Shown here: positions 1-64,000 of the stretch, in pieces
Layout: every line of letters starts with the position of its first letter
How positions within the stretch are numbered: position 1 is the first letter of the stretch
Assembly: GCA_043797265.1 (NCBI GenBank)
Contig: JAZDPV010000018.1
Location: 11,268 to 75,267, forward strand
Direction: 5' to 3'
Length of the DNA: 64,000 bases
Source of the DNA: an archaeon
Lineage (GTDB): Archaea; Nanobdellota; Nanobdellia; Pacearchaeales; GW2011-AR1
Program-made: the position numbers and the translations under genes
The notes under the pieces: generated by a model
Seen by the model: the letters and a program-made list of their open reading frames with translations, nothing else
The model's database searches: none
Told to the model about the DNA's origin: nothing

Positions 1-387
1 TCCGCATGTTACGAAAACCAAATCAGAATTTTGAAGTTTTTTGCTTATTTCTTGTTGTTGTTCTCGCGCGGCTTCCTGTCCGATTCTTGGGTTGGAGCCG
101 GCTCCAAGTCCTTTTGATAATTCTCGTCCGATTAAAATTTTTTGGTCGGCGTTTGTGTAGAGCAGGTCTTGGGCGTCAGTATTTATTGCTATTATTTCTC
201 CGCCCCTGATTCCAATTTCTCGCATTCGTGAAATTGTATTTCCGCCGGCGCCGCCGATTCCGATTACTTTTATTCGAGCGGCTTGTTTTTTTAAAATTTC
301 TTCGAGTTCTCTATCTATTTCTGAATTTGAATGATTTTGTGAGATTTGCATTGAATTTCTGTCGCCTCTTCCTAGGATATCTTCCAT
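1..387 (-). CDS. ftsZ: Cell division GTPase FtsZ, N-terminal part (gene continues beyond window start)
   Basis: Reverse-strand translation from the ATG at 387 gives MEDILGRG...IKVIGIGGAGGNTISRM...IAINTDAQDL...LGAGSNP, the FtsZ/tubulin GGGTGTG-type signature. No stop codon before the window edge. Confidence 0.8.
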   Translation of the reverse strand, partial: MEDILGRGDRNSMQISQNHSNSEIDRELEEILKKQAARIKVIGIGGAGGNTISRMREIGIRGGEIIAINTDAQDLLYTNADQKILIGRELSKGLGAGSNPRIGQEAAREQQQEISKKLQNSDLVFVTCG

Positions 388-419
388 CTTTTTTGGAAAG
401 AATTTGGGTTTATAATAAT

Positions 420-1148
420 TTATGTGGTCGAAATATCGTCTTGAATGGAATGCTGGTGTTTAGGAAGATTTTTGTCTGTTGCTGCAGGGCTTGATTTGAT
501 AATTTTGGATTCTGTTTTCATTCCTAAAATCTCTTCGAATTTTGATGCGAAAATTTTTATGAATGGTTCGAATTGTTTTTCGATTTCGAAAATTATTTTT
601 TTGTCTTCGGTTTTGAAATTGAATTGTTTTTGAAAGAAAAAATCTTGGAGTGCGTTGATTTTTTCTTTTTCGTCGTCGATTAGGCGGTTGATTTTGTAGG
701 TGTATGTGATTTCTTTGCCGGCGAGCGGGTTGTTGAAGTCGACGAGAGTTCGGCCGCGGTCTGATGATAAAATTTTGACCAGTTGGCCGTCGAGGGAAAG
801 TTGCATTCCTTTTTGCGGTTCGATTTTTTGTTCGTGAAAATGTTTTGCAGGAATCATCCGGACGAGTTTTGGGTTTCGTTTGCCGAAAGCGTTTTCGGGT
901 TTTAAATTTAGGATGTATTGTTTATTTATTTCTTTTCCTTCGAGATCGGCGTCGAAACCGGTTGGCAACATTTTGTGTCCGATGGATAGGATGAATGGTT
1001 TTAGTTCTTTGATATTTAATTCTGCTTTTTCTGCGTCGGCTTTTATGTTTGTGTCGAAGATTTCGTTTGTGTTTGAAATTTTGCCGGTGAATTCAATTTC
1101 GATGAAGTCGTTCTTGTTTAGTTTTGTCATTAAAATTTTTTGTAACAC
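420..1148 (-). CDS. FKBP-type peptidyl-prolyl cis-trans isomerase (long archaeal type)
   Basis: 242 aa ORF with an FKBP-like core (FDTNIKADAEK...LEGKEINKQYILNLKPENAFGKRNPKLVRMIP) and an insert/C-terminal domain typical of archaeal FKBPs. Confidence 0.7.
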   Translation of the reverse strand: MLQKILMTKLNKNDFIEIEFTGKISNTNEIFDTNIKADAEKAELNIKELKPFILSIGHKMLPTGFDADLEGKEINKQYILNLKPENAFGKRNPKLVRMIPAKHFHEQKIEPQKGMQLSLDGQLVKILSSDRGRTLVDFNNPLAGKEITYTYKINRLIDDEKEKINALQDFFFQKQFNFKTEDKKIIFEIEKQFEPFIKIFASKFEEILGMKTESKIIKSSPAATDKNLPKHQHSIQDDISTT

Positions 1149-1213
1149 AGGTTTTTAAGGTTGTTGGGTTGAGTTGGGAAGTTTTATAAACGAAGTTTTT
1201 TTCTACCTTAATT

Positions 1214-1603
1214 ATGGTAGCGAGGGTTATTGATGCGGCGGAGATGCGTGTGGGGACTTTTGTGATGATTGAAGGTTCTACTTATCAGGTTAGAAAAGTT
1301 GATCATTCTAAGACGGGAAAGCATGGGCACACGAAGGTCAGGTTTGAGGCGGTGCATATTGTTACTGGGAAAAAGAAAGTTGCCGTGGTGCCTGGACCGG
1401 ACAAGTTTGAGGTGCCGATGATTGAGAAAAAACAGGCGCAGGTTCTTTCGGTTGTTGGGGATAATGTTAGTATTATGGATAGCGAGAGTTATGAAAATTT
1501 TGAGTTGGTCGTGCCGGAGGATTTGAAGGGAGAGATTAAGGATGGAGTTACCGTCGAGTATTGGGATGTTGAAGGGGAGAAAATTCTAAAGCGAGTGCTT
1601 TAG
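1214..1603 (+). CDS. Translation initiation factor 5A (aIF-5A)
   Basis: 129 aa. The hypusine-loop motif SKTGKHGHTK and an OB-fold C-terminus are present. Confidence 0.9.
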   Translation: MVARVIDAAEMRVGTFVMIEGSTYQVRKVDHSKTGKHGHTKVRFEAVHIVTGKKKVAVVPGPDKFEVPMIEKKQAQVLSVVGDNVSIMDSESYENFELVVPEDLKGEIKDGVTVEYWDVEGEKILKRVL

Positions 1604-1790
1604 AATTTTGGTGGCTCGTTAGCTTTGCTAACAGGGGGCTCGACTTCGTCGGGAGGCTCAGCTTCGCTGGGTGGCTCATCGACTTTGTCGATGGAGACTT
1701 GGTGATTTTTGTTATGAGAGATTATATAAATTAAAAAGGATTTTAATTTGTTATCGGTAAATTTAAAAGGTGGGATTTTTATTGTTGGTT

Positions 1791-1955
1791 ATGGCGACGA
1801 AACTTCTTGCGGCGCAGAATCGGTTGTATAAGAATGCGTTTGTCTGCAAGAGATGCAAGCATAAAATGAGATTGGAGCCGTTGAAAATTTTGACAGGGAA
1901 GGCGCGATGCCGGAAGTGTGGCGGGAAAGATTTTAGAACGGTGAGGAAGAAGTAG
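1791..1955 (+). CDS. rpl40e: 50S ribosomal protein L40e
   Basis: MATKLLAAQNRLYKNAFVCKRCKHKM...CRKCGGKDFR is an L40e-like C4 zinc ribbon. The upstream in-frame ATG at 1770 is a possible alternative start. Confidence 0.75.
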   Translation: MATKLLAAQNRLYKNAFVCKRCKHKMRLEPLKILTGKARCRKCGGKDFRTVRKK

Positions 1956-2064
1956 GGTACCTACTTCATGTTTTTATTTTAAAAATTCTGAAAAATAAAA
2001 TAAGAAGTAGGGTATCTACTTCATGTTTTTATTTTAAAAATTCTGAAAAATAAAATAAGAAGTA
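1948..2064. repeat. 55-bp tandem direct repeat (2.1 copies), each unit carrying the palindrome GAAGTAGGGTACCTACTTC followed by a T-run
   Basis: Units at 1948-2002 and 2003-2057 differ by one base (gtacc/gtatc). A partial third unit lies at 2058-2064. The array overlaps the L40e stop codon. Confidence 0.85.
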
Positions 2065-2089
2065 GTTTTATAAAAGGATTTTATCTTTA

Positions 2090-3475
2090 ATGGTAATGGT
2101 GAGTTTTTGGGTTTATGATGTCGGGTTTTTGATTTTGTTTAGCTTGTTTGTGGTTTGGTTTTTGAGTTCGAGGCGGAAGGCGCTGAGTCGGCAGGGGATA
2201 ATTTTTATGTATCGGACGCAATTCGGGGTTAGGGCGATTAAATATGTCGGGGATAATTTCAAGAAGGTTTTGTATGGATTGAAATATGTGATTGTCGGGG
2301 TTGGGTTGTTTTTGATGGGTGTGATGATTTGGATGTTGGGGCAGACTGTTTTGGTTTATTTGTTACATCCTGAGATTACGAAGGTGATTAAGGCGCCGCC
2401 GATTGCTCCGTTGATTCCGTATTTCCCGAAGCTGTTTGGGATGGAGAGTTTTTTCCCGCCGTTTTATTTTAGTTATTTTATTGTGGCGTTGGCGATTGTC
2501 GCGATTGTGCACGAATTTAGTCATGGGATTTTTATGAGGTTGTTTAAGGTCAAGATTAAATCGACTGGGTTGGTTTTTCTCGGGCCGATTTTGGGGGCGT
2601 TTGTCGAGCAGGAAGACAAGAGTTTTCACAAGAAAAAAAATTTGGAGCAAATGACGATTTTGGGTGCGGGAGTTTTTGCGAACTTGATTGTTGCCCTGAT
2701 TTTTTATGGGCTTTATGTTGCGTTCTTTTTTAGTTCGTTTGCGGCGGCGGGTTATGTGTTTGATAGTTATGCATTGGCTGTTGTTCCGCTGGATGAGATT
2801 AGTGGATTTGGTGAGCGCGGGGATTTGATTAGCGTGTTGACTTTGAATGGGACTTTTTATTTGGACGAAAATTTGGCAGTGCAAATTAATAATAGTGATA
2901 GCGGGTATTTGATTGCTTATGATGATGCGCCGGCGGTTTTGGCTGGGATGCGAGGGGCGATTATTTTGGCTGATGATATTGCGATTAAGGGGCGAGATGA
3001 TTTGAGAGCGTTTTTGGACAGCAAAGAGCCGGGGGATGAAGTTGTGTTTGTGACTGAGGATGAGGAGGGTGTCAGGAGTTATGATATTATTTTAGGGGAA
3101 AGTCCTGCTTATCCGGGGATTGCTTATCTTGGAGTTGGGAACAGCGTCGGTGGAAAAGGCAGTGTTGTGAAAAGTGTTCTTGACAGGTTTATGGGATTTA
3201 GAGAAGCGTCGACATATTATAGGCCGAGTTGGGACGGGGATTTTGTTTATTTTATTTATCATCTGCTTTGGTGGGTGATGATTATTAATTTGCTTGTGGC
3301 TTTGTTTAATATGTTGCCGTTGGGAATGTTGGATGGCGGGCGGTTCTTTTATTTGGCAGTGTTGTCGGTGACTCGTTCGAAGAGTGTTGCAAAGTGGGCG
3401 TATAGAGTTGCGGGGTATGGGATTTTGTTTGTGTTCTTGTTGCTGATGTTTTTTTGGTTTGTGAGAATTATTTAG
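2090..3475 (+). CDS. Site-2 protease family (M50) membrane metalloprotease with central PDZ-like region
   Basis: The HEFSHG (HExxH) motif sits in a transmembrane segment and a C-terminal NMLPLGMLDGG (LDG) motif is present. The protein has multiple hydrophobic helices. Confidence 0.85.
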   Translation: MVMVSFWVYDVGFLILFSLFVVWFLSSRRKALSRQGIIFMYRTQFGVRAIKYVGDNFKKVLYGLKYVIVGVGLFLMGVMIWMLGQTVLVYLLHPEITKVIKAPPIAPLIPYFPKLFGMESFFPPFYFSYFIVALAIVAIVHEFSHGIFMRLFKVKIKSTGLVFLGPILGAFVEQEDKSFHKKKNLEQMTILGAGVFANLIVALIFYGLYVAFFFSSFAAAGYVFDSYALAVVPLDEISGFGERGDLISVLTLNGTFYLDENLAVQINNSDSGYLIAYDDAPAVLAGMRGAIILADDIAIKGRDDLRAFLDSKEPGDEVVFVTEDEEGVRSYDIILGESPAYPGIAYLGVGNSVGGKGSVVKSVLDRFMGFREASTYYRPSWDGDFVYFIYHLLWWVMIINLLVALFNMLPLGMLDGGRFFYLAVLSVTRSKSVAKWAYRVAGYGILFVFLLLMFFWFVRII

Positions 3476-3509
3476 GTAAAATTATAAGGGATTAATTCGT
3501 TTTTGATTT

Positions 3510-4472
3510 ATGGATAATTGTGTCGGGGAGAAGTTGAAGAAAATGGGGTATGCGTTGGTTGGTGGAACGAGCGCGGTGCAGATTTGCCGATGGACGAAAA
3601 ATAGTTTGCGAGGTGACCGAGGATGCTGGAAGGAGAAATTTTACGGAGTGAGTTCTGCGGGATGCTGTCAGATGACGCCGTCGGTAATGTGGTGCGAGAA
3701 TCGGTGTTTGCATTGTTGGAGGCCGATTGAAATGAATCTTGGAACAGAGTTGCCGATAATTGATGAACCGGTTAATATTTTGAATGGGATTGTTGCGGCG
3801 AGAAAAAAATTGTTAGAGGGGTTTAGGGGGAGAAGGGGAATTAATGTTGAGAAATTGAAGAAGGCGATGGAGCCGTCGCTGTATACGATGAGTTTGTCCG
3901 GGGAGCCGACGCTTTATCCGAGACTTGGAGAGATGTTTAAAGAGATTAGGAAGAGAGGGGCGGTTTCTTTTTTGGTAACTAATGGATTGAATCCTGAGGT
4001 GTTGGCTGGATTTAAAAAAGATGAATTGCCGACGCAGATTACGGTTTCAATGAACGCGCCGAATGAGAAATTGTTTGGGATTTGGCACCGGTCGATGAAG
4101 AAGGATGCGTGGAAAAAATTTAATGAGACGTTAGATGTGATTAGGAATTTGAAGGGGGAAGTCCGGCGCGTGATTAGATTGACTTTAGTTAAGGATGAGA
4201 ATATGTCGAGAGAAAATGTTGGGGAGTATTGTAATTTAGTTAGGAAGGCGGAGCCGGATTTTATTCATGTTAAAGGATTCAAGTCGATTGGGTATGCGAG
4301 AGAAAGGTTGGGTTATGACAAACAGGTTTGGTTTGATGGGGTTAAGGAGTTCGCTTTGAAGATGGAAAAAGAATTAGTTAAAGATGGTTTTAAAATTTCG
4401 GCTGAGGATAGGAGATGTTGCGTCGTCATGTTGGCGCGAGATGGGGCGAAGTTGAAGATTACAAAAATATGA
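3510..4472 (+). CDS. tRNA 4-demethylwyosine synthase (TYW1/Taw1), radical SAM
   Basis: Cys cluster CENRCLHCW. Also the TYW1-like tract SGEPTLYPRLGEMFKEIRKRG...LVTNG. Confidence 0.8.
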   Translation: MDNCVGEKLKKMGYALVGGTSAVQICRWTKNSLRGDRGCWKEKFYGVSSAGCCQMTPSVMWCENRCLHCWRPIEMNLGTELPIIDEPVNILNGIVAARKKLLEGFRGRRGINVEKLKKAMEPSLYTMSLSGEPTLYPRLGEMFKEIRKRGAVSFLVTNGLNPEVLAGFKKDELPTQITVSMNAPNEKLFGIWHRSMKKDAWKKFNETLDVIRNLKGEVRRVIRLTLVKDENMSRENVGEYCNLVRKAEPDFIHVKGFKSIGYARERLGYDKQVWFDGVKEFALKMEKELVKDGFKISAEDRRCCVVMLARDGAKLKITKI

Positions 4473-4812
4473 TGCCGTCTTTAGTTAGGGCAGTGAAGCG
4501 GACGCCGACGGGAAGTGAGAGAAGCGCAGACTGGAGCGCCATGTGTTCTTTGCCGTTGCCGGATGCGATTGAGAGTGCGACTTCGAGGCCGGAAAATTTT
4601 CCCTTGAGTTTTTTTTCTAAATCTTTTTTTAGGTTGATTAGTGATTTATCTGGGTCGAATTCTATGAAATCGAATGGCCTGTCGTGGACTGTGAATTCTT
4701 TTGCGAAGGTTGGGCCGACTATTATTACTTTTTCCCATTCGCCTTTTTGCATTAGGCCAGAGACTTGTCCCCATGTTCCTTTGCCGGTTGAGAGGAGTGC
4801 TACTAGTTCCAT
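4459..4812 (-). CDS. Hypothetical protein (117 aa)
   Basis: ORF with a purine-rich coding strand. It overlaps the TYW1 3' end by 14 bp in convergent orientation. No family recognised. Confidence 0.4.
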   Translation of the reverse strand: MELVALLSTGKGTWGQVSGLMQKGEWEKVIIVGPTFAKEFTVHDRPFDFIEFDPDKSLINLKKDLEKKLKGKFSGLEVALSIASGNGKEHMALQSALLSLPVGVRFTALTKDGIIFL

Positions 4813-4939
4813 TTTAAAAAAATGATTGTGGATTATTTAAGGATTTATGTGATGGATGATAAGTTTTATAAAGTGAGTTTTTGATTGGGTTGTACTACGG
4901 GAGTAGGAGACTTCGGTCGCAAATTACTTCTGTTATATT

Positions 4940-5560
4940 ATGGAAATTAAGAAGGCACTTGAGGAACTTAGGAAAGGGAAGAAGCGGAAGTTTGTGCAGA
5001 CGCTGGATTTAATTGTGAATTTGAAGAATTTTGACGTGAGGAAAGAGGCGTTGAATAGTTTTGTTTCGGTGCCTCACGGGGGCGAGAAAAAGTTGGCTGG
5101 GTTTTTGACGAAGAGGTCGAAGCTGATTGATAGCATTACCGAGATGGATTTTGAGAAGTTTAAGGATTTGAAGGATATCAAGAAGTTGGCGAGGAGATAT
5201 GACGCGTTTATTGCGGTCGCGTCGATGATGGGAAAGATTGCGACGAAGTTTGGACGAGTTCTTGGACCGGTTGGGAAGATGCCGTCGCCGCAGGCCGGGA
5301 TTATTCCGAAAGAAGAGGATGCGATGATTAAGGTGATGATTGAGAGGATGAACAAGTCGATTAGAGTTAGAAATAAAGAGATGGCGATTAAGTTGGGGGT
5401 TGGGAAGGAGAGCATGAGTGATGACGAGTTGGCTGAGAATGTCGACGCTGCGATTCAGGGGTTGGAGAAGTTGCTGCCGAGGGGGAAAGATAATATTCGG
5501 GAAGTGCTGATTAAATGGACGATGTCGAAGCCGGTTAAAATTTTGGAGGCGGGAAAGTAA
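4940..5560 (+). CDS. rpl1: 50S ribosomal protein L1
   Basis: 206 aa, L1 family (VQTLDLIVNLK...VPHG...KIATKFGRVLGP). Confidence 0.9.
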   Translation: MEIKKALEELRKGKKRKFVQTLDLIVNLKNFDVRKEALNSFVSVPHGGEKKLAGFLTKRSKLIDSITEMDFEKFKDLKDIKKLARRYDAFIAVASMMGKIATKFGRVLGPVGKMPSPQAGIIPKEEDAMIKVMIERMNKSIRVRNKEMAIKLGVGKESMSDDELAENVDAAIQGLEKLLPRGKDNIREVLIKWTMSKPVKILEAGK

Positions 5561-6372
5561 TGGTGGGGCAAAAAAAGGCGCACGTTTCGGAAATTAAAAA
5601 GCGGAAGGTCGTGGAGTTGGCGGGGCTGATGAAGTCGAAGACTGTGATGGTTATTTCGGTGAAGGGTTTGCCGTCGGCGCAGTTTCAGGATATTAAAAAG
5701 AAACTGAGGTCGAAGGCGCGAGTGCAGGTTGTCAAGAAGAGCTTGGTGAATTTTGCGTTGGAGCATTGCGGGATTAAAGAGTTGCATGGGTTGGTGCCTT
5801 ATGTTGATGACTCGACGGCGATTTTGTTTAGCGAGCGGGATGCGTTTGAGATTTCTGGGATTCTTGCGGATGAGAAGAGCCCGGCGAAGGCGAAGGCGGG
5901 GCAGATTGCTCCTCATGATATTGAGGTCAAGGCGGGGCCGACGGATTTGCTGCCTGGTCCTGATATTTCTGCGTTGAGTGCGGTTGGGCTGACGCCGAAA
6001 GTCGAGGGCGGAAAGATTGTGATTATGAAAGACAAGGTGATTGTTAAGGAAGGTGGTGAGATTAGCGAGAAGTATGCGTCGATTATGGCGAAGCTGAATA
6101 TTATTCCGTTTGAGGTCGGCGTTGAACCGGTTGCGGCTTATATGGGTGGGAAAATTTATGTTGATATAAAGATTAATAGAGCGGGGACATTGGCTGAGTT
6201 GGTTGAGAGTTGTGGTCGCGGGTTGGCCTTTGCGGTTGAGATGGGAATTGTGAATTCGGAGAGTTTAGATTTTATTTTTAGGAAAGCGGTTTGTTATGAG
6301 GGCGCGATTAGTGGGTTGATTAAGGAAGGGGTTAGGAATGCTGAAGAAGTAAAAACTTCGGAGGAAAAATAA
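5560..6372 (+). CDS. rplP0: 50S ribosomal protein L10 / acidic stalk protein P0
   Basis: 270 aa. The N-terminal KKRKVVELAGLMKSK...VISVKGLPSAQFQDIKKKLR tract is P0-typical. The start overlaps the L1 stop (ATGGTGG). Confidence 0.9.
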   Translation: MVGQKKAHVSEIKKRKVVELAGLMKSKTVMVISVKGLPSAQFQDIKKKLRSKARVQVVKKSLVNFALEHCGIKELHGLVPYVDDSTAILFSERDAFEISGILADEKSPAKAKAGQIAPHDIEVKAGPTDLLPGPDISALSAVGLTPKVEGGKIVIMKDKVIVKEGGEISEKYASIMAKLNIIPFEVGVEPVAAYMGGKIYVDIKINRAGTLAELVESCGRGLAFAVEMGIVNSESLDFIFRKAVCYEGAISGLIKEGVRNAEEVKTSEEK

Positions 6373-6423
6373 AAGTCAAATGAAAACATTTGTCATGTTT
6401 TTATTTTGACCCCAAAATAAAAA

Positions 6424-6708
6424 ATGGAATATATATATGCGGCACTTTTGTTGCACAAGGTTGGGAAGGAAGTCAGCGAGGAGAACTTGAAGAAAGTTAT
6501 CGCGGCGACCGGGGCTGACGTTGATGAGGCGAAAGTGAAGGTGCTTGTTGCGTCCTTGAAGGGCGTTAACATCGACGAGAAGTTGGCGAACGCGTCTATT
6601 GCTGCGACTCCGGTTGCTGGTGATGTGAAAGCGGAAGCACCTAAGGAAGAAAAGAAAGAAGAACCTCGGGCCGAGGCGGCTGAAGGTTTGGCTTCATTGT
6701 TCGGATAA
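6424..6708 (+). CDS. rpl12: 50S ribosomal stalk protein L12 (P1)
   Basis: [12 protein letters not shown]-terminus, a flexible Ala/Glu/Lys hinge, and a C-terminal GLASLFG tail. Confidence 0.9.
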
Positions 6709-6792
6709 GTTAGAACGCTACGCGGTAGAACGAAAACTTCGTTTTCGGTAGAACGGCTATTGCCGGTAGAACGCGCTTCGCGTGGTAGAATA
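6709..6792. repeat. Five direct copies of GGTAGAAC(G) spaced 15-23 bp apart; includes the hairpin CGAAAACTTCGTTTTCG
   Basis: GTTAGAACG 6709, GGTAGAACG 6724, 6747 and 6766, GGTAGAATA 6784. They lie directly after the L12 stop. Confidence 0.8.
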
Positions 6793-6957
6793 ACTTTGAA
6801 TGGTGAGGCTAAGTTAGCGTCGCTGTTTTGACTTGAAGCCAAATTAGATGGGCTTTGGGTTTGCTTTGAACGAGGAAGTCTTGTTAGATTTGTTAGGGTG
6901 GTTTTGGATGTTCTGGGGAATATAAGTTTTTATAAATATCGTATTCTGTGAAGAAGA

Positions 6958-7380
6958 ATGGAGAAAGTTAATATTATTTTTACTGGTATTGGTTTAGTTG
7001 TTACCCTTATCACTTTTATTCTTGTGATTAGTGGTTGGTCATATCAAGTCATGACGAATAACAATATAATTAAAGCCAATCTAAAATATGAAATAAGTGA
7101 TAATTTAAGAAAAATTGATATATTTTTGGAAATTTATGATAGCGATATAAAAACTACGGGGAAATTAGAATTTAGATATTTGGAGAAATATAGAGATATA
7201 TCTAAAGATAAAAACATAAGAGATAAATTGGCAAAAATTATGTCAGATATACAAACCTATAATAATGGAATAGATTTAATTAATAATAATGAGGTTGATA
7301 AAGTTTATAGGACTATAACACAGAATAGCAATGCTGAATTAATAAAAAGCAATTTAGAATTTATAAGAGATCTTATCTGA
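6958..7380 (+). CDS. Hypothetical N-terminally membrane-anchored protein (140 aa), AT-rich gene
   Basis: N-terminal hydrophobic helix, N/K/I-rich. Its composition differs from that of neighbouring genes. Confidence 0.45.
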   Translation: MEKVNIIFTGIGLVVTLITFILVISGWSYQVMTNNNIIKANLKYEISDNLRKIDIFLEIYDSDIKTTGKLEFRYLEKYRDISKDKNIRDKLAKIMSDIQTYNNGIDLINNNEVDKVYRTITQNSNAELIKSNLEFIRDLI

Positions 7381-7387
7381 TTATGGA

Positions 7388-7468
7388 CGCCCGCACTCGG
7401 AATCGAACCGAGGAGTCCCGAAGGACCTGGTTTTCAAGACCAGTGCAATACCACTATGCGATGCGGGC
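7388..7468 (-). tRNA. tRNA-Ser (anticodon UGA)
   Basis: Cloverleaf on the minus strand. Acceptor GCCCGCA/TGCGGGC. Anticodon stem CTGGT/ACCAG with loop CTTGAAA. A long variable arm GTCCTTCGGGAC. T-arm CTCGG-TTCGATT-CCGAG. Confidence 0.8.
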
Positions 7469-7507
7469 TATTGTTTTTTAATGGATAAGGTTTTTAAATT
7501 TGTTTAG

Positions 7508-8107
7508 GTGCTGGGTTTTATGGGCTCGAAGATTTTGAAGAATAAGTTTGTCGCAATATTTATAATGGGTATTTTGATTGTTGGGTTTACGTTATTTGTG
7601 ATGAAAATGGTGGATAATGTGTTCCCTGAAAATGTGAAGGTTAGATTGGAAACTAATTATGGGGGCATCGTTGTAGAATTATATTCGGACATGCCGATAA
7701 CTGCTGGGAATTTTAAATCGTTGGCTGAGAAGGGAATTTATGACGGCGTGATTTTTCATAGGGTGATTCCGAATTTTATGATTCAGGGTGGAGATCCCAC
7801 AGGAACTGGGTTTGGTGACCCGAGTATTCCGAAGATAAAGGATGAGTTTGTCGCGGGGCACTCGAATATTCGCGGGACGATTGCGATGGCGAACGCGGGG
7901 CCGAATACCGGAAGTAGCCAGTTTTTTATTAATTTGGTTGATAATAGTTTTTTGGATTATGACAAAGAGCCGTTGACTTCGAAGCATCCGGTTTTTGGCG
8001 AAGTTGTCGAGGGGATGGATGTCGTCGATAAAATTAGTGGGGTTGCGACGGGCGTTGGAAATAGACCGGTTGAGGATGTTGTGATTGTTAGGGCGAGGGT
8101 GGTGTAA
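7508..8107 (+). CDS. Cyclophilin-type peptidyl-prolyl cis-trans isomerase with N-terminal membrane anchor/signal
   Basis: FHRVIPNFMIQGGDPTGTG...MANAGPNTGSSQFFI...FGEVVEGMDVVDKI are cyclophilin signatures. An N-terminal hydrophobic helix is present. Confidence 0.85.
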   Translation: MLGFMGSKILKNKFVAIFIMGILIVGFTLFVMKMVDNVFPENVKVRLETNYGGIVVELYSDMPITAGNFKSLAEKGIYDGVIFHRVIPNFMIQGGDPTGTGFGDPSIPKIKDEFVAGHSNIRGTIAMANAGPNTGSSQFFINLVDNSFLDYDKEPLTSKHPVFGEVVEGMDVVDKISGVATGVGNRPVEDVVIVRARVV

Positions 8108-8602
8108 TTAACTATTAGCACCTTGGATACATGAAACTTTTAATCCTTGATTTACTCCCTGCTCGCTGACCTTTTCGCAAATTGAGATATCTTTTTCTAC
8201 AAATGCTATTCCACTAAAGCATCTATCTTTAACTGCTAAGCTGTAAGAATCATTAGATATTTTTTCGCAAATTGAGATATCGTCTAATTTTTCTGCAACT
8301 CTCATTAAACAATATAGAGATTCGTCATAAATTTCAAGTTTCCAACATACCTCGCTATCAATAGTTTTTATGGCAACTTCTTCATAACAACTTGTTTTTT
8401 TATTTTTATTTGGCATATTGTCGCAAATTTTATAATCCTCTTTGCTGATTGCTAGATTTTCTATACAATCAATTTTATCATAATATGAGTCTCCATTGCA
8501 ATTAATACTTGTTTCGGAATCGTTTTCCCAGAGATTTATAATTATAATTCCAATAAAAATAATTAATCCTATTATAATTCCAAATAAAATGGATTTATTC
8601 AT
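8108..8602 (-). CDS. Secreted/membrane-anchored cysteine-rich repeat protein (hypothetical)
   Basis: N-terminal TM helix, then about 10 Cys in repeating motifs (DYKICDN, DDISICEKIS, KDISICEKVS, EVCWKLE). AT-rich. Confidence 0.5.
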   Translation of the reverse strand: MNKSILFGIIIGLIIFIGIIIINLWENDSETSINCNGDSYYDKIDCIENLAISKEDYKICDNMPNKNKKTSCYEEVAIKTIDSEVCWKLEIYDESLYCLMRVAEKLDDISICEKISNDSYSLAVKDRCFSGIAFVEKDISICEKVSEQGVNQGLKVSCIQGANS

Positions 8603-8632
8603 AAGGAGTTGAGGAACAAATATTTTATAAAC

Positions 8633-10111
8633 TTATCTAGGTCTAATCGGTTCAAACTCTTTGATAAATTTTAGTCCGTCTTTAAGTTTGTTTCGGCTTT
8701 CGGAATAGAGAGTCAGAACTGGTTCATGTTTTTTGATTTCGCCGACGTGATTGTGAAGGTAGACACCGGCGGATTTTGTTTCGGGAGTCCCGAGGATGCG
8801 GCAGAGCGAATTTATTTTATTGTTGTCTATCGAGATTATTTTTCCTGATTTTTTTGCCTTGATTATTTTTTTGAATTTTCCGAGTTTCAGATTTTCAATT
8901 CGTTTGTCGAAATCATTTTTTTTGTTTTGCGCGTTGATTATTTCCTTGAATTTTTCGTAGGCTTTTCCCGATGATAAAATTTCCTCGACTTTTTGTCTTG
9001 AGTTTTTTATTCCGCAGAGGCTAATTAGTTCTGATGATAATAGCAATGATTTTTCTCTTAAATCTTCTGGGGCACCTCTTTTGTTTTGCAAAACCCTTAA
9101 CACGTCGAGCAATTCAAGAACTGGACCGATTCCGTTCCCGATTGGCTGTGAGCCGTCGGTATAAATTACTTTTAGTTTTAATCTGAAAATTTTTCCAACT
9201 TTTTCGAATTTTCTGCCGAGTTTTTTTGCGTCGGTTAAATTGTTTACTTTTCCTCCCTTGCCGTATGGGATGTCAATCAAAATATATTTCGCGCCGGCTG
9301 CAATTTTTTTTGACATGATTGATGCGATGAGTTGTGGCTCGATGTCTAAGTTTAGTAATCGTTCGACTTGGATTATTTTGTCGTCGGATGGCGCGAGTCC
9401 GAGTGAGCCACCCCAAGTCAAGCACGCTCCGGTTTTGCTGACTACTTTTTTTATTTCCTTGATTGAGAGCTCGACGTTTGAGATTGTTTCGATTACGTCT
9501 GCTGTTCCTGATGCTGATGTTATCGCCCGCGATGATGTCTTGGGAAGAATCAGCCCTGCTGCTGCGCAAATAGCGACGACGATTGGGGTTGTCCGATTCC
9601 CGGATATCCCCCCGATACAATGTTTGTCGGCAACATATTTTTCTTTAAATTTTAATTTTGAGCCAGTTTTTGTCATTGCTTTTGTCAGGTTGATTGTTTC
9701 TTCCAAATCCATTCCACTTATTTTTTCGGCGGCTGTGAAAAATGCAATTTCGGCTTCGGTTAAATTATTGTGCACTATTTCTGAAATTAGAAATGTTATT
9801 TCTTGCTTGTTTAATTTTTGGCCGGAAAGTTTTTTCTTTATTAGATGTGAGGCGTCGGATAATTCGGACACGCTGACTTCGACGACTGATTTGTTTTTTA
9901 GTTTTAGTATGCTGCTTAATTCTTGGGATACTCCTAATTCGTTTTCTTTTACTAATTTTGAAAAGATGTCTGTAACGGCGTAGATCTTTTTTGAGTTTGT
10001 TATCGCGATTCTGTCGTTGACGAAGACGTTTATTTTTTTCGCGGTTCTGTCGTTCAGGATTGCTACTGGTCGGCCGGCCAGCCAATTAAAATTTTTAATT
10101 TTTAATTTCAT
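8633..10111 (-). CDS. AMP phosphorylase / thymidine phosphorylase family (archaeal long form)
   Basis: 492 aa with an N-terminal extension. HCIGGISGNRTTPIVVAICAAAG and TSSRAITSASGTAD resemble pyrimidine-nucleoside phosphorylase family motifs. Confidence 0.8.
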   Translation of the reverse strand: MKLKIKNFNWLAGRPVAILNDRTAKKINVFVNDRIAITNSKKIYAVTDIFSKLVKENELGVSQELSSILKLKNKSVVEVSVSELSDASHLIKKKLSGQKLNKQEITFLISEIVHNNLTEAEIAFFTAAEKISGMDLEETINLTKAMTKTGSKLKFKEKYVADKHCIGGISGNRTTPIVVAICAAAGLILPKTSSRAITSASGTADVIETISNVELSIKEIKKVVSKTGACLTWGGSLGLAPSDDKIIQVERLLNLDIEPQLIASIMSKKIAAGAKYILIDIPYGKGGKVNNLTDAKKLGRKFEKVGKIFRLKLKVIYTDGSQPIGNGIGPVLELLDVLRVLQNKRGAPEDLREKSLLLSSELISLCGIKNSRQKVEEILSSGKAYEKFKEIINAQNKKNDFDKRIENLKLGKFKKIIKAKKSGKIISIDNNKINSLCRILGTPETKSAGVYLHNHVGEIKKHEPVLTLYSESRNKLKDGLKFIKEFEPIRPR

Positions 10112-10114
10112 GAT

Positions 10115-11131
10115 TTATTTATTGAACAAATCTTTTAATTTTCCTTTTTGGTAGAATTCTATAATTATCAGCACGTAGGCGAGAATGAGCGGGCCGAGGA
10201 TGAGCCCGGCAATTCCGAAGAAGTATAATCCGCCTATAGTCCCGATGACGCTTAGAGCGATTGGGAGATTTGATTGTTTTGACAGAATGTATGGCCGCAA
10301 TAAGTTGTCTATCATTCCTATGAACAGGGCGCCGTATAAAAGTAGAAATATTCCTGCGAACGTTTGATTGGAAAGCAGAAGAAATATGCTCACGGGCAAC
10401 CAGACGAACCATGAACCGAGAATTGGAATTATTGAAACGAGACAGGCGACAAATGTTAAGATTATCACATTTGGGACTCCGAGAATAAATAGTCCCACTC
10501 CCAAGGCTAGACCCTGAATTATTCCGATTAGAACTTGGCCGAAAACTATTGCGTTAGTTATGCCCCTGAATTCTTTTAGGAATTTTTTTTCTGTTTCTTT
10601 AGAGAATGGGGAGAGTGTTGATAGATATTGTTTTAATTCGTTGCTGTCCCTGATTGCAAAGTAAAACGTGAAGAGGAAAACCGCGAATTGAAGAAGGAAC
10701 GACGGGAAATTGATTAGAAGATTTTTGAATTGATTTAGGAATGCCGAGAATGTTTGTCCGATTATATTGTCGATGGATTTTCCAATTGTGGCTGATAAAT
10801 CGCTTTGGGAAAATTTACTGAGGAAATTGACGAAATCGAAGCCTTGAAGTTGGACATATGTGTTGAAAGCCTGTTTGATTATTATCGGGACGAAATATAA
10901 TACCGGTATCACGATTATGATGGTTAGGCCGATCATAAGAATTAAAGCCGGGATATTTTTGCCGCCTACTTTCGATTTTATTTTTTTGTGCACTGGGTTG
11001 AAGATGTAGGCGAAGAGGAGTCCGAAAATTATTGGGATGATTATTGGTTTTAAAATGAAAAAGGCGAGGACAAATATCCCTATGATTATTACCCCGACGA
11101 TGCCACGCTTTATATCTTCGTAATCTGCCAT
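10115..11131 (-). CDS. AI-2E family transporter (PerM/UPF0118) membrane protein
   Basis: 338 aa with about 8 TM helices. The C-terminal LSVIGTIGGLYFFGIAGLILGPLILAYVL tract is typical. Confidence 0.8.
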   Translation of the reverse strand: MADYEDIKRGIVGVIIIGIFVLAFFILKPIIIPIIFGLLFAYIFNPVHKKIKSKVGGKNIPALILMIGLTIIIVIPVLYFVPIIIKQAFNTYVQLQGFDFVNFLSKFSQSDLSATIGKSIDNIIGQTFSAFLNQFKNLLINFPSFLLQFAVFLFTFYFAIRDSNELKQYLSTLSPFSKETEKKFLKEFRGITNAIVFGQVLIGIIQGLALGVGLFILGVPNVIILTFVACLVSIIPILGSWFVWLPVSIFLLLSNQTFAGIFLLLYGALFIGMIDNLLRPYILSKQSNLPIALSVIGTIGGLYFFGIAGLILGPLILAYVLIIIEFYQKGKLKDLFNK

Positions 11132-11185
11132 AATAGTATATGAATTTAGAACTTATAAAGTTTAGTAGTTAGGTAAATTTATAAA

Positions 11186-11911
11186 TTGGATTTCGTATTT
11201 TGGTTTATGAGTGTTGTGAAGAAAATTTTTGATGGTGTTTTTGACGACGAGGTGCACGGGGCTTTTTTGAAATTTGGGCGGGGTGGGTATCGAAACAAGT
11301 ATTTGCTCGAGGGGAAACGGCAGTCCAAGAACTGGGGGGTCAAAGCCGGGGCCGAGTATGTGAATTTTTTGGTGAGGCGGTGCCTGGAGAAAATTAATGG
11401 GCGCGTCGCGGTCAAGGGGGTTATTGTTTCGACTTTGGATTTGAAGAACGAGATTAGTTTTGATATTGTCAAGGTCGGTAATTTTCAGGGGATTCGGAAA
11501 AATGTGATTGATAGCGAGGTTGAAGCGTCGGAGATTTTGAAACTGATGGATAAATTTCCGAGGGTTTTTTTTGCGCTGAGTTTTGGCGGAGGAGATTTTA
11601 TTTTGAAGATTAAGGCGAAGGCGCCGAAAAATGGGAAACCGGGAAATGGCGACGATAAACCTGTTGTTGATTTTTGTTCTTTGAAGACGGGAGATAAATT
11701 GCTTGTTGATGATTTGTTTTTTGGGGCTGGAAATTTCAATGAAGTTAGTGTTAATCACACGATTGAAGTGCGCGAGATTATTTATCCCGAGAATGCCGAC
11801 GAATTGAAGCCAGAGGAAGTTCGGGAGTTGTCGAAGAGGAAGGGGATTGTTATTAGGAATGTTTTGGTTGATGGAGTTTCGAAGGAATGGAGAGCGGAGT
11901 TTGTGGCGTGA
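11186..11911 (+). CDS. Hypothetical protein (241 aa)
   Basis: Purine-rich coding strand. The opposite-strand ORF 11162-11920 is low-complexity. No family recognised. Confidence 0.45.
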   Translation: MDFVFWFMSVVKKIFDGVFDDEVHGAFLKFGRGGYRNKYLLEGKRQSKNWGVKAGAEYVNFLVRRCLEKINGRVAVKGVIVSTLDLKNEISFDIVKVGNFQGIRKNVIDSEVEASEILKLMDKFPRVFFALSFGGGDFILKIKAKAPKNGKPGNGDDKPVVDFCSLKTGDKLLVDDLFFGAGNFNEVSVNHTIEVREIIYPENADELKPEEVRELSKRKGIVIRNVLVDGVSKEWRAEFVA

Positions 11912-12153
11912 TTGAGCCAATTTAACTTGTCTGATTTTTGTAATTTTTTAATTTGTGCTTCGGCTTTGCAAGCGTCGGAGCGGTTGAGATATTGTTTTGT
12001 TGCTAATAATTTTTTGAATTTTTTTATTTTCACATATTTTGAACCTTTGCCTCCGGCGTGGGATTTCATTCGTTTGTCGATGTTGTTTGTTGTGCCGGTG
12101 TAGAAAGAGCCGTCGGTGCATTCGAGGATGTAGACGAACCAGTGAGATTTCAT
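11782..12153 (-). CDS. GIY-YIG nuclease-domain protein (UPF0213-like)
   Basis: WFVYILECTDGSFYTGTTNNIDKRMKSHAGGKGSKYVK is a GIY-YIG core. The C-terminal ~45 aa overlap the convergent gene 11186-11911. Confidence 0.7.
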   Translation of the reverse strand: MKSHWFVYILECTDGSFYTGTTNNIDKRMKSHAGGKGSKYVKIKKFKKLLATKQYLNRSDACKAEAQIKKLQKSDKLNWLNHATNSALHSFETPSTKTFLITIPFLFDNSRTSSGFNSSAFSG

Positions 12154-12800
12154 TAGTCATTTAGTCCTTTTTGTTTTGCGCAGGATGGGCAGATTAGAGC
12201 GGTGTCTTTGAGGGACATGTAATATCGGTTGCCTTCTTCGAGAATGTTGTTGAATTTTTCCCAGCCTTGCTCGATTGTCAGTTTGCCGTCGACAACTTCT
12301 TGCGGGACTCTTGACGCCTCTTCCAAAAGTTCTATTCTTTTCTTGAATATCTTGTAATGGTATAAATTTGGTTTCGTTGTTTTTGATAATTTTTTTTGAC
12401 AGAGGAAACATTTGGGTTGGGTTATCAGGAGTTCTTGCTCGCGGACCGCCCATTGAAACTGGAAGTCGGCGTCCTGAATTAAATGTTTGTAGTTGCCGAT
12501 GCCGCCGAGTCTTTTGAATTTTAAATTTATTTCTTCTTTTGCGTCTTTAATATTTGTTGTTATTTCCCCGATTTTTTTTGAGTAGCGCCAGATTATATAC
12601 TTTTTATTTTTGTCTGGCGTGATTGACGGCTTGCCAATTCTATATCCTTTTGAGCCGGTTTTTATTTTTCCTATTGTTATTTCTTTTTTGCCCTGCTTGA
12701 TTTTTTCTTTTTTTTCTTTTAATTTTCTTTTTATTGTTTTTTCTTTTTTTGAGATGTAGCCTTTTTCGCCGGGTAGAATGTCTGGAGTTTTTATTGGCAT
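12153..12800 (-). CDS. Lys-rich protein with C-terminal zinc-ribbon (CFLC...CPSC), hypothetical nucleic-acid-binding
   Basis: 215 aa with a highly basic N-terminal half and two Cys pairs. Its stop overlaps the start of the GIY-YIG gene. Confidence 0.45.
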   Translation of the reverse strand: MPIKTPDILPGEKGYISKKEKTIKRKLKEKKEKIKQGKKEITIGKIKTGSKGYRIGKPSITPDKNKKYIIWRYSKKIGEITTNIKDAKEEINLKFKRLGGIGNYKHLIQDADFQFQWAVREQELLITQPKCFLCQKKLSKTTKPNLYHYKIFKKRIELLEEASRVPQEVVDGKLTIEQGWEKFNNILEEGNRYYMSLKDTALICPSCAKQKGLND

Positions 12801-13022
12801 TTTGTGTAGAGGGATTTTGGGTTTTTAAGAGTTGGGATAGTTAGATTTATATAGGGAGATTTGTGTTTGTTTCTGGTTCGATCCAAAACTTAAATGTTTG
12901 GGTCAGGAGAATTTTGCGATTGGTTGGTCGCGATAAGCGCTTGAGTGCTATCAAGTTGGTTATCAAGTAGTTGGGCTACTGGACACCGCTCGGTGTACCC
13001 TAAAATATAAAGGGCAAATAAA

Positions 13023-13967
13023 ATGACAGACAATAATGGAATACGAAGTGGAAGTTTGCAGTTTTACCCGAGGGTGCGGGCGAAAAAAGTTTTGCCGAAT
13101 GTGAATTGGAAGCCGGTAAGGAGAGACGGTGTCGGGTTCATGGGATTTATTGGCTACAAGGTTGGGATGGTTTCTGTTTGGGCGAAAGATAACACTGCTG
13201 ATTCGTTGACGAAGGGGAAGAAGATTGTTATTCCGGCGACGATTGTCGAGTGCCCGGTGATGAGAATTTATTCTGTCCGATTTTACAGGAATGGGAAAGT
13301 TTTGAAAGATGTCGTTGTCGCGAATGGGAAGGAGTTAAAGAGGAAGGTAAAGGTAGGGAAGAAAGTTGGCGAGATTAAAGACGATGTTGAGTTTGATGAT
13401 GTGAGGGTGATTTTGTCGTCGGGAGTTGGGATGACCGGGATTGGGAAGAAGAAGGTTGACTTGATTGAGGTCGGGATTTCTGGGAGCAAGGATGAGAAGT
13501 TGGCTTTTGTAAAAGAGAGAATTGGGAAAGATATTTTAATTGGGGATGTGTTTTCTGTGGGGTTGGTCGACGTGAGGGGTGTGACAAAGGGGTATGGGAC
13601 GATGGGTCCGATGAAACGGTTTGGGATTTCTTTGAAGGCGCACAAGTCCGAGAAGGGACGGAGGCGGCCAGGTTCTTTGGCACCGTGGCATCCGGCGAGA
13701 GTTACTTTCAGAACGCCGATGATGGGGCAGACGGGTTATCATAGCAGAATTAATTATAATAATTTAATTTTGAAAGTTGGGAAGATTGGCGAGAAAGATA
13801 TTAATTTGAAGGGTGGGTTTGAACATTATGGCGTCGTGAAAAATGATTATTTGATTTTGAGAGGTTCGATTCCGGGGCCGAAGAAGCGGGGGCTTGTGAT
13901 TAGTCAGGCGATTAGACCGACGAAAATTGTGGCGAAAAAAAAGTTTGAGGTGATGGAGTTGAGATGA
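13023..13967 (+). CDS. rpl3: 50S ribosomal protein L3
   Basis: FYPRVRAKK...GYKVGMV is the archaeal L3 family. It is the first gene of the cluster, and a TATA-like TTTATATA lies at about 12848. Confidence 0.95.
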   Translation: MTDNNGIRSGSLQFYPRVRAKKVLPNVNWKPVRRDGVGFMGFIGYKVGMVSVWAKDNTADSLTKGKKIVIPATIVECPVMRIYSVRFYRNGKVLKDVVVANGKELKRKVKVGKKVGEIKDDVEFDDVRVILSSGVGMTGIGKKKVDLIEVGISGSKDEKLAFVKERIGKDILIGDVFSVGLVDVRGVTKGYGTMGPMKRFGISLKAHKSEKGRRRPGSLAPWHPARVTFRTPMMGQTGYHSRINYNNLILKVGKIGEKDINLKGGFEHYGVVKNDYLILRGSIPGPKKRGLVISQAIRPTKIVAKKKFEVMELR

Positions 13968-14788
13968 TAGCGAAATTATTTGACAAGAGTGGCGAGGTGA
14001 AGGGCGATGTTGATTTGCCGAAATGTTTTGGGGCGAGAGTCAGGAAGGATATTTTATTGAAGGTTTTTGAGGCGCAGAAGGGAATTTATTCGCAGGCGTA
14101 TGGGGCGATGGAAGGGGCAGGGGCTCAATATTCAGCGTCGGGGATTTCGAGGAAGAAGAGGCACGCGTGGAAAGGAACTTATGGGAAAGGCATTTCAAGA
14201 ATTCCGAGGAAGATTATGTCGAGGCATGGAGCGTCGTTTAATTGGATTGGGGCGACTGTTTCAAATACTCGAGGTGGGCGAAGACCTCATGCTCCGAAAT
14301 CCGAGAAAAATCCATTCAAGAAAATTAACAAGAAAGAATTGACGATTGCGTTTAGTTCGGCGTTGAGTGGGAGCGGGAAAAACATAATTATTTTTGAAAA
14401 GAGTGTTTTGGATTTGAAGTCGAAGGAATTTTTTGGTTTGTTGAAGAAGATATTTGGGGACGCTAAGATTTTGAAGGTCAAGAGGATTCGGGCCGGGATT
14501 GGGAAAATGCGTGGGCGAAAGTATAAGTCGAATGCGGGTTTGCTTTTTATTATTGGTTCCGACGAGAAAATGGCAAGGAAAGGAATTGATGTCGTTGGCG
14601 TTGGTGATTTGAGGATAAAGGATTTGGTGCCGAATGGTGAGGTTGGGCGGATGATTTGTTATTCGGAAAATGCTGTGAAAGAAATTGGTTTGAAATTTGA
14701 GGGGAAGAAAAATGGCTCACGGATGAACACAGATAGACACGAATTAAAGAAAAAGGAAACTAAGAAAAAAGCTGGGGGGAAGAGATGA
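13964..14788 (+). CDS. rpl4: 50S ribosomal protein L4 (L1e), with C-terminal extension
   Basis: L4/L1e family. The last ~25 aa ([17 protein letters not shown]...) are encoded by the recurring 40-nt motif. Confidence 0.9.
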   Translation: MIAKLFDKSGEVKGDVDLPKCFGARVRKDILLKVFEAQKGIYSQAYGAMEGAGAQYSASGISRKKRHAWKGTYGKGISRIPRKIMSRHGASFNWIGATVSNTRGGRRPHAPKSEKNPFKKINKKELTIAFSSALSGSGKNIIIFEKSVLDLKSKEFFGLLKKIFGDAKILKVKRIRAGIGKMRGRKYKSNAGLLFIIGSDEKMARKGIDVVGVGDLRIKDLVPNGEVGRMICYSENAVKEIGLKFEGKKNGSRMNTDRHELKKKETKKKAGGKR

Positions 14789-15039
14789 AGACTATTATAT
14801 TGGAGAAGGTGAAGTCGACGGAAAAAATTGTGCGACAGATTGAGGCAGAGAACGTTTTGGTTTTTGTCGTCGATAGAGCGGTGGACAAGTTGGAGATTAA
14901 AAACGAGGTTGAGAAATTGTTTGGCGTGAAAGTGGTTAAGGTTCGGACGCACACTTTAAAGAACAAGAAGATTGCTTATGTTAAATTGAAGTCGGATTAT
15001 CCCGCGGTGGATGTTGCGACGAAGTTGGGGATGATGTGA
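14785..15039 (+). CDS. rpl23: 50S ribosomal protein L23
   Basis: 84 aa, L23 family. Confidence 0.9.
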   Translation: MKTIILEKVKSTEKIVRQIEAENVLVFVVDRAVDKLEIKNEVEKLFGVKVVKVRTHTLKNKKIAYVKLKSDYPAVDVATKLGMM

Positions 15040-15177
15040 TGAAATCGGATATTTCATCTGGTGATATTTTTGTTTCGCAAAAATGGAGATATGACGCTTT
15101 GCGTCGAGGAGATAATCGCTTCGCGATTGGTGATACGACTTCATCGTGGATGAAGATTGATGGAGGTTTGAATTGAG

Positions 15178-15876
15178 ATGGGCAAAAGGATAATTCAGCA
15201 GCGACGGGGAAAGGGCGGGCATGTTTACAAGACGAGAGAGGAGGCGGGGAAATTTAGGCCGGGATATTTGTCGAACATGGACGGGGAATTTGAGTGCGTG
15301 AAATTGTCGTCGTCGGTTGGGCATTCGGTTCCGATTGCGAAGTTTATTTCGAAAGAGGGGAAGGCGTTTGAGAATTTTGCTGTGAATTTGTTGTATGTCG
15401 GGCAGAAGATTGTTTTCGGGGGGAAGAACGCCGGGGATGTTGCGCGACTTGGTGATTTGAAAAGTGGTACTGAGATTTTTAATATTGAACACAACCCGAA
15501 GGACGGCGGGAAGTTTGTCAGGACTGGCGGGAATTTTGCGACGATTATGGTTAGAGAGGGAGATGTGGTGAAGGTTATGTTGCCGTCGAAGAATGTCAAG
15601 AAATTTAATGTTGATTGCCGGGCGACTGTCGGGCGGGCGGCTGGGGACGGGCGGTTGGATAAACCGATTTTGAAAGCGGGGAAGCAGTTTTATATAATGA
15701 AGATGAAATCAAAGTTGTGGCCAAGGACTTCTCCTGTTAAGATGAACGCGATTGACCATCCGTTCGGGTCTGGACGAGGGAAAAGAATTAAGAGCAAGAT
15801 TGCGAAGAGGAATGCGCCGCCAGGAAAGAAAGTTGGGATGATTAGACCGAGAAGGACGGGGAGGAAGAAGAGATGA
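15178..15876 (+). CDS. rpl2: 50S ribosomal protein L2
   Basis: MGKRIIQQRRGKGG...GNFATIM...HPFGSGRGK, L2 family. Confidence 0.95.
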   Translation: MGKRIIQQRRGKGGHVYKTREEAGKFRPGYLSNMDGEFECVKLSSSVGHSVPIAKFISKEGKAFENFAVNLLYVGQKIVFGGKNAGDVARLGDLKSGTEIFNIEHNPKDGGKFVRTGGNFATIMVREGDVVKVMLPSKNVKKFNVDCRATVGRAAGDGRLDKPILKAGKQFYIMKMKSKLWPRTSPVKMNAIDHPFGSGRGKRIKSKIAKRNAPPGKKVGMIRPRRTGRKKR

Positions 15877-15984
15877 AATCTTTGATTTCATCAGTTCGCT
15901 TCGCTGGAAGTTGGAAGTTCGCTTCGCTGGAAGTGGGGCTTCGCCCGACCTGGATTATATTTGGCTTGGAGGGATTTAGCTAAG

Positions 15985-16377
15985 ATGGCGGAATTAATTA
16001 AGAGGAGCAAGGATAGGTTTTATCGAGGGAAGAAAGTCGCGGATTTGAAGGATGTTGATATTCGGGAATTTGCGAAATTGACGAAGGCGAGAGCGAGACG
16101 GGCGTTGTTGAGAAATTATGATATTGTCGAGGCGCTTGTGAAAAGATGGGAGAGATATAATGTGAAGAAGAAACCGATAAGGACGCATAATCGGGAAATT
16201 GTAATTGTGCCGAAGATGATTGGATGGACTATTGGAGTTTATAATGGGAAGGAATTTTTGAAAGTTGTTATTAGTGAGGAGATGTTGGGGCATCGGCTGG
16301 GAGAGTTTGCGATGACGAGGAAGGTTGCTAAACATACAAGCATTGGAGCGAAGAAGGCGCCGAAGGAAAATGGATAA
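15985..16377 (+). CDS. rps19: 30S ribosomal protein S19
   Basis: KKKPIRTHNREIVIVPKMIGWTIGVYNGKEF...GHRLGEFAMTRK. An alternative upstream start lies at 15961. Confidence 0.9.
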   Translation: MAELIKRSKDRFYRGKKVADLKDVDIREFAKLTKARARRALLRNYDIVEALVKRWERYNVKKKPIRTHNREIVIVPKMIGWTIGVYNGKEFLKVVISEEMLGHRLGEFAMTRKVAKHTSIGAKKAPKENG

Positions 16378-16882
16378 AGAAAAAACTGGCGAGATTGAAA
16401 AAGAAGTTGTTTCCGAAGAGAAGAAAGAAGAGAAGAAAGATGTGAAGAAAGAAGTCGTGAGGGGGAAAGTTGTGAAGAAAAATATGGCATTCGCGAGAGG
16501 GGCTGGGTTGAATGTTTCGCCGAAGCAATGTATTTGCATTTGCAAAGTTATTCGGGGGAAGAATCCGGATGTTGCTGTTGCGCGGCTGCAGGATGTTATC
16601 GACGGGAAAGGGGTTATCCCGATGGCTGGGCTGGAAGTCGGGCATAGAAAAGGCAAGGGGCTGGCGGGCGGGAGATTTCCGAAAAATGCGTGCAATGCTG
16701 TTATAAATATTGTGAAGCAGGTTGCGGCGAATGCTGTCGTTGCCGGAATTGAGAATCCGGTGATTGCTGTTGCCAAGGCTGATAGGGCATCGGCTCCGTT
16801 CAGGCGTGGAGGGCGAAGAGCGAAGAGATGTAATCTTTATTTAGAAGTGAGAGATAAAACTAAATTGGCGGGGAAGAAATAG
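16371..16882 (+). CDS. rpl22: 50S ribosomal protein L22 with K/E-rich N-terminal extension
   Basis: The L22 core is MAFARGAGLNVSPKQ...AVARLQDV. It is preceded by about 40 aa of EKKEEKKDVKKE. Confidence 0.9.
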
Positions 16883-17580
16883 TGGAAGAAAAAGCGTTTG
16901 TTGGAGTGCGAAGGGATGAGTATAATATTCGGGAATTTGTAAAGCGGATGTTTGGGATGGGGAAAGTTTCGCGAGTGAGGATTGAGTATACTCCGGTTGG
17001 CGAAAAGGTTGTCGTGGCGACGCATAGACCTGGTTGGATTATCGGGAAGGGCGGGGAAAAAATTAATGAGTTGACCGAAATTTTGAAGAAGCGGTTTAAG
17101 ATGGAGAACCCGCATGTTGATATCGAGGAGATTATGAAGCCCGAGTTTGATGCTCAACTGGTTGCCGACGACATTGCTTTGACGCTCGAGAGATTTGGGG
17201 CGCAAAAATATAAGGCGTCGAGTTATCGGGCTTTGGATAGAATTAAGAAAGCGGGGGCTTGGGGGGCTGAGTTGAGATTGTCAGGGAAACTGCCGAGCGA
17301 CAGGGCGCGGAGTTGGAGATTCGCGTTTGGTTATTTGAAGAAAACTGGCGACGCTGCGAGTGTTGTTGATAGGGCTGAATCTGTTGCTGTTACAAAGCAG
17401 GGCGTTGTCGGGATTAAGGTTGCGATTTTGGCTCCGGGGGTTAAGGTTTATGACCAGATTGTAATTGACGAGGATTTTATGAATCAGATTAAGAAAAACG
17501 CGACATTTGAGGAAGTTGAGGAGACGGTTAAGAAAAAGAAAAGAAGTGTGAAGAAAAAAATTAAGGAGGGTAGGAAATGA
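16882..17580 (+). CDS. rps3: 30S ribosomal protein S3
   Basis: KH-domain tract GWIIGKGGEKINELTEILKKRF, with S3 family order. Confidence 0.9.
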   Translation: MEEKAFVGVRRDEYNIREFVKRMFGMGKVSRVRIEYTPVGEKVVVATHRPGWIIGKGGEKINELTEILKKRFKMENPHVDIEEIMKPEFDAQLVADDIALTLERFGAQKYKASSYRALDRIKKAGAWGAELRLSGKLPSDRARSWRFAFGYLKKTGDAASVVDRAESVAVTKQGVVGIKVAILAPGVKVYDQIVIDEDFMNQIKKNATFEEVEETVKKKKRSVKKKIKEGRK

Positions 17581-17771
17581 TGGCGGAGAAGAAAATGACG
17601 GTTAAGGAAATAGATAAGAAGATTATGGACTTGAAGATTGAGTTGCTGCGGAATCCGACGAAAAAGGGAAAGATTAAAAGGGAAATTGCGCGGCTTCTTA
17701 CCATGGGGAACCGAGAGAACAGAGAATTAAAAATGAAGACTTTAACTAAACTGGAGGATGCGAAGAAGTAA
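17577..17771 (+). CDS. rpl29: 50S ribosomal protein L29
   Basis: 64 aa. MTVKEIDKKIMDLKIELL is L29-like. Confidence 0.85.
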   Translation: MMAEKKMTVKEIDKKIMDLKIELLRNPTKKGKIKREIARLLTMGNRENRELKMKTLTKLEDAKK

Positions 17772-18070
17772 TGGATATTTGTCCGAAGTGTGGACTGCCT
17801 TTGGCGGCGTGTGTCTGCGGCGAGATTGCCAAGACGCAACAACAAATTGTTGTGAAGACCGAAAAAAGGCGTTTCGGAAAAGTTAATACGATTATAACCG
17901 GATTTGATAATGGCGTCGACGTTAAGGATCTCGCGAAGCGGCTCAAAATGAAGCGGGCTTGCGGTGGCACGACGAAAAACAATGTTATCGAATTACAGGG
18001 AAATCACAAAGGTCACATTAAACCGATTTTGGTTGAAATAGGATTTAGTGAAAATCAGATTGACGATTAG
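17771..18070 (+). CDS. Translation initiation factor SUI1 (aSUI1/eIF1 homolog)
   Basis: N-terminal CPKCGLP..CVCG zinc ribbon plus the SUI1 fold tract KRRFGKVNTIITGFDNGVDVKDLAKRLKMKRACGGT. Confidence 0.85.
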   Translation: MDICPKCGLPLAACVCGEIAKTQQQIVVKTEKRRFGKVNTIITGFDNGVDVKDLAKRLKMKRACGGTTKNNVIELQGNHKGHIKPILVEIGFSENQIDD

Positions 18071-18099
18071 CGCGTTTGCGTGAGGTGATAGAGAATAGA

Positions 18100-18447
18100 A
18101 TGGCAGAGAAAAAGGTAAGGAAGAAAATAGAAATAAAGGTCGAATGTAAAGATAGACTTTGTCCTCGGCATGGGGATAGGAAGTTGAAATTGAGGGGGCG
18201 GGTTTTTGAGGGGGTTGTGATTAGAAAATTTCCGAGGAGAGTCACGATTGAGTTTGAGAGGATGTTGAAGTTGCCGAAGTACGAGAGATATGAGAAAAGG
18301 AAAACCAAGATTCACGCGAGATTGCCGGATTGCATGAAGGATGAAGTTGCCGTTGGTGATTTGATTTTGATTGCGGAGACGCGACCAATTTCGAAGATGA
18401 TTCATTTTGTTGTTTCGAAAGTTGTTCGGAAGGGGGCGGGGGAATGA
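18100..18447 (+). CDS. rps17: 30S ribosomal protein S17
   Basis: CKDRLCPRHGD...GVVIRKFPRRVTIEFERM, S17 family. Confidence 0.9.
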   Translation: MAEKKVRKKIEIKVECKDRLCPRHGDRKLKLRGRVFEGVVIRKFPRRVTIEFERMLKLPKYERYEKRKTKIHARLPDCMKDEVAVGDLILIAETRPISKMIHFVVSKVVRKGAGE

Positions 18448-18507
18448 GATATGCTTTGATAGAAAAAGGGCTTCGCCAAATTTTATTTAATGTTTTGGAG
18501 GTAGAAA

Positions 18508-18714
18508 ATGAAGGCGATTAGTGCGCATCATGAGTATAAGGTGGGACTTAATTCTGGTAATTGGTATGGGGTTAGAGAGAGCGGGTTGCCGAGTGATAGA
18601 GAAGTTATTGGGGATTTAGAGGATGATAATAGTGTTTTTGCCTGTGGTCTTTTTGGCATTGGTACATCTAAAATAAAAAAACCTAAAGCGAGGAATGAAA
18701 ATGAAGGCGATTAG
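18508..18714 (+). CDS. Small ORF (68 aa) whose RBS and first 6 codons duplicate the L14 start
   Basis: gaaaatgaaggcgattagtg occurs at 18502 and again at 18694. The ORF body has no recognisable family. Confidence 0.3.
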   Translation: MKAISAHHEYKVGLNSGNWYGVRESGLPSDREVIGDLEDDNSVFACGLFGIGTSKIKKPKARNENEGD

Positions 18715-19102
18715 TGGGCGGGTGACGAGGGGGTTGAATATTGGGAGTTTGGTTGATGCGTGTGATAATAGCGGGGCGCGGATTGTAAAAATTGTGGCGG
18801 TGAAACACGGGAAGACGTCGAAGGGACGGCAGGGTTATGCGAAGGTTGCGGATTGGGTGAAGGTTTCGGTGAGAAAGGGAGACCCGAAGATGAAGGGCGA
18901 GGTTTTTGATGCGGTGGTTGTTCGGCAGAGAAAATCGTGGCGAAGAAACACGGGCGAGAGAGTTTGCTTTTCGGATAATGCGGTTGCGTTGTTCAAGGAC
19001 GAGAAGGGAAATCCGAAGGGGACGCAGATTAAGGGTGCGGTCGCGAGGGAAGTTCAGGAAAGATGGAAAGAAGTCGCTAAAATTGCGGGGAGTGTTTATT
19101 GA
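18701..19102 (+). CDS. rpl14: 50S ribosomal protein L14
   Basis: MKAISGRVTRGLNIGSLVDACDNSGARIVKIV, L14 family. Confidence 0.9.
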   Translation: MKAISGRVTRGLNIGSLVDACDNSGARIVKIVAVKHGKTSKGRQGYAKVADWVKVSVRKGDPKMKGEVFDAVVVRQRKSWRRNTGERVCFSDNAVALFKDEKGNPKGTQIKGAVAREVQERWKEVAKIAGSVY

Positions 19103-19228
19103 TGGGAAAATTAAAAATTTTCCCATGGGGATACGAGAAACTTTGTTTCTCGAGGGGATATGGCTTCGCCATGGAGATAGACGCTTCGCGTCGGGTGATT
19201 GCGCTTCGCGCGGGTGAATGGAGGAAAG

Positions 19229-19750
19229 ATGAAGTCGAAATTTAATAAATCGTGGAATGCGAGTGTGAAGCCAAGGAAACAGAGGAAGTTTTTGGTGAAT
19301 GCGCCGAATCACATTAGGCGAAAGTTGATGGGAGCGACGCTGGATAAGAGATTGAGGGCGAAGCATGGGGTGAGGAGTATTGAAGTTCGGAAGGGCGATG
19401 AGGTCAAGGTTATGAGAGGGAAGTTTGCGAAGAAGCAAGGGAAAGTTGGGGGGGTTGATGTTAAGAATTGCCGGATTCAGATTGATGGATTACAAAGAGA
19501 GAAAAAGGGTGGAGAGAAAGTTATGACGTGGTTCCATCCGTCGAGTGTGAAGATTGTTGTTTTGGATGATAGTGATAAAAGACGGTTTAAACGGAAAGGT
19601 TTGGAATCTGGGAAAGTAAAATTAAGAGAGGGGAAAAATGGCTCACGGATGAACACGGATGAGCACGGATTAAAGAATAAGGAAAATAGAAAAGTTGATA
19701 GAATCGTTAAGGGGAAAATAGATAAAATGGAAAAGGAGATTAAGAAATAA
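19229..19750 (+). CDS. rpl24: 50S ribosomal protein L24 (KOW) with C-terminal extension
   Basis: The KOW motif is [20 protein letters not shown]. The C-terminal [19 protein letters not shown] is encoded by the recurring motif. Confidence 0.85.
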
Positions 19751-20409
19751 TGGCGCATATAAAGAAAACTGAAATGCCGACGCTGTGGCCGATTTCGAGA
19801 AGAGGGAAGAGAAAGAGATTTATCGCTGTTCCTGCTCACGCGACTTCGAAGGGAATTAGTTTGTTGTTTTTACTTAGAGATGTTTTGAGAGTTGTTGAGA
19901 CGAGGAAAGAAGCGAGATATATGACGCTGAATGGGATGGTCAAAGTTAATAATGTTGTTCGGAAGGATGAGAATTTTCCGGTTCAGGTGTTCGATGTGTT
20001 AGGGTTAGAGAAGGGTGGATTGAATTATAGATTAGAGATTGTTAATGGAAAGTTTAGGTTGAATGAAATATCCGAGAAAGAGGCTGGGGAAAAAATTGTG
20101 AAGATTTCCGGGAAAAAGGTTTTGGGCAAGGATAAGATTCAGATGAATTTGGATGATGGGCAGAATGTTTTGAGCGGGGAGAAATTTTCCGTCGGTGATT
20201 CGGTTTTGTTTAATACGAAAGAGAAAAAAGTTGTGAAAATTTTGCCGTTAAAGAAGGGGGCAAAAGTTGAAATTGTTTTGGGAAAGCACGCGGGGGACAA
20301 GGGCGAGTTGGTTGGGTTTGAAGATTTGGCCCGCGGGCGGAATTATGAAATTAAATTGGGGGACAAGATTGTGAGATTGCCTTACAAAACTATCTTGGTG
20401 ATTGGATGA
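19750..20409 (+). CDS. rps4e: 30S ribosomal protein S4e
   Basis: [25 protein letters not shown]4e family. Confidence 0.9.
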   Translation: MAHIKKTEMPTLWPISRRGKRKRFIAVPAHATSKGISLLFLLRDVLRVVETRKEARYMTLNGMVKVNNVVRKDENFPVQVFDVLGLEKGGLNYRLEIVNGKFRLNEISEKEAGEKIVKISGKKVLGKDKIQMNLDDGQNVLSGEKFSVGDSVLFNTKEKKVVKILPLKKGAKVEIVLGKHAGDKGELVGFEDLARGRNYEIKLGDKIVRLPYKTILVIG

Positions 20410-20425
20410 TGGGGGTAGACGATAG

Positions 20426-20968
20426 ATGGTAGATGGTAATAATGTGATGAGAGAAATAAAACTGGAGAAGGTTATTTTGAATATCGGGGGCGTCGAGGAT
20501 AAATTGAATAGAGGGGCGATTTTGCTGGAGAAAATTTCGGGGAAGAAAGTGGTGAAGGTCAAGGCGACAAAGAGGATTCCGAGCTGGAATGTTCGGCCGG
20601 GACTTGAGGTTGGTGTCAAGGTTACGTTGAGGGGCGACGACGCGCTGGAGATGGTGAAGAAGTTGTTGCCGGCGATTGATAATATTTTGAAGGAGAAGCA
20701 GATTCAGGATAATTGTTTTTCGTTCGGGATTCATGAGTATATCGAGATTCCGGGAGCTGAGTATATTCGGGAAGTTGGGATTATGGGGTTCGAGGTGACG
20801 GTTGTTTTTAGCCGGGCGGGAAAGAGTGTCGAGCAGAAAAAAATTAAGCGAGGCAAGATGCGAAGGTCGGTTGTGACGAGGAAGGAAATTGAGGATTATG
20901 TTGTAGATAAATTTGGGACGGAAATTTTGCGGAAGGAAAAGAAGTTGGAGGGGGAAGATGAGGAATAG
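20426..20968 (+). CDS. rpl5: 50S ribosomal protein L5
   Basis: MREIKLEKVILNIG...FSFGIHEYIEIPG, L5 family. Confidence 0.9.
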   Translation: MVDGNNVMREIKLEKVILNIGGVEDKLNRGAILLEKISGKKVVKVKATKRIPSWNVRPGLEVGVKVTLRGDDALEMVKKLLPAIDNILKEKQIQDNCFSFGIHEYIEIPGAEYIREVGIMGFEVTVVFSRAGKSVEQKKIKRGKMRRSVVTRKEIEDYVVDKFGTEILRKEKKLEGEDEE

Positions 20969-21024
20969 AAATAATGGCTCACTAATGAACACGAATGAAC
21001 ACAGATTTAAATTAAATAGGGAAG

Positions 21025-21267
21025 TTGGGGGAGGATATGACGTCGAGTGATTGGAGGAAGATAACGAAGCAGTTGAGGGGGAAGCCGGCGGTGTTGAAAA
21101 AGTTTTTGAAACATAATAAACCGAAGGCGAGGAAATTTGGCGTCGCTGTTAATAAATGCGAGGTTTGCGGGCGGACCGGGGCTCATATATCAAGTTATAA
21201 TCTAAATTTGTGCCGACATTGTTTCAGGGAATTGGCGGTTGAATTGGGGTTTAAGAAATACTCATGA
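21025..21267 (+). CDS. rps14: 30S ribosomal protein S14 (zinc type, S29e-like)
   Basis: CEVCGRTGAHISSYNLNLCRHCFRELA is a C4 zinc ribbon. Confidence 0.85.
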   Translation: MGEDMTSSDWRKITKQLRGKPAVLKKFLKHNKPKARKFGVAVNKCEVCGRTGAHISSYNLNLCRHCFRELAVELGFKKYS

Positions 21268-21313
21268 GAAGGAAAATAGATAATAGAAAATTGGAAATAG
21301 GAGGAAATTTCAG

Positions 21314-21685
21314 ATGAGTCATGATGTTGTTGCGGACGGGTTGAATCAGATAATGAACGCGAAAGCGGTGGAGAAGGGTGAGGTTGTGATTAGACGGGGT
21401 TCGAAAGTTTTGGTTAAATTATTTAAGATGATGAAAGAGTTGGGGCATATTGATTATAAGATTGAGGACGGGGATATTATTGTCAGGATTTTGAAGTTAA
21501 ATGAATGCCGGGCGGTGAAGCCGAGATATTTTGTCGGGGTTGATGGGATTGACAGGTACCTTAGGAGATTTTTGCCGTCGAGAAATTTCGGAACTTTAGT
21601 TATTTCTACGAACAAGGGATTGATAACGCACAAGGAAGCTTTGAAATTAAATATTGGGGGAAGCGTTGTTGCTTATTTTTACTGA
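21314..21685 (+). CDS. rps8: 30S ribosomal protein S8
   Basis: DVVADGLNQIMNAKAVEKGEVVI...GLITHKEALKLNIGGSVVAYFY. Confidence 0.9.
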   Translation: MSHDVVADGLNQIMNAKAVEKGEVVIRRGSKVLVKLFKMMKELGHIDYKIEDGDIIVRILKLNECRAVKPRYFVGVDGIDRYLRRFLPSRNFGTLVISTNKGLITHKEALKLNIGGSVVAYFY

Positions 21686-22266
21686 TGAATAAAGATTTGA
21701 TGAGAGAGATTGAAATTCCGACGGGGGTTGAAGTTTGTGTTAACGGGAATGAGGTTGTTGTGAGAGGGAGCGGAAAGGAGTTGAGAAAAAGTTTTGATAA
21801 AGGGAAGGTTGTGATTGAAGTCAAGGACGGGAAAATTGTTTTGAGTGTTTCGGGGGCGAGTCGTCGGGAATCGAAGATGATTGGAACGATTTGGGCGCAT
21901 TTGAAAAATATGATTAAGGGAGTTGGCGAAAATTTTGTTTATGAGCTGGAGATTTGCAATATTCATTTTCCGATGAACGTTTCCGTTGTTGAAACAACGG
22001 AAAAGGGTACAGGCATCAGGAATCAGAATTCAGGCAAGGTTGTGATTAAAAGTTTTTTGGGGAGAGTGAAGGAGAGAGTTGCGCGGATTATGCCGGGGGT
22101 GAGTGTTGAAGTGAAAGGGAATAAGATTGTCGTTAGTTCAGGAGACATTGAGGCGGCAGGACAGACCGCGGCGAATTTAGAGAAAGCGACGAGGCTGGTT
22201 GGTCGGGATAGGAGAGTTTTTCAGGATGGAATTTACATAACTAAAAAACCTTATAGGAATATTTAA
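21685..22266 (+). CDS. rpl6: 50S ribosomal protein L6
   Basis: Two-domain L6 pattern (IEIPTGVEVCVNGNEVVVRG...). Confidence 0.9.
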   Translation: MNKDLMREIEIPTGVEVCVNGNEVVVRGSGKELRKSFDKGKVVIEVKDGKIVLSVSGASRRESKMIGTIWAHLKNMIKGVGENFVYELEICNIHFPMNVSVVETTEKGTGIRNQNSGKVVIKSFLGRVKERVARIMPGVSVEVKGNKIVVSSGDIEAAGQTAANLEKATRLVGRDRRVFQDGIYITKKPYRNI

Positions 22267-22267
22267 G

Positions 22268-22618
22268 ATGGAAAGAAAGAAGCCGAAATTTTTGAGGAAG
22301 GACTGGCACAAGGAAATTAAACTCGGGAGGACGGTGAAGAAATTGCGGAAGTGGCGGGCGGCGAAGGGGAGACATAACAAGATTAGATTGAGTAGGAGAG
22401 GACAGTCGCGGAGGCCGAAGATTGGATGGTCATTAGGGGGCAGTAGGAAGGGAGTTGGTGGTAAGTATGTTTTGAATTTGAAGGATTTATCGTCGGTAAA
22501 AAAAGGTGAGGGAATTTTGATTGGGGCCGTTGGGGGGAAGAAGAGAAAGGAAATTGTTGCGAAGGCGAATGATATGGCTGTTAAGATTTTGAATAAATAT
22601 AAGGTGGTGAAAAAATGA
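22268..22618 (+). CDS. rpl32e: 50S ribosomal protein L32e
   Basis: KFLRKDWHKEIKLGRTVKKLRKWRAAKGRHNKIR. Confidence 0.9.
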   Translation: MERKKPKFLRKDWHKEIKLGRTVKKLRKWRAAKGRHNKIRLSRRGQSRRPKIGWSLGGSRKGVGGKYVLNLKDLSSVKKGEGILIGAVGGKKRKEIVAKANDMAVKILNKYKVVKK

Positions 22619-23019
22619 ATTTGGCTAAGCGAAAAGAGTTGGCGGCGAAAGTTTTTGGGGTCGGGAAAGGCCGGATTATTTTTGTGAAAGATAATTTACC
22701 TGAAATTAAAGAGGCGATTACGCGGATGGATATTATTGATTTGCATAAATCGGGAGCAATTAAAATTAGAGAGATTAGGGGACGGAAGAAAATTGTGAGA
22801 AGGCGACATAGAAGAAGAGTTGGAAAAGTTAAAGGGAAGGTTAGTGATAAGAAGGCGGAGTATGTGATAATCACGAGGAAGTTGCGGAAGTTTGTGAGAG
22901 GATTGGTGAGGGCGGGAAAAATTAAGAGAGAGAGAAGCGGGGAAATTCGGAAAGAGATTCGAGCGCGGAAGTTCAAGAGCAAAAGACATCTTAAAGAAAT
23001 TTTGGAGGAAGGGGAATGA
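22615..23019 (+). CDS. rpl19e: 50S ribosomal protein L19e
   Basis: LAKRKELAAKVFGVGKGRI...RGRKKIVRRRHRRR. Confidence 0.9.
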   Translation: MNLAKRKELAAKVFGVGKGRIIFVKDNLPEIKEAITRMDIIDLHKSGAIKIREIRGRKKIVRRRHRRRVGKVKGKVSDKKAEYVIITRKLRKFVRGLVRAGKIKRERSGEIRKEIRARKFKSKRHLKEILEEGE

Positions 23020-23089
23020 AAGTTTTGGCGGGGCTTTGCCCGAGGTTGTTTGGCGGCGGAAGGAATTTAAATGATGGTTTGAGGGGATT

Positions 23090-23590
23090 GTGATGGCAGG
23101 ATTAAGGACGATGAAGCGAAGGAGAAAGGAAGGGCGGACGGATTACAAGTTGAGACTGGGGCTGTTGAAGAGCGGGTTGCCGAGGATTGTGATTAGAAGG
23201 ACGAACAAATATTTTATCGTGCAGGCGGTCGAGAGTGTTGAGGCACAGGACGGGGTTGTCGCGACTATTAGTTCGAAGGAGTTGTTGAAATATGATTGGG
23301 ATGAGAAGAAGGGCGGGAGTTTGAAATCTATTCCGGCTGGATACCTCACGGGTTTTTTATTCGCCAAGAAACTGAAAAATAAAAACAAGTATATTGTTGA
23401 TTTAGGGATGGCCCGGACCGAGAAAGGATGCAGGGTGTTTGCCGTCGTCAAGGGGTTGATTGATGGTGGCGTGAACATTGATGTTGATGAAAAAGTTTTT
23501 CCGTCTGGGGAAAGATTGGCGGGTGAGCATTTGGAAGACGGGATTAAAGAAATGATTGTAAAAGTTCGGGAGAAATTGAGGAATGGCTAA
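23090..23590 (+). CDS. rpl18: 50S ribosomal protein L18 (L5e)
   Basis: RRRKEGRTDYKLRLGLLKSGLPRIVIRRTNKYFIVQ. Confidence 0.9.
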   Translation: MMAGLRTMKRRRKEGRTDYKLRLGLLKSGLPRIVIRRTNKYFIVQAVESVEAQDGVVATISSKELLKYDWDEKKGGSLKSIPAGYLTGFLFAKKLKNKNKYIVDLGMARTEKGCRVFAVVKGLIDGGVNIDVDEKVFPSGERLAGEHLEDGIKEMIVKVREKLRNG

Positions 23591-24419
23591 GAAAAAAGTT
23601 GCGGGGGATGCAGACGTCAAGGAGCAGTTGGAGGAGATGGTTGATGTGGTGGACGCCAAGGAGAAAGTGGAAGAGGAAAAGGTGTCGAAGGAATTTGACG
23701 AGAAGGCGAAGGTCGAGGAGAGGAGTGAATTTAAACGGGAGACGAAAGAGGAAAGATTTGCGAGAGAAGATTACGAGAAGTTGGAGAGATGGATACCGAG
23801 GACTGAGTTGGGGCGCAAGGTCAGGGCGGGGAAAATCAAGGATATTGACGAGATTTTGAAGGATGGGAAAAAAATTATGGAGTCGGAGATTGTTGATTTG
23901 CTGGTTCGTGGTTTGAAGGTGGACACTTTGTTTATCGGGCAGGCGAAGGGAAAGTTTGGCGGAGGGAAGAGACGGGCGTTCAGGCAGACGCAGAAGAAAA
24001 CGAAGGAAGGAAATGTTTTGACTTTTGGAGTGATGGCTGTTGTTGGCGATGAGCATGGGCACGTTGGGCTTGGTTATGGGCGAGCGTCTGAGACATTGCC
24101 GGCGAAGGAAAAAGCGATTAGGAAAGCGAAATTGAGTATTGTGAAAATTCCGAGGGGGTGTGCGAGTTATAATTGTTCGTGTGATGGGGAACATAGTATC
24201 CCCTTGGCCGTCGAGGGGAAATGCTCTTCAGTGGTTATTAAGTTGATGCCAGCGCCTCAGGGAACGGGGTTGGTTGTTGGGGACGAGATGAAAAAGATTT
24301 TGAGGATGGTCGGGATAAAGGATGTCTATAGCCAGACCGAGGGAAAAATCAGGACGACGTTTAATGCGGCGAAAGCGTTGATGGTTGCGTTGAATAAATT
24401 GAATGAGGTGAGAATATGA
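23583..24419 (+). CDS. rps5: 30S ribosomal protein S5 with ~85 aa acidic/lysine-rich N-terminal extension
   Basis: S5 core (GKFGGGKRRAF...VGLGYGRASE...GTGLVVGDEMKKIL). It is preceded by an EEKVSKEFDEKAKVEERSEF... low-complexity region. Confidence 0.9.
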   Translation: MAKKKVAGDADVKEQLEEMVDVVDAKEKVEEEKVSKEFDEKAKVEERSEFKRETKEERFAREDYEKLERWIPRTELGRKVRAGKIKDIDEILKDGKKIMESEIVDLLVRGLKVDTLFIGQAKGKFGGGKRRAFRQTQKKTKEGNVLTFGVMAVVGDEHGHVGLGYGRASETLPAKEKAIRKAKLSIVKIPRGCASYNCSCDGEHSIPLAVEGKCSSVVIKLMPAPQGTGLVVGDEMKKILRMVGIKDVYSQTEGKIRTTFNAAKALMVALNKLNEVRI

Positions 24420-24489
24420 AAATCGTAGATTTTCATGGTGATAATCGTTTTGCGATTGGATGTATGACTTTGTCATGGGTGGTTGTGAG

Positions 24490-24831
24490 ATGATATTGGT
24501 CGTGAGGATTGCGGGGCAGGCGAGGAAGAAGGCGAAGGATAGTGAGACCTTGAGGCGGTTGAGGTTGGGAAAGAAGTTTAGTTGTATTCTTGTCGACGAG
24601 AAAGATGATGTGAGGATAGGGATGGTGCGAGCGGTGGGATACATGGTTGCTTACGGGAAAGTTGAGGACGATTTTGTGAAAGAGTTGAAGAAGATGCGGA
24701 AAGACAAGGATGGGGTTTATTTTTTGCATCCGCCTCGAGGTGGGTTTAAGAAGAGTTCGAAAGTTGCGACGCCGAAGGGAATCCTTGGGAAAAATGAAGA
24801 TATCACTAAATTAGTGGAGAGGATGTTATGA
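24490..24831 (+). CDS. rpl30: 50S ribosomal protein L30
   Basis: MILVVRIAGQARKKAKDSETLRRLRLGKKFSCILV. An upstream ATG at 24460 is an alternative start. Confidence 0.85.
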   Translation: MILVVRIAGQARKKAKDSETLRRLRLGKKFSCILVDEKDDVRIGMVRAVGYMVAYGKVEDDFVKELKKMRKDKDGVYFLHPPRGGFKKSSKVATPKGILGKNEDITKLVERML

Positions 24832-24928
24832 AAAAATCGGGGATTTTTTCGGGCGTTAGGTTGCTTCGCTTGTGGGTGTTGGGTCACTTCGCTTGTGGGA
24901 ACTTGAGTAACATTGCGGGAGTATTAAG

Positions 24929-25378
24929 ATGAGAGTTCATAAGAGGAAGAAGTCATCGAGAATTCGTGGGGGAAAAACTTGCGGGTGGGGATTTAGGCAG
25001 AAGCACAAGGGGCATGGGAATAAAGGTGGGACTGGAATGGCTGGGAGCGGGAAGAGGGCGGACCATAAAAAACAATCTGCGTTGATGTCTGATGAGAAAG
25101 GGCAGTATTTTGGGAAGCAGGGGGCGACGTCGCGAGGAACAAAAAAGAAAAAATATGAAAAAATTAATTTGTGCGATATTCGGGCTAACTTTGATGGGAA
25201 TAAGATTGATTTGAGTAAGCATAAGATTCTTGGGAAGGGCGAAGGGTTTAAGGCGGAAATTTTGGCGAAGAGCGCGAGTGTGAGCGCGATTGAAAAGATG
25301 GAGAAGGCGGGTGGTCGAATTCTTATTGTGAATTCGAAGAAATCAGGTGTCAGAAATCAGGTGTCAGAGGAAAATTAA
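24929..25378 (+). CDS. rpl15: 50S ribosomal protein L15
   Basis: RIRGGKTCGWGFRQKHKGHGNKGGTGMAGSGKR. Confidence 0.9.
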   Translation: MRVHKRKKSSRIRGGKTCGWGFRQKHKGHGNKGGTGMAGSGKRADHKKQSALMSDEKGQYFGKQGATSRGTKKKKYEKINLCDIRANFDGNKIDLSKHKILGKGEGFKAEILAKSASVSAIEKMEKAGGRILIVNSKKSGVRNQVSEEN

Positions 25379-25425
25379 AGTTAATTCTACAAAACTTTAT
25401 AAAAGAATTTTATGTTCATTAAATC

Positions 25426-26802
25426 ATGGGCTTAAAATGGTTATTGCATAATTTGCCTGAGGTTCGGGCGCCGACGGAGAAGAAGGTTAGTTTTAATGTT
25501 AAATTGAAATGGACACTGGTTATTTTGGTTGGGTTTTTTGTTCTTTGCAATATTCCGTTGTTTGGCATTACAGAGAGTGCGTTGTCGCGGTTTGAGTATT
25601 TGGCGATTTTGTTGGGAACGGATTTTGGTTCGATTATTTCGCTGGGTATTGGGCCTATCGTCATGGCTTCGATTATTTTGCAATTGTTGAATGGAGCGGG
25701 GATTTTGAATATTGATACGAATACCGACGAGGGCAAGAAGTTTTTTCAGGGGGTGCAGAAATTGCTGGTTTTTGCGTTTGTGATTTTTGAGTCGATGGTT
25801 TATGTTTTGATGAGAGGGATTGCGGCCGAACCGGGTTTTGCGGGGCTTGTTATTTTTCAATTGATTATCGGGGGGCTCTTGATTGTTTTTATGGACGAGG
25901 TTGTGCAGAAGTGGGGCTTTGGTTCGGGGGTTAGTTTGTTTATTGCGGCCGGGATTGGGTGGAGATTGTTTGCTCAGTTGTTCCAGTTTATCGGGCCGAC
26001 TGGGGCGTTTGAGGCGACTGGTAAAGTTTTAGCGATTGTTGCCGCGATTATTTCTGGAGGGGCTGGGACGGGGACTGAGGTTTTGAGAAATTTATTTCCG
26101 ATTATTGCTACTGCTGTTTTGTTTTTGGCGGTTGTGTTTGCGCAGAGTTTGAAGGTCGAGATTCCGCTGGCGTTTGACAGGATTCGCGGGCATTCGGTAA
26201 AGTGGCCGCTGCAATTTTTTTATGCGGGGGTTATTCCGGTGATTTTGGTTTCGGCTTTGGTTGCTAATTTGCAGTTGTTTGCGTCGCTGTTGCAGAATTG
26301 GCTGGGGCACGCGACTTTCCTCGGTGGATTTAGTTCGGGCGGGCAGGCAATTTCGGGTTTGTCTTTTTGGGTTCACTCTACTCCTATTTTGGAGACAATT
26401 ATCACCGGGAGTTTTAGATGGATTTATGCCGGGCAGGCGGTGGTTCATATTTTGTTTTATACTTTGTTTTCGATTGTGTTTTCTTTCTTTTGGGTCGGGA
26501 CTTCAGGGATGGACGCGAGGAGTCAGGCGAACAAGATTGTTCATTCTGGGATGAGCATGCCGGGGTTTAGGAAGGACGAGAGAGTTTTGGAATCGATTTT
26601 GAAAAGGTATGTGACGCCGTTGACAGTGATGGGTGGTGCGGCGATTGGGCTTTTGGCATCGGTGGCGAACTTGCTTGGGGCGTTAGTTGGCGGGACGGCG
26701 ATTCTTTTGGCGATTATGATTTTGTATCAGTTGTATCAGAACATCGCGCAGCAGCATGCGGTCGACATGAATCCGGCGCTCAAGGGTTTCTTTGGTGCTT
26801 GA
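25426..26802 (+). CDS. secY: Preprotein translocase subunit SecY
   Basis: 458 aa with 10 TM helices, at the SecY position after L15. Confidence 0.95.
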   Translation: MGLKWLLHNLPEVRAPTEKKVSFNVKLKWTLVILVGFFVLCNIPLFGITESALSRFEYLAILLGTDFGSIISLGIGPIVMASIILQLLNGAGILNIDTNTDEGKKFFQGVQKLLVFAFVIFESMVYVLMRGIAAEPGFAGLVIFQLIIGGLLIVFMDEVVQKWGFGSGVSLFIAAGIGWRLFAQLFQFIGPTGAFEATGKVLAIVAAIISGGAGTGTEVLRNLFPIIATAVLFLAVVFAQSLKVEIPLAFDRIRGHSVKWPLQFFYAGVIPVILVSALVANLQLFASLLQNWLGHATFLGGFSSGGQAISGLSFWVHSTPILETIITGSFRWIYAGQAVVHILFYTLFSIVFSFFWVGTSGMDARSQANKIVHSGMSMPGFRKDERVLESILKRYVTPLTVMGGAAIGLLASVANLLGALVGGTAILLAIMILYQLYQNIAQQHAVDMNPALKGFFGA

Positions 26803-26849
26803 GCGCAGTTGGTAGTGAGTAGTTTTTAGTTGGTAGTGTTTAAAGATAA

Positions 26850-26873
26850 GGCAACTTTGTTGCCGATTTTTTT
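26850..26873 (+). terminator. Hairpin GGCAAC-TTT-GTTGCC followed by a T7 run, downstream of secY
   Basis: A perfect 6-bp stem read directly in the sequence, followed by gatttttttg. Confidence 0.6.
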
Positions 26874-26922
26874 GACTTGGCTACTTGGATGAATTTATAT
26901 ATTTTGATTTGTTTTATTTTTT

Positions 26923-27288
26923 ATGTGGGATTATAAAAAACTTGATGTTTGGAAGAGGGCGATTGATTTGATTCCTGTTGTTTATGAGTTGACGAAGAAG
27001 TTCCCAAAGGAAGAGTTGTATGGACTTGTTTCTCAAATGAGGAGAGCGTTTGTTAGTGTTTCTGCGAATATAGCGGAAGGGTGTGGGAGAAGGACTGTTA
27101 AAGATTATGTTTCTTTTTTGTATAATGCTTTGGGGAGCGTGAAAGAAGTTGAGAGCGAGTTGTATGTTTGTGAAAAGTTGGGATATATTTCTGGGAATAA
27201 ATTGGATGATTTATTGAAAGAATTAGATGAGATTGGGAAAATGATTGTTGGTGTTATTAGTTATGTTTCTAGTAAAAATATTGAATAG
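26923..27288 (+). CDS. Four-helix-bundle protein (23S rRNA intervening-sequence protein family, TIGR02436-like)
   Basis: KLDVWKRAIDLIPVVYELTKKFPKEELYGLVSQMRRAFVSVSANIAEGCGRR...LGSVKEVESELYVC are the family hallmarks. Confidence 0.75.
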   Translation: MWDYKKLDVWKRAIDLIPVVYELTKKFPKEELYGLVSQMRRAFVSVSANIAEGCGRRTVKDYVSFLYNALGSVKEVESELYVCEKLGYISGNKLDDLLKELDEIGKMIVGVISYVSSKNIE

Positions 27289-27322
27289 ACAAATTTAAAA
27301 AGAAATTTTTGTTGTTGATTGT

Positions 27323-27721
27323 ATGACATTGAGTGAGGTGATGATTGCGAGCCCGAGGGTTTCTATCGCCGTTGTTTCGGTGATTGTGACTTTTGTTTCG
27401 ACGTTGGCGCATAAGTGGTTGACGAATCAGGAGCATATGAAAAGTTTGAAGGCGAGGCAGAAGGAGATTCAGAAGGAATTGAGGGGATGTAAGGATGTAA
27501 ATATTATGAAAGAGTTGAACGCGGAGATGATGAAGTTGACTGGGGTGATGATGAAGTCGTCGTTTCGTCCGATGTTCGTGACGATAATTCCGTTTTTGAT
27601 TTTGTTCGCGTGGTTGAGAAATATTTTCACGCCGACGATGAGCTCGATGTGGATTTGGTATTATCTTGGATTTTCAATAGTTGCTTCGATTATTTTAAGG
27701 AAGATTATGAGGGTTGCGTGA
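27323..27721 (+). CDS. DUF106 family membrane protein (Oxa1/EMC3-like insertase superfamily)
   Basis: TM, then a coiled-coil KARQKEIQKE...MKELNAEMMKLTGVMMKSSFRPMFVTIIPFLILFAWL, then a further TM. Confidence 0.65.
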   Translation: MTLSEVMIASPRVSIAVVSVIVTFVSTLAHKWLTNQEHMKSLKARQKEIQKELRGCKDVNIMKELNAEMMKLTGVMMKSSFRPMFVTIIPFLILFAWLRNIFTPTMSSMWIWYYLGFSIVASIILRKIMRVA

Positions 27722-28523
27722 TTTTTTTAATAAATTGTTTTGGGGTTAAGATTCCGAATTCGGAGATTACGCCTGTTAAATTTTTTAATTTTGTCTTGTC
27801 GAAGGCGGGATTGATGACTTGAATTTTTTTGTTTCGTTTGTCCCAAACTTCTTTCGAAGAACGTTTTTCTATTTTGATTTTTCTTGTGAATTTTTGTGAG
27901 ACGGCGCAAGTGTATCTTGGGATATTGTGAAGTTTTGCGAGTTTAACTAAAGTGTTTGTTCCGATTTTATTTGCTAAATATTTTTTTGTTATTGCGTCGG
28001 CGCCGAAGAGAAATAGGTCGCATTTTTTCAGGGATTGTTCGGCAGCGAGGTCGGGAGAAATTATTACTTTGATTTTTGCTTTGGCTAAATCTTTGGCTGT
28101 TTGCCGTCCTTGTAATAATGGTTCGACTTCAGTTGTGTAGACGACGAAATTCTTTTTTTGTTTTTTCTTGGCGTATTTTAAAATGTCAATTACCGTCGAT
28201 GAATGGCAGTGGGTGTAGATGTTCATGTTGTTTTTGATTAGTTGCGCTCCTTTTTTCGCGATTTTGTCGTGAGATTTTTTCAGGTCTGATAGAAATTTTT
28301 TTGCTGTCAGATGCGGGCGTTTTGATTTTAGAAGAAGTTTTATTGCGTTTTGCATTAGTGGTTCGGTCGGTCGTGTCCTGAGAATTTTTTTTGCGGATTG
28401 TTTTGTCGGAATTAGAAGGAAAGCTTTGATGCCAGCTTTGGCTACATTTTCGGCTCCTTGAATTTTTATTGATTTAATGTCGTCGAGAATTTTGTTGAAT
28501 TGTTTTATCGGGGGCTTTTTCAT
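27705..28523 (-). CDS. eIF-2B alpha/beta/delta family protein (candidate ribose-1,5-bisphosphate isomerase)
   Basis: THCHSSTV...TTEVEPLLQGRQTAKDLAKAKIKV...FGADAITK...NKIGTNTLVKLAKLHNIPRYTCA match the family motifs. Confidence 0.7.
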   Translation of the reverse strand: MKKPPIKQFNKILDDIKSIKIQGAENVAKAGIKAFLLIPTKQSAKKILRTRPTEPLMQNAIKLLLKSKRPHLTAKKFLSDLKKSHDKIAKKGAQLIKNNMNIYTHCHSSTVIDILKYAKKKQKKNFVVYTTEVEPLLQGRQTAKDLAKAKIKVIISPDLAAEQSLKKCDLFLFGADAITKKYLANKIGTNTLVKLAKLHNIPRYTCAVSQKFTRKIKIEKRSSKEVWDKRNKKIQVINPAFDKTKLKNLTGVISEFGILTPKQFIKKITQPS

Positions 28524-28592
28524 TTAATATTAATTAATGTTGGTATAAATATTTAACCAATAATTTATATATGTCTTTGTTTTCTTGTTTGC

Positions 28593-29447
28593 ATGATTGA
28601 GATGTTGGTTAAGCCGAAGCGGGCCGAGAGGCGTCCGTGGGAAATGTTTTTTATCGGGATGTTTTATGCGTCGGTGGCTTTGCTTTTGGTGATGTTTGTT
28701 TTCGGGAAGGATTCTATTTTGAAAGAGGGGTCGGGTTTATTGATTGTGATTTTCACGGTGGTTTGTTGTCTGCCGTTTATGTATTATATTATTAAATTAG
28801 AAGAGGGGAAGGATGTGGAGATTAGTGATTCGGGGCGGTTGATTAAAGAGCATTCGAAAGCTCTTTATGCGTTGATGTGGTTGTTCCTTGGATTTGTTAT
28901 TGCGTTCGCGTTTTGGTATATTGTTTTGCCGGAGTCGGCGGGGCAGAATTTTAATTTTCAGATAAAAACTTTTTGCGCGATTAATAGTCCGTCGCATTAT
29001 AATTATTGCTTAGAGCAGCACGGGATTCCTGTTGCGACTGGTGCAGCGACGGGGACTACTGCGATTTTGAATATTTTTTCTAATAATATTTATGTTTTGA
29101 TTTTTACGATTTTGTTTTCGCTTGCATTTGGGGCTGGGGCGATTTTTATTTTGGTGTGGAATGCGTCGGTTATTGCGTCGGCTATTGGGATTTTTGCGAA
29201 AGAAAACTTAATGAGTTTACCGATTGGGGTTTTGAGATACATGATTCATGGGATTCCTGAGATTGGGGCATATTTTGTGGGAGCTTTGGCTGGGGGGATT
29301 ATTTCCGTCGCTGTTATTCGGAGAGATTTGAAAGGGGAAGGGCTTTGGAGAATTCTGCAAGATTCATTGCTGATGATAATTATTGCGATTGGGATTTTGT
29401 TTGTGTCTGCTTTTGTTGAGGTTTATTTTACGCCGTTGTTGTTTTAG
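28593..29447 (+). CDS. SpoIIM-like (DUF95) integral membrane protein
   Basis: 6-7 TM helices. The C-terminal HGIPEIGAYFVGALAGG tract is typical of the stage II sporulation M-like family. Confidence 0.5.
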   Translation: MIEMLVKPKRAERRPWEMFFIGMFYASVALLLVMFVFGKDSILKEGSGLLIVIFTVVCCLPFMYYIIKLEEGKDVEISDSGRLIKEHSKALYALMWLFLGFVIAFAFWYIVLPESAGQNFNFQIKTFCAINSPSHYNYCLEQHGIPVATGAATGTTAILNIFSNNIYVLIFTILFSLAFGAGAIFILVWNASVIASAIGIFAKENLMSLPIGVLRYMIHGIPEIGAYFVGALAGGIISVAVIRRDLKGEGLWRILQDSLLMIIIAIGILFVSAFVEVYFTPLLF

Positions 29448-29490
29448 TTAATTTAGTTAATTTTTTAAGGGATGATTTGTAGATTAAATC

Positions 29491-30477
29491 ATGGAATATT
29501 TGTTTTTGATTTCAGTGTTGGTGAGTTTTTTGCTGACGATTTTGGTTTTGCCGAAGTGGATTAAGAAATGTCGCGCGATTGGGATGGTTTGGGAAGATAT
29601 GAACAAGTTTGGGCATCCGAAAAATGTTGCAGCGTCGGGTGGAGTTGTTGTGGTTATGGCGTTCGTGCTTGGGGTTTTGTTTTATCTTGCTTTGAAAACA
29701 TTTGTTTTTAGCGGGACGATTAAAGCTTTGGAAATTTTTACTTTACTTAGTGTTGTTTTGATTTTGGGGTTTGTTGGATTGACTGATGATTTGCTGGGAT
29801 GGAAAAATAAAGGGCTGTCCGTGAATATTCGGCTTTTGCTTGCGGTCGTCGCGTCGATTCCCCTGGTTGTTATTAATGCTGGGAGTCATCTCATGAATGT
29901 GCCGATTTTTGGGGCGGTTGAATTTGGGGTTTTGTATCCGTTGGTTTTAATCCCGTTGGCTGTGGTCGGCGCTTCCACGACTTATAATTTTTTGGCGGGA
30001 TTTAACGGGCTTGAGGCGGGGCAGGGAATTTTGATTTTGGGGTTCTTGTCTTTTGTTGCTTATGCCACTGGGGCGGGCTGGCTTGCGGTCGTCGGACTTT
30101 GCATGGTTGGGGCGTTGATTGGATTTTATTGTTTTAACAAAACACCGGCTTCAGTTTTCCCGGGGGATATTATAACTTATGTGATTGGAGCGTTGATTGC
30201 GGGGATGGCTATTCTTGGGAATTTTGAGAAAGTTGCTTTTGTTGTTTTTATTCCGTATATTATCGAGGTTATTTTGAAACTTCGCGGTGGGCTGAGAAAG
30301 CAATCGTTTGGTGTGCCTATGAAAAATGGGAAGTTGAAATTGCCTTATGATAAAATTTATGGGCTTGAGCATTTGGCGATTTGGGTTTTGGGTTCTGGCG
30401 CGACGGAAAAGAAAGTTACTTACTTGATTCATGTGTTTCAGATTTTGTTCATCTTGATTGCGTTTTTGATGTTGTGA
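29491..30477 (+). CDS. aglH: UDP-GlcNAc:dolichyl-phosphate GlcNAc-1-phosphate transferase family (GT4 MraY/WecA/AglH)
   Basis: Polytopic membrane protein with VGLTDDLLGW (the DDxxD/GPT motif) and a VFPGDIITY tract. Confidence 0.8.
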   Translation: MEYLFLISVLVSFLLTILVLPKWIKKCRAIGMVWEDMNKFGHPKNVAASGGVVVVMAFVLGVLFYLALKTFVFSGTIKALEIFTLLSVVLILGFVGLTDDLLGWKNKGLSVNIRLLLAVVASIPLVVINAGSHLMNVPIFGAVEFGVLYPLVLIPLAVVGASTTYNFLAGFNGLEAGQGILILGFLSFVAYATGAGWLAVVGLCMVGALIGFYCFNKTPASVFPGDIITYVIGALIAGMAILGNFEKVAFVVFIPYIIEVILKLRGGLRKQSFGVPMKNGKLKLPYDKIYGLEHLAIWVLGSGATEKKVTYLIHVFQILFILIAFLML

Positions 30478-30508
30478 GAATGTTTTTAAATGGGAATGGA
30501 TATTTGAA

Positions 30509-33202
30509 TTGATGGAGTATAATGATATAAAAAAATTTGTTTTAGAAATTGTATCTAATAAAAAATATCAGTGGATAGCGACGGTAATTGTTTTTTTGAT
30601 TGTATTATTTGTAAGTTCTTCTATTAGGACTTCAAACTGGGATTTACTAAATGATTCGACGACGGGAGAAAAAATTCCGATGGCGCTTGACCCGTTTTAT
30701 TTTTTGAGGGTTGCTGAAACTATTGTTGAAAATAATGGAGCGCTACCGCAGTTTGATATGATGAGGGCTGGTGGCATTGGTGTAGAATGGTCTTCAGAAA
30801 TAATGCCTCAGGTTGTTGTAGAATTATGGAAGATGTCTAGTATTTTTGGGGATTATACACTGAGGGAGGTTGATGTTTTTTCTCCTGTTTTATTTTTTGG
30901 GATTGGTTTGGTTTTATTTTTTATTTTGGTTTATGTTTTGACAAATTCTAAATTTGCGGGGGTTTTAGCGTCGACGTTTTTGGCTTTTGCTCCGGCTTAT
31001 CTTTATAGAACTATGGCTGGATTTGCGGACCATGATGTGATTGGGATGATTGGGTTTTTTGGAACATTATTGATTTTTAGTTTATCTATGAATTATTTAG
31101 ATAAAATGAAGGATAGAAATTTTATTGGAGTGGGAATTTATGGAGTTGTACTCGGGGCGTTAACTGCTCTTGTTATTGCAACATGGGGTGGTGCTACTAC
31201 TTTTCTTTTTATAATTATTCCTTTTGGATTTTTATTGTTTTGGATTGTCAAACTTAAAGATAAAAAAAGTGTAATTGGGGATGTTGGAATTTTATTTTAT
31301 GTTTCTTGGGTTATTTTTACTATTGTTTTTGCAATGTTGCTTGGTTATAATGCGATGAATGTTATTAATAGATTCATTAGTTCGACTGGAATTATTGGAG
31401 CTGCAACACTTGGGTTTATTGTTTTAGACAGAATTTTTATTGCCATTGAAGACAAGATTAAAACGAGAAAATATAATGAGAAATATCGAATATTATATGT
31501 ACTGGGAATTTTAATAATGGCTAGTTTTTTTGTGCTTCCATTGATAGGTAAGAATATTTTTGGTTTTTTGTGGGAAATTATAAATCGGTTACTCAATCCT
31601 TTTTGGGAGGCGTCGAGACTTGATATAACCGTTGCTGAGAATGCCCGAACTTATCTGACTAGTTGGATTGTAAATACTGGGAAGACCATGTTTTATTTGT
31701 TTCTTGCTGGGATTGTTTTTATAGGGATTGGATTTGTTAAAAATATTAAATCTATAAAGAATAAAATTTTGCTTTTATTTGGATTTTTGTTTATGGTTTC
31801 TGGAATATTGTTTAGCCAGATTTCTCCAAGTTCTGTTTTAAATGGAGCCAAGATTTTTGGCTTGAGTGGTTTATTTTATTTGGGTGGTTTTGGGATTTTT
31901 GCTTATTTATTTTTTAAGATATATTTCGAGGGTTGCGTTGATATTAATCCTATGATTATCGTTCTTTTTTCTTGGATGTTTGTAATGCTTGTTACTGGGA
32001 GGTCTACTGCTCGAATGTTTTTTGTTATAGCGCCATTTGTATGTTTTTGTGCGGCATATTTTGTAATTATGATTTTTAGATATTCTCAATTAAAAAGTAA
32101 GGATGAGGTATGGAATGTGTTGGTGATAGGACTTTTGATAATTTCTATTGTGGCCTCTTCGTTTGTTATTTATTCTTCTTATGGTTCTGCTTCTGAGCAG
32201 GCTAAGTATATGGGACCTTCGGCGGATGAGCAATGGCAACGAGCAATGGCGTGGGTTCGGGAGAATACTTCAAAGGATAGTATTTTTGCGCATTGGTGGG
32301 ATTATGGATATTGGGTTCAGACTCTTGGAGAAAGAGCGACGATTGCCGACGGGGGGCATGCTCAATCGCGATTTGATGGTAATCATAAAATAGGAAGATA
32401 TGTTTTGACAACTCCATCTCCCGAGACCGCTCTTAGTTTTTTTAAGACTTTTAATATTGATTATTTTTTAATTGATTCTACTGATCTGGGGAAGTATCCC
32501 GCGTATTCTGCTATTGGTGGAGGGAATGGGAGTGATGCGATGGACAGGTATGCGGTGATTCCTGTGATGTTGGCTGATGCGAAACAGACAAGGGAAACTG
32601 CTAATGGGACAATGATTGTATATGGTGGGGGTTCTTATTTGTTTGAAGATATTGTTTATAATCAGAGTGGAAAAGATATATTCTTGCCCTCGGGAAAAGC
32701 AGCTCTTATTGCAATTGTTATGGAGTTGAATGGTAATTCTTTGGGCCAGCCCGAAGCTGTTTATATTTATAATAATATTCAAACTCGAATCCCTGTTCGG
32801 TATGCTTATGTAAATGATCAATTGATTGATTATGGGGATGGGCTTGATGTTGTGATAGATATAATTCCTGTGGTTGATGGAAGTGGGACAAATCGAATGG
32901 GTGCTGTGATTTATTTATCTCAAAAGGTTTCGAAGAGTTTGTTTGCGCAGTTGTTTTTACTGGACGATGCGTTTGGAAATTATCCCACAATTAAAATTGC
33001 GCATACTGAGCCGAACTTGGTTGTTACTGCCATGAAGGCTCAAGGAGTTGATGTTGGTGATTTTGTTTATTATCAAGGGTTTAGGGGCCCAATTAAGATT
33101 TGGGATGTTCGTAATATTCCTGAAGAAATTAAAATTGTTGAAAAATTTAAGGAGCCGTTTAATGGAACGTTTGGGGCTTTGGATGGTATTGAATTTAAAT
33201 AA
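30509..33202 (+). CDS. aglB: Archaeal oligosaccharyltransferase AglB (STT3 family)
   Basis: 897 aa with an N-terminal 13-TM domain. The WWDYGYW motif (the STT3 WWDYG signature) is present. A C-terminal soluble domain follows. Confidence 0.9.
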   Translation: MMEYNDIKKFVLEIVSNKKYQWIATVIVFLIVLFVSSSIRTSNWDLLNDSTTGEKIPMALDPFYFLRVAETIVENNGALPQFDMMRAGGIGVEWSSEIMPQVVVELWKMSSIFGDYTLREVDVFSPVLFFGIGLVLFFILVYVLTNSKFAGVLASTFLAFAPAYLYRTMAGFADHDVIGMIGFFGTLLIFSLSMNYLDKMKDRNFIGVGIYGVVLGALTALVIATWGGATTFLFIIIPFGFLLFWIVKLKDKKSVIGDVGILFYVSWVIFTIVFAMLLGYNAMNVINRFISSTGIIGAATLGFIVLDRIFIAIEDKIKTRKYNEKYRILYVLGILIMASFFVLPLIGKNIFGFLWEIINRLLNPFWEASRLDITVAENARTYLTSWIVNTGKTMFYLFLAGIVFIGIGFVKNIKSIKNKILLLFGFLFMVSGILFSQISPSSVLNGAKIFGLSGLFYLGGFGIFAYLFFKIYFEGCVDINPMIIVLFSWMFVMLVTGRSTARMFFVIAPFVCFCAAYFVIMIFRYSQLKSKDEVWNVLVIGLLIISIVASSFVIYSSYGSASEQAKYMGPSADEQWQRAMAWVRENTSKDSIFAHWWDYGYWVQTLGERATIADGGHAQSRFDGNHKIGRYVLTTPSPETALSFFKTFNIDYFLIDSTDLGKYPAYSAIGGGNGSDAMDRYAVIPVMLADAKQTRETANGTMIVYGGGSYLFEDIVYNQSGKDIFLPSGKAALIAIVMELNGNSLGQPEAVYIYNNIQTRIPVRYAYVNDQLIDYGDGLDVVIDIIPVVDGSGTNRMGAVIYLSQKVSKSLFAQLFLLDDAFGNYPTIKIAHTEPNLVVTAMKAQGVDVGDFVYYQGFRGPIKIWDVRNIPEEIKIVEKFKEPFNGTFGALDGIEFK

Positions 33203-33265
33203 AATTGTATTTGGGACGTGGGCATGTTAAGAAAATTATAAAAGGTATGGTAGTTTGTAGTAAAA

Positions 33266-34372
33266 ATGAATTTGATTAAAATTTTTTTACAGTTTCCGTG
33301 GAGATATACTGATTCTTCTTATTATAAATATTTGAGGGAATTTCCACTAAAGAAAATTAGATATATTAATGAAAAAGATTTTAAATTTATTTTGAATAAG
33401 AATGAATTAAAAGTGAATAATTGGATAAAACAGTTAATAAAAAGATTAATTATAAAGTTTTGTTCGTCTATGTCGAATGCACATTATACGAGAATTAATA
33501 AAGAATACGATTTAATTCATTGTGCTCATTGTATTAGTAAAAATAAAAGTCCATGGGTTTGCGATATAGAATTTGTTGGTCAGTTTTGGGCGTCCGGACT
33601 TTGTGGGAATTCTTCTTCTAAAAAGCATATTATAAAATATATAATGGGGCCTTATTGCAAAAAAATTCTTGCATGGTCTAAATGGACTAGGAATGGAATT
33701 TTAAAAGAGTTCCCTGAAATCGAATGCAAATTAGATATTCTTTATCCAGCTGTTCCTCTTCGGGAGATGAAAAAACGTTCTTATTTAAAAATAAATTTGC
33801 TTTTCATTGGAAGAAATTTTGAGTTAAAAGGTGGCGTGGTTGCATTGGATATTTTTGATAAATTGACAAAAAAATATGATAATGTTAGCGCTACAATAGT
33901 TTCTGATGTCTCTAATGAAATTATTAAAAAATATGAATTAAATAAAAAGATTTTGTTTTGCGGGTTGATGCCCCATGAAAAACTTTTTAAAGAAATTTAT
34001 CCCAGGGCAGATATTTTTGTTTATCCTACTTTTTCTGATACTTTTGGATTTGCTATTTTGGAAGCTCAATCTTTTGGATTACCTGTTGTGGCAATGAAAA
34101 CTCGATCGACTCATACTATTAAAGAAACAATTTCCGAGGGGAAAACTGGTTTTATTGTTGAGAATTTAGAAGCTGATGCGGTTAATAAAATTGCCTCTGA
34201 AGAAGTTAAAAATCAGATAACTGGGAAAATTGAGGGGTTAATTACTAATAAAAAAAAATTGGGTGATATGTCGAAAAATTGCGTAAGAGAAATTGGGAGT
34301 GGGAAGTTTTCTATCAAAAAAAGGAATAAGAAATTAAAAAAGATTTATAGTGAGGCATTAAAATCTGAATAA
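33266..34372 (+). CDS. Glycosyltransferase, GT4 family ('glycosyl transferases group 1')
   Basis: VYPTFSDTFGFAILEAQSFGLPVVAMKT...EGKTGFIV is the EX7E-type GT1 C-terminal domain. Confidence 0.8.
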   Translation: MNLIKIFLQFPWRYTDSSYYKYLREFPLKKIRYINEKDFKFILNKNELKVNNWIKQLIKRLIIKFCSSMSNAHYTRINKEYDLIHCAHCISKNKSPWVCDIEFVGQFWASGLCGNSSSKKHIIKYIMGPYCKKILAWSKWTRNGILKEFPEIECKLDILYPAVPLREMKKRSYLKINLLFIGRNFELKGGVVALDIFDKLTKKYDNVSATIVSDVSNEIIKKYELNKKILFCGLMPHEKLFKEIYPRADIFVYPTFSDTFGFAILEAQSFGLPVVAMKTRSTHTIKETISEGKTGFIVENLEADAVNKIASEEVKNQITGKIEGLITNKKKLGDMSKNCVREIGSGKFSIKKRNKKLKKIYSEALKSE

Positions 34373-34433
34373 ATTTATCTTATAGGCATATTTTGAACTG
34401 ATAACTATATAAAATCATTTTAAATATATTGAC

Positions 34434-35363
34434 ATGGAACAATTTCGAACTCCCATTCTTTATTTGGCTTTTAATCGTTTAGATGTAGTTAAAAAAACAT
34501 TTCCGATAATTGTGAGACAAAGGCCAAAGAAGTTATTTGTAGCAGTTGATGGGCCTAGAACAAAAGAAGAAAAAAAGAAAACAGATGCTGTGAGAAAATA
34601 TATTTTAGATAGCATAGACTGGAAATGCGAGATGAAAACCAGATTTTTGAATAAAAATTTAGGATGCAAAAATGCAGTTTCTTTAGCAGTAGATTGGTTT
34701 TTTAAGAATGTAAAAAGGGGAATAATTTTAGAGGATGATTGTGCGCCAAGTGAAAGTTTTTTTAAATTTTCTGAAGAAATGTTGAATAGGTATGAAAAAA
34801 GTTCAAGGGTATTTAGTATAAATGGGTATAATTTTTTAAAGAAATTAGATATTAAAGAATCTTATTATTTCTCAAAATATTATGGATGTTGGGGATGGTC
34901 AACCTGGAGAGATAGATGGTTTGCTCAAGATAAAACATTAAATGATTATATAAATGATGTAAAAACTGGTAAATTTAAAAAAATATTTAAAAACCCAATT
35001 GAAAGAATTTGGGCGAAGAGTGGATTTCAAGATGCTTTATTGGGCAGGGTTAGTGCATGGGATTATTCCTTTGGATATTGGCATTTTAAAAATAATGGGT
35101 TATGTATAAAACCAAAGATAAATCTTCTAGAAAACATAGGATTTATGAAGGATTCAACACATACTTCAGGAAATTTTATAGATAACAAGTTTTATTGCTT
35201 TAGAAAATATGAGTTAAAATTTCCCTTAATACATCCAAAAGAAATAAAAGTAAATTCGAGTGATTCAAGAAGGTTTTTTTTAAAAATTTTATTAAGGGTG
35301 TTTCTAAAAAAAATATTTTTTTATAGGCGACTTGGGAATTGGGTTATATTTAAAAAATTATAG
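34434..35363 (+). CDS. GNT-I-like (GT13-type) glycosyltransferase, putative
   Basis: ILYLAFNRLDVVKKTFP...VAVDGP plus ILEDDCAPS (EDD motif) resemble the GlcNAc-transferase I / HlpA family. Confidence 0.5.
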   Translation: MEQFRTPILYLAFNRLDVVKKTFPIIVRQRPKKLFVAVDGPRTKEEKKKTDAVRKYILDSIDWKCEMKTRFLNKNLGCKNAVSLAVDWFFKNVKRGIILEDDCAPSESFFKFSEEMLNRYEKSSRVFSINGYNFLKKLDIKESYYFSKYYGCWGWSTWRDRWFAQDKTLNDYINDVKTGKFKKIFKNPIERIWAKSGFQDALLGRVSAWDYSFGYWHFKNNGLCIKPKINLLENIGFMKDSTHTSGNFIDNKFYCFRKYELKFPLIHPKEIKVNSSDSRRFFLKILLRVFLKKIFFYRRLGNWVIFKKL

Positions 35364-35369
35364 TTTGCA

Positions 35370-36140
35370 TTATTTTTTTATCATTATGCCTATGTGATCG
35401 TTATTTGTTATAGTTCCTTTTTCGGGCTTATCTTTCAAGAAATTTGTGCATGCCTTCTCTACCCCGGGTAAAAATTTCCATTGATAATCGTGAATTGCAA
35501 TCCTGGAATTTGTAACCATTTTGGGATAAACCTTATTAAAGCTATCAAGGATTGAGGTATAAAAATCACCATCAAAAAATGCAAAAGCTATTTTCTCAGG
35601 ATATTCTTCATTGGGTATTTCTCCAAACCATCCCGTATGGATTTTAGGCAATTTTAATTTTGCAAGTTTGAAATTATTAATGAGAACTTCTTTTTCTTTT
35701 TTACAAGATCCCTTTTCATATTGATATTCGGTATTACTTTTATCTTTATTATCTTTTTCTGGCAATCCCTCAAAAGAATCATAAACATGGAATTTTTTAT
35801 TGGTCCTATAATAATCAAGCAATTTTTGAATAAATAAAGAAGTTGTTCCGGCATTACAACCCAATTCGACGATATCTCCTTCGACATTGTCATCTAGTAC
35901 TTTTTTTAAATTAGTTAAAATAATTCTCATATGGTTCTCTGAAACCATTCCTGAAAGAATCATTGGATAATCCAGTAGTAGTTTTTCGATAATATTTTTA
36001 TTTTTTGTAATTCTAAAAATTATCCTTTTAGGGGTTTTTTCGATTTTTTTTAATTTTAAATAACCATATGTATAAGTTGCCCTAGTAATTCTAAAAATTT
36101 TTGGGTATTGTTTTAAGAATGTGATATATTTTTGATTCAT
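35370..36140 (-). CDS. TylF/MycF-family (macrocin-type) sugar O-methyltransferase
   Basis: GDIVELGCNAGTTSLF (SAM site) and FAFFDGDFYTSILDSF are characteristic of the TylF family. Confidence 0.7.
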   Translation of the reverse strand: MNQKYITFLKQYPKIFRITRATYTYGYLKLKKIEKTPKRIIFRITKNKNIIEKLLLDYPMILSGMVSENHMRIILTNLKKVLDDNVEGDIVELGCNAGTTSLFIQKLLDYYRTNKKFHVYDSFEGLPEKDNKDKSNTEYQYEKGSCKKEKEVLINNFKLAKLKLPKIHTGWFGEIPNEEYPEKIAFAFFDGDFYTSILDSFNKVYPKMVTNSRIAIHDYQWKFLPGVEKACTNFLKDKPEKGTITNNDHIGIMIKK

Positions 36141-36294
36141 TATGATTTATATTCTTAGTTATTTATAAGCATATTGCTTAATTAAATATTTTTATTAAAT
36201 CAATTAAGGTGATAGAAAAGTTTTATAAAAAGGGGTGATGTTGGTTCGCAATGGGGAAGCTGTTTAAAAATATAAAGAGGGGGATTGTAATTGG

Positions 36295-37230
36295 ATGAAA
36301 ATTAAACAATTACAATTTATAATTAAAAATAAAGAATTGACTCTTCATGGGTTTGAAGTAGAAAATCTTTTTAGAACATTAAAATTCAATTATATCAAAG
36401 CAATTTTTAATGATAAATGGAGTTGTTTAAATAAAAATAAAATGATAAAGATTTTATTAATTGCATTTACAAGAAAGTTATTTGGAAAACGAGGAATAAC
36501 CCCCGAAATGCAACGCGAAATTATGCCATATATAGCAAATATTGTAGATAAAGATATTCTTTTTATTAAGGTGATTTTTGATAATAATAAAAATTTGGTT
36601 TTTGATACACTGGATATAAACACAATTGATATATTGTACGATATAAATGATATTATTTATAAAAACCAATATAATATTTCGAAAGAGAATATGAAGGATA
36701 AGGTTGTAGTTGATTGTGGGGCAAACAAAGGAGTATTTAGTTTGTTTGCTGTTTTTCTCGGTGCTAAGAGGGTGTATTCTTTTGAACCAGTTAGTTTGTC
36801 TTATGCAAATATGGGAAAATCGATTAATTTAAATAAAGCAGAAGAAAAGATTTTTACATTTAAAAAAGCATTAGGAGAAAATAAATATAAAGATATTGTT
36901 TCATTTAGATATACTGGAGATGGCGGGGGACGGATCGACAATGAATTTCAATCTAAAAAGGATTGGAAAAATGAACCAGTAGAAGTTATAAGATTAGATG
37001 ATTGTAAGTTGGGAAAAATTGATTTTATAAAAATAGATACGGAAGGATTTGAAGCCAATGTTTTAAGGGGAGCAATGAAAAAAATAAAAAAATACAAGCC
37101 GATTCTTTCTTTTAGTGCATATCATAAACCAGAAGATAAAAAAGAATTACCTGAATTGGTAAATAGTATTAGACTAGATTATAAAATTGAATTAAATAAA
37201 TTTTCTGAAGAAGTTTTTTATTGCTCGTAA
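36295..37230 (+). CDS. FkbM-family methyltransferase
   Basis: VVDCGANKGVFSL...VYSFEPVS...IRLDD...IDFIKIDTEGFEANVLRG follows the FkbM domain pattern. Confidence 0.7.
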   Translation: MKIKQLQFIIKNKELTLHGFEVENLFRTLKFNYIKAIFNDKWSCLNKNKMIKILLIAFTRKLFGKRGITPEMQREIMPYIANIVDKDILFIKVIFDNNKNLVFDTLDINTIDILYDINDIIYKNQYNISKENMKDKVVVDCGANKGVFSLFAVFLGAKRVYSFEPVSLSYANMGKSINLNKAEEKIFTFKKALGENKYKDIVSFRYTGDGGGRIDNEFQSKKDWKNEPVEVIRLDDCKLGKIDFIKIDTEGFEANVLRGAMKKIKKYKPILSFSAYHKPEDKKELPELVNSIRLDYKIELNKFSEEVFYCS

Positions 37231-37253
37231 AAATTAGTTTTGGAAAATATATA

Positions 37254-37862
37254 TTAGAGATGGTTTGTTTTGTCTAATAATTTTTCAGGGGTTTGAGTTA
37301 AAAATGATACATTCCTTTTTATTTTGTTTATATTCCAATTCCACCATTTGAGTTTGAGTAATTTTTTGATTGTTTTTTCATCAAATCTTTTTCTGATTGT
37401 TTGACATGGGCTCCCTATTACAATTGAATAAGGTTCGACGGATTTGGCTACGACCGCCCCTGCTCCTATTATTGCTCCGTCTTTTATCTCTACTCCGGAT
37501 AAAATCGTTGCATCTTGACCAATCCACACATCATTTCCGATTGTGACATTTCCTTTGGAAAATTCTGTCTGGACATCTCCCCAATTAAGTCTTTCTTTAA
37601 ATGGATAAGTGGAAATTTTATTTGTTTTATGTTCTCCTCCGAGAAATATTTTAACTCCTTCTGCAATAGAACAAAATTTTCCAATTTTGAGATTATTGGT
37701 TGAATTATATTTTAATATTCTCGGTGTCCCATAGGTGAATTCTCCAATATTATATTTGCTAAATAAGGGATCATCTTTGGTTTGTAATAGCGGGTTGAAA
37801 AATCTTTTAATTTTCGATATTAATATTATGATTTTTGTATTAATTTTTTTTATAGGTCCCAT
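37254..37862 (-). CDS. Hexapeptide-repeat (XAT/CatB/Vat-like) acetyltransferase
   Basis: KIGKFCSIAEGVKIF...ISTYPF...VTIGNDVWIGQDATILSGVEIKDGAIIGAGAVV are left-handed beta-helix repeats. Confidence 0.8.
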   Translation of the reverse strand: MGPIKKINTKIIILISKIKRFFNPLLQTKDDPLFSKYNIGEFTYGTPRILKYNSTNNLKIGKFCSIAEGVKIFLGGEHKTNKISTYPFKERLNWGDVQTEFSKGNVTIGNDVWIGQDATILSGVEIKDGAIIGAGAVVAKSVEPYSIVIGSPCQTIRKRFDEKTIKKLLKLKWWNWNINKIKRNVSFLTQTPEKLLDKTNHL

Positions 37863-37973
37863 ACTTTTTATTATACAGGGGGATATATAAATTTTTATAT
37901 TGGAAGAGTTTATTAGATTAATTTTTTGAGTTTTTATAGTAAAATATATAAGAAAGATTATTTTCTATTGTTT

Positions 37974-38906
37974 ATGAAAAATAAAGTTTCAGTAATAATA
38001 TTAAATTGGAATGGAAGCAAAGATACATTGGAGTGTTTAGATAGTTTGTTTAAATCGGATTTTTTGGATTATGAGGTAGTGTTAGTAGATAATGCTTCTT
38101 CTGATAAATCGGTTGAAGAATTTGAAAAAATAAAAAATAAGCGAGTAAGATTAATTTTTAATGAAAAAAATCTTGGATTTGCTTTAGGATTTAACAAAGC
38201 GGTCAAGAGTATTTTAAATAAAGAATCAAAATATGTAATGATATTAAATAGTGATGTGATTGTTGATAAATTTTTTTTGGGAAGATTAGTGGGGCTAATG
38301 GATAAAAATGATGATGTTGCGATTGCGTCGCCGGTGGTTTATGATTATTATAATAAGAAAGAGTTGAGTAAAATGGATTTTCCAGGAAGATTTAATTTAA
38401 AAAATGGCGGAGGGGAGCCATGGTTTAAGGATGCTGATGAAATAAGGAAAATAAAAAATTCTTTTAAAGTTGATTATGGGTGTGGTTCCTGTTGGATAAT
38501 AAGAAAAAAAATCGTGAAAGATGTTGGATTTTTTAATGAGAAATTTTTTGCTTATGCGGAAGAAATTGATATGGCAATGAGATTGAAAAAGAGTGGATAT
38601 AATTTTTATATTAATCCGAATTCTAAGATTTGGCACAAAGTTGGATCAGCGTCGGGTAAAATTTTGGGGTTTAGACTTTATTACTCAATAAGGAATATGA
38701 TTTGGATAGAGAGGATTCATGCGACGAGAAAAGAGTTTTTGTTTTTTGTTTTGAATTTTTGTTTTAAAAAATTTCCAAAAAATGTTTATAATATATTGAC
38801 GCAAAAAAACAAGTTAGTGAATTTATTTAAATTTACAAAAGCGATAATTGATGGATTTTTTAAGAAGAAAGAGAAATTTTGTTCTAGTAAATTTTATATG
38901 ATTTAA
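37974..38906 (+). CDS. Glycosyltransferase family 2
   Basis: VSVIILNWNG...VVLVDNASSD...LGFALGFNKA...ILNSDV... is the GT2 (DxD) N-terminal domain. An upstream ATG at 37926 is possible. Confidence 0.8.
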   Translation: MKNKVSVIILNWNGSKDTLECLDSLFKSDFLDYEVVLVDNASSDKSVEEFEKIKNKRVRLIFNEKNLGFALGFNKAVKSILNKESKYVMILNSDVIVDKFFLGRLVGLMDKNDDVAIASPVVYDYYNKKELSKMDFPGRFNLKNGGGEPWFKDADEIRKIKNSFKVDYGCGSCWIIRKKIVKDVGFFNEKFFAYAEEIDMAMRLKKSGYNFYINPNSKIWHKVGSASGKILGFRLYYSIRNMIWIERIHATRKEFLFFVLNFCFKKFPKNVYNILTQKNKLVNLFKFTKAIIDGFFKKKEKFCSSKFYMI

Positions 38907-38940
38907 TAAGTTTTATTAAGGATATTTTTATATTTTCAGT

Positions 38941-39768
38941 ATGAAAAACAAGATAAAGGTTTTTAAGAAAAAGGCAGACGAGTTGTCTAATTTGGAGGAT
39001 AAACAAGAGAAAAATCGTTTGTGGTGGGAGTCTTTGCCCATGACTTATCAAGACTGGGGTAGTAAGGAGAGAATTCCGAAGACGAAAGGAGATTTTTTAA
39101 TAGCGGAGAAGGAGCTATTGAATAGTAAATTTTTAAGTGAGTTTGATTTTGGAAAATTTTCAGGAAAGTCAGTTTTGGAGATAGGTTGTGGGGTAGGCGC
39201 AGCGAGTTGTTTGTTCGCAAGAAATGGAGCTAATGTGACGGCTTTAGACATAACTAAACAGGCGATGGAAATCACAAGGGCGAACGCCAAAATTCAGGGT
39301 GTAAAAATTAAGATGTTAAACCAAGATGTGGAGAAAATGACATTAGAAAATAAAGATTTTGATTTTATTTTTTCTTGGGGTGCGTTGCATCATTCGAAGA
39401 ATACAATTAAGGCTTTTGAAAATGTTGCAAGGATCCTTAAAAAAGGGGGTAGGGGTTTGATAATGGTATATAATAAAAATAGCGCAAGATATTATATCAA
39501 TGGATTGAATTGGCTTTTTCTTAAGGGGAAATTGTTTAGGGGGTATAATTTGGAAACTGTTCAGGATTTTTATACTGATGGATATTATCATAGACATTTT
39601 ACCCTAAGAGAATTGAGGGAAGAACTTGAGAAATTTGGGCTTAAGTGTAATAAAATAAGTATAACTCATATGGGTTACAAAATGTTGCCGTTCGTTCCGA
39701 GGAGAATTGAGCAATGGGTAAAGGATAATTATGGTTGGTTGTTGGTTGCGGAATTTGAAAAAAGATAA
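38941..39768 (+). CDS. Class I SAM-dependent methyltransferase
   Basis: SVLEIGCGVGAASCLFARNGANVTALDIT (motif I) and FDFIFSWGALHH. Confidence 0.75.
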   Translation: MKNKIKVFKKKADELSNLEDKQEKNRLWWESLPMTYQDWGSKERIPKTKGDFLIAEKELLNSKFLSEFDFGKFSGKSVLEIGCGVGAASCLFARNGANVTALDITKQAMEITRANAKIQGVKIKMLNQDVEKMTLENKDFDFIFSWGALHHSKNTIKAFENVARILKKGGRGLIMVYNKNSARYYINGLNWLFLKGKLFRGYNLETVQDFYTDGYYHRHFTLRELREELEKFGLKCNKISITHMGYKMLPFVPRRIEQWVKDNYGWLLVAEFEKR

Positions 39769-39806
39769 ACATGTAATTTTAAAAACTCTATTATCCCTAT
39801 TTTTTT

Positions 39807-41612
39807 ATGTGCGGAATAAATGGATTTAATTTTGTAAATAAAACAATTTTAAAAGAAATGAATGATTCTCTTTTTCATAGGGGCCCGGATGCTTCGGGAG
39901 AATTTTTAGATGTGAAGTTGAAGTTGTCTTTGGGGCAACGTCGTCTTTCTGTAATTGACATTTCAGAGAAAGGTGCTCAGCCGATGACTTATTCTCATAA
40001 AAAAAGGAGTGCGACAATAACGTTTAATGGAGAAATTTACAATTTTCAAGAGATAAAAAAGGGATTAGTTGGGAAGGGATATAAATTCAGGTCGGCTTCA
40101 GATACAGAAGTTATTCTTGCTTCATATTTAGAATGGGGGAAGGATTGTGTTAAAAAATTTAATGGTATGTGGGCATTTTGTATATATGATTCACAAAAGA
40201 AAATTCTTTTTCTTTCAAGGGATAGGGTTGGGGAAAAACCTCTTTATTATTATTTTGATAGGGGAAAATTTATTTTTTCGTCGGAGATTAAGGGAATATT
40301 AAAACATGATATATCCCAAAAGTTGAATGAGGATGCTATTGATTTGTATTTTTCGTTGGGTTTTATTCCTGCGCCATATTCAATTTATAAAAAGATTCAA
40401 AAATTAGAACAAAGGCAATCTTTAATTTTTGATTTAGATAAAAAAGAAATTAAAAAAGAGTACTATTATGATTGGCCGGATTTTAATCCGATAAAGGATA
40501 AATTAAAATTGAAAAAGGATTTTAATGATTTGATGATGAATTCTGTGAAGATGAGAATGATTTCAGATGTGCCACTGGGGGCTTTTCTTTCAGGGGGATT
40601 AGATTCGTCAACCATCGTAAATTACGCAAAAAAGTTTAATCAAAATATAAATACGTATTCAATAGGATTTGAGGGTTGTTTAGATGAGACACCGAGAATA
40701 GATATTTTGAAAAAACATTTTGGGACGAGGCATCATCATAAATACTTTAAAGAAAGAGATTTCCGGGAAATGCTTAAGGATATTTTTTGTTATTATGATG
40801 AGCCCCTCGCTGATTATTCGATGTTTCCGACGAGAATGCTTTCGAAATTTGCAAGGGAAAGATTGACTGTTTCTTTAAGCGGTGACGGAGGGGATGAAAT
40901 CTTTGGAGGATATCCGAGATACAAGATGGCTTATCGAATGGAAATTTTGAGAAAAATACCTTATGTTATTAGAAAGATGTTGATGTGTTTGCCATTTGAT
41001 AAATTAAAAGAAGGGCTAAGATTAAGTTTTCTTCCGAGAGAAACCTTTTATTCAGAAGCTAGAAAAAATTATTATAAACCAAAAATAACAAAAGATATTT
41101 TATCAAGTAAATTAAAAGGGTGCCTACGAAGAGCTAATGGGAATTTGGTGGAAGCTATTCGCCTAATGGATATAGAATTTTATACGTTACCAGATAATTT
41201 TTTGATGAAAGTAGATAGGGCATCAATGATTAATTCCCTGGAAGTTCGTTGTCCTTTTTTGGATTATAGGTTGATTGAATATTCAATGAGATTGCCGACG
41301 AGATATAAAGTTTCTTTGTTTGGGGAAAAGACATTTTTTAAAGAAATAATATCTGGGTTTTTGCCTAAGACAATAATAAAGAAAAAGAAAATGGGGTTTA
41401 CTCCGCCGATTGGGGAATGGATGCAAAAAGATAATTATAAAAAAAAACTGAGTGCGATGCTGGGCAATCTCTATAAAAAGAAAATTATTTCTAAGCAGTG
41501 GTTCGATTTTTATAAAAAAGAAATTTTTTCGTGTAATTTGATGGTTCCAAATAATTATAAAATAAGATTATTTTTGTTTTATAGATGGTGCAAATATTGG
41601 AAGGTTATTTGA
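39807..41612 (+). CDS. asnB: Asparagine synthetase B family (glutamine-hydrolysing amidotransferase)
   Basis: MCGINGF N-terminal nucleophile, and an SGGLDSS PP-loop. Confidence 0.9.
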   Translation: MCGINGFNFVNKTILKEMNDSLFHRGPDASGEFLDVKLKLSLGQRRLSVIDISEKGAQPMTYSHKKRSATITFNGEIYNFQEIKKGLVGKGYKFRSASDTEVILASYLEWGKDCVKKFNGMWAFCIYDSQKKILFLSRDRVGEKPLYYYFDRGKFIFSSEIKGILKHDISQKLNEDAIDLYFSLGFIPAPYSIYKKIQKLEQRQSLIFDLDKKEIKKEYYYDWPDFNPIKDKLKLKKDFNDLMMNSVKMRMISDVPLGAFLSGGLDSSTIVNYAKKFNQNINTYSIGFEGCLDETPRIDILKKHFGTRHHHKYFKERDFREMLKDIFCYYDEPLADYSMFPTRMLSKFARERLTVSLSGDGGDEIFGGYPRYKMAYRMEILRKIPYVIRKMLMCLPFDKLKEGLRLSFLPRETFYSEARKNYYKPKITKDILSSKLKGCLRRANGNLVEAIRLMDIEFYTLPDNFLMKVDRASMINSLEVRCPFLDYRLIEYSMRLPTRYKVSLFGEKTFFKEIISGFLPKTIIKKKKMGFTPPIGEWMQKDNYKKKLSAMLGNLYKKKIISKQWFDFYKKEIFSCNLMVPNNYKIRLFLFYRWCKYWKVI

Positions 41613-42696
41613 AAAATTTGAAAAATTTCTTCTCATATTTTTTTATCTCAAACTCTTTTAGAAATTTTCTTCTTCCTGTTATGCCCATTTTTTCCCAGTT
41701 TTTATGTTCTAAGATTTTTTTTACGATTTCTTCACTGGTATTTTCATTTAATAAAAATCCCGTTCTCCCCTCATTGATGATTGAAGGAATTGCTCCTTCT
41801 TTGTTTGCAATTATTGGGACTCCAAACATATAGGCTTCAATTAATACTTTCCCGAAAGTGTCCATCCCTGTTGGAAGAACTAAGCAATTTGCTTTTTCTA
41901 AGAATTTGTTTTTTTCTTTGCCTGTTTTTTTACCATGCGCGAATACCCCTTTTTTTAATTCATTTCTCTTTACAAAATCGGTAAAATATTCCTCATCGTT
42001 TTTATTTAGCCAACCTCCAACAAAATCACATCTAAAATTAAACTTTTTCTTATTTAAAATTTCACAAGCATCTAATAGATTCATCCATCCCTTGGTTTTA
42101 TCCATATTTGACAAAAATAAAATATTAAACTGCTTATTTTTCTTTCTCTTTAAAAGAATATTTTTTAACTCATTGTTAGAAACTTCATTTTTTACAGCAT
42201 TGGGTAAAACTCTTATATCTTTCCTTAGAATAATTCCTCGAAGATCGTTAATTAATTCTTTTCCCAAAACAATAGCCTTATTCTCCCTATAGATGTCTTT
42301 TAATAGTTTCCTTCCAATAACACTTTTCCAGGTTTTTTTTAAAATTCTACTTCTAATATGGAATAAGATTTTTCCCTTCCGATGTTTCTTAATTTCACGG
42401 ACAAACAACCAATCCCGGATTAATCCAAAAGAATAAGTGGCGGGAACAAAATAGATAAAATCTGGTTTAAATTCTTTGATTATTTTTTTAATTTGTTTTT
42501 TGACATAAAATATTCCTTTAATTTTTTGCGAATTAATTTTTCCTACATCTGCTATATCTTTGGAATAATTTAATTTAATGTTTTTAACTTGGAATTTGTC
42601 GGATTCCTTTAAAATATTTAGACACATTTTGCTGGATACTGCGCTTCCGTAATGCGGTGGAGGAAGGGGGCTTAAAAATAAAATTTTCTTTTTCAT
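41605..42696 (-). CDS. Glycosyltransferase, GT4 family (group 1)
   Basis: VLPTGMDTFGKVLIEAYMFGVPIIANKEGAIPSIINEGRTGFLL is the GT1 C-domain. Confidence 0.8.
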   Translation of the reverse strand: MKKKILFLSPLPPPHYGSAVSSKMCLNILKESDKFQVKNIKLNYSKDIADVGKINSQKIKGIFYVKKQIKKIIKEFKPDFIYFVPATYSFGLIRDWLFVREIKKHRKGKILFHIRSRILKKTWKSVIGRKLLKDIYRENKAIVLGKELINDLRGIILRKDIRVLPNAVKNEVSNNELKNILLKRKKNKQFNILFLSNMDKTKGWMNLLDACEILNKKKFNFRCDFVGGWLNKNDEEYFTDFVKRNELKKGVFAHGKKTGKEKNKFLEKANCLVLPTGMDTFGKVLIEAYMFGVPIIANKEGAIPSIINEGRTGFLLNENTSEEIVKKILEHKNWEKMGITGRRKFLKEFEIKKYEKKFFKFFK

Positions 42697-42743
42697 ATAT
42701 TTTGATGAATAGAAATGATTTTAAATAGTATTGTGTCTTTGAT

Positions 42744-44003
42744 TTGATGATATTGTATTTTGATAATTTGATAACGAATATTCCCTTAAACCCTGGAATA
42801 TACACCGACCTTGATGCGATAAGGGATTCCTGCAAATCTTATTCAACAAGAGATAGATATGATGTTACTCTGTACACTTTGGCAAGTTATGCAGAAATAG
42901 ATTGGGAGGAGGTGGTGATTGTGTATGAGTTTGGAAAGGATATGGTTGAAAGAAAAAAAGAATTTGAAAAGTTTGTTAAGGCTTTTTGGCCAAAGGCTTA
43001 TTTGTTTTATGGGAGAAGTGATAATCAAAAAAAATTTCAGGAGAGGTTGAGATTTATTAATAAATTAAAGGGTGATTGGATTTTTTACGCTGGGAATAAT
43101 GATCATCCTTTTGTTGCTCCAAATAAAAATCTTTTAAATTCTTGTTTAATAAAAGCAAAGTTACTAGCTAAAAAAAACAAGTATGTTTCCATTAGTTTTT
43201 CTCATTTTTGGGAGACGTACCATATGTCGAAAAAGGGTTCTGCTTATCGTGATTATATGTCTTTGCGTCCAAAAATACTGGAAGAAAATGATGACTATTT
43301 TATTTGTTTATTTTATGAAATATGGGGACATTCTATGCAAATTTTTAATAAAAAATTAATGAATTATATGTTGTTTTCTGAAGATTTGGGGGATGGTGTC
43401 TTTAAAAAAATAGAAGAAATTACATGGCACGAAAAAATGAAAAATAAAAAGATAAATCAAATTTCAGTGATACCGAAAGATGTTCTTTGCGATCACTTTG
43501 ATGGTTATGGTCATACAAAAAATTCTCTTTTCCCTGTTCCAACGGATATATTTCCTCCTCTATTTATTCCTAGTGGATTTTTTGAAAATAAAATAAAAAT
43601 TCGTTATGGGTATAATGATTATAAGGAGGGATGGGTTAATGTTAATCCCCTAATTAGAAAATATAAATTTCAAGATAAGAATGGGATTGATTTGAAAATT
43701 TCGATTGATGAAATCCCCCTATTCTGGGAAAAGAGAATTAAAAAGGTAGACGTTAATCCGAATTTAAATGAAAAACTTGTCAATAAAAAAAGAGGGGAGA
43801 TAAAAAGAAAAATGAGAGATTCGTATGGGCCAATTAAAAAAAGGAGTTGTAGATATCGCTTAAAGTATAAAATTATTTCTGGTAATTACTTACCTTATTG
43901 CGTAGTGGCCCTTTTGAGAAAAAATTGGTTAATAAAAAAAGTGCGTCGAAGATTTTTTGCCAAGGTAAAAAAAGAGCTTGAAAATAATATGAAAAGTTTT
44001 TAA
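42744..44003 (+). CDS. Hypothetical protein (419 aa) inside glycan cluster
   Basis: A long soluble ORF co-oriented within the island. No recognisable family. Confidence 0.4.
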   Translation: MMILYFDNLITNIPLNPGIYTDLDAIRDSCKSYSTRDRYDVTLYTLASYAEIDWEEVVIVYEFGKDMVERKKEFEKFVKAFWPKAYLFYGRSDNQKKFQERLRFINKLKGDWIFYAGNNDHPFVAPNKNLLNSCLIKAKLLAKKNKYVSISFSHFWETYHMSKKGSAYRDYMSLRPKILEENDDYFICLFYEIWGHSMQIFNKKLMNYMLFSEDLGDGVFKKIEEITWHEKMKNKKINQISVIPKDVLCDHFDGYGHTKNSLFPVPTDIFPPLFIPSGFFENKIKIRYGYNDYKEGWVNVNPLIRKYKFQDKNGIDLKISIDEIPLFWEKRIKKVDVNPNLNEKLVNKKRGEIKRKMRDSYGPIKKRSCRYRLKYKIISGNYLPYCVVALLRKNWLIKKVRRRFFAKVKKELENNMKSF

Positions 44004-44025
44004 AAATTGTTTGATATTTATCAAA

Positions 44026-45189
44026 TTATAAAAAGATGCATTCAATATTGGGATTTATGTCTTTAATTTGTTCAGATATTTCCTGATTAAATTGCACGGC
44101 GTTTAAAAAAATTCTTAAATTATTTCTATCTTTGGTAATAATATCTTCGGGTTTTCTGCATATAAGGTTTGTTCCATAAAGTCTTTTGTTTTGTTTTGGC
44201 GGACTATTATCCAAAACTCCTTTGAAAATTTTTTCGTCGAGACCGTAGGCAAAAAGTGGGTGGGCAATGAGACTTGCTCCGAATAGCCAGTTTTCTTTAT
44301 CTGGTTTTGCGAATGTTTTTACTTTATTAATTCTTTCTAAAATTCTTTGTCCGTATTGATCAATCATTTTTTTCGTGTATTCTTTCATGTCGCTTAATTC
44401 GTATGATGATGGATGATCAATTTTTTCCGCAACAATCTGGATTGAGTAGTCAGTATAAAAAGATATTTCTTTGATATGAAATCCGTGTTTTAGATGCAAT
44501 TGAATCCAATGTAAATTTGTACAAACTGATGTGTGTTCAAAATTTAATACATTCCCATATCCTTTTGAAAAATTATATTCTTGATTTGGGACAGTGGTGA
44601 TTAGTAGCCCCCCATTTTTTAATGCTTTTCGTGAATTCTCAAAATATTCATTAAAATCCATGAAATGTTCTAGGGTGTGGCATGAGATAATTGTGTCAAA
44701 TTTTTCTTTGAGTTCTTTTGCGGTTTTACTATTAAAGAGGCCGTTATGCACAATTACATTTTCTCGTGGACCAAAGTAAAGTGGGTCAAATACTTCAACC
44801 CCAGAACTATAATAACTTAATAATCGTTGAGTAATTTTCCCTTGCCCGGCACCGATTTCTAAAATTCTTCCACTTTTGTGATGTTTTTTTATTAATTCAA
44901 AAAGTGAATTATATTGCGCTTCCCAAAACTTTCCTATTCCATCAGCATGAAAAATTTCATATAAAACTTCTGGGTCGATGATATCTTTTAGCGTTATGAG
45001 CCCACAGTCTTCGCAAATGCAAATGTTTATTGGGGCGAATTTGTCGTCTTCTCTTGGGGTGTCGATGCAAATCGGCAGAATTGGCATTTTTATATTTACG
45101 TGTGGTGGGATGCTTTCTGAGAGATTAGGAGAAGAACAAGCTGGGCATTTTGTTCTTTGGCTGATGTGTTTTGAAATTTCTTTTTCCAT
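44026..45189 (-). CDS. Zn-ribbon-containing SAM-dependent (C-)methyltransferase (TylC3/NovU-like architecture)
   Basis: N-terminal CPACSS...CEDCG ribbon, a class I MTase tract RILEIGAGQG, and a C-terminal C-methyltransferase-like domain. Confidence 0.65.
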   Translation of the reverse strand: MEKEISKHISQRTKCPACSSPNLSESIPPHVNIKMPILPICIDTPREDDKFAPINICICEDCGLITLKDIIDPEVLYEIFHADGIGKFWEAQYNSLFELIKKHHKSGRILEIGAGQGKITQRLLSYYSSGVEVFDPLYFGPRENVIVHNGLFNSKTAKELKEKFDTIISCHTLEHFMDFNEYFENSRKALKNGGLLITTVPNQEYNFSKGYGNVLNFEHTSVCTNLHWIQLHLKHGFHIKEISFYTDYSIQIVAEKIDHPSSYELSDMKEYTKKMIDQYGQRILERINKVKTFAKPDKENWLFGASLIAHPLFAYGLDEKIFKGVLDNSPPKQNKRLYGTNLICRKPEDIITKDRNNLRIFLNAVQFNQEISEQIKDINPNIECIFL

Positions 45190-45226
45190 TTTTTTATATA
45201 ATAAAATATTATTATAAATTTATGCT

Positions 45227-46639
45227 TTATTGTTCGAATTCTTGTCTTAGCTCTATTAATCTTTCTCTTGATGGGTGAGGCGGGGATGGAAGGTCTAGAA
45301 CTGGAGCTCTGAAAAAATTGACTCCTTGGTCTTTGAATTCGTGGTCTTTGTCTATATAGCCTTTTTTGATACAAAGTTCTCTAATTTCAGTTCCGGGAAA
45401 TGGGTGTAAAAATCTGACGGAGAATCTATCTGGCTGAACTCTTTTGTGTAAGGCGATTGTTTCTTTTATCATTTCTTCTGTTTCGCTAGGGAAACCAATC
45501 ATATAATAGGCTGCGACTTTCATGCCCTCTCTCCTTATTGCTTCTACGGCTTCTTCGATAACTCCGTCTCTCATTGGTCGATTTAATACGTTTTTTCTTA
45601 AATCTGCATTCCCTGATTCCATGCCCATAGCTACCATTTTGCATCCCATCTCGGCTAAAATTTTTGCTTTTCCAGATTCCCCAATAAGGTTTTCGGGGCG
45701 GCTTTGAGTAAAAAAGCCGACGCCTATATTCCCTTTATATAATTCTGCAAATTTTTCAAAATCTTTTCGAGGCATTGCTGTTACATTTTCGTCAATGAGT
45801 TGAATGTGGGTAAATCCGGGTTCTTGTTTTTTCCCCATCATTCTTCTGATGTTTTCTTCTGGACTAAAAAATCTATAATTTCCTGGTTGAATGTCCCCTG
45901 GGGCTTTCATTTTGTGTAGTGCAGAATTTATGCAATAGCTGCATTTGTGGGGACACCCTCTACTCCATTCAAAAAATCCGTAGTTTTCTATTTTGCCTTC
46001 GAATGGGCGAATCCTATGTTTTTCGCTTAATAAGCTCCAGTCTGGGTCGGGGGTTTCGTCCATATGGAGAATGGGATAGCGAGAGTTGGTAATGATTTTG
46101 CCATTGTTTGTCTTCGTAACAAGATTTGGAATATTTGAAGTGTCTTGGTTTGTTTCTAATCTTTTTACTAATTCTAAAAGTGGTCTTTCTCCCTCTCCTA
46201 CGCAAACATAATCGATTGCGGGATTTTGGATTGCTTCATATGGGACGACGGTTGCGTGTGAGCCTCCAATGATTACTGGAATTCCAAGTTTTCTTTTTGT
46301 TGGTAGAATGAAATCGGTTAATGAATGAAATTCGAAAGAAGTTGAAGTAGCGGCAATTAAATCTGGTTTGTATTTTTCTACTTCTTCGTGAAATTTTTCT
46401 GTTAAGTCGACTGTTTCTCTTGTGTGGTCATATCCTGCAACTTTTTTGTATCCCCCTTTTTTACCTTGTCTTATGTCTATATCGTCCTCTAAAAAAGGAG
46501 AATTTTTATCTCGATAAAATGTTGTATCGAATACCTTGGCTTCTATGCCGTTTCTTTTCAAAGCTCCTCCGAGGGTAGCTATTGATATAGGCATGAATCC
46601 GCCCTCTACCCGGTTGTGATAGACAAATATTACTTTCAT
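45227..46639 (-). CDS. B12-binding radical SAM protein (class B rSAM, likely methyltransferase)
   Basis: N-terminal B12-binding Rossmann domain (VIIGGSHATV) followed by the CPHKCSYC (CxxxCxxC) radical SAM core. Confidence 0.85.
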   Translation of the reverse strand: MKVIFVYHNRVEGGFMPISIATLGGALKRNGIEAKVFDTTFYRDKNSPFLEDDIDIRQGKKGGYKKVAGYDHTRETVDLTEKFHEEVEKYKPDLIAATSTSFEFHSLTDFILPTKRKLGIPVIIGGSHATVVPYEAIQNPAIDYVCVGEGERPLLELVKRLETNQDTSNIPNLVTKTNNGKIITNSRYPILHMDETPDPDWSLLSEKHRIRPFEGKIENYGFFEWSRGCPHKCSYCINSALHKMKAPGDIQPGNYRFFSPEENIRRMMGKKQEPGFTHIQLIDENVTAMPRKDFEKFAELYKGNIGVGFFTQSRPENLIGESGKAKILAEMGCKMVAMGMESGNADLRKNVLNRPMRDGVIEEAVEAIRREGMKVAAYYMIGFPSETEEMIKETIALHKRVQPDRFSVRFLHPFPGTEIRELCIKKGYIDKDHEFKDQGVNFFRAPVLDLPSPPHPSRERLIELRQEFEQ

Positions 46640-46724
46640 TTTGTTATTGTTTTTTTTTATGCTTTATATATGTGTGTATGGTTCAGAATAATTATTTTTA
46701 TAAACTAAATAGGGGTGGATTATT

Positions 46725-47543
46725 ATGGTTGGTTCAACATATGGTTTGTTTATTGGAGAACTTGTTTCTGTAAGTTTGAATTATTCTATTCCTTCTCATC
46801 TTGAAAATTTAAGTGGTGATGAAAATTTAAGAAGGGTTGATTTGGAAAAATTGTCTGGGGAGTTGGTTTTGGCGGGTTCGTCCCTGGAGAAAAAGAAATC
46901 TGAGGGAACTATTTGGAGGATGGGATTCCCTGGAATGATTTTGGATGTTAATCATATTGGTCAAGCGAGATATGGAGAATTGACTGTTGATGTTTCGCCG
47001 ATACATCCGCATAGAGCTGATTTGGCCTATAAGGGGGATAAATCTCTTTCGAGGACACCTGTTCCTTTGACTGTTGGTGCGATGCTTTTGGACGATGAGG
47101 GGAATGAGGTTTTGGCTGTTCGGGGTGGGAAGGTTGAGAGTGGGAAGGTTGTTTCTTTTCCTGGAGGACATGTGGATTTTGAAAATCCAAGAGTTGAGAG
47201 TCCGGTCGCAGGTTTGTATCGAGAATTTTATGAAGAAGTTGGGATGAAGTTTGATTCTTCAAACCATAAGGCTTCTTTGATTGGGGTTATGAACAATAGT
47301 GATACTAAAGGGATAAATGTACTTTATGCTCTTAAAACACCGTCCTCATTTAAAGAAATAGAGGACTCTTGGAGGAATGCGGGGGATAGATTTGAGCATG
47401 ATTTGCTTTTCCCTGCTACTGGGTCGGATTTGAAAAATCTTGCGAAAGATGGGAAGATGACTCGTGGAGGTAGGGAGCTTGAGACAACTCCTTTTTTTAA
47501 GGATGTCTTTTCTCGTTATTTAGATTTTAAGAGTTTGGTTTAA
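46725..47543 (+). CDS. NUDIX hydrolase with ~110 aa N-terminal extension
   Basis: The Nudix box GGHVDFENPRVESPVAGLYREFYEEVG fits the GX5EX7REUXEEXGU pattern. Confidence 0.7.
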   Translation: MVGSTYGLFIGELVSVSLNYSIPSHLENLSGDENLRRVDLEKLSGELVLAGSSLEKKKSEGTIWRMGFPGMILDVNHIGQARYGELTVDVSPIHPHRADLAYKGDKSLSRTPVPLTVGAMLLDDEGNEVLAVRGGKVESGKVVSFPGGHVDFENPRVESPVAGLYREFYEEVGMKFDSSNHKASLIGVMNNSDTKGINVLYALKTPSSFKEIEDSWRNAGDRFEHDLLFPATGSDLKNLAKDGKMTRGGRELETTPFFKDVFSRYLDFKSLV

Positions 47544-48247
47544 TCTCCGGTATATCCATCACCGAAGGGATAATTTTTTATTGAATATTCGTAGGCTTTT
47601 GGTGTGCCTGTGTCAAACCATGTAAAATTTTTTACTTTTAATCCTTTTTCGAGAAGTGGTTGCATACCATTTGAAATTTGAATTTCTCCGTCGATTATGC
47701 GATTATTTTTTTCTAAGGCGTCCCAAAATGGTTCATAGTCTTTGACGCCCAGTACTCCGATGTAAGCATATTTGTTGTCGGTTTTTATTTTATCGTCTAT
47801 TCTGATAACGGTATCTTCGTTTAGTTTGACGGAACAAAATCTTTCTGAGTCTTTTATTTGAGCTTTGGAAATGCCTAGCCAATTTGAATCTGGGCAAGTG
47901 ATGGTTTCTTTTACCAGGGTATCTCCTGCGATGTGTACAAATGGGCACATTAGATGATTTTTGCATGAGAGTAATGAGTATCCCGCCCCTGAGCCCTCTC
48001 CGACGTATGGGCTCACTTCAACGAATGTTAGTTTTCTGTTTGGATATGCGGTTTTTAGAAATGTGATTAGGGATTCTTTTTTGTGGCCCACTGCTATTAC
48101 AATTTCTATATTTTCGGGGAATTTTTCTATTATATGGCAGATGGTTGGCTTTCCTCTTACTGGGAGTAAAACTTTGTTGAGATGCTGGCTAAAATGTTGC
48201 ATTCGACTACCGACGCCTGCTGCCAAAATGCATACTTTGTAATCCAT
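47540..48247 (-). CDS. Sugar-phosphate nucleotidyltransferase (NTP_transferase / LicC-like), standalone paralog
   Basis: MDYKVCILAAGVGSRM (G-rich NTP loop) and CKNHLMCPF, shared with the fused paralog at 49808. The upstream in-frame ORF extension to 48463 is low-complexity and unlikely to be coding. Confidence 0.75.
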   Translation of the reverse strand: MDYKVCILAAGVGSRMQHFSQHLNKVLLPVRGKPTICHIIEKFPENIEIVIAVGHKKESLITFLKTAYPNRKLTFVEVSPYVGEGSGAGYSLLSCKNHLMCPFVHIAGDTLVKETITCPDSNWLGISKAQIKDSERFCSVKLNEDTVIRIDDKIKTDNKYAYIGVLGVKDYEPFWDALEKNNRIIDGEIQISNGMQPLLEKGLKVKNFTWFDTGTPKAYEYSIKNYPFGDGYTGD

Positions 48248-48340
48248 TTTTATATTTGATTTATTTGATTTATAAATTTTTGTGGTAAACCAAATGATAT
48301 AAATGATTTTAAAGGGTAGATATTTGGTGGATAATATAAA

Positions 48341-49078
48341 ATGGGAAAAAATAAATATTTGTCCTTGGGGGGTAAAGCTATTTTGATAACTGGTTCTTCT
48401 CGTGGGATTGGGGCAGCGACAGCAAGATTGGCGAAAGAGTATGGGGCCAATGTGATTTTGCATGGGAGGACTGATTCTGAATATTTAAGGGAATTATCAA
48501 ATGAGCTTGATTCTAACTATATTTTTTGTGATGTTGGCGATGAAGATGAGGTGAGAAAAAAAGCTAGGGGTTTGGAGGTAGATGTTTTGGTAAATAATGC
48601 GGGGATTAATCCGTCGAAGACCTTTATGGAATTAACAAATAGCAACTGGAGAGATATTTTTGAAACAAATGTTTTTGGAACTGTTAATTTTTCAAAAGCG
48701 GTTATCCCTGGGATGATGGATAGGGGGCATGGAAAAATAATTAATATAGCTTCTGCTAAGGGTTATTTACATGTTCGTGGAAAACCAGCTTATGCTGCTT
48801 CAAAGGCGGCGATTATGAGATTGACTTCTAGTATGGCTGAAGAATTTGCACCCTATATTTTAGTTAATGCTGTTGCACCAGGTTTTACTGAAACGAAAAT
48901 GACTAAGAATACTATGTCCTCTAAAATTCAGGAACAGATAAATAAAATACCTCTTAGGAGAATAGCCAATCCAAAAGAAATAGCGGAAGTCATTTTGTTT
49001 TTAGCAAGTGATAAATCGAGTTATATTACGGGGCAAACTATCGTTGTTGATGGGGGGTTTAGTATTGCAAGTGGCTAA
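48341..49078 (+). CDS. SDR family NAD(P)-dependent oxidoreductase
   Basis: ITGSSRGIGAA (TGxxxGxG), NNAGI, and YAASKAA (the YxxxK catalytic motif). Confidence 0.85.
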   Translation: MGKNKYLSLGGKAILITGSSRGIGAATARLAKEYGANVILHGRTDSEYLRELSNELDSNYIFCDVGDEDEVRKKARGLEVDVLVNNAGINPSKTFMELTNSNWRDIFETNVFGTVNFSKAVIPGMMDRGHGKIINIASAKGYLHVRGKPAYAASKAAIMRLTSSMAEEFAPYILVNAVAPGFTETKMTKNTMSSKIQEQINKIPLRRIANPKEIAEVILFLASDKSSYITGQTIVVDGGFSIASG

Positions 49079-49092
49079 AACGGAAAAAATTT

Positions 49093-49374
49093 TTATTTTC
49101 CGCAATAGCTTTCTCCATAAGGATAGTTTTTCTTTGCGTGTTCATATGAATTTGGAGTTCCATTGTTGTACCATGTAAAGATTTTTGCCTTGAGCTCGAT
49201 TTCTTTTAATTTTTGAAGTCCATTTGAAACTTGAATTTCTCCGGTAATAATTTCTTTATTTTCTTTAAAGGCATCCCAAAAACTTTTATAATCATAAATT
49301 CCTAAAGGACCAATATGTGCGTGTTTATTGTTTGTTTGAATTTTTTGTGATTTATTTCCATAATTAATTAGCAT
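49093..49374 (-). pseudogene. Truncated C-terminal fragment of a third nucleotidyltransferase paralog
   Basis: The 93 aa product aligns to residues ~150-236 of the 47540 gene (KHAHIGPLGIYDYKSFWDAF...GEIQVSNGLQ...TWYNNGTPNSYEHAKKNYPYG against KYAYIGVLGVKDYEPFWDAL...GEIQISNGMQ...TWFDTGTPKAYEYSIKNYPFG). The N-terminal half of the gene is missing. Confidence 0.55.
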
Positions 49375-49418
49375 GAAGGGGATTTTTAAACACTTGTATG
49401 TTTGGTTGTTTGGTTATT

Positions 49419-49724
49419 TTAAATGAATTTTCTTTTCCAATCAAGTATGGTTTTTCGTGTAATTCTTACTCTAAAAGTTTTGTTTAGATAATAAACTGTT
49501 TGTCCTAAGCTTGAACCTTCTTCTAATATTTTTATAGCACTTTTTATAATAATAGGGGAATATCTGAATTTTTTAAAACTATTGTCTATTGTAAAACGTT
49601 TCCGACAATTTTTACATCGATAAATTTTTTTTTCTATAGAAATATTTTTTCTTATTTGAGCAAAGCGTATATTCTTAGAATTGCAATGAGGGCATTTTTT
49701 TAGATTTTTATTCAAATCAAACAT
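49419..49724 (-). mobile_element. IS-like OrfA fragment: zinc-ribbon (CPHC...CKNC) + HTH transposase N-terminal domain (IS1/IS1595-like), no DDE domain
   Basis: 101 aa: CPHCNSKNIRF...YRCKNCRKRFT followed by a helix-turn-helix-like TILDWKRKF. It sits immediately beside the truncated gene, in an AT-rich segment. Confidence 0.45.
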
Positions 49725-49807
49725 TTTTTATTAAATTTTATTCGAATATATAAATTTATCGATAACTAAACAAATATTTATATATTAAAACATTTTGTTG
49801 TGTAGAG

Positions 49808-51436
49808 ATGAAATATAAGGTTTGTATTCTTGCTGCTGGAGAAAACAAACATGTTAGTTATGCTGAAAATTTTCATGTTGCGCTTCTTCCTATTGGGACA
49901 AAGGCGGCCATTAGCAAGATAATTGATAAATTTCCGGAAGATATTGAGATTATTATTGCTGTGGGGTATAATAGTGATTTGATTAAAAATTTTATAAATA
50001 TGGTTTACCCGAGAAAAAATATAACTTTTGTTGATATTGCGAATTATTCTGAGCCGGGTTCTGGGCCGGGACGGTCTTTGTTGATGTGTAAGAATCATTT
50101 AATGTGTCCATTTATTTTTACTTCTGCAGATACTATAGTTTCTGAAGAAATCCCGGAGCCGACCAAAAATTGGATTGGGGTTTCTCGGATTTCTGATTCC
50201 GCAGAGTATTGTATGGCTGAAGTTGAAAATAATGTTGTGACAAAATTTTATGTTAAGATTCCTACCCCGATGCTTTTGAAGATATCTAAAAATTATAAAA
50301 CAATTTTGAATAATGCATTTATTGGCATGGCGGGGGTACATGATTATGATGTTTTTTGGGATGGGCTTGAGAGAAATCAAGAATTGGTTGCGAAAAAATT
50401 GCAGGTTTCAAATGGTCTTTCTGAATTAATTTCTCATTGTATAGAAGCCATTCCTTTTTTTAACTGGTTTTATGTTGGAAATGAAGCGGGATATAATTTT
50501 GCTAATAGATTTTTTGAGAAGAATCCCGTTATTATTAAGCCGGATGAGTTTATTTATTTTGAAAACGGGAAGGTAATAAAATATTTTAAAGATAAAGAAA
50601 TTGTTAAGCAAAGAATTGAAAGGGCATTTAGGCTTCGTGGAATTGTTCCTGAGATAGTTGATAAATCAGATAATTTTTATTCCTATGATTTTATTGAAGG
50701 ACAAACCCTCTCAAAAATTAATGATGTCAAGGTGTTTCGAGAATTATTGGGATTTTGTGAAGATACTATTTGGCAAAAGAAAGAACTGAATGATGCTGAT
50801 ATGAGGAAGTTTTTTCAAGGTTGTAAAAAATTTTACTATGATAAAACGATGGATCGGATTGATAAGTTTTATCGGGAAAATAAAATCGAAGATAGGGAAG
50901 AAATAATTAATGGCGAAAGAGTTCCTCGCCTAAGAGAATTACTTAAGCAACTTGATTGGGAGAAAATTTCCCAGGGGGTTCCAACGATTTTTCATGGAGA
51001 TATTCAGCCAGAAAATATTTTAATTTGTAAGAAGGGATTTCGGTTAATTGATTGGAGACATAATTTTGCTGGTAACATAGAATATGGAGATATTTATTAT
51101 GATTTTGCCAAGTTGCATCATGCGCTTGTTGTAACTCATGATGTAATAAGGAAAAATCAGTTTGATATTCAGAGTAATAAAGATATTATTGGTTATGATT
51201 TTTTTATGAAAAGTAATTTAATGGAATATAAGGATATTTTCGAAAAGTTTGTTGCTGATAAAGGTTATGATTTGGATAAATTGAAGATACTCAGCGCTTT
51301 GACTTTTTTAAATATTGCACCATTACATCATTTGCCTTATAATAAGTTTCTTTATTATCTTGGGAAATATAGTTTATTTAAGGAAATCGGTCACAATAAT
51401 TCTTATAAACTAAAAAATATGGCGGGTAGTGTTTAA
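49808..51436 (+). CDS. Bifunctional sugar-phosphate nucleotidyltransferase / APH-ChoK-type kinase
   Basis: The N-terminal ~240 aa are an NTP_transferase (MKYKVCILAAG, CKNHLMCPF). The C-terminal ~300 aa carry HGDIQPENILI and IDWRH (the aminoglycoside/choline kinase catalytic loop and DxxH-like motif). Confidence 0.75.
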   Translation: MKYKVCILAAGENKHVSYAENFHVALLPIGTKAAISKIIDKFPEDIEIIIAVGYNSDLIKNFINMVYPRKNITFVDIANYSEPGSGPGRSLLMCKNHLMCPFIFTSADTIVSEEIPEPTKNWIGVSRISDSAEYCMAEVENNVVTKFYVKIPTPMLLKISKNYKTILNNAFIGMAGVHDYDVFWDGLERNQELVAKKLQVSNGLSELISHCIEAIPFFNWFYVGNEAGYNFANRFFEKNPVIIKPDEFIYFENGKVIKYFKDKEIVKQRIERAFRLRGIVPEIVDKSDNFYSYDFIEGQTLSKINDVKVFRELLGFCEDTIWQKKELNDADMRKFFQGCKKFYYDKTMDRIDKFYRENKIEDREEIINGERVPRLRELLKQLDWEKISQGVPTIFHGDIQPENILICKKGFRLIDWRHNFAGNIEYGDIYYDFAKLHHALVVTHDVIRKNQFDIQSNKDIIGYDFFMKSNLMEYKDIFEKFVADKGYDLDKLKILSALTFLNIAPLHHLPYNKFLYYLGKYSLFKEIGHNNSYKLKNMAGSV

Positions 51437-52259
51437 AATGGTAAAAAAATTAATTGATGAAACTTCGCGTTATCGTTTTGAAAGGATTTACGAAGGAGGG
51501 AGTAATATGTGTGAGTTAGGATCTACTGATAAATTATCAACTACATTTATTCATCATGGGAGCGTTGCGTTGCGTTTCCCATCGCAAAAGAATCGCGGAG
51601 AAGTATTTAAACTTTCTCAAGGGCAGGGATTTATTCTTGCGCCAGGAATTTCATGCAGCCTCTATAATTCTGGAAGACTTGTTGCATATACTGTTTCTTC
51701 AAAAATTGATCGAGAAAGTCCAATAGTTGAAATTATAGAATTTGAAAGCGATAGGAAAGAGGTTGTTTTGGGGGATTTTAGGATTATTAGAGATCCGAAG
51801 AGGGTAGAAAAACCGTGGGGACATGAGTTGTGGGTAAGTTGGTTTATGAATCATCATGTATTGAAACAAATTGGGATGAGTAAAGGTATGCAATCAAGTT
51901 TGCAATTCCATCGAGAAAAACTTGAGACAAATTACCTCGAAAGTGGACGCGCTGACGTGATCGAAGGATATAAATTAAATCCCTTAACTCCCGAGGAAGA
52001 GGTGCTAAAATCTTTAGATGGGATTAATTTTGATGAATATAAAAAAAGAATGTCTCCTGGGGATCATTGGACCTCCCAGGCAGGAACGGCGCATCGAGTA
52101 ATGGCGGTTACGGATTATTTGGCGTATGAAGTTTCAACGCCAGAGTTGGATGATGTTATTAGATTACAGGATGATTCGTGTAGAAATTCTGGGAGGATTG
52201 ATTCTGAACATATGGTAGCTGGAGGTAAAAAATGGGAAAAGACAGAAGGGGGAAGCTGA
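51429..52259 (+). CDS. Cupin-domain protein, mannose-6-phosphate isomerase type II C-terminal-like
   Basis: KPWGHELWV...GMSKGMQSSLQFHREKLETNYLESGRADV matches the PMI-type cupin pattern. Confidence 0.6.
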   Translation: MFKMVKKLIDETSRYRFERIYEGGSNMCELGSTDKLSTTFIHHGSVALRFPSQKNRGEVFKLSQGQGFILAPGISCSLYNSGRLVAYTVSSKIDRESPIVEIIEFESDRKEVVLGDFRIIRDPKRVEKPWGHELWVSWFMNHHVLKQIGMSKGMQSSLQFHREKLETNYLESGRADVIEGYKLNPLTPEEEVLKSLDGINFDEYKKRMSPGDHWTSQAGTAHRVMAVTDYLAYEVSTPELDDVIRLQDDSCRNSGRIDSEHMVAGGKKWEKTEGGS

Positions 52260-53554
52260 TTCAACTTTATATTAATGAAAAGAGAAAAATTTTAGATACT
52301 TTTCCGGTGAAAAATGTGGTTGATGCTGCTAATTTAGTAGTGAGTACTTATCTTAATGATGGCACTGTTTTTTCTTGTGGGAATGGAGGAAGTGTCTCTT
52401 ATGCTGAATGTTTGGATCTTTATTTATCGAATCATCCGTTCGTAAGAAATGATAAGGGCCGCCCTCTTTCAGAGGATGTTAAAAGATTAAGAACTTATAA
52501 TTTAACTTCTTCAAGTGGGGATTTAACGGGAATAGCTAATGATTTTGGGTTTGGGTTTGTGTTTGGGAACCAATTAGAGGCTCAAAGAATAAAGGAAGGT
52601 GATTTAGTAGTGGGTTTTACTAGTAGTGGAAATACGAAGAATGTTTTATATGCTTTTGAGATAGCGAAGAAACATAATGCAAAGACTTTCGTTATAACAA
52701 AAGGCAGTGGGGGAAGCGCAAAAGATTTGGCTGATTTGTGTATTGCAATTCCTGGCGATTCTAATTTCCCAGGACAAATAGGTAAGAATAATAATTGTTT
52801 CCACTATGAAGATTCAATAATGTCTATTATCCATATGATTACTGGTCTTCTTAAGAAAAGAATCCAGCAAATTTATGGACATAAAGAAGATTCGGGGAAA
52901 GCCTACTTATTTGATTGCGAATTGGTTCGTCTTTATTTAAAGGAGGCGAAAGAGTGTTTGGATAATTTCCCAGTGAGTGATGTTTCTAATATGGCAAAAA
53001 TGATAGAAGAAGCTTATTTCAATGGGGGTTCTTTGTATTTGTGTGGAAATGGTTCTAATGCAACTTTGTTGGGGAATTTAAGTTGCGACCTTGGAATACA
53101 TCCCTTTGTTGGGGAAGATAAATCTAAATCTAAGTTTGATGATGTAAAAAGATTTAGAGTAGTAAATCTTGCCGATTCGGGTTCAAGAATTTCGGGTTAT
53201 GCGAATGATTATGGTATTAGAGAAATATTTAGCCAACAACTAAGAAATCTTAGAATCGGAAGGGATGATTTAGTAATTGGATTTACTGGAAGTGGAAATT
53301 CTTCTAATATTCTTGAGGCATTTAGAGTAGCAAAAAAACATCAATCAAAAACTGTGGGGATCATGAGAAGGGAGAGCGGTTGTGTAGAAGAATTGAGTGA
53401 CTTATGTATTAAAGTTTCTACTGACTCAGAATTCCCAGGACAAATGGGAAAAAATCAAGGCAATTTTCATTATGAAGATTCTCTTTTGAGTATTAGCCAT
53501 ATTGTTACGGGGATATTATTATCTAGAATTGAGGAGATTAATTCAAAAGATTAA
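52232..53554 (+). CDS. Tandem double SIS-domain isomerase (GmhA/phosphoheptose isomerase-like x2)
   Basis: Two internal repeats, each with CGNGGS/CGNGSN, a GFT(S/G)SGN(T/S) loop and a downstream FPGQ(I/M)GKN..(C/N)FHYEDS tract. Confidence 0.8.
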   Translation: MGKDRRGKLIQLYINEKRKILDTFPVKNVVDAANLVVSTYLNDGTVFSCGNGGSVSYAECLDLYLSNHPFVRNDKGRPLSEDVKRLRTYNLTSSSGDLTGIANDFGFGFVFGNQLEAQRIKEGDLVVGFTSSGNTKNVLYAFEIAKKHNAKTFVITKGSGGSAKDLADLCIAIPGDSNFPGQIGKNNNCFHYEDSIMSIIHMITGLLKKRIQQIYGHKEDSGKAYLFDCELVRLYLKEAKECLDNFPVSDVSNMAKMIEEAYFNGGSLYLCGNGSNATLLGNLSCDLGIHPFVGEDKSKSKFDDVKRFRVVNLADSGSRISGYANDYGIREIFSQQLRNLRIGRDDLVIGFTGSGNSSNILEAFRVAKKHQSKTVGIMRRESGCVEELSDLCIKVSTDSEFPGQMGKNQGNFHYEDSLLSISHIVTGILLSRIEEINSKD

Positions 53555-54436
53555 ATGGGAAACATAGATAAAAACACAATTGATTTATTGAAAGAGATTG
53601 CAAAAGATATTAGAAGAAGAACTTTAACTTCAATTTATACGGCAGGATCTGGTCATTATGGGTCTTCTTTGTCTTGGTCGGAGATAGCTTCAACTCTTTT
53701 TTTCCATGAGATGAAACTTAACGCGAAAAGTTCACGAGCAAGATTTGCGTGCCCCCCCGTTGAGATTTCTAATTCTTTAGAAAGAGATGTTTTTATTTTA
53801 TCTAAAGGCCATGGGGTTCCGACATTGTATTCTGTAATTTCTATTTTGAATCCTAAATATATCTCTCGGGAAAATATTTTAACCCTGAGAAAAATGGGTA
53901 GTCCTCTTCAAGGCCATCCCGTTAGGAATCTTTTGCCTTTAATTGATGCTAGCACTGGGTCTTTAGGTCAGGGATTATCCATAGGTGCGGGAATTGCATA
54001 TGCTATTAAACAAAAAGGGGAAGACAGAAGGGTGTATGTTTTGCTTGGAGATGGAGAAATTCAAGAAGGGCAAAATTGGGAAGCATTTATGTCTTCTGCA
54101 AATTTGAGATTGGAAAATTTGACGATAATTGTTGATAAAAATAACTGCCAATTAGAAGGCCCTATTGGGGGAAAAATGCCGTTGGAAAATTTGCCAAATA
54201 TCTTAGATTGTTTTGGTTTTTATGTTCAGTGTGTTGATGGTCATAATGTTCCACAAATATTAGATTCTTATGAAAATGCCAGACAAACATCTCTAAGAAC
54301 TGGGAGGCCATCATTCATAATTGCTAATACCGTAAAGGGGAAGGGGGTTTCGTTGATGGAAAGGGAACCTTGGAAGTGGCATAGTAAATTAATGGATGTC
54401 GATGATTATCTTGTTGCAATGAGGGAGTTAGAATGA
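53555..54436 (+). CDS. Transketolase, N-terminal (TPP-binding) subunit
   Basis: AGSGHYGSSLS, SKGHGVPTLY, and a GDGEIQEG TPP motif. Confidence 0.9.
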   Translation: MGNIDKNTIDLLKEIAKDIRRRTLTSIYTAGSGHYGSSLSWSEIASTLFFHEMKLNAKSSRARFACPPVEISNSLERDVFILSKGHGVPTLYSVISILNPKYISRENILTLRKMGSPLQGHPVRNLLPLIDASTGSLGQGLSIGAGIAYAIKQKGEDRRVYVLLGDGEIQEGQNWEAFMSSANLRLENLTIIVDKNNCQLEGPIGGKMPLENLPNILDCFGFYVQCVDGHNVPQILDSYENARQTSLRTGRPSFIIANTVKGKGVSLMEREPWKWHSKLMDVDDYLVAMRELE

Positions 54437-55380
54437 CCGTATTAGAAAGAATTGCTACCAGAGATGGCTTTGGAAAGTCTTTGTTAGAAAATGGCGGTGA
54501 TTTGAAAATCATTGTTTTTGGCTGTGATTTAACTGTGGCAACAAATACTAATGGTTTTGCAAAAAAATTCCCTAAGAGATTTTGTGAAGTTGGGATTCAA
54601 GAACAAAATGCTATTGGAATGGCTGCGGGTTTAGCGATTGAAGGTTTTAGGCCCGTTGTTCCAAGTTTTGGATCTTTTATTACAGGAAGAGCTTATGAGC
54701 AAATAATGATATCTTTGGGATATAATGATGTGGGTGCTTTAATTGTGGGAACTCATTCTGGATTGGCGATAGGAAAAGATGGTCAGACGCAGATGGGAAT
54801 TACTGATATTAATGTAATGAGGGGGATTCCTAGAATGGAAATTTTTCAGCCAGCAGATGCCATAGAAGCACGCCAAATAACTGATTATTTGCTTAGGGCT
54901 TCTAATTTAGCTTATTTGAGATTGTCAAGGACCCCCTCTCCTTTTGTTTTGCCCGAAGATTATAAATTTGAATTTAATAAGGCGAAGATACTTAGGGGCG
55001 GGAAAAATTTAATCTTTATAGCAAGTGGTGATACTGTATACAATTGTTTGGAGGCCTCAAAGGAACTGTATAATCGCGGAGATATTGATTCGTCAGTAAT
55101 CAATGTTTCTACCTTAAAACCAATTGATGAAGAAACGATTCTTGATTGTGCTAGAAAAGTCAAGGGCATTGTTATAGTAGAGGATCATTCTACGATAGGG
55201 GGATTGGCTACAATTGTTTCTGAAGTAATTACTAAATATGGCGTAGGAACTCGGGTAAAAAGTATAGGCATTGAAGGATTTGGGGAAAGTGGTGACCCAA
55301 AAGATTTATATGAAAAACACGGGATGAATGTTGGAGGGATAATAAAAACTGCTTTAAATTTTTATGAAAATTTAGATTAG
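54433..55380 (+). CDS. Transketolase, C-terminal (pyrimidine-binding) subunit
   Basis: FCEVGIQEQNAIGMAAGLA...SFGSFI...GTHSGLAIGKDGQTQMG. The start overlaps the stop of the N-terminal subunit gene. Confidence 0.9.
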   Translation: MTVLERIATRDGFGKSLLENGGDLKIIVFGCDLTVATNTNGFAKKFPKRFCEVGIQEQNAIGMAAGLAIEGFRPVVPSFGSFITGRAYEQIMISLGYNDVGALIVGTHSGLAIGKDGQTQMGITDINVMRGIPRMEIFQPADAIEARQITDYLLRASNLAYLRLSRTPSPFVLPEDYKFEFNKAKILRGGKNLIFIASGDTVYNCLEASKELYNRGDIDSSVINVSTLKPIDEETILDCARKVKGIVIVEDHSTIGGLATIVSEVITKYGVGTRVKSIGIEGFGESGDPKDLYEKHGMNVGGIIKTALNFYENLD

Positions 55381-55430
55381 ATTCTGAAAGTGTAGTTAAT
55401 AGAATAAAGAATCCCCCCTTGATGGAGTTT

Positions 55431-55898
55431 TTATGAGTTGGGGTTTTTGAAGAAAAATTTATTAATTCTTATACATGCGTCACAAACCGCACCTTCTCCT
55501 GATTTTGGAACGGTTACAAAATCTGCGGCCCTTTTTGCTTCAATTCTTGCGTTTGCGGGAGCAATGCCGATTTTACAGGCCTTGATTATTGGCGCATCAA
55601 ATATTCCATCTCCCATAAAAATGGTATTTTCGAATCCAAATTTTTCTTTTATATAAGAATACCTCTCTTGTTCGGCTACGAGTTCTATCGGGTACCCCAT
55701 ATCATCAATTCTTTTTTTTGAGATTGGGAATCCCGTTTTATCGGCTGTTATAAAAAATATATTAACCTTGTCTTTGATTAGTTTTAACCCATCGGCATCG
55801 TGAGCCCCAAAAATTTTATATTCTTTTCCATCTTTGGAATATAAAAATTGTCCTGTGGTCATAACGCCATCTATATCCAATACAAAATTCATTTTCAT
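55431..55898 (-). CDS. HAD-superfamily KdsC/GmhB-like sugar-phosphate phosphatase
   Basis: The N-terminal DIDGVMTTG (DxDGV HAD motif I) and the overall 155 aa size/pattern match the KdsC family. Confidence 0.7.
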   Translation of the reverse strand: MKMNFVLDIDGVMTTGQFLYSKDGKEYKIFGAHDADGLKLIKDKVNIFFITADKTGFPISKKRIDDMGYPIELVAEQERYSYIKEKFGFENTIFMGDGIFDAPIIKACKIGIAPANARIEAKRAADFVTVPKSGEGAVCDACIRINKFFFKNPNS

Positions 55899-55949
55899 GA
55901 ATTTTTTTATTAAATTTGTTTTATTAAAATATATGTGTTAAAATATATA

Positions 55950-56633
55950 TTATATTTTTTTGATTTGTTTTAAATACTTTAATGCAACAAAACTTTTCCA
56001 GACTTTTTTCCAAGAATATTTGAAATCAGTGATTAATCTATATGCCCATTCTACTCCCAATCTTCTAAATATTGTTGGAGATTCTTTCTTCTTTTCTAGC
56101 AAGAAATCCATTGCTGCGCCCACGGTGAAATAGAATGTTGGGTATTTTTTATACAATTGATTTGCCAAAATCTCTTGTTTTGGATTTCCAATGCATATCC
56201 AAATATATTTTGGTTTTATTTTTTTTAATTTGTTTAGGATTGTTTTTTCTTCTTTTTTTGGAAAAATTATTTCTTTTATATATGGCGGATTGTGTGTTTG
56301 AGAATTTTTTAGTTTTGGGAATTTTTTTATTAATATTTTTAGGTCTCTTTCTGATGGTCCAATGAAGAAATGTTTTTGATTATTACTCAACTTCTTTTCA
56401 AAGAAATTTTTTGTGAAGGATGGTCCCCTGATTTGTTTTATCCGTAAAAATAAACTTATCGTTTTCCCGTCTGGAAAGATGAAATTATTTGGGGAGGTTA
56501 TCGCTTTTTGAAAAATTGGTTCATGATTGAATAGGTATATGGAATATAGATTTTGGAAATTTAAGATTCCATTTTTATTAGATCTCATAATTTCTTCTGG
56601 TGTTTTTTTTGTAAAAACTATTTGTTTTTTCAT
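55950..56633 (-). CDS. WecB/TagA/CpsF-family glycosyltransferase (GT26)
   Basis: FPDGK, HFFIGPSE, IGNPKQE, VGAAMDF and GVEWAYRL fit the GT26 pattern. Confidence 0.7.
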   Translation of the reverse strand: MKKQIVFTKKTPEEIMRSNKNGILNFQNLYSIYLFNHEPIFQKAITSPNNFIFPDGKTISLFLRIKQIRGPSFTKNFFEKKLSNNQKHFFIGPSERDLKILIKKFPKLKNSQTHNPPYIKEIIFPKKEEKTILNKLKKIKPKYIWICIGNPKQEILANQLYKKYPTFYFTVGAAMDFLLEKKKESPTIFRRLGVEWAYRLITDFKYSWKKVWKSFVALKYLKQIKKI

Positions 56634-57986
56634 TTTCTAAAGAGTATCAAGCCACCAAGGTATCCTAATCTACTTATGATTGTTGCGATACATACTCCTA
56701 TAACTGCATAGGACATTGAATACATTAGCCCAATGTTAATAAATATGTAATTTAAAACAACATTAAGAATTGTTGAGGATATTAATAATATTGAAATTAT
56801 TTTTGTTCTCTTTTGGCTGATATAATATGCATTATAAAGTGAGATTAGTGGGAAAGTAACTATTAAAATTGTGAGATATTGAAAGTATATTGTTGATTCT
56901 ACATAAGAATTTCCGTAGATTACATTAATTAATAGTTTGGCAGTTAAAATGGTGAATATTAGTATTATGATTGATATTGTGAATGTGGTGTTTTTTATTT
57001 TTTTAAATCCTCTTTCTAGCTGATTGCCCTTCATTCGTGAAAAAATTGGGAAAAGTGCCGATGAAGAAACACTTAAAATTGCCGTTATTGAAGAAACAAG
57101 ATTAAGGGCTGCTTGATAGAATCCTATAAATTTTGAGCTAATGTAATGCCCTAGCATAAAAATGTCGATATACCCGAAGAAAAGCCCTGAAATGGCAATT
57201 GTACTTAGTAGTGTAATAAATTTCCAAAGTTTTTTTCTCTCTTTTTTTGTTAGTTTTTGTTTCTTAATATTTTTAAAGGGGTTGTGAGACAAAAAATAAA
57301 TTAGATAATAAGTCCCTGTTAATATAAACGTAGCCGATAGTCCAATAAACATCCAGAAAAGAATTATATCATTGTTTGATGTTTTCGAGATTAATAATAG
57401 AATAAGTAGTGGCAGAATTATTAATTTAGAAATTTGTAATATTAATTCTCCTATAAATCCTACTTTAAAATTGTTTTTTGAAATGAAAATCACCTCGAGA
57501 AAATTGTATAATGTAGATAGTGGGAGATATATTGCTCCAGCGAGTAGAGCATAAAAAATTGGTTTTTGATAGTAGTTATTTGCGAGCCATCTTGCTAAAA
57601 TTAAAATAATTAAGGATGCAAATATAACTAATCTAATCTTGATTTTACTTATATAATTAAAATATGCTTTTGCTTTTGCTTTTTTTTTTGTCGATTGTTT
57701 TAGAAACAAAGGTTAGCATGGTTGTAGAAATACCTAAATCTGAAAATGCAGAAATTAAAAGTATTGTTGATAGAGCTAGCCCATATAAACCAAAGAGTTC
57801 TGGCATTAATAATCTGGCAATTATAATTGTGAATATTATCGACCCTATTTTTGCTGTTAGTGTTGTTGCAAGTTGATAAGTTGAGTTTTTTATTGCTTGT
57901 CCAGAATTTCCCTTAAGGTCTCTTCTTTTTATTCTTCCGAAAATTACCCTTATTTCTTTGGCTTCTTTTTTTATAGCATTGTCCAT
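56630..57986 (-). pseudogene. Wzx-like polysaccharide flippase split by a -1/+1 frameshift in an A11 homopolymer (ORFs 57657-57986 and 56630-57709)
   Basis: The N-terminal 109 aa ORF and the C-terminal 359 aa ORF are both polytopic and together have the size of a Wzx/PST flippase. The frames switch inside the run at 57686-57696. Confidence 0.6.
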
Positions 57987-57996
57987 AGTTTTGTGT

Positions 57997-59556
57997 TTAT
58001 TCTTCTATTTGTTTTGCGATGTCGGCGAACGCTGGTCGTGAGATTAAAATTCCTGTCGTGATTCCAATTAGTGTTGTTACCGCGAAACCTTTTAATAGTC
58101 CTGCTGATGTTGCGCCTACTCCCATAAAACTTAGGAAGCCCGTTAATGGTATCATTGCGACGAATGTTACAGTAAAAGCTGTGACAATAATAAATAATGC
58201 TTTCTTGATTCTTTGTTTTAGCGATTCAAATTTGTCTCGTGCTTCGTCGAGAATGACTAACTGGTCATCTACTCCTGTTCCAATCGCGGCGATAATTCCT
58301 GCAATTGATGGGAGATCGAGATTCCATCCTATTAATGTTGCAACTCCGAGAATCATTAAAATTTCTGATAAAGATATTGTAATTAATGTGAGCGATATTT
58401 TAATATTTCTGTATCGGACAAATGTGACGAGCGAAACGGTTACGATTGCGAAGATACCTGCCAAGAATAATTGTTTTGTAAATTGTTTGCCGAGGTTGGG
58501 GGATATCTTGTCTATCTTTACAATTTCAAGCTTGAACGGAAGTGAACCTGTGATTAAAATTGTTTGAAGTTTTTTCATCTCGAGTTTTGCAGATTCTATT
58601 GCTTCGTTTCTTGTCGTGCCCGAGCCCGAGCCAGATATTTGGATTTGAGTTGCGACGTTGCCCTTCAAGTCTGCCCCGATGTTTAACGACGATGTTAATT
58701 TTTCGTCGATGTAGAAATCAAGTTGTTTGCTGAGATATGAGCCATTAATTGATAATTTGTTTGTAATGTCGGCGTGTCTTTGAGCGGCTTCTTCACTTAG
58801 AAAAATTACGAATCGAAAGTTGCACGCTTCTCCTTCTTGAACTGCAAAACATTCTGATATGAATGCGTCTTGGCCTGTTCGTCCGACGTGGGTTATGTCT
58901 TCTTCCCCTCCGATGAAAACTGTTTCGTTACCGATTTTGGCTTCAAATTTTCCTTGTTTTGCGATTAGTTCTTCTAAATCATTTGGTGATGAACCGGCGA
59001 TTTCGATGCCCATTAAATTTTCGCCAGAAGAAGTTGTAGCTTTAAAAAATTTAACGTCGGATAAGCCATAAACATTTAGTCTCTCTTCTGATACTGCGAT
59101 TAAATCATTTAGTTGTGCGTCGTTTAGTGGGATGTCTGCTTTGATGAATGCTCTTGCGCCACCACGAAGGTCAAGCCCTGTTTTAATTCTTGTTAATGGA
59201 ATTTTTTCTACTGATATATCGTTGATTATTTCTTTTGTAAATAAATCTATGATTTCGATTTCCTTGGTTTGGATTGTTAGTTTTTGTGTTTCGTTTTCGG
59301 CTAAATTGTTTAGTGAGGATAGTGCTGAGGCGTAATCTTCAATTGAGTTGATTGGTTGTTCGTTAATTGATTGTATCGTCATGCCTTCTCGGAGCCCGTC
59401 CTGGAATATTGTCGAATTTTGTATGACTGATTTTACGATTATTCCTTTTTCAAATATTGTGGGCGGGAATGAAAAAATTGCGATTAGAGAAAGTAGGACC
59501 GCTATAATTAATATCCAAATTTTGAATGTTATTTTCATTGTTTCTCTATGTACCAT
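57997..59556 (-). CDS. secD: Protein-export membrane protein SecD
   Basis: 519 aa: N-terminal TM, large periplasmic-type domain, and a C-terminal 5-TM bundle. Its start overlaps secF. Confidence 0.85.
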   Translation of the reverse strand: MVHRETMKITFKIWILIIAVLLSLIAIFSFPPTIFEKGIIVKSVIQNSTIFQDGLREGMTIQSINEQPINSIEDYASALSSLNNLAENETQKLTIQTKEIEIIDLFTKEIINDISVEKIPLTRIKTGLDLRGGARAFIKADIPLNDAQLNDLIAVSEERLNVYGLSDVKFFKATTSSGENLMGIEIAGSSPNDLEELIAKQGKFEAKIGNETVFIGGEEDITHVGRTGQDAFISECFAVQEGEACNFRFVIFLSEEAAQRHADITNKLSINGSYLSKQLDFYIDEKLTSSLNIGADLKGNVATQIQISGSGSGTTRNEAIESAKLEMKKLQTILITGSLPFKLEIVKIDKISPNLGKQFTKQLFLAGIFAIVTVSLVTFVRYRNIKISLTLITISLSEILMILGVATLIGWNLDLPSIAGIIAAIGTGVDDQLVILDEARDKFESLKQRIKKALFIIVTAFTVTFVAMIPLTGFLSFMGVGATSAGLLKGFAVTTLIGITTGILISRPAFADIAKQIEE

Positions 59557-60548
59557 TTAATTATTGAAGTGTTTGTGACCCATGTGTTGAAGATGTCAAA
59601 GACGAGGCCAATTAAAAGAATTATAAAAATTTGGTTCAGAACTGATTCAAATCGGAAGACGATGATGAGTGCCGCCGTGATTGCTATAATAGAAGTGACT
59701 GTCATTGTTATTCCGGTTTTGAATGCGCCGAAAAGTGCTCTGTTTGTGCTTTCGTGTTTTTTAATAAGTCGCGTCGTCAGAAGAATATCGGTGTCGACGG
59801 AATAACCGATAAGCATTAAGAACGAAATCACGCCGGCCGTTGAAAGTTTTATGCCGAGAAAATTGACAACTGCGAGTGTCATGGTAATGTCGGCGAAGGC
59901 GCATAACATAACTGCGAAAGCTGGGACTGAATTTTTAATGTATAATCGGATCAGAATTGTTGCGAAAGCAAGGAAAATAATTGCTGACGCGATAGGGTTA
60001 ATTGACAAGAAAAAATTTCCCATGAAAAATCCGAGCGCGATATTTAGGATTATTGTCCAGAATTTTGTTTTCGCGCCCTTTGAAAAAATAATGAAAACCA
60101 CGGAGGACATCCAAAAAAAAGCAATAAGAACCGCAACTATGAGTTGCTTGTAAAAATCAGCCGAGAGTGATGCCGACGTTGTTTCTTCTGACGCGCCGTT
60201 TTCTGTTGTTAATTGGTAGCCGAGAGTTTCTTCTAAAATTGATTTTAGCGATTCTATATTTTGTTCGTTGACTGTGATTACTAATTGAATTTGGTTGCCG
60301 ACGTTATCAGATATTGTTTTTATTTCAAAATCAGATATTGTTTGTGAGATTGTGCTGGCTAATTCTTGCTGAGTAATTTGAGTTTTGATTGTGATTGTAG
60401 TTCCGCCGGTCAGGGAAACGTCCTTGTTAATTATGTCGCCGGTTTGGAGGTAAAATATTGTTATGTAGATTAGAGATATTGATAAAATTATGGCTGGAAT
60501 AATGAGGAGTTTTCTGTAATTTTTGTTGTACCAGCGTCCGAATCTCAT
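59535..60548 (-). CDS. secF: Protein-export membrane protein SecF
   Basis: 337 aa: TM, a ~120 aa loop, then a 5-TM bundle. It lies upstream of secD, the archaeal secFD order. Confidence 0.85.
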   Translation of the reverse strand: MRFGRWYNKNYRKLLIIPAIILSISLIYITIFYLQTGDIINKDVSLTGGTTITIKTQITQQELASTISQTISDFEIKTISDNVGNQIQLVITVNEQNIESLKSILEETLGYQLTTENGASEETTSASLSADFYKQLIVAVLIAFFWMSSVVFIIFSKGAKTKFWTIILNIALGFFMGNFFLSINPIASAIIFLAFATILIRLYIKNSVPAFAVMLCAFADITMTLAVVNFLGIKLSTAGVISFLMLIGYSVDTDILLTTRLIKKHESTNRALFGAFKTGITMTVTSIIAITAALIIVFRFESVLNQIFIILLIGLVFDIFNTWVTNTSIIKWYIEKQ

Positions 60549-60638
60549 GGTATTTTATGGTGGGAGTGGTTTTAAAGTCTTTTGGGAATGTAGACTTGGT
60601 ATACAAATGTTTATATGTATTGGTACCCTTAATTTTTA

Positions 60639-60971
60639 ATGCCATATAAGGATGTAGATAAAAGGCGAGAGTTTAGAAGGAAGTGGTATGCGAAAAATAA
60701 GAAATCTGAAATTGCACATGTTAGGAGGAGAAAACTGGAAATTTATAAATGGTTTTTAAAATATAAATCTGGACTTAAATGTTTGAAATGTGGGGAGTGC
60801 CATGTCGCAACGATTGATTTTCACCATAGGGTTGGCGAGAAGGAGAATAATATTTCTAAGATGGTAGCTGAAGGATATTCGATTGATAGAATTAAAAAAG
60901 AGATTGAAAAGTGTGAGGTTTTATGCACAAATTGTCATCGAAAAATTCATTTTAAAAACAATAAGGTTTAA
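60639..60971 (+). CDS. Small HNH-endonuclease-like protein
   Basis: CLKCGECHVATIDFHH...CEVLCTNCHRKIH shows Cys/His spacing of the HNH type. Confidence 0.55.
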   Translation: MPYKDVDKRREFRRKWYAKNKKSEIAHVRRRKLEIYKWFLKYKSGLKCLKCGECHVATIDFHHRVGEKENNISKMVAEGYSIDRIKKEIEKCEVLCTNCHRKIHFKNNKV

Positions 60972-60997
60972 AATATTAAATTAGATATTTATTTTGT

Positions 60998-61103
60998 GCG
61001 TGGATAGTATAATGGTTAGTATAACTGGTTTCCAAATACTTAGTTCCAAAAGAATTAGATATGAAAATACCAGTTGATCGGGGTTCGAATCCCCGTCCGC
61101 GCA
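60998..61103 (+). tRNA. tRNA-Trp (CCA) with ~32-nt intron 3' of the anticodon
   Basis: Acceptor GCGTGGA/TCCGCGC + A. Anticodon stem CTGGT/ACCAG with loop TTCCAAA, interrupted by tacttagttccaaaagaattagatatgaaaat. T-arm CGGGG-TTCGAAT-CCCCG. Confidence 0.7.
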
Positions 61104-61251
61104 TTTTAATCAATAACTTTTTATATAAACATTTCTCAGTAATTTTGTGAGGAGATGCCTACGCTATTTGCGATTTGCATTTGCTCAAGATAGAGAAGAT
61201 TCGGTTCGCAAAAGCGAATCGCTCGGTCAAACTGTTTGACCGTAAATTAAC

Positions 61252-61334
61252 GAGGAGATGCCGGAGTGGTCAAACGGGCCAGACTCAAGATCTGGTGGCT
61301 TATGCCTACGGGGGTTCGAATCCTCCTCTCCTCA
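61252..61334 (+). tRNA. tRNA-Leu (CAA)
   Basis: Acceptor GAGGAGA/TCTCCTC + A. Anticodon stem CCAGA/TCTGG with loop CTCAAGA. Long variable arm. T-arm GGGGG-TTCGAAT-CCTCC. Confidence 0.8.
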
Positions 61335-61351
61335 TTTGTCAAGGATAAATT

Positions 61352-61427
61352 GCTCTCGTAACTCAGCCTGGATTAGAGTGCGTCCCCCCTAAGGACGAAG
61401 TCGTAGGTTCAAATCCTACCGAGAGCG
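61352..61427 (+). tRNA. tRNA-Arg (CCU)
   Basis: Acceptor GCTCTCG/CGAGAGC + G. Anticodon stem CGTCC/GGACG with loop CCCCTAA. T-arm GTAGG-TTCAAAT-CCTAC. Confidence 0.7.
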
Positions 61428-61459
61428 TTAAGTTTATAAAATGGAATTTTATTGAATTG

Positions 61460-61571
61460 TTAGACGGCCATAGTAACTTGGTCACACCCGATCCCATTCC
61501 GAACTCGGAAGTTAAGCTTGTTACGTTCGTGTTTGTACTGTCTTTGATGGGAAGGCACGGAGCTGTCTGCT
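61460..61571 (+). rRNA. rrf: 5S ribosomal RNA (standalone, next to tRNAs)
   Basis: GACGGCCATAG...CCCGATCCCATTCCGAACTCGGAAGTTAAGC...GGGAAGGCACGG are conserved 5S blocks. The terminal helix pairs AGACGGC with GCTGTCT. Confidence 0.8.
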
Positions 61572-61596
61572 TATTATATAAATAAATAATTTAATT

Positions 61597-61794
61597 TTAG
61601 AATTTCTTGAACTTATTAATTAATTCGAGAGTGTCGGTTTGGCCGAGGAATTGGGCGCGGCAGCAATATCGTTTTAGGCCGAGTTCGTCGAGGGCATCTT
61701 TTTGGGATTTACCTAATTTGATTAGTTCTTTGTATTTTGCGTAGAGATGGGCGACTGGTTTGCCGCAACTGAAGCATCTTATTGGGATTATCAT
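61597..61794 (-). CDS. rpoN: DNA-directed RNA polymerase subunit N (Rpb10 homolog)
   Basis: MIIPIRCFSCGKPVAHLYAKY...RYCCRAQFL is RpoN-like. Confidence 0.85.
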   Translation of the reverse strand: MIIPIRCFSCGKPVAHLYAKYKELIKLGKSQKDALDELGLKRYCCRAQFLGQTDTLELINKFKKF

Positions 61795-61865
61795 AGATGG
61801 TAAGTGAAAATTTGGTTTATAAAACTTATGGGTAATTTTATATAGAAGATTTCTATTTGATTTAG

Positions 61866-62618
61866 ATGAGAGAGGCGAAAGAGGTAATTCGGTTAAGGGA
61901 TGTTTCGAAATTTTATCCGATGGGTGATTCGGTCGTGAAGGCGTTGAATGGGATTAATTTTAAGGTTTACGAGGGAGAGTTTGTCGCGATAATGGGACCG
62001 TCGGGTTCGGGAAAATCGACCGCAATGAATTTGGTTGGGAGTTTGGATATGCCGACACACGGGACGATTTATTTGGATGGTGGGGATATTTCTGAGTTGA
62101 GTGAGTCTGATTTGGCGCAAATTCGGGGAAGGAAGATTGGTTTTATTTTTCAGTCGTTTAATCTGATTCCGAATTTGACGGTTAAAGAGAATGTGATGTT
62201 GCCGATGATGTTTCAGGGGGCGAGTATTGAGGAGCGGACGAGGAAGGCGGAGGAGTTGTTGAAGTTGGTTGAGTTAGGGGATAGAATGGACCATTATCCG
62301 GGAGAGATTTCTGGTGGGCAGATGCAGAGAGTTGCGATTGCGCGGAGTTTGGCGAATGACCCGGAAGTTATTCTTGCCGACGAGCCGACTGGGAATTTGG
62401 ATAGTAAGACCGGGGCGATTGTTATGGATTTTTTGGAGAAGTTGCACAAACGGGGGAAGACAATTATTATGGTTACTCATGATCCGGATTTGGCCGAAGA
62501 GTATGCGGAGGTTGTTTACTGGTTGAAGGATGGGGCGCTGGAGAAAGTGACGAAGAGGGTTGGTAAGAATTTTGTTGATGTCACGAAGCGGAAGAAAGAA
62601 GCGCATGAGGTGAAGTGA
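61866..62618 (+). CDS. ABC transporter ATP-binding protein (MacB/LolD-type)
   Basis: Walker A GPSGSGKST, signature ISGGQMQRVAIARSL, and Walker B ILADEPTGNLD. Confidence 0.9.
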   Translation: MREAKEVIRLRDVSKFYPMGDSVVKALNGINFKVYEGEFVAIMGPSGSGKSTAMNLVGSLDMPTHGTIYLDGGDISELSESDLAQIRGRKIGFIFQSFNLIPNLTVKENVMLPMMFQGASIEERTRKAEELLKLVELGDRMDHYPGEISGGQMQRVAIARSLANDPEVILADEPTGNLDSKTGAIVMDFLEKLHKRGKTIIMVTHDPDLAEEYAEVVYWLKDGALEKVTKRVGKNFVDVTKRKKEAHEVK

Positions 62619-63835
62619 TGAATCTTGATTATTTGATTCTTGCATTGAAGAATTTGAAGCATCGGGGGATTCGGTCGTGGCTGACTTTGCTCGGGATTTT
62701 TATTGGAGTGACGGCGGTTGTTTCTTTAATGAGTCTGGGGGCCGGGTTACAGGCGGCGGTTGGGGCTCAGTTTGGTATTAGTTCGACGCAAGCATTAACT
62801 ATTCAGGCTGGGGGGTTGAATTCTTTTGGTCCTCCTGGGAGCGGGGCTGTGAATCCATTGACGAGAGAGGATGCGATGGCTATAGAAAAATTAAGCGCTG
62901 TAGAATTTGCGACGCCGAGAAATATTGAGACGATTAAAATAGAATTTAATGACAAGATTGTTATTGGGAATGCTTTAAGTGTTGACGATAATAGGGAGCA
63001 AGAAATGTATGAGACTATGGGTTTAGAAGCGGCGCAGGGGAGAATGCTTCAATCGGGAGATTTGGGGAAAGTGATTATTGGAAGCAGCCTCGCTGATGGT
63101 GGGAAAAATGGATTTGATGAAGATATTGTCCCGGGTAAAACTATTTTAGTTCAGGATGAAAAATTTAAGGTGATAGGTATTCTTAAAAAAATGGGGAGTT
63201 TTACTATTGATGGAATTGTTTTCATGTATGATGATGATTTGAATGGCTTGATGAATTATGGCGACGAGGTTGATATTATTGGCGTGAAGGTGAAAGATAA
63301 AGATTTGATGGACAAGGCGGTTGAAGAAATTAGTAAGTTGTTGAGGGAGAGGCGTGATGTTAAAGTTGGCGAGGAGGATTTTGAAATATCCACACCGGAA
63401 TCGATGTTGGAAACTGTGAATAGTATTCTTGGCGGGGTTCAAGCTTTTATTATTATTATAGCGTCGATTTCGATTTTGGTCGGGGTGATCGGAATTGTTA
63501 ATACGATGACGACTTCGGTTTTGGAGAGGCGGAAAGAAATTGGAATTATGAAAGCGATTGGCGCAAGAAATAGCCAGGTGTTTATGCAATTTTTTTTTGA
63601 GTCGGGAATGCTTGGGTTAATAGGAGGATTGGTTGGTGTTGTTTTGGGGACGTTGGTCGGAGTCGTTGGGGTTATGAGTATTAATAGTTTTCTTGGAGCG
63701 GAACTTTCTCCGATGATTGATTTTGTATTGATAGGCGGAGCGTTGGCTGGAAGTTTTGTGATTGGTGCCGTTGCTGGAATTGTGCCCGCGATGAATGCTG
63801 CTAAACAAAATCCGGTGGAGGCGCTGAGGGGATGA
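62615..63835 (+). CDS. ABC transporter permease, FtsX/MacB-type
   Basis: N-terminal TM, a large extracytoplasmic MacB-PCD-like domain, and a C-terminal 3-TM FtsX domain. The start overlaps the ATPase stop. Confidence 0.85.
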   Translation: MMNLDYLILALKNLKHRGIRSWLTLLGIFIGVTAVVSLMSLGAGLQAAVGAQFGISSTQALTIQAGGLNSFGPPGSGAVNPLTREDAMAIEKLSAVEFATPRNIETIKIEFNDKIVIGNALSVDDNREQEMYETMGLEAAQGRMLQSGDLGKVIIGSSLADGGKNGFDEDIVPGKTILVQDEKFKVIGILKKMGSFTIDGIVFMYDDDLNGLMNYGDEVDIIGVKVKDKDLMDKAVEEISKLLRERRDVKVGEEDFEISTPESMLETVNSILGGVQAFIIIIASISILVGVIGIVNTMTTSVLERRKEIGIMKAIGARNSQVFMQFFFESGMLGLIGGLVGVVLGTLVGVVGVMSINSFLGAELSPMIDFVLIGGALAGSFVIGAVAGIVPAMNAAKQNPVEALRG

Positions 63836-64000
63836 AATCTTTGATTTTATCCTCAAGGGTATTGGGGCGCTTTGCTTGTTGGTATTGGGGCGCTTTGCTT
63901 GTTGGTGATTTAAGTAACTTGAGGATACTGAAAAATGGTGATTAGAAAAGAGAGTGTGAAGTATTCGTTGAATAATATTTGGAAGAGTAAGGCGAGGAGT

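Follow-up and report, generated by a model that had tools for sequence, protein, structure and literature searches.

Three heptamer arrays in a ribosomal-protein operon

The window, by which we mean the whole 64-kb stretch of DNA analysed here, contains a ribosomal-protein operon in which the initial annotation had described a ~40-nt motif in three copies. The sequences were found where that annotation had placed them, and the genes and motif copies concerned are the following.

13964..14788, + strand: ribosomal protein L4 gene; its last ~30 codons consist of the inserted element and a restored ...GGKR* terminus overlapping the L23 ATG (ATGA)
14698..14767, + strand: copy 1, inside the 3' end of L4; SD-like/A-rich 5' flank GAGGGGAAGAAAAATGGCT, A-rich 3' flank; translated
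19229..19750, + strand: ribosomal protein L24 gene; carries the element in its non-conserved C-terminal tail and ends in a stop that overlaps the S4e ATG (TAATG)
19625..19693, + strand: copy 2, inside the 3' end of L24; the most intact copy; translated
20426..20968, + strand: ribosomal protein L5 gene; stop codon 1 nt upstream of copy 3
20968..21013, + strand: copy 3, in the L5-S14 spacer; untranslated, the most decayed copy, followed by TTTAAATTAAATA
21037..21267, + strand: ribosomal protein S14 gene, downstream of copy 3; start ATGACGTCGAGTGATTGG, the same as in relatives

We searched the 64-kb window with the 23-mer GGCTCACGGATGAACACGGATGA at up to 3 mismatches. The results showed three matches (14714, 19640 and 20976), all on the + strand, against a chance level of 0.00 in 100 shuffles. 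Repeat finding placed the three copies in a single 41-nt family with 83-100% identity, copies 1 and 2 being 85% identical across 61 nt, and TRF reported a period of 10 with the unit CACGGATGAA. The motif had been described as "two or three" GGATGA(A/G)CAC half-sites; more exactly, every copy consists of three heptamers, CAC[G/A/T][G/A]AT, at an exact 10-nt spacing. Copy 2 carries CACGGAT three times (starts 19644, 19654 and 19664), copy 1 carries CACGGAT (14718), CACAGAT (14728) and CACGAAT (14738) and was recovered by nhmmer at E=1e-9, and copy 3 carries CACTAAT (20980), CACGAAT (20990) and CACAGAT (21000). The differences of copies 1 and 3 from the intact copy 2 are mainly G-to-A. All copies are flanked by A-rich-TGGCT on the 5' side and A-rich sequence on the 3' side, and CACGGAT is absent from the 64 kb outside the arrays. 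We define this family as the CACRGAT decamer array, that is, at least two CACRGAT heptamers at exact 10-nt spacing with an (A/T)TARGC(Y) 5' flank; it takes in all three window copies, at least 14 copies in relatives, and the Anaerolineae arms and phage arrays described below.

The three copies lie within 6.3 kb of one operon, and the other ~58 kb of the window holds none, so that the many dispersed extragenic copies typical of REP or MITE families are missing from the 64-kb window. A search of the window for reverse-complement partners of the motif, allowing up to 3 mismatches, gave none, and the window copies thus lack the two inverted arms of a stem-loop. Local RNA structure at the copies folds no better than shuffles (z -1.4 to +1.2), an Rfam 15 scan of the window gave no family at or above the gathering score, and we found no paper carrying the array sequence.

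Insertion relative to compact relatives

Translation bore out the in-frame tails reported for L4 and L24, and copy 3, called intergenic and most degenerate, indeed falls within the 68 nt between L5 and S14. Only one reading frame is open on the element's sense strand, and because of this the copies inside the last L4 and L24 codons are read as a tail (starting N/K).

The C-termini of L4 and L24 were then compared among relatives, as the initial annotation had proposed, and the neighbouring junctions were compared as well. Of ~50 relatives, most showed an L4 stop overlapping the L23 ATG (GGAGARAGRTTYAAATGA), an L5-to-S14 distance of 25-40 nt and a K/E-rich, motif-free L24 tail. The array peptide was present in 5 of the 120 L4 homologues listed and in about 9 of the 120 L24 homologues listed, that is, the element sits in frame in the L4 and L24 ORFs and is missing from most orthologues, as expected of a repeat inserted in the manner of Rickettsia palindromic elements (RPEs). 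In a neighbour-joining tree of L24, S4e and L5, which took in the array-bearing genomes with enough sequence to be included, the window, L116/L196, L117/L024, L118 and L027 formed one clade, which also contains one array-free member, L121. The source records label the L24 and L4 relatives as Nanoarchaeota or Pacearchaeota.

We further searched ~802 kb of DPANN loci with an nhmmer profile. The element was found on the + strand only, with none antisense, at L4|L23, L24|S4e, L5|S14 and S14|S8, together with one degenerate copy after a YidC-like gene. Relative to the compact relatives, the copies are insertions, restricted to one subclade and sense-only in orientation. The same junctions in the array clade hold many other inserts, among them GCTTCGC hairpins and unannotated small ORFs without a Pfam match.

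The A/T-rich box and the promoter reading

The first reading offered by the initial annotation involved a BRE/TATA-like promoter. The arrays would then be internal archaeal promoters, with the A/T box as TATA and the array as BRE or upstream activating site, giving sub-transcripts before L23, S4e and S14. Every copy does lie upstream of a gene start, and the proposed likeness holds for copy 3, in which TTTAAATTAAATA, about 32 nt ahead of the S14 ATG, resembles tRNA-gene TATA boxes, being similar in sequence and distance to TTTAAAATA and TTTAAAAA, 27-28 nt upstream of two window tRNA genes. It does not hold for the other copies. The distance from the box to the next ATG is about 41, 80 and 32 nt in the window and ranges from about 20 to >100 nt in relatives, and the S14|S8 copy of L116 leaves only 19 nt between array and ATG. 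The box itself is unconserved in orthologous copies (TTGAAAAAC, TTAGAAAAA, CTAGCGAAAG and TTTTTTAGGAGG), and ATTAAAGAA, with one mismatch allowed, has 106 occurrences in the window, most of them within genes. A TATA sequence conserved in orthologues and held at a constant distance, as expected ~25-30 nt upstream of an archaeal transcription start, was not found. Moreover, two copies lie within ORFs whose stops overlap the next start, a signature of translational coupling in one transcript, and in bacteria and phages, where these arrays also occur, they cannot serve as archaeal promoters. We consider internal promoters an improbable explanation.

The same element in Anaerolineae and phages

We next searched a genome collection with the exact 23-mer, for which our own estimate of the chance expectation is about 0.03. 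It was found at 23 loci, all of them Anaerolineae; the 23-mer of copy 2 is identical to the Anaerolineae repeat arm, and about 38 of 41 nt are identical between the DPANN window and Anaerolineae. In Anaerolineae, the ~40-nt motif forms the left arm of a ~150-165-nt non-coding, MITE-like inverted-repeat element with truncated variants, present in at least 15 copies in the MAG W31_78. The many copies per genome and the two inverted arms that the window does not show are found in the Anaerolineae homologues, and the phage homologues share the inverted arms. An Rfam search with the hairpin elements returned only miRNA-precursor models, far below threshold.

A 17-mer core was found at 84 viral-contig loci of 40-67% GC, either as hairpin pairs or as solo arrays. 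The solo arrays on these uncultivated phage contigs were co-oriented with the upstream gene in 37 cases and antisense in 5, and 11 of 20 begin 1-2 nt past the stop codon, behind genes as unrelated as those for terminase, adaptor, DnaB and head morphogenesis proteins. This anchoring and co-orientation fit function better than junk. One copy on a cyanobacterial plasmid is antisense to both neighbouring genes. On sequence grounds, the window copies are the same element as the bacterial and phage repeats.

Conservation of the arrays at the nucleotide level

Orthologous arrays are better conserved than four-fold (neutral) sites. By hand count, they differ from the consensus at about 12% of heptamer positions and about 24% of spacer positions, whereas the divergence of four-fold sites is 40-55%, saturation lying at about 63%. 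Within the heptamer, C1 never changes and C3 hardly ever does, against a composition that strongly depletes C; the 10-nt (helical) period stays exact while the 3-nt spacers are free to vary, and the number of units is three in almost every array. Variants are shared by the units of an array, namely CACAGATAAA three times, CGCAGATGAA twice with CGCAGAT as the third unit, CACGAAT three times and CACGGACGAG twice. Substitutions in the arrays comprise 16 transitions and 1 transversion, a bias that departs only slightly from the ts/tv of 2.9 between the two closest genomes.

These data bear on whether the conserved unit is a peptide, a functional C-terminal extension of L4 and L24 under protein-level selection. 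TD(E/K)HG-like tails do recur in L24 and L4 of several relatives; the tail is nevertheless missing in most relatives, and the frame used is merely the element's only open one. The same DNA is untranslated at L5|S14, S14|S8 and after the YidC-like gene, and a tandem period of 10 nt makes no sense for a peptide. Synonymous variation is absent, His being always CAC and Gly always GGA, despite the strong opposing composition. We regard a selected peptide as very improbable indeed. The constraint looks nucleotide-level rather than peptide-level, because the 10-nt period is no multiple of 3, untranslated copies keep the pattern, and the rare codons CAC and GGA persist even though C and A account for 10% and 12% of four-fold sites.

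A proposed tolerated insertion of a small repeat

The second reading of the initial annotation, a small repeat that had spread and been tolerated as C-terminal extensions, was supported and extended by the compact relatives, the confinement to one subclade and the multi-copy MITE-like arm in Anaerolineae. It is our preferred explanation, held with evenly divided confidence: each copy would have arisen when a small non-autonomous repeat inserted in this lineage, would represent one arm of a CACRGAT-per-10-nt element widespread among prokaryotes, and would be tolerated at operon junctions. The ribosomal-operon junctions of the array clade, with their many other inserts, constitute a permissive neighbourhood, which we count as support for tolerated insertion, together with the G-to-A decay of copies 1 and 3 and the lack of any other identity in the RNA-structure and Rfam searches.

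We infer the mode of entry, the mode of spread and the neutrality of the element as follows. The element would have entered the common ancestor of a small DPANN subclade and then spread by copying from one gene 3' end or junction to another along the long, co-directional ribosomal-protein operon. The copies in the last L4 and L24 codons are, as shown above, translated as tails, with the stop/start overlap with the next gene kept or rebuilt downstream, and copy 3, just past the L5 stop, is untranslated. Slippage or intra-array conversion may keep the units of one array alike, while copies slowly decay, probably mainly by G-to-A changes. The copies would be co-transcribed with the operon and would not act as internal promoters, and if they influence expression at all, this would be secondary, polar and in cis.

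Several observations weigh against a tolerated repeat. A randomly transposing selfish repeat should occupy other intergenic regions and both strands, but the rest of the window is free of copies and the DPANN copies are all sense; heptamers and spacers are conserved beyond neutral sites; and the near-constant three units are not predicted by random slippage. For the window copies, we found no inverted partner, transposase or clear target-site duplication. Purine direct repeats of 8-9 nt do bracket the copies (14701/14776, 19629/19710 and 20950/21077), with a background chance per site of 9.5% for an 8-mer and 2.3% for a 9-mer. No transposase adjoins the arrays; L024 has an rve-type IS and L196 an RT gene upstream of L3, neither with arrays at its ends.

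Like REP/BIME and MITE elements, the arrays are short, non-coding and multi-copy at gene ends or junctions, and the likeness is closest for the Anaerolineae homologues, with their length, inverted arms, copy number in one MAG and truncated variants, and for the hairpin pairs on phage and bacterial contigs. The window copies differ as solo arms without an inverted partner or predicted hairpin, only three in number, in one operon and all sense, and for them neither a transposase, RAYT or other, nor a clear target-site duplication was found. RPEs likewise are small repeats that invade coding and non-coding DNA and are tolerated as extra peptide segments, with 728 in R. felis, of which 85 lie within ORFs (PMC1166351). 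By description, RPEs differ in being longer, palindromic, genome-wide and restricted to Rickettsia, whereas the element described here forms a tandem array of 10-nt period, lies only at 3' ends and is common to Bacteria and Archaea. If the arrays are no more than tolerated repeats, they would provide a clear archaeal case of selfish short repeats absorbed into essential ribosomal-protein genes, as with RPEs, and would mark a flow of DNA between DPANN archaea and either Anaerolineae or phages.

A possible polar cis-element

Alternatively, and tentatively, in line with the regulator-binding half of the first reading, the arrays may be functional, orientation-dependent cis-elements of polycistronic operons, bound just past the cistron end by a putative sequence-specific factor. 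The three heptamers would be presented along a single face of the DNA helix, or else on unstructured mRNA, and binding might affect elongation, what follows termination or how the next cistron is translated, by analogy with mycobacteriophage stoperators, an RNA operator or a roadblock. The ribosomal-protein operon of the DPANN clade would then carry acquired or domesticated sites of this kind. This is consistent with the exact helical period despite freely varying spacers, the three units in nearly every array, heptamers about twice as conserved as spacers and far above four-fold sites across near-saturated divergence, and the retention of C1 and C3 against composition. The sense orientation of every DPANN copy and the co-oriented, stop-anchored phage arrays behind unrelated genes point the same way.

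On the other side, no binding factor was identified, and arrays differ within one genome (CACAGAT and CGCGAAT in L027, CACGGAT and CACGGAC in L024), so that a factor must tolerate variation at several positions. Window copies 1 and 3 look decayed, the sister genome L121 and most relatives are without arrays, and two copies lie in translated sequence, where ribosomes would displace an RNA-bound factor. The antisense plasmid copy and the only marginally distinctive transition pattern also count against a cis-element.

A broader proposal, which we consider rather doubtful, is that the CACRGAT-per-10-nt array may be an undescribed class of polar cis-element of bacteria and archaea, a selected three-site platform right after the stop, sense-oriented in tailed phages and in the DPANN ribosomal-protein operon and arranged as inverted pairs in Anaerolineae, where a putative factor would steer RNA polymerase or the ribosome at cistron boundaries. 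If so, the DPANN-Anaerolineae near-identity would also record recent inter-domain DNA exchange, or a shared mobile element or virus. Functional arrays would be a very widespread, so far undescribed intercistronic signal and would explain thousands of spurious "hypothetical proteins" from translated repeats.

Ribosomal-protein operons carry known autoregulatory mRNA sites (such as L4/S10 leader, S8/spc and L1), which are structured rRNA mimics conserved across wide taxa. The arrays resemble them as cis-elements within ribosomal-protein operons that could couple neighbouring cistrons, but they are unstructured and clade-specific and occur also in phages and Anaerolineae outside ribosomal-protein operons. 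Stoperators, the immunity-repressor sites of Cluster A phages, are single 13-bp sites, of which a phage has 20-30; their cognate repressor is known, and they occur in one phage cluster only (PMC6550527, PMC9283540). They too are asymmetric, transcription-oriented and mostly not promoter-associated (PMC6550527). The present element differs as a triple heptamer array in very different genomes with no known binding protein. The likeness lies in asymmetric, scattered sites mainly in one orientation relative to transcription, a feature shared by the phage arrays, which in addition lie in short intergenic junctions, and by the DPANN copies, which are all sense at gene ends.

Three copies of one array in the ribosomal-protein cluster

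We searched the window, which covers 64 of the 91 kb of its source contig, with the 23-mer GGCTCACGGATGAACACGGATGA, allowing up to 3 mismatches. The results showed matches at 14714, 19640 and 20976, all on the + strand, against 0.00 expected, and a repeat search joined the three copies in a single 41-nt family, with 85% identity between copies 1 and 2 across 61 nt. All three copies reported by the initial annotation were found at their positions, as one repeat family:

14698-14767 (+), copy 1, in the 3' end of L4; the array is translated in the L4 tail as a 14-residue peptide
19625-19693 (+), copy 2, in the 3' end of L24, the most intact copy; translated as a 17-residue peptide
20968-21013 (+), copy 3, untranslated, in the 68-nt spacer between L5 and S14, the most decayed copy

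TRF reported the unit CACGGATGAA with a period of 10, and each copy holds three CAC(G/A/T)(G/A)AT heptamers at intervals of exactly 10 nt. On the 5' side they are preceded by purine/A-rich sequence that ends in A(A/T)TGGCT, and on the 3' side A-rich sequence follows. CACGGAT occurs nowhere in the 64-kb window outside the copies. Decay is plain to see in copies 1 and 3, where most changes are G to A. The gene order (L3-L4-L23-L2-S19-L22-S3-L29-SUI1-S17-L14-L24-S4e-L5-S14-S8-L6...) is of the archaeal ribosomal-protein cluster type. The coding strand of the cluster contains 11% C and 34% G (GC skew +0.3 to +0.57), and a C-bearing motif is conspicuous because this strand is so poor in C. The same excess of G over C marks the + strand of the whole window (1-64000; C 12% overall; four-fold sites 53% G and 10% C), most strongly at 13000-26000. 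We found no inverted partner of the array within the window, and local folding of six arrays as RNA was no better than that of shuffled controls, indicating that the archaeal copies are unstructured solo arms.

The arrays are a lineage-specific insertion

We compared L24 homologues, 80 L24-centred metagenome loci and the contigs of selected homologues, with genes mapped by tblastn. Most relatives join L4 to L23 by a stop that overlaps the ATG (GGAGARAGRTTYAAATGA); in most, too, the L5-S14 gap is 25-40 nt, and in most the L24 tail is K/E-rich and free of the motif. Among the loci compared, arrays were present only in the window, L030, L115, L116/L196, L117/L024, L118, L119, L027-029 (L028 being GCA_018901375.1), L197 and L198, which amounts to about ten genomes. 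A neighbour-joining tree of the L24 core, S4e and L5 placed the array-bearing genomes with enough sequence in one clade, together with a single array-free member, L121, which either lost the arrays or never had any. The motif-free, compact junctions of most relatives and the single clade of carriers indicate that the motif is a lineage-specific insertion; this is the outcome of the comparison of L4 and L24 tails that the initial annotation had called for. An nhmmer profile run over about 802 kb of DPANN loci found the element on the sense strand only, at the following sites.

Sites of the element in DPANN loci (nhmmer)
L4/L23 junction, sense, array
L24/S4e junction, sense, array
L5/S14 junction, sense, array
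S14/S8 junction in L116/L196, sense, array
L024:16591, sense, degenerate copy 10 nt past the stop of a YidC/EMC3-like gene

Evidence for a nucleotide-level element

The evidence favours a nucleotide-level rather than a peptide-level element. The 10-nt period is no multiple of three, and untranslated copies have the same architecture as translated ones. Variants are common to the units of one array, and arrays differ from one another: CACAGATAAA three times; CGCAGATGAA twice with CGCAGAT as the third unit; CACGAAT three times; CACGGACGAG twice with CACGGAT; CATGGAC twice; and CGCGAAT twice. Within the arrays the His codon is always CAC and the Gly codon always GGA, even though just 10% of the four-fold sites in these genes are C and 12% are A. 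L4 and L24 read the element in its sole sense frame that lacks TGA. Across relatives, every extended L4 tail closes with ...GGKK*, and this ending is the rebuilt Shine-Dalgarno sequence plus the ATGA overlap with L23. That the translated tail is itself functional is very improbable.

We then assessed how well the arrays are conserved. Four-fold-site identity to the window was 0.74 for L030, 0.60 for L117, 0.59 for L116, 0.49 for L118 and 0.45 for L027, with 0.37 expected from composition alone. Departures from the consensus affected about 12% of heptamer positions and about 24% of positions in the 3-nt spacers (a hand count on a small sample), and almost all arrays have three heptamers, no more and no fewer. 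Heptamer conservation and the constant three units speak for selection, or for arrays that keep being renewed, and form the chief evidence against reading the arrays as purely neutral, whereas the decay of copies 1 and 3 and the array-free L121 weigh against selection or renewal. The heptamer variants comprised 16 transitions and 1 transversion; as a sign of RNA pairing this was rejected, being only marginal against a transition/transversion ratio at four-fold sites of 2.9 in the closest genome pair (down to 0.5 with saturation).

The initial annotation had also likened the A/T-rich box of the motif to an archaeal BRE/TATA element, and one of its two readings took the copies as internal promoter or regulator-binding cassettes of the operon. 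Two tRNA genes of the window do carry TTTAAAATA or TTTAAAAA boxes 27-28 nt upstream, and the copy 3 box TTTAAATTAAATA, which precedes the S14 ATG by about 32 nt, matches that picture, alone among the copies. However, a scan of the window that allowed one mismatch found the pattern of the copy 1 and 2 boxes (ATTAAAGAA) 106 times, orthologous arrays do not conserve the box, and arrays lie anywhere from about 20 nt to more than 100 nt from the next ATG. L4/L23 and L24/S4e have moreover kept stop codons that overlap start codons, the mark of one coupled transcript. Internal promoters are a weak and unlikely explanation, with copy 3 as a possible exception.

Relatives in bacteria, viral contigs and plasmids

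Among 185,579 species genomes, the 23-mer ATGGCTCACGGATGAACACRGAT matched 23 loci, all in Anaerolineae, against an estimated chance expectation of about 0.03; at least 15 of these matches lie in MAG W31_78. In Anaerolineae this 23-mer forms the left arm of the inverted repeat GGCTCACGGATGAACACAGAT...ATCTGTGTTCATCCGTGAGC, within a non-coding repeat of about 150-165 nt that also has truncated variants and is MITE/REP-like. Archaeal and bacterial versions can be aligned over about 40 nt. The bacterial relatives resemble REPs or MITEs; for the window copies themselves we do not make this assignment, as the defining palindromy and high dispersed copy number are missing in the 64-kb window.

The 17-mer core was found at 84 viral-contig loci of 40-67% GC, some of them hairpin pairs and many of them solo arrays with TTAACC or TTAGCC in front. 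Loosely defined arrays numbered 132 in 712 kb of viral contigs, compared with 1 after shuffling. The gene upstream of a solo array was co-oriented with it in 37 cases and opposed in 5 by a GC3-phase test, which took the place of longest-ORF calling, misled by shadow ORFs at high GC; gene calls on these contigs are approximate. In 17 of 20 viral-contig cases an ORF of 135 aa or more on the sense strand ended within 30 nt upstream, and in 11 of the 20 the stop codon lay 1-2 nt before the array; the distance to the next start was variable (-2 to 59 nt). The upstream genes are unrelated to one another and include two large terminases, a head-tail adaptor, a DnaB helicase and a head-morphogenesis protein. 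Cultured phage genomes (INPHARED) gave no array match, and PLSDB plasmids gave a single one, on a Gloeothece PCC 7424 plasmid, antisense to the neighbouring genes. In the viral contigs L108, L083, L056, L069, L092 and L093, other short repeats (TTAACCGCAGAGAACGCAAAGAACGCAG, CTCTGTGGGCTCTGCGGCTAA, GGATTCCCGCCTKCGCGGGAATGACA, GCTTCGCTTCGCTCGCAATGACA) adjoin the decamer arrays, which suggests that these genomes hold further elements built along similar lines.

The main alternative to a mobile repeat is that the array may be a polar site that binds a protein or RNA, as a putative partner, and acts at cistron ends. This alternative is favoured by the exact 10-nt phasing, the unit number fixed at three, the C residues kept against the compositional trend, the sense-only placement and the anchoring of phage arrays to stop codons. 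Its functional counterpart would be the stoperators of mycobacteriophages, asymmetric sites that share the orientation of transcription (PMC6550527).

Identity and origin of the element

At the gathering threshold, Rfam found nothing at the arrays or elsewhere in the cluster across the entire window. At the E-value threshold, the ribosomal cluster gave only a weak Gut-1 match in the L23-L2 spacer, five hairpin-bearing loci gave only sub-threshold miRNA-precursor matches, and no Rfam family corresponded to the solo or hairpin form. No paper in the literature searched contained the sequence itself, its reverse complement or any of six peptides derived from it. Judged by Rfam 15 and by that literature, the window copies are solo-arm members of an undescribed sequence family.

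Several known kinds of site are poor or tentative fits. The CsrA binding consensus, RUACARGGAUGU, can be set against ACACGGAUGA, but archaea are not known to have CsrA. A DnaA box is likewise a poor or tentative fit, and the array lacks both the CUGA box of a C/D-box K-turn and the YC dimers of a Rho rut site. No complementarity was recognised to conserved 16S segments as known from outside this clade.

We consider it most likely, with moderate confidence, that the array is a small non-autonomous repeat. It would have come from a repeat pool common to bacteria and phages, entered the ancestor of the DPANN clade described above and been copied among the gene ends of its long co-directional operon. 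Purine direct repeats of 8-9 nt flank the arrays; they are suggestive of insertion but not significant as a target-site duplication. In being absorbed in-frame into genes, the repeat is like the Rickettsia RPEs (PMC1166351). Junctions of the operon are unusually permissive in this clade, with GCTTCGC mini-hairpins and unannotated small ORFs also present. That the array is a new class of cis-element common to bacteria and archaea is doubtful.

Other features of the cluster and its relatives

Expanded spacers of 84-138 nt lie at L23-L2 (15040-15177), L2-S19 (15877-15960) and L14-L24 (19103-19228). They consist of short G+C hairpins whose loops are of the UUCG type (...GCTTCGC...), with further sites at 18470 and 24863; GCTTCGC occurs 14 times in the window against 4.4 expected, mostly in these spacers, and tandem inserts of this type lie in the L4 tails of relatives (ASLPDRFAPR..., ASLKNGSALR...). 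The hairpin GATGAAATC-nnn-GATTTCATC recurs at 15037-15059 (directly after L23), 15871-15893 (after L2) and 24821-24850, and a second motif, GGAGATAATCGCTTCGCGATTGGTGAT, at 15108, 19173 and 24437. The 247-nt S17-L14 spacer (18448-18694) holds an ORF of 68 aa (18508-18714) with no Pfam match. Relatives carry different, unrelated small ORFs at S17-L14, L3-L4, L4-L23, L5-S14 and S14-S8, in which Pfam found no domain.

In L196 (GCA_964468545.1), the closest syntenic relative, an RVT_1 reverse-transcriptase gene (4413-5453, - strand, E=1e-21) is an insertion 2.3 kb upstream of L3 with no counterpart in the window; in L024 an rve-type integrase/IS (197-1036) lies directly upstream of L3. No arrays were found at the ends of either. 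A AACGCTTCGCTTAAG tandem repeat (about 3.5 copies, 16-17-nt period) occupies the L4 3' end in L027 (2906-2975), the position of copy 1 in the window. In L196, four GTTGGAA units and a CAGAGAGCCTTCGGCTCCC hairpin lie in the S14-S8 spacer (16470-16500, 16500-16560), upstream of the decamer array.

Elsewhere in the window, near-perfect tandem repeats lie at 1947-2065 (55 nt x 2.2, 98% matches) and 63858-63906 (23 nt x 2.1, 100%). Rfam called a 106-nt tRNA at 60998-61103 (55.7 bits) that is absent from the ARAGORN calls and therefore probably has an intron; this tRNA stands at the head of a tRNA-tRNA-tRNA-5S cluster (61252, 61351, 61460). A SUI1/aIF1-family gene lies between L29 and S17 (17771-18070), in the same place as in relatives.

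Follow-up and report, generated by a model that had tools for sequence, protein, structure and literature searches.

An open reading frame inserted between rps17 and rpl14 of a DPANN archaeon may bridge translational coupling across the junction

Introduction

In the ribosomal protein operon studied here a 68-codon open reading frame (ORF68) lies between rps17 and rpl14, and it opens with the start codon and first codons of the gene that follows it. What kind of sequence is this frame, how did it come to carry the start of rpl14, and what keeps it open? We addressed these questions in a 64-kb stretch of archaeal DNA (the window) and in the corresponding junctions of related genomes.

Results

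The start region of rpl14 is repeated around ORF68

The locus is part of an archaeal ribosomal protein operon of a DPANN archaeon, read on the plus strand in the order L2, S19, L22, S3, L29, SUI1, S17, L14, L24 and S4e (Table 1), and its closest L14 sequences are found in MAGs labelled Woesearchaeota, Pacearchaeota or Nanoarchaeota. Two in-frame ATG codons at 18695-18703 (ATGAAAATGAAG) could serve as the start of rpl14, GAGG being separated from them by 1 nt and 7 nt, respectively. Since L14 is 133 aa long in 120 of 120 homologues among the matches listed, the ATG at 18701 is favoured over that at 18695.

Table 1. Features of the rps17-rpl14 region and neighbouring genes. Positions are those of the window.
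Feature	Position	Strand	Remarks
S3	16882-17580	+	
L29	17577-17771	+	
SUI1 (aIF1)	17771-18070	+	between L29 and S17
rps17 (ribosomal protein S17)	18100-18447	+	Pfam PF00366, E 3.9e-17; stop TGA 18445-18447 overlaps ATG 18444-18446
orf25	18444-18521	+	25-codon mini-ORF (MRYALIEKGLRQILFNVLEVENEGD), frame 0 translation; stop TAG 18519-18521
Window-specific spacer	18448-18507	+	part of the 64-nt insertion; absent from L081, L083 and L001
Repeat copy 1	18504-18523	+	GAAA, ORF68 ATG, codons 2-5, out-of-frame TAG ending orf25
ORF68	18508-18714 (with stop)	+	between rps17 and rpl14; 68 codons, starts MKAISA; stop TAG 18712-18714
GAGG	18690-18693	+	Shine-Dalgarno-like motif for rpl14, 7 nt upstream of ATG 18701
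Repeat copy 2	18697-18716	+	GAAA, rpl14 ATG, codons 2-5, out-of-frame TAG (18712-18714) ending ORF68
rpl14 (ribosomal protein uL14)	18701-19102	+	133 aa; Pfam PF00238, E 5e-32
ORF47	19102-19245	+	MGKLKIFPWGYEKL...; stop TAA 19243-19245
L24	ATG 19229	+	
S4e	starts 19750	+	

The junction contains two exact plus-strand copies of the 20-mer GAAAATGAAGGCGATTAGTG, 193 nt apart from start to start, a two-match count that was reached in 0 of 100 dinucleotide shuffles. Beyond these, no third copy was found at up to three mismatches. The original prediction had recognised both copies, although it placed them 2-3 nt from their true positions (at 18502 and 18694), and had described the repeat as spanning the ribosome-binding site, the ATG and six codons of L14. 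The ATG is indeed repeated, but exact identity is limited to GAAA, the ATG and the next 4.3 codons (four codons and a single base), and the Shine-Dalgarno cores lie just 5' of the exact repeat and are unlike between the copies (GGAGG at 18497-18501 for the first, GAGG for the second). ORF68 does, as proposed, carry a copy of the L14 start codon and first five codons. Because the 193-nt spacing is of the form 3n+1, ORF68 reads the second copy out of frame and ends at the TAG within it, 14 nt inside rpl14. The NCBI entry for ORF68, on a contig of 91 kb, reads 'MAG: hypothetical protein V1889_03485 [archaeon]'. Searches for exact matches to ORF68 and to the two L14 start variants returned no other contig.

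Composition and gene content around the locus were also recorded. The coding strand is strongly G-rich and C-poor, with a GC skew of 0.2-0.8 in 100-nt windows between 17000 and 20500, and this extreme excess of G over C produces long spurious antisense ORFs. One of these, a 251-aa frame on the minus strand at 18683-19438, antisense to rpl14, was rejected as an artefact of the C-poor coding strand. In 17577-18447 SUI1 lies between L29 and S17, and a gene for the RNase P protein Rpp29 is absent from the place that it takes in many archaeal operons. Elsewhere in the window, 60998-61103 and 61252-61571 hold a cluster of three tRNAs and a 5S rRNA, of which the 106-nt tRNA at 60998-61103 was called by Rfam, missed by ARAGORN and probably contains an intron.

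ORF68 lies in an insertion that is shared with related lineages

The S17-L14 junction was compared in 80 species-representative genomes, 80 metagenome contigs with a close L14 (65-95% identity) and two Logan contigs. In 123 of 160 loci (the window counted) the stop of S17 and the ATG of L14 overlap or are no more than 5 nt apart, almost always as ATGA; the gap measures 6-60 nt in four loci and more than 60 nt in 33. A plain ATGA junction is also present in L082, whose L14 is 95% identical to that of the window. Since the ATGA overlap is the usual arrangement in relatives, the ORF68 segment is an insertion, in agreement with the claim that the intervening DNA has no counterpart at the canonical junction.

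When used alone in a word-indexed search, ORF68 matched only itself. Nevertheless, diverged homologues are found at this position in three related lineages: L083, with a 62-aa frame (MRAIRVGREYRLRLDSDMGYGDRWGGLPSDREIV...) that matches ORF68 at a blastp E of 1e-10; L081, with one of 57 aa (MKAIRADCEYKLSL...); and L001, whose 68-aa frame is identical to that in L084. The 68-aa ORF and its MKAISA start were correctly called but the frame is no orphan, and the segment, while inserted relative to the ancestral ATGA-overlapped junction, is by the original prediction's own criterion a lineage-conserved arrangement rather than a one-off insertion. A profile of the four members, run against 5.8 billion protein clusters, retrieved only those four. 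All begin with an L14-like M-K/R-A-I-S/R, degenerate in L001, and the stop codon of each (TAG or TAA) lies 14-17 nt inside rpl14; in L081, L083 and L001 the ATG of the small ORF overlaps the S17 stop directly (ATGA). The L083 version is recorded on 5 contigs and the L001 version on 3, from several sources.

The start repeat matches at 20 of 20 positions in the window and at 13 of 16 in both L081 and L083. Copy 1 of L083 and L081 keeps GCGATWAG although no upstream ORF needs a stop there, which points to historical duplication rather than convergence. ORF68 is absent from the sister lineages L082 and the L002 group, and a neighbour-joining tree of six ribosomal proteins groups the window with L001/L084, L081, L089 (which has a different insert) and the L002 group (which has none). 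This grouping suggests an old insertion that may later have been lost or replaced, and the direct repeat would make precise loss easy.

A second, window-specific insertion contributes a 25-codon frame

Compared with its relatives, the window has 64 additional nt between two AATGA motifs (18443-18447 and 18507-18511). The spacer contains a mini-hairpin (GGGCTTCGCC, 18468-18477), a TATA-like AT-rich stretch at about 18481-18491 and the GGAGG of ORF68. It is spanned by orf25, whose ATG overlaps the S17 stop (ATGA) and whose own stop falls within the first repeat copy, 14 nt beyond the ATG of ORF68. The two repeat copies thereby form identical junctions, in each of which the upstream ORF terminates 11 nt beyond the ATG that follows, and the genes make up a chain of overlaps from S17 to orf25 (-4), ORF68 (-14) and L14 (-14). 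orf25 is specific to the window and was found in none of the relatives, and the 64-nt spacer, orf25 and the perfect 20/20 repeat identity are confined to one assembly.

The spacer resembles that between L2 and S19 (score 13.5, reached in 2 of 2000 shuffles), with other tiles of the window scoring equally high. The AT-rich stretch TTTTATTTAAT (18481-18491) lies approximately 20-25 nt upstream of the ORF68 ATG and is similar to an archaeal TATA box; it could be an internal promoter, giving a transcript with a short leader or none. A comparable stretch, ATTATATTT, precedes GGAGG in the L2/S19 spacer. A scan for bacterial-type promoters and terminators, which is blind to archaeal promoters, gave nothing relevant. 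GCTTCGC, a heptamer that forms the core of short stem-TTC-stem hairpins, is present at 14 sites against 4.4 expected (0 of 100 shuffles), clusters in the L2/S19 and L14/L24 operon spacers (sites include 15898-15944, 18470-18476 and 19163-19209) and has one copy within the 64-nt spacer upstream of ORF68. These sites may constitute a small family of intergenic hairpin modules.

The frame of ORF68 is kept while its peptide is barely constrained

Between the window and L083, ORF68 has a dN of 0.41 and a dS of 0.56, a ratio of 0.73 that is biased downward by the protein-guided alignment, whereas for L14 the same comparison gives a dN of 0.03, a dS of 0.67 and a ratio of 0.05. Members of the family range from 57 to 68 aa with frequent indels, and yet the frame is open across the whole gap in all four, an outcome seen in only 0.75-2.3% of shuffles of each insert (1.75% for the ORF68 body). 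Near-neutral dN/dS together with a maintained frame indicates that the peptide sequence is barely constrained and that translatability is what is constrained.

These data also bear on a rival explanation, in which ORF68 is a functional, fast-evolving small protein, such as a lineage-specific peptide for ribosome association or host interaction, and the L14-like start would be a by-product of its origin. The maintenance of the frame in four lineages would be expected of such a protein, as would the dN/dS below 1, the motifs EY[KR], YG.R and GLPSDRE shared by the window and L083, and the location of ORF68, behind a GGAGG of its own, in an operon that is highly expressed. Weighed against this, a ratio of about 0.7 is close to neutrality even before its downward bias is considered, L081 and L001 retain few of the motifs, the length varies by indels, and the gene is missing from the L002 group and L082. 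ORF68 matches no Pfam family, and a single-sequence AF2 model is of low confidence (pLDDT 50, pTM 0.24) with no confident fold. We therefore regard a protein function as unlikely, while noting that the open frame, the dN/dS below 1 and the conserved GLPSDRE are also compatible with a weakly constrained functional peptide.

Origin of the inserted segment

A partial tandem duplication had been proposed as one origin of the segment. That proposal is still viable as far as the copied start is concerned, but the similarity of the ORF body to L14 is at the level of shuffled sequence. In local DNA and protein alignments the body matched neither the L14 5' end nor the S17 3' end significantly. A left-anchored alignment of the body with L14 gave z = 2.2 in the window and was not significant in L083, L081 or L001. 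The idea that the body is a diverged rpl14 copy found no clear support, the GLNSG/GLNIG and IGDLEDDNS/IGSLVDACDNS matches being not significant and the anchored test marginal in the window only. A tandem duplication across the junction, in which the 3' end of the insert would equal that of S17, likewise found no support: the 17 of 21 matches seen by eye in L083 were not above a cross-genome null, which is dominated by the common GGAGG, A-rich spacer and ATGA. On these comparisons a tandem-duplication origin of the ORF68 body is unproven.

Three further candidates found no support. A regulatory RNA structure in the insert is not indicated by its fold (z = +0.41) and has no Rfam match there. For programmed translational bypassing of the T4 gene 60 or mitochondrial byp type the matching codons are present, but no stop follows MKAIS, 68 codons are open, the gap is 193 nt against about 30-55 nt expected, and the same fold z-score signals no unusual structure. 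The boundaries are direct repeats rather than the complementary ends that an archaeal bulge-helix-bulge intron would require, and the minimum free energy fold has neither a joining helix nor excess stability.

A different route to a duplicated start is homology-facilitated illegitimate recombination, in which an rpl14-bearing fragment from a related strain would have recombined homologously inside rpl14 and illegitimately on its left side. The product would comprise the recipient's first L14 codons, then donor upstream DNA, then the donor L14 start, which would explain the repeat without calling for similarity in the ORF body. A possible example is seen at this junction in an independent contig, L094 (Ga0222640_1019850, around 866-1010), where a 56-63-nt copy of the L14 5' end (the first 21 codons; 0 of 500 shuffles) precedes a full rpl14, the two being separated by tandem G-rich units (GTTCGGGGTGTCGG...). 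This first copy agrees with the L14 5' end of L097 and L089 at 58 of 63 positions (92%) and with its own downstream L14 at 46 of 63 (73%), a patchwork that could stem either from illegitimate recombination with a related allele or from chimerism of the contig, L094 being a 1.6-kb metagenome contig. Nothing identifies a donor for the family in the window, and the insert has the same G>C skew as its neighbours, which argues that it is long resident or native. We consider this route quite improbable for ORF68.

The ORF body could alternatively be a captured fragment of a giant surface or tail-fibre-like gene, representing one 'GIGT...LxVxG' repeat unit. An exhaustive phmmer search of 1.84 billion representatives returned, besides ORF68 itself, seven repeat-rich proteins matching ORF68 residues 20-56 (E 7e-8 to 1.6e-4), which carry Peptidase_S74, Phage_T4_gp36 or CARDB domains, and residues 32-54 match a P0124 unit at 12 of 23 positions. 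However, the scores are summed over near-identical units, so that the E-values are inflated and single stretches reach about 24 bits; the L083, L081 and L001 homologues score at most 0.5 bits against the same proteins, and the 64-kb window contains no such gene. Capture of this kind is a long shot.

The original prediction had also likened the repeat to a target-site duplication, which would make the 20-mer the footprint of a transposon or MITE-like element inserted in rpl14 codon 6. Exact 20-nt direct repeats do flank the insert, and the S17/L14 and L14/L24 junctions are insertion-prone across the clade. The hallmarks of such an element are lacking, since in 18300-18900 the best inverted repeat is an internal 8-nt AT-rich pair (18481-18488/18671-18678) and not terminal, the 64-kb window holds no second copy of the insert, there is no transposase and no phage match was obtained. 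Moreover, 20 bp is long for a target-site duplication, the family was found at this one site only, in four lineages, and the inserts of other species are mutually unrelated and do not carry L14-start repeats. Transposition is accordingly very unlikely.

An assembly artefact, whether a chimeric path or a collapsed repeat in the MAG, is barely credible: a 20-nt exact repeat equals k-1 for assemblers using k=21, the spacer and orf25 come from one assembly and the window's own proteins are on no other recorded contig, but a small ORF with an L14-like start and a stop inside rpl14 recurs in four independent assemblies spanning Logan, JGI and NCBI, its homologues are recorded on multiple contigs, and a chimeric join would itself need the 20-mer to be present twice.

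Gap-filling ORFs are concentrated at both flanks of rpl14

Across the related genomes, the distinct S17/L14 inserts (n=30) are almost all single gap-filling ORFs with ATGA at both ends, and the frame is open across the whole gap in 25 of the 30, against 1.3 expected. The inserts of relatives are mutually unrelated, a few close pairs excepted. A similar situation exists at the L14/L24 junction, which exceeds 150 bp in 28 of 154 loci and then usually contains a single ORF (33-144 aa) that fills the gap and in most cases has no relation to those of other species. Such inserts are rare at the other junctions (L29/SUI1, 0/93; L24/S4e, 1/139; S3/L29, 2/88; SUI1/S17, 1/128). Pfam matches were obtained for 3 of 50 rpl14-flank ORFs (NUDIX, HEAT_2 and TPR_2), and at each rpl14 flank an unrelated orphan ORF bridges the junction in roughly one of five relatives. 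In the literature accessible to search we found no description of inserts concentrated on the rpl14 flanks as gap-filling ORFs in DPANN operons.

We tentatively propose that both flanks of rpl14 in Pacearchaeota/Woesearchaeota-type DPANN are hotspots where orphan ORFs repeatedly arise or are captured and become fixed as coupled bridging genes, a proposal that we hold to be plausible but short of probable. Under this proposal the ORF68 family would represent one birth route, by way of a duplicated start module of the downstream gene.

The window itself has a second bridging ORF at the other flank. The ATG of ORF47 overlaps the L14 stop (TGATG) and its stop lies 17 nt inside rpl24, the same stop-inside-next-gene geometry as for ORF68. 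Folding of the 126-nt L14/L24 spacer gives 4-5 short hairpins (z = -2.4). In L081 the L14/L24 junction contains an ORF of 93-95 aa, and another ORF, of 81 aa and without a Pfam match, lies between L5 and S14. In two cases, L024 (JAHITY010000136.1) and L028 (JBNMFJ010000004.1), an archaeal S17-L14 operon has been deposited as an Omnitrophota and a Patescibacteria MAG, respectively, labels that are likely due to binning contamination.

Discussion

On balance we favour, with modest confidence, the view that ORF68 is a lineage-specific bridging ORF that arose by insertion or duplication at the junction and preserves translational coupling from S17 to L14. It probably persists through passing ribosomes to L14, and not through its protein. 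We infer both this relay and the duplication mechanism; what the analysis establishes is the repeat, the status of the segment as an insertion, the family of homologues, a near-neutral protein in a maintained frame, and the geometry of the overlaps. In the proposed series of events, DNA would have entered the rps17/rpl14 junction, normally a 4-nt ATGA stop/start overlap, and the event would have copied at least the opening 14-16 nt of rpl14 (ATGAARGCGATWAG). The new ORF would then open with L14's own start and first codons, with the intact L14 start remaining downstream, and the 20-mer would be a reused junction module made up of an A-rich spacer, the ATG and GCGATTAG with its out-of-frame stop. 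A second and younger insertion, the AATGA-flanked 64 nt, would have parted S17 from ORF68 in this genome, giving rise to orf25 and providing copy 1 with the same stop-inside-next-gene geometry as copy 2. Ribosomes leaving S17 would pass through orf25 and then ORF68, reach a TAG located 11 nt beyond the following ATG, terminate there and be able to reinitiate on rpl14. The bridge would in this way keep the S17-L14 coupling that the insertion would have broken.

The co-directional overlaps of 4 nt (S17/orf25), 14 nt (orf25/ORF68) and 14 nt (ORF68/rpl14) match the layout of termination-reinitiation. In archaea this form of coupling needs overlaps or very short distances and collapses at a stop-start separation of around 20 nt, and overlaps of -14 and -17 belong to 'phase 1', the commoner class of long overlaps (PMC10666635). 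Two features temper the case for a relay. The -14 overlap exceeds the optimal -4/-1, which counts against it, and with Shine-Dalgarno motifs of their own preceding ORF68 and rpl14, rpl14 could initiate de novo without a relay.

If the relay is real, selection for coupling alone can keep a frame of 60-70 codons open for a long time while its peptide drifts, and new proteins could draw on such frames within an operon that is among the most conserved known. Annotators are cautioned as well that 'hypothetical proteins' in DPANN ribosomal protein operons may be coupling devices and not functional proteins. If the hotspot proposal holds, the rpl14 flanks would offer a natural comparative system for gene birth under a constraint to keep the frame open.

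ORF68 is best filed among translationally coupled bridging ORFs, and the wider rpl14 hotspot may be of more interest than ORF68 itself. As in known cases of termination-reinitiation coupling (Huber et al. 2019, PMC6728339; Huber et al. 2023, PMC10666635), the genes are co-directional, with the upstream stop within or next to the downstream start; the default S17/L14 junction of the clade is a classical ATGA overlap, and the -14/-17 overlaps fall in phase 1. ORF68 differs in being an inserted, near-neutral ORF and not a subunit of a complex, in having 14-nt overlaps rather than 4 or 1, and in that two relay ORFs would act in series. The partial tandem duplication and divergence by which orphan genes can be born is comparable in that the rpl14 5' end has been copied and relatives are detectable in four lineages only, but here no significant resemblance to L14 could be traced past the opening 5-6 codons.

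The closest known analogues are the MIRU elements (Supply et al. 1997, via PMC12548453). These are also inserted at a start codon inside an operon, have an internal ORF whose ends overlap the flanking stop and start, and leave downstream expression little disturbed (PMC12548453). MIRUs are multi-copy, form tandem units and have -4 junctions (PMC12548453), whereas the ORF68 insert is single-copy in the window, unrelated to the inserts of other species, and begins with the first codons of the downstream gene. A second analogue is provided by short upstream ORFs whose sole role is to deliver ribosomes to a coupled following gene (PMC12548453; bicistronic-design cassettes), for which being translated is what matters and the stop is placed at the downstream start. 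In contrast to these, ORF68 is long, at 68 codons, lies between two essential ribosomal protein genes and was born by insertion into an overlap.

What the first reader, a model, noticed from the sequence alone, without database searches (positions are those of the whole stretch)
49808..51436. Unusual domain fusion: sugar-1-P nucleotidyltransferase + aminoglycoside/choline-kinase-like phosphotransferase
A single 542 aa ORF joins an N-terminal NTP_transferase fold to a C-terminal APH/ChoK kinase carrying the HGDIQPENILI catalytic loop. The two activities, phosphorylate then nucleotidylate, are the same pair found in HldE or LicA+LicC, but the fold combination here is different. An alternative reading is a LicA/LicC-type phosphocholine or phosphoethanolamine activation enzyme for glycan decoration.
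Basis: seen in the sequence. Interest (0 to 1): 0.6.

Follow-up and report, generated by a model that had tools for sequence, protein, structure and literature searches.

The report
Sugar kinase fused to degenerate nucleotidyltransferase
The 542-residue fusion gene is real, but it belongs to a widespread family of sugar-activating enzymes rather than being a rarity, and in this archaeon its nucleotidyltransferase half has lost its catalytic signature while an intact stand-alone copy sits 1.5 kb away.

Summary
The ORF at 49808-51436 (+) is intact. It joins an N-terminal nucleotidyltransferase (NT) fold to a C-terminal APH/choline-kinase-like kinase whose catalytic motifs are all present.

The fusion is not unusual. 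There are 646 clusters at 50% identity with E<=1e-30, and at least 218 species of DPANN archaea, CPR and other bacteria carry it, as do phages. The closest studied relatives are the phage AfhE-type enzymes (RB69 gp52:53). These phosphorylate C1 of arabinose-5-P and, after a HAD phosphatase acts, make UDP-arabinose.

Here the gene heads an operon with a PMI-like cupin, a tandem GmhA-like isomerase and a split transketolase. A KdsC-like HAD phosphatase lies nearby, and the whole sits in a low-GC glycan island just downstream of AglB.

The new point is that the fused NT domain has lost G13, R15, K24, E197 and D222. An intact paralogous stand-alone NT is encoded at 47540-48247 (-). Across 83 loci, 16 of 20 degenerate domains have such a stand-alone NT, against 1 of 63 canonical ones.

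Most likely mechanism: the kinase makes a sugar-1,n-bisphosphate (probably a heptose), the HAD removes the distal phosphate, and the stand-alone NT makes the NDP-sugar. The sugar identity is unresolved.

The parts
49808..51436 (+). NT-kinase fusion gene (542 aa), first gene of a five-gene operon with overlapping or abutting starts
   Evidence: ORF. Full-length homologues. AlphaFold model with pLDDT 92.
49808..50521 (+). N-terminal NT-fold domain (residues 1-238) with a degenerate catalytic signature: G13N, R15H, K24V, E197K, D222Y. D108 and the GSGPG motif are retained.
   Evidence: Foldseek matches to PntC, GalU, RmlA, IPCT, LicC. Motif alignment. 39% identity to the stand-alone NT. As conserved as the kinase domain within its clade.
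50540..51418 (+). C-terminal APH/ChoK-fold kinase domain (residues ~245-537) with K258, H396-G-D398, N403, D415 and the IDWR and YYDxAK motifs
   Evidence: Pfam APH. Invariant columns. Foldseek to ethanolamine/choline kinases, APH(2'') and FN3K at E~1e-5. hhalign to RB69 gp52, 95.7%.
47540..48247 (-). Stand-alone NT (235 aa), a paralogue of the fused NT domain with an intact signature (AAGVGSRM...NKVLLP, D in GDT). Proposed to be the active nucleotidyltransferase of the pathway.
   Evidence: Pfam/NCBIfam NT hits. Canonical GGRK+D pattern. Listed in NCBI as a 235-aa protein. 40-59% identity to fused NT domains of other genomes.
51429..52259 (+). Cupin protein (276 aa). Its C-terminal half resembles the type II phosphomannose isomerase domain.
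   Evidence: Present in 76 of 85 loci. Homologues hit PF01050 / TIGR01479 GMP_PMI. Fused N-terminally to the NT-kinase in P0050/L005.
52232..53554 (+). Tandem GmhA-like SIS isomerase (440 aa, two SIS_2 halves)
   Evidence: NCBIfam gmhA, E 6e-39, below the equivalog cut-off. 27-29% identity to E. coli GmhA. Fused C-terminally to the NT-kinase in P0030/L001.
53555..55380 (+). Split transketolase: N subunit 53555-54436, C subunit 54433-55380
   Evidence: Pfam and NCBIfam. Co-occurs with SIS in 15 loci and is nearly mutually exclusive with the GatZ-like gene: only L046 shows both, and its GatZ match is weak.
55431..55898 (-). KdsC-family HAD phosphatase (155 aa, DxD motif). Proposed to remove the distal phosphate.
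   Evidence: NCBIfam KdsC, E 1e-15. PDB profile hits to KdsC/YrbI, E 1e-16 to 1e-23. Present in 69 of 85 loci.
48341..49078 (+). Classical SDR oxidoreductase (245 aa). Takes the place held by a shikimate-dehydrogenase-like reductase in other loci.
   Evidence: Pfam. SDR in 17 loci and SDH-like in 38 loci, never both.
49096..49374 (-). Remnant of a second stand-alone NT copy (C-terminal 84 aa only)
   Evidence: 56% identity to the C-terminus of the 47543-48247 product.
44026..45189 (-). TylC3-like sugar C-methyltransferase (387 aa), an accessory member of the module
   Evidence: Pfam Methyltransf_13/23. Homologues in 30 of 83 loci, often abutting the NT-kinase gene.

Best explanation
The gene encodes a cellular member of the AfhE-type NT-kinase family and works inside an NDP-sugar pathway of an AglB-linked glycan island. 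The proposed route has five steps, all inferred rather than shown.

1. The split transketolase supplies a ketose phosphate, most simply sedoheptulose-7-P.
2. The GmhA-like SIS protein, possibly with the PMI-like cupin, converts it to the aldose phosphate.
3. The C-terminal kinase domain phosphorylates the anomeric hydroxyl, giving a sugar-1,n-bisphosphate.
4. The KdsC-like HAD phosphatase removes the distal phosphate.
5. A nucleotidyltransferase converts the sugar-1-P to the NDP-sugar.

In this organism step 5 is most likely carried out by the stand-alone paralogue at 47540-48247 (-), not by the fused domain. The fused domain has lost G13, R15, K24, E197 and D222. It is still kept under purifying selection, presumably as a structural or ligand-binding (regulatory) module.

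An SDR, a C-methyltransferase and other methyltransferases probably tailor the sugar.

What the data show directly is the anatomy, the homology, the conserved neighbourhood and the link between a degenerate motif and a stand-alone NT. The order of steps, the substrate and the inactivity of the NT domain are inferences.

Homology to phage enzymes:
- PMC13326640 describes the phage enzymes as a bifunctional arabinose-5-P 1-kinase / UDP-arabinose pyrophosphorylase that works with a SIS isomerase and a HAD phosphatase.
- The kinase profile against RB69 gp52 gives 95.7%, E 9e-9, over 228 columns.
- The control against E. coli ThiK gives only 30% over 37 columns.
- The full-length profile against phage 9183 ORF047 gives 99.7%, E 1e-25, over 466 columns.

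Conserved neighbourhood over 85 loci:
- Cupin in 76 loci and KdsC-like HAD in 69.
- A GatZ-like class II aldolase/epimerase in 61, or transketolase plus SIS in 15-17.
- An SDH-like protein in 38, or an SDR in 17.
- Natural fusions of the NT-kinase to SIS, to the cupin and to the GatZ-like protein.

Operon structure and context:
- The operon genes overlap or abut.
- The AglB gene and glycosyltransferase genes surround the operon.

NT degeneration:
- Motif alignments.
- All 17 stand-alone NTs are canonical.
- The 2x2 table is [[16, 4], [1, 62]], Fisher p = 1.5e-12.
- Degenerate domains fall in about ten separate lineages of a neighbour-joining tree.
- The NT-like domain is as conserved as the kinase domain within the degenerate clade (64.5% against 62.2%).
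Against: - No biochemistry exists for any cellular member of the family.
- HY126 AfhE itself was not compared. Only its RB69 and phage 9183 homologues were.
- The NT-domain match to RB69 gp53 is weak (39% probability).
- The HAD here is of the KdsC type and shares only the superfamily with the phage phosphatase.
- The SIS protein scores below the GmhA equivalog cut-offs and has insertions near the catalytic His/Glu, so the substrate need not be sedoheptulose-7-P.
- Most loci use a GatZ-like enzyme instead of transketolase plus SIS. The family as a whole therefore cannot be assigned to heptose.
- The roles of the cupin and the reductase are unexplained.
- R15 is retained in 7 of the 11 members of this degenerate clade in alignment A1 (the window protein and its 10 closest relatives), and N13 is conserved in all of them. 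A non-canonical but active NT site is therefore not excluded.
- The Fisher test is not corrected for phylogeny, and the tree has no bootstrap support.
- Four degenerate loci show no stand-alone NT, and two of those lie near contig ends.
Confidence: 0.55

Rival explanations
1. The protein is fully bifunctional. The fused NT domain remains catalytically active with a non-canonical loop, and the stand-alone NT activates a different sugar.
For: - D108, the GSGPG motif and K150 are retained.
- N13 is conserved in the clade, and R15 is kept in most relatives.
- The domain is under purifying selection.
- Glycan clusters often carry several NTs, for example an unrelated PF00483 NT in L074.
Against: - Five family-invariant or near-invariant positions are changed in this protein.
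- The stand-alone NT is a paralogue of this very domain and is almost confined to loci where the fused motif is degenerate (16 of 20 against 1 of 63).
- Unrelated NTs show no such pattern.
Confidence: 0.2
2. Salvage-type order of steps. The HAD phosphatase first releases the free sugar, and the kinase then acts as an anomeric kinase on the unphosphorylated sugar, as AmgK or NahK do. NT transfer follows.
For: - Known APH-fold anomeric kinases act on free sugars (my own knowledge of AmgK, NahK and MtnK).
- KdsC-family phosphatases normally act on monophosphates such as Kdo-8-P.
Against: - The closest studied relatives are described as phosphorylating arabinose-5-P to the 1,5-bisphosphate, with the HAD acting afterwards.
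- The Arg of the family-wide IDWR motif is shared with RB69 gp52 (IDPR), whereas ThiK has IDWE. This would fit a phosphate-binding role, but that is an inference.
Confidence: 0.15
3. A LicC-LicA (LicCA)-type enzyme that activates choline, ethanolamine or another small alcohol as a CDP-alcohol for glycan decoration.
For: - The fold pair and the domain order match LicCA.
- The best Foldseek hits include PntC, LicC and IPCT for the NT domain, and ethanolamine/choline kinases for the kinase domain.
Against: - There is no PF01633 Choline_kinase hit.
- The structural matches to choline kinases are weak (TM ~0.45).
- All conserved partners and natural fusions are sugar-phosphate enzymes.
- No LicB or LicD-like gene was seen among the Pfam annotations of the island.
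Confidence: 0.05
4. The fusion is an artefact: two genes joined by a missed stop codon or frameshift.
For: None found.
Against: - The ORF is continuous.
- An identical protein exists in an independent NCBI record.
- Hundreds of homologues of the same length match in a single stretch across residues ~3-527.
- The pTM of 0.87 indicates a defined two-domain arrangement.
Confidence: 0.01

Closest known systems
Phage AfhE-type bifunctional D-arabinose-5-P 1-kinase / UDP-arabinose pyrophosphorylase (HY126 AfhE, RB69 gp52:53, DLP3 gp82; described in PMC13326640); also Enterococcus phage 9183 ORF047
   Same: - N-terminal NT plus C-terminal APH-like kinase in one ~540-aa protein.
- Sequence homology: kinase domain 95.7% against RB69 gp52, full length 99.7% against phage 9183 ORF047.
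- Partnered with a SIS ketose-P/aldose-P isomerase and a small HAD phosphatase.
- The same kinase, then phosphatase, then NT logic.
   Different: - This is a cellular (archaeal) gene in a glycan island rather than a DNA-modification cluster.
- The SIS partner is GmhA-like rather than KdsD-like, so a different sugar is likely.
- The HAD is of the KdsC type.
- Extra conserved partners are present: cupin, transketolase or GatZ-like protein, reductase, C-methyltransferase.
- The NT catalytic signature is lost here and replaced in trans.
HldE / HddA-GmhB-HddC heptose nucleotide pathways
   Same: - Same chemical logic: isomerase, then C1 kinase, then distal phosphatase, then NT.
- A GmhA-like isomerase is present.
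- A GT9-family (heptosyltransferase family) gene lies in one related locus, L001.
   Different: - The kinase fold differs. It is APH/ChoK-like here, against the PfkB fold in HldE or the GHMP fold in HddA (my own knowledge of those families).
- The phosphatase is KdsC-like, not GmhB-like.
- The substrate is not established.
AmgK-MurU and LicA-LicC / LicCA
   Same: - An APH/ChoK-fold kinase paired with a small MurU/LicC-like NT.
- MurU and LicC are among the Foldseek hits.
   Different: - Those kinases act on a free sugar or on choline and have no isomerase or phosphatase partners.
- There is no specific sequence similarity.
GMPPA/GMPPB (a catalytically inactive NT paralogue paired with an active one)
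   Same: A degenerate NT-fold module is retained alongside an active paralogue. GMPPA/B appears among the structural hits (7d74).
   Different: This is an analogy only. No interaction or allostery was tested here.

Membership tests
AfhE-type NT-kinase (phage sugar-phosphate 1-kinase / NDP-sugar pyrophosphorylase) | One polypeptide with an N-terminal sugar-1-P NT fold and a C-terminal APH-like kinase | tested here: met
   Model and Foldseek on both domains.
AfhE-type NT-kinase (phage sugar-phosphate 1-kinase / NDP-sugar pyrophosphorylase) | Sequence homology to phage representatives beyond generic APH similarity | tested here: met
   RB69 gp52: 95.7%, E 9e-9. Phage 9183 ORF047: 99.7%, E 1e-25. 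ThiK control: 30%. HY126 AfhE itself was not available.
AfhE-type NT-kinase (phage sugar-phosphate 1-kinase / NDP-sugar pyrophosphorylase) | Intact kinase catalytic residues | tested here: met
   K258, H396, D398, N403 and D415 are invariant.
AfhE-type NT-kinase (phage sugar-phosphate 1-kinase / NDP-sugar pyrophosphorylase) | Intact NT catalytic signature (GxGxR...K and acidic metal ligands) | tested here: not met
   G13N, R15H, K24V, E197K, D222Y. RB69 gp53 has GAGLATR...PK.
AfhE-type NT-kinase (phage sugar-phosphate 1-kinase / NDP-sugar pyrophosphorylase) | Genomic partnership with a SIS isomerase and a HAD phosphatase | tested here: met
   SIS lies in the same operon. HAD is 4 kb away and present in 69 of 85 loci. 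The HAD belongs to a different subfamily from RB69 gp51.
AfhE-type NT-kinase (phage sugar-phosphate 1-kinase / NDP-sugar pyrophosphorylase) | Kinase activity on C1 of a sugar phosphate, and NDP-sugar formation | not testable with these tools
   Needs enzymology.
HldE (bifunctional heptose-7-P kinase / heptose-1-P adenylyltransferase) | PfkB-type kinase domain plus a cytidylyltransferase-like NT domain | tested here: not met
   Pfam and NCBIfam give APH and RmlA/GlmU-type NT matches only, with no PfkB or CTP_transf_like hit. Foldseek agrees.
LicCA / LicA+LicC (choline kinase + CTP:phosphocholine cytidylyltransferase) | Choline_kinase family (PF01633) kinase domain | tested here: not met
   No PF01633 hit at E<=1. 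Structural matches to choline kinases are only weak.
LicCA / LicA+LicC (choline kinase + CTP:phosphocholine cytidylyltransferase) | Association with choline uptake or transfer genes (LicB, LicD) | tested here: not met
   None appear among the annotated genes of the island or the conserved neighbours.
GmhA (sedoheptulose-7-P isomerase), for the downstream SIS protein | Score above the curated equivalog cut-off, and conserved catalytic Glu/His | tested here: inconclusive
   E 6e-39 but 134 bits against a cut-off of 209. The C-terminal His is conserved, but the region around H61/E65 carries an insertion.

The most novel reading that the evidence does not exclude
The window carries one version of a widespread, uncharacterised route to a nucleotide-activated rare sugar. 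In this archaeon the sugar is probably a heptose, possibly C- or O-methylated. The route is independent of HldE and HddA and is built on an AfhE-like kinase. Within it, the fused nucleotidyltransferase domain has repeatedly become a pseudoenzyme, kept as a scaffold or product sensor, whenever a stand-alone paralogue takes over catalysis.
Probability: 0.4. Interest if true: 0.65.

Novelty: new variant of a known kind. Interest (0 to 1): 0.5.

Why it matters
- It ties a recently described phage DNA-arabinosylation enzyme type to a much larger cellular family. That family has at least 646 clusters at 50% identity and is annotated everywhere only as 'phosphotransferase'.
- It defines a conserved gene module of six to eight genes that probably makes an unknown NDP-sugar for surface glycans of DPANN archaea, CPR bacteria and many other bacteria.
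- It gives a clean natural experiment in pseudoenzyme evolution. A catalytic domain loses its signature about ten times, nearly always with a paralogue nearby. This is directly testable with a few recombinant proteins.
- For annotation, proteins of this clade should not be called bifunctional on domain content alone.

Tried and rejected
- Missed stop or frameshift: rejected.
- Sequence searches of the PDB with the protein and with kinase-domain profiles: only marginal protein-kinase hits, which were not informative.
- tblastn against plasmids: no match.
- Literature searches for the gene cluster (heptose / APH / transketolase / GatZ / cupin terms): nothing specific. The AfhE lead came from a side hit.
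- HAD against RB69 gp51: no specific homology, so the phosphatase partner is analogous rather than orthologous.
- Cupin profile against the PDB: no significant hit.
- An aromatic-pathway reading of the transketolase plus shikimate-dehydrogenase-like genes: rejected. The SDH-like gene also accompanies GatZ-type loci that lack transketolase, and a DAHP-synthase-like gene occurs in only 1 of 85 loci.
- An unrelated PF00483 NT as a general second NT: sporadic only.
- The strong GC skew in the first half of the window: explained by a ribosomal-protein operon, so it is not an anomaly.
- Single-linkage clustering of neighbouring ORFs: partly spoiled by fusion proteins and antisense ORFs. It was used only to spot the C-methyltransferase.
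Full report
**Observation**

The ORF at 49808-51436 (+) is intact and encodes 542 aa. An identical protein is on record as 'MAG: phosphotransferase [archaeon]' (P0001).

Pfam finds only the kinase half: APH PF01636, residues 280-438, E 5e-7, above the gathering score. The N-terminal half gives only sub-threshold NT matches: Arch_glmU at E 7e-7 and IPCT at E 0.018.

An AlphaFold model built on 50 homologues is confident (pLDDT 92.3, pTM 0.87). Foldseek places residues 1-~240 in the sugar-phosphate nucleotidyltransferase fold, with matches to PntC, GalU, RmlA, IPCT, LicC, HddC and MurU at E 4e-12 to 1e-9.

A separate model of residues 238-542 (pLDDT 90.9) matches ethanolamine/choline kinases, APH(2''), FN3K, macrolide phosphotransferases and glucosamine kinase. 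These matches are weak (E ~1e-5, TM ~0.45). The domain is therefore a distinct family within the APH/ChoK fold.

K258, H396-G-D398, N403 and D415 are invariant in the family.

**How common the fusion is**

- The word-indexed search returned 655 hits, nearly all full length.
- The exhaustive HMMER scan found 646 clusters at 50% identity with E<=1e-30 and 1150 with E<=1e-10. Typical hits are 510-545 aa and match in one stretch over residues ~3-527.
- A scan of species-representative genomes found at least 218 species. These include Pacearchaeota, Woesearchaeota, Nanoarchaeota, Micrarchaeota, many CPR phyla, Omnitrophota, Proteobacteria (SAR86, Sedimenticola, Nitrotoga, Arcobacter, Legionellaceae, Paraglaciecola) and the isolate Chlorobium ferrooxidans DSM 13031.
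- Public names are uniformly generic.

The fusion is widespread, not unusual.

**Context in the window**

- The gene heads a tight operon. It is followed by a cupin (51429-52259), a tandem SIS protein (52232-53554), transketolase N (53555-54436) and transketolase C (54433-55380).
- The SIS protein is GmhA-like (E 6e-39, below the equivalog cut-off; 27-29% identity to E. coli GmhA).
- A KdsC-family HAD phosphatase lies at 55431-55898 (-).
- An SDR lies at 48341-49078.
- An NT lies at 47540-48247 (-).
- All of this sits in a low-GC island (about 33-58 kb). The island is full of glycosyltransferases, methyltransferases, a B12-radical-SAM enzyme and a flippase.
- The island lies directly downstream of AglB/STT3 (30509-33202), SecY and an archaeal ribosomal-protein operon. 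The pathway therefore most likely feeds protein or surface glycosylation.

**Conserved module**

I blasted the window's proteins and those of related loci against 85 loci.
- The cupin is present in 76.
- The KdsC-like HAD is present in 69.
- Either a GatZ/KbaZ-like class II aldolase/epimerase (61 loci) or transketolase N + C plus SIS (15-17 loci) is present. The two are nearly mutually exclusive: only L046 shows both, and its GatZ match is weak. The GatZ-like protein has conserved D75, H76, H106 and H214.
- Either a shikimate-dehydrogenase-like reductase (38 loci) or an SDR (17 loci) is present. The SDH-like protein is closest to HI0607 SdhL and to 5-ketofructose reductase.
- A TylC3-like C-methyltransferase occurs in 30 of 83 loci, often abutting the NT-kinase gene. 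The window has one at 44026-45189 (-).

Natural fusions tie the parts together:
- NT-kinase-SIS (P0030/L001).
- Cupin-NT-kinase (P0050/L005).
- NT-kinase-GatZ (P0099/L004).

**Closest studied relatives**

A tblastn search against phage genomes found a full-length homologue in a marine virus contig and kinase-domain matches in Enterococcus phages.

PMC13326640 reports the following.
- HY126 AfhE, and its homologues RB69 gp52:53 and DLP3 gp82, are bifunctional. They have an N-terminal MurU/LicC-like NT and a C-terminal APH-like kinase.
- AfhE phosphorylates arabinofuranose-5-P to the 1,5-bisphosphate.
- A HAD phosphatase (AfhF) removes the 5-phosphate.
- The NT domain then makes UDP-arabinose.
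- The substrate comes from a SIS arabinose-5-P isomerase.

The profile comparisons give:

| Query profile | Target | Probability | E-value | Columns |
|---|---|---|---|---|
| Kinase domain | RB69 gp52 | 95.7% | 9e-9 | 228 |
| Kinase domain | E. coli ThiK (generic APH control) | 30% | - | 37 |
| Full length | Phage 9183 ORF047 (544 aa) | 99.7% | 1e-25 | 466 |
| Full length (NT part) | RB69 gp53 | 39% | - | - |

- The match to RB69 gp52 includes the shared ID(W/P)R and YDxAK motifs.
- Phage 9183 ORF047 sits next to a HAD and a thymidylate-synthase homologue.
- The window's HAD is not specifically related to RB69 gp51.

The family relationship and the kinase, phosphatase, NT logic are therefore well founded. 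The sugar is not.

**The degenerate NT domain**

- The family consensus is ILAAGxGxR(x8)NKALLP. The window protein reads ILAAGENKHVSYAENFHVALLP, which gives G13N, R15H and K24V.
- Its relatives at 58% identity or more share G13N and the loss of K24.
- The window protein additionally has E197K (GExQ changed to KKLQ) and D222Y (WFDxG changed to WFYVG). Two clade members have D222N.
- From general knowledge of RmlA/GlmU-type enzymes, these positions form the NTP-binding loop and a metal or sugar ligand. I did not test this.
- The stand-alone NT at 47540-48247 (-) is a paralogue of this very domain. It is 39% identical to the window's fused domain (E 7e-63) and 40-59% identical to fused domains of other genomes. 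It has the intact signature.
- Across 83 non-redundant loci, 20 have a degenerate fused signature and 16 of those encode such a stand-alone paralogue. Of 63 canonical loci, only one does (Fisher p = 1.5e-12).
- All 17 stand-alone copies are canonical.
- In a neighbour-joining tree the degenerate domains fall in about ten separate lineages. Most stand-alone NTs form one clade.
- Unrelated NT genes show no such pattern.
- Within the window's clade the NT-like domain (residues 29-238) is as conserved as the kinase domain (64.5% against 62.2% mean pairwise identity). It is retained for some function and is not decaying.
- The high pTM suggests it packs rigidly against the kinase.

My reading is that NT catalysis has moved to the stand-alone paralogue. 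The fused domain would then serve as a scaffold or ligand-binding module, analogous to GMPPA/GMPPB. That analogy is untested.

**Mechanism and its limits**

The best-supported scheme for this window has five steps.
1. Transketolase supplies a ketose phosphate.
2. The GmhA-like SIS protein converts it to an aldose phosphate.
3. The kinase domain makes the 1,n-bisphosphate.
4. The KdsC-like HAD makes the sugar-1-P.
5. The stand-alone NT makes the NDP-sugar, which the SDR and methyltransferases then tailor.

Evidence favouring a heptose:
- The SIS protein is GmhA-like.
- A dedicated transketolase is present.
- One related locus carries a GT9-family gene.

Several points remain open.
- The roles of the cupin and the reductase are unexplained.
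- It is unclear how a GatZ-like enzyme can stand in for transketolase plus SIS.
- The step order (kinase before phosphatase) is inferred.
- The nucleotide used is unknown.

**Verdict**

- The LicA/LicC alternative is not supported.
- This is a new variant of a known kind of enzyme.
- It is of moderate interest, mainly for the recurrent loss of the NT signature with a paralogue taking over, and for the uncharacterised pathway around it.

Noticed in passing
window 49096-49374 (-) and 49419-49724 (-): A 93-aa ORF is the C-terminal remnant of a second stand-alone NT paralogue (56% identity over 84 aa to the 47543-48247 product). Where its N-terminal part should be lies a 101-aa zinc-ribbon ORF, which may be a mobile-element insertion. 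In relatives (L006, L007, L011) an intact stand-alone NT lies upstream of the NT-kinase gene on the opposite strand (about 0.4-0.5 kb away).
   Followed up: partly
window 56630-57709 (-) and 57657-57986 (-): Two overlapping ORFs hit the C-terminal and N-terminal parts of a Wzx/Polysacc_synt flippase. This is a split or frameshifted flippase gene, either a pseudogene or an assembly error.
   Followed up: no
window 33000-58000 against 1-33000: The glycan island has 26-35% GC against 40-46% in the flanking ribosomal-protein / SecY / AglB region, which suggests horizontal acquisition. The very strong GC skew (0.4-0.57) in the first 34 kb coincides with the same-strand ribosomal-protein operon.
   Followed up: partly
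window 60998-61571 (+): A tRNA cluster and a 5S rRNA gene. The Rfam tRNA hit at 60998-61103 is 106 nt long and was not called by ARAGORN, so it is probably an intron-containing archaeal tRNA.
   Followed up: no
L074 3163-14350 (Chlorobium ferrooxidans DSM 13031) and similar proteobacterial loci: A compact operon in this order: NT, unknown 416-aa protein, HAD, GatZ-like, unknown 274-aa protein, cupin, NT-kinase, TylC3-like C-methyltransferase, further methyltransferase. The 274-aa protein has no Pfam hit and recurs in 14 loci next to the cupin. This is a cultivable organism in which the pathway could be studied.
   Followed up: partly
L089 3730-5705 (Enterococcus phage 9183): A 544-aa NT-kinase homologue lies directly after a small HAD hydrolase, a dUTPase and a thymidylate-synthase homologue. 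This looks like a DNA-hypermodification sugar-activation cassette in a Gram-positive phage.
   Followed up: partly
window 45227-46639 (-) and related loci L002, L005: B12-binding radical-SAM enzymes recur in these glycan clusters (four copies in L002), together with many SAM methyltransferases. This hints at heavily methylated glycans.
   Followed up: no
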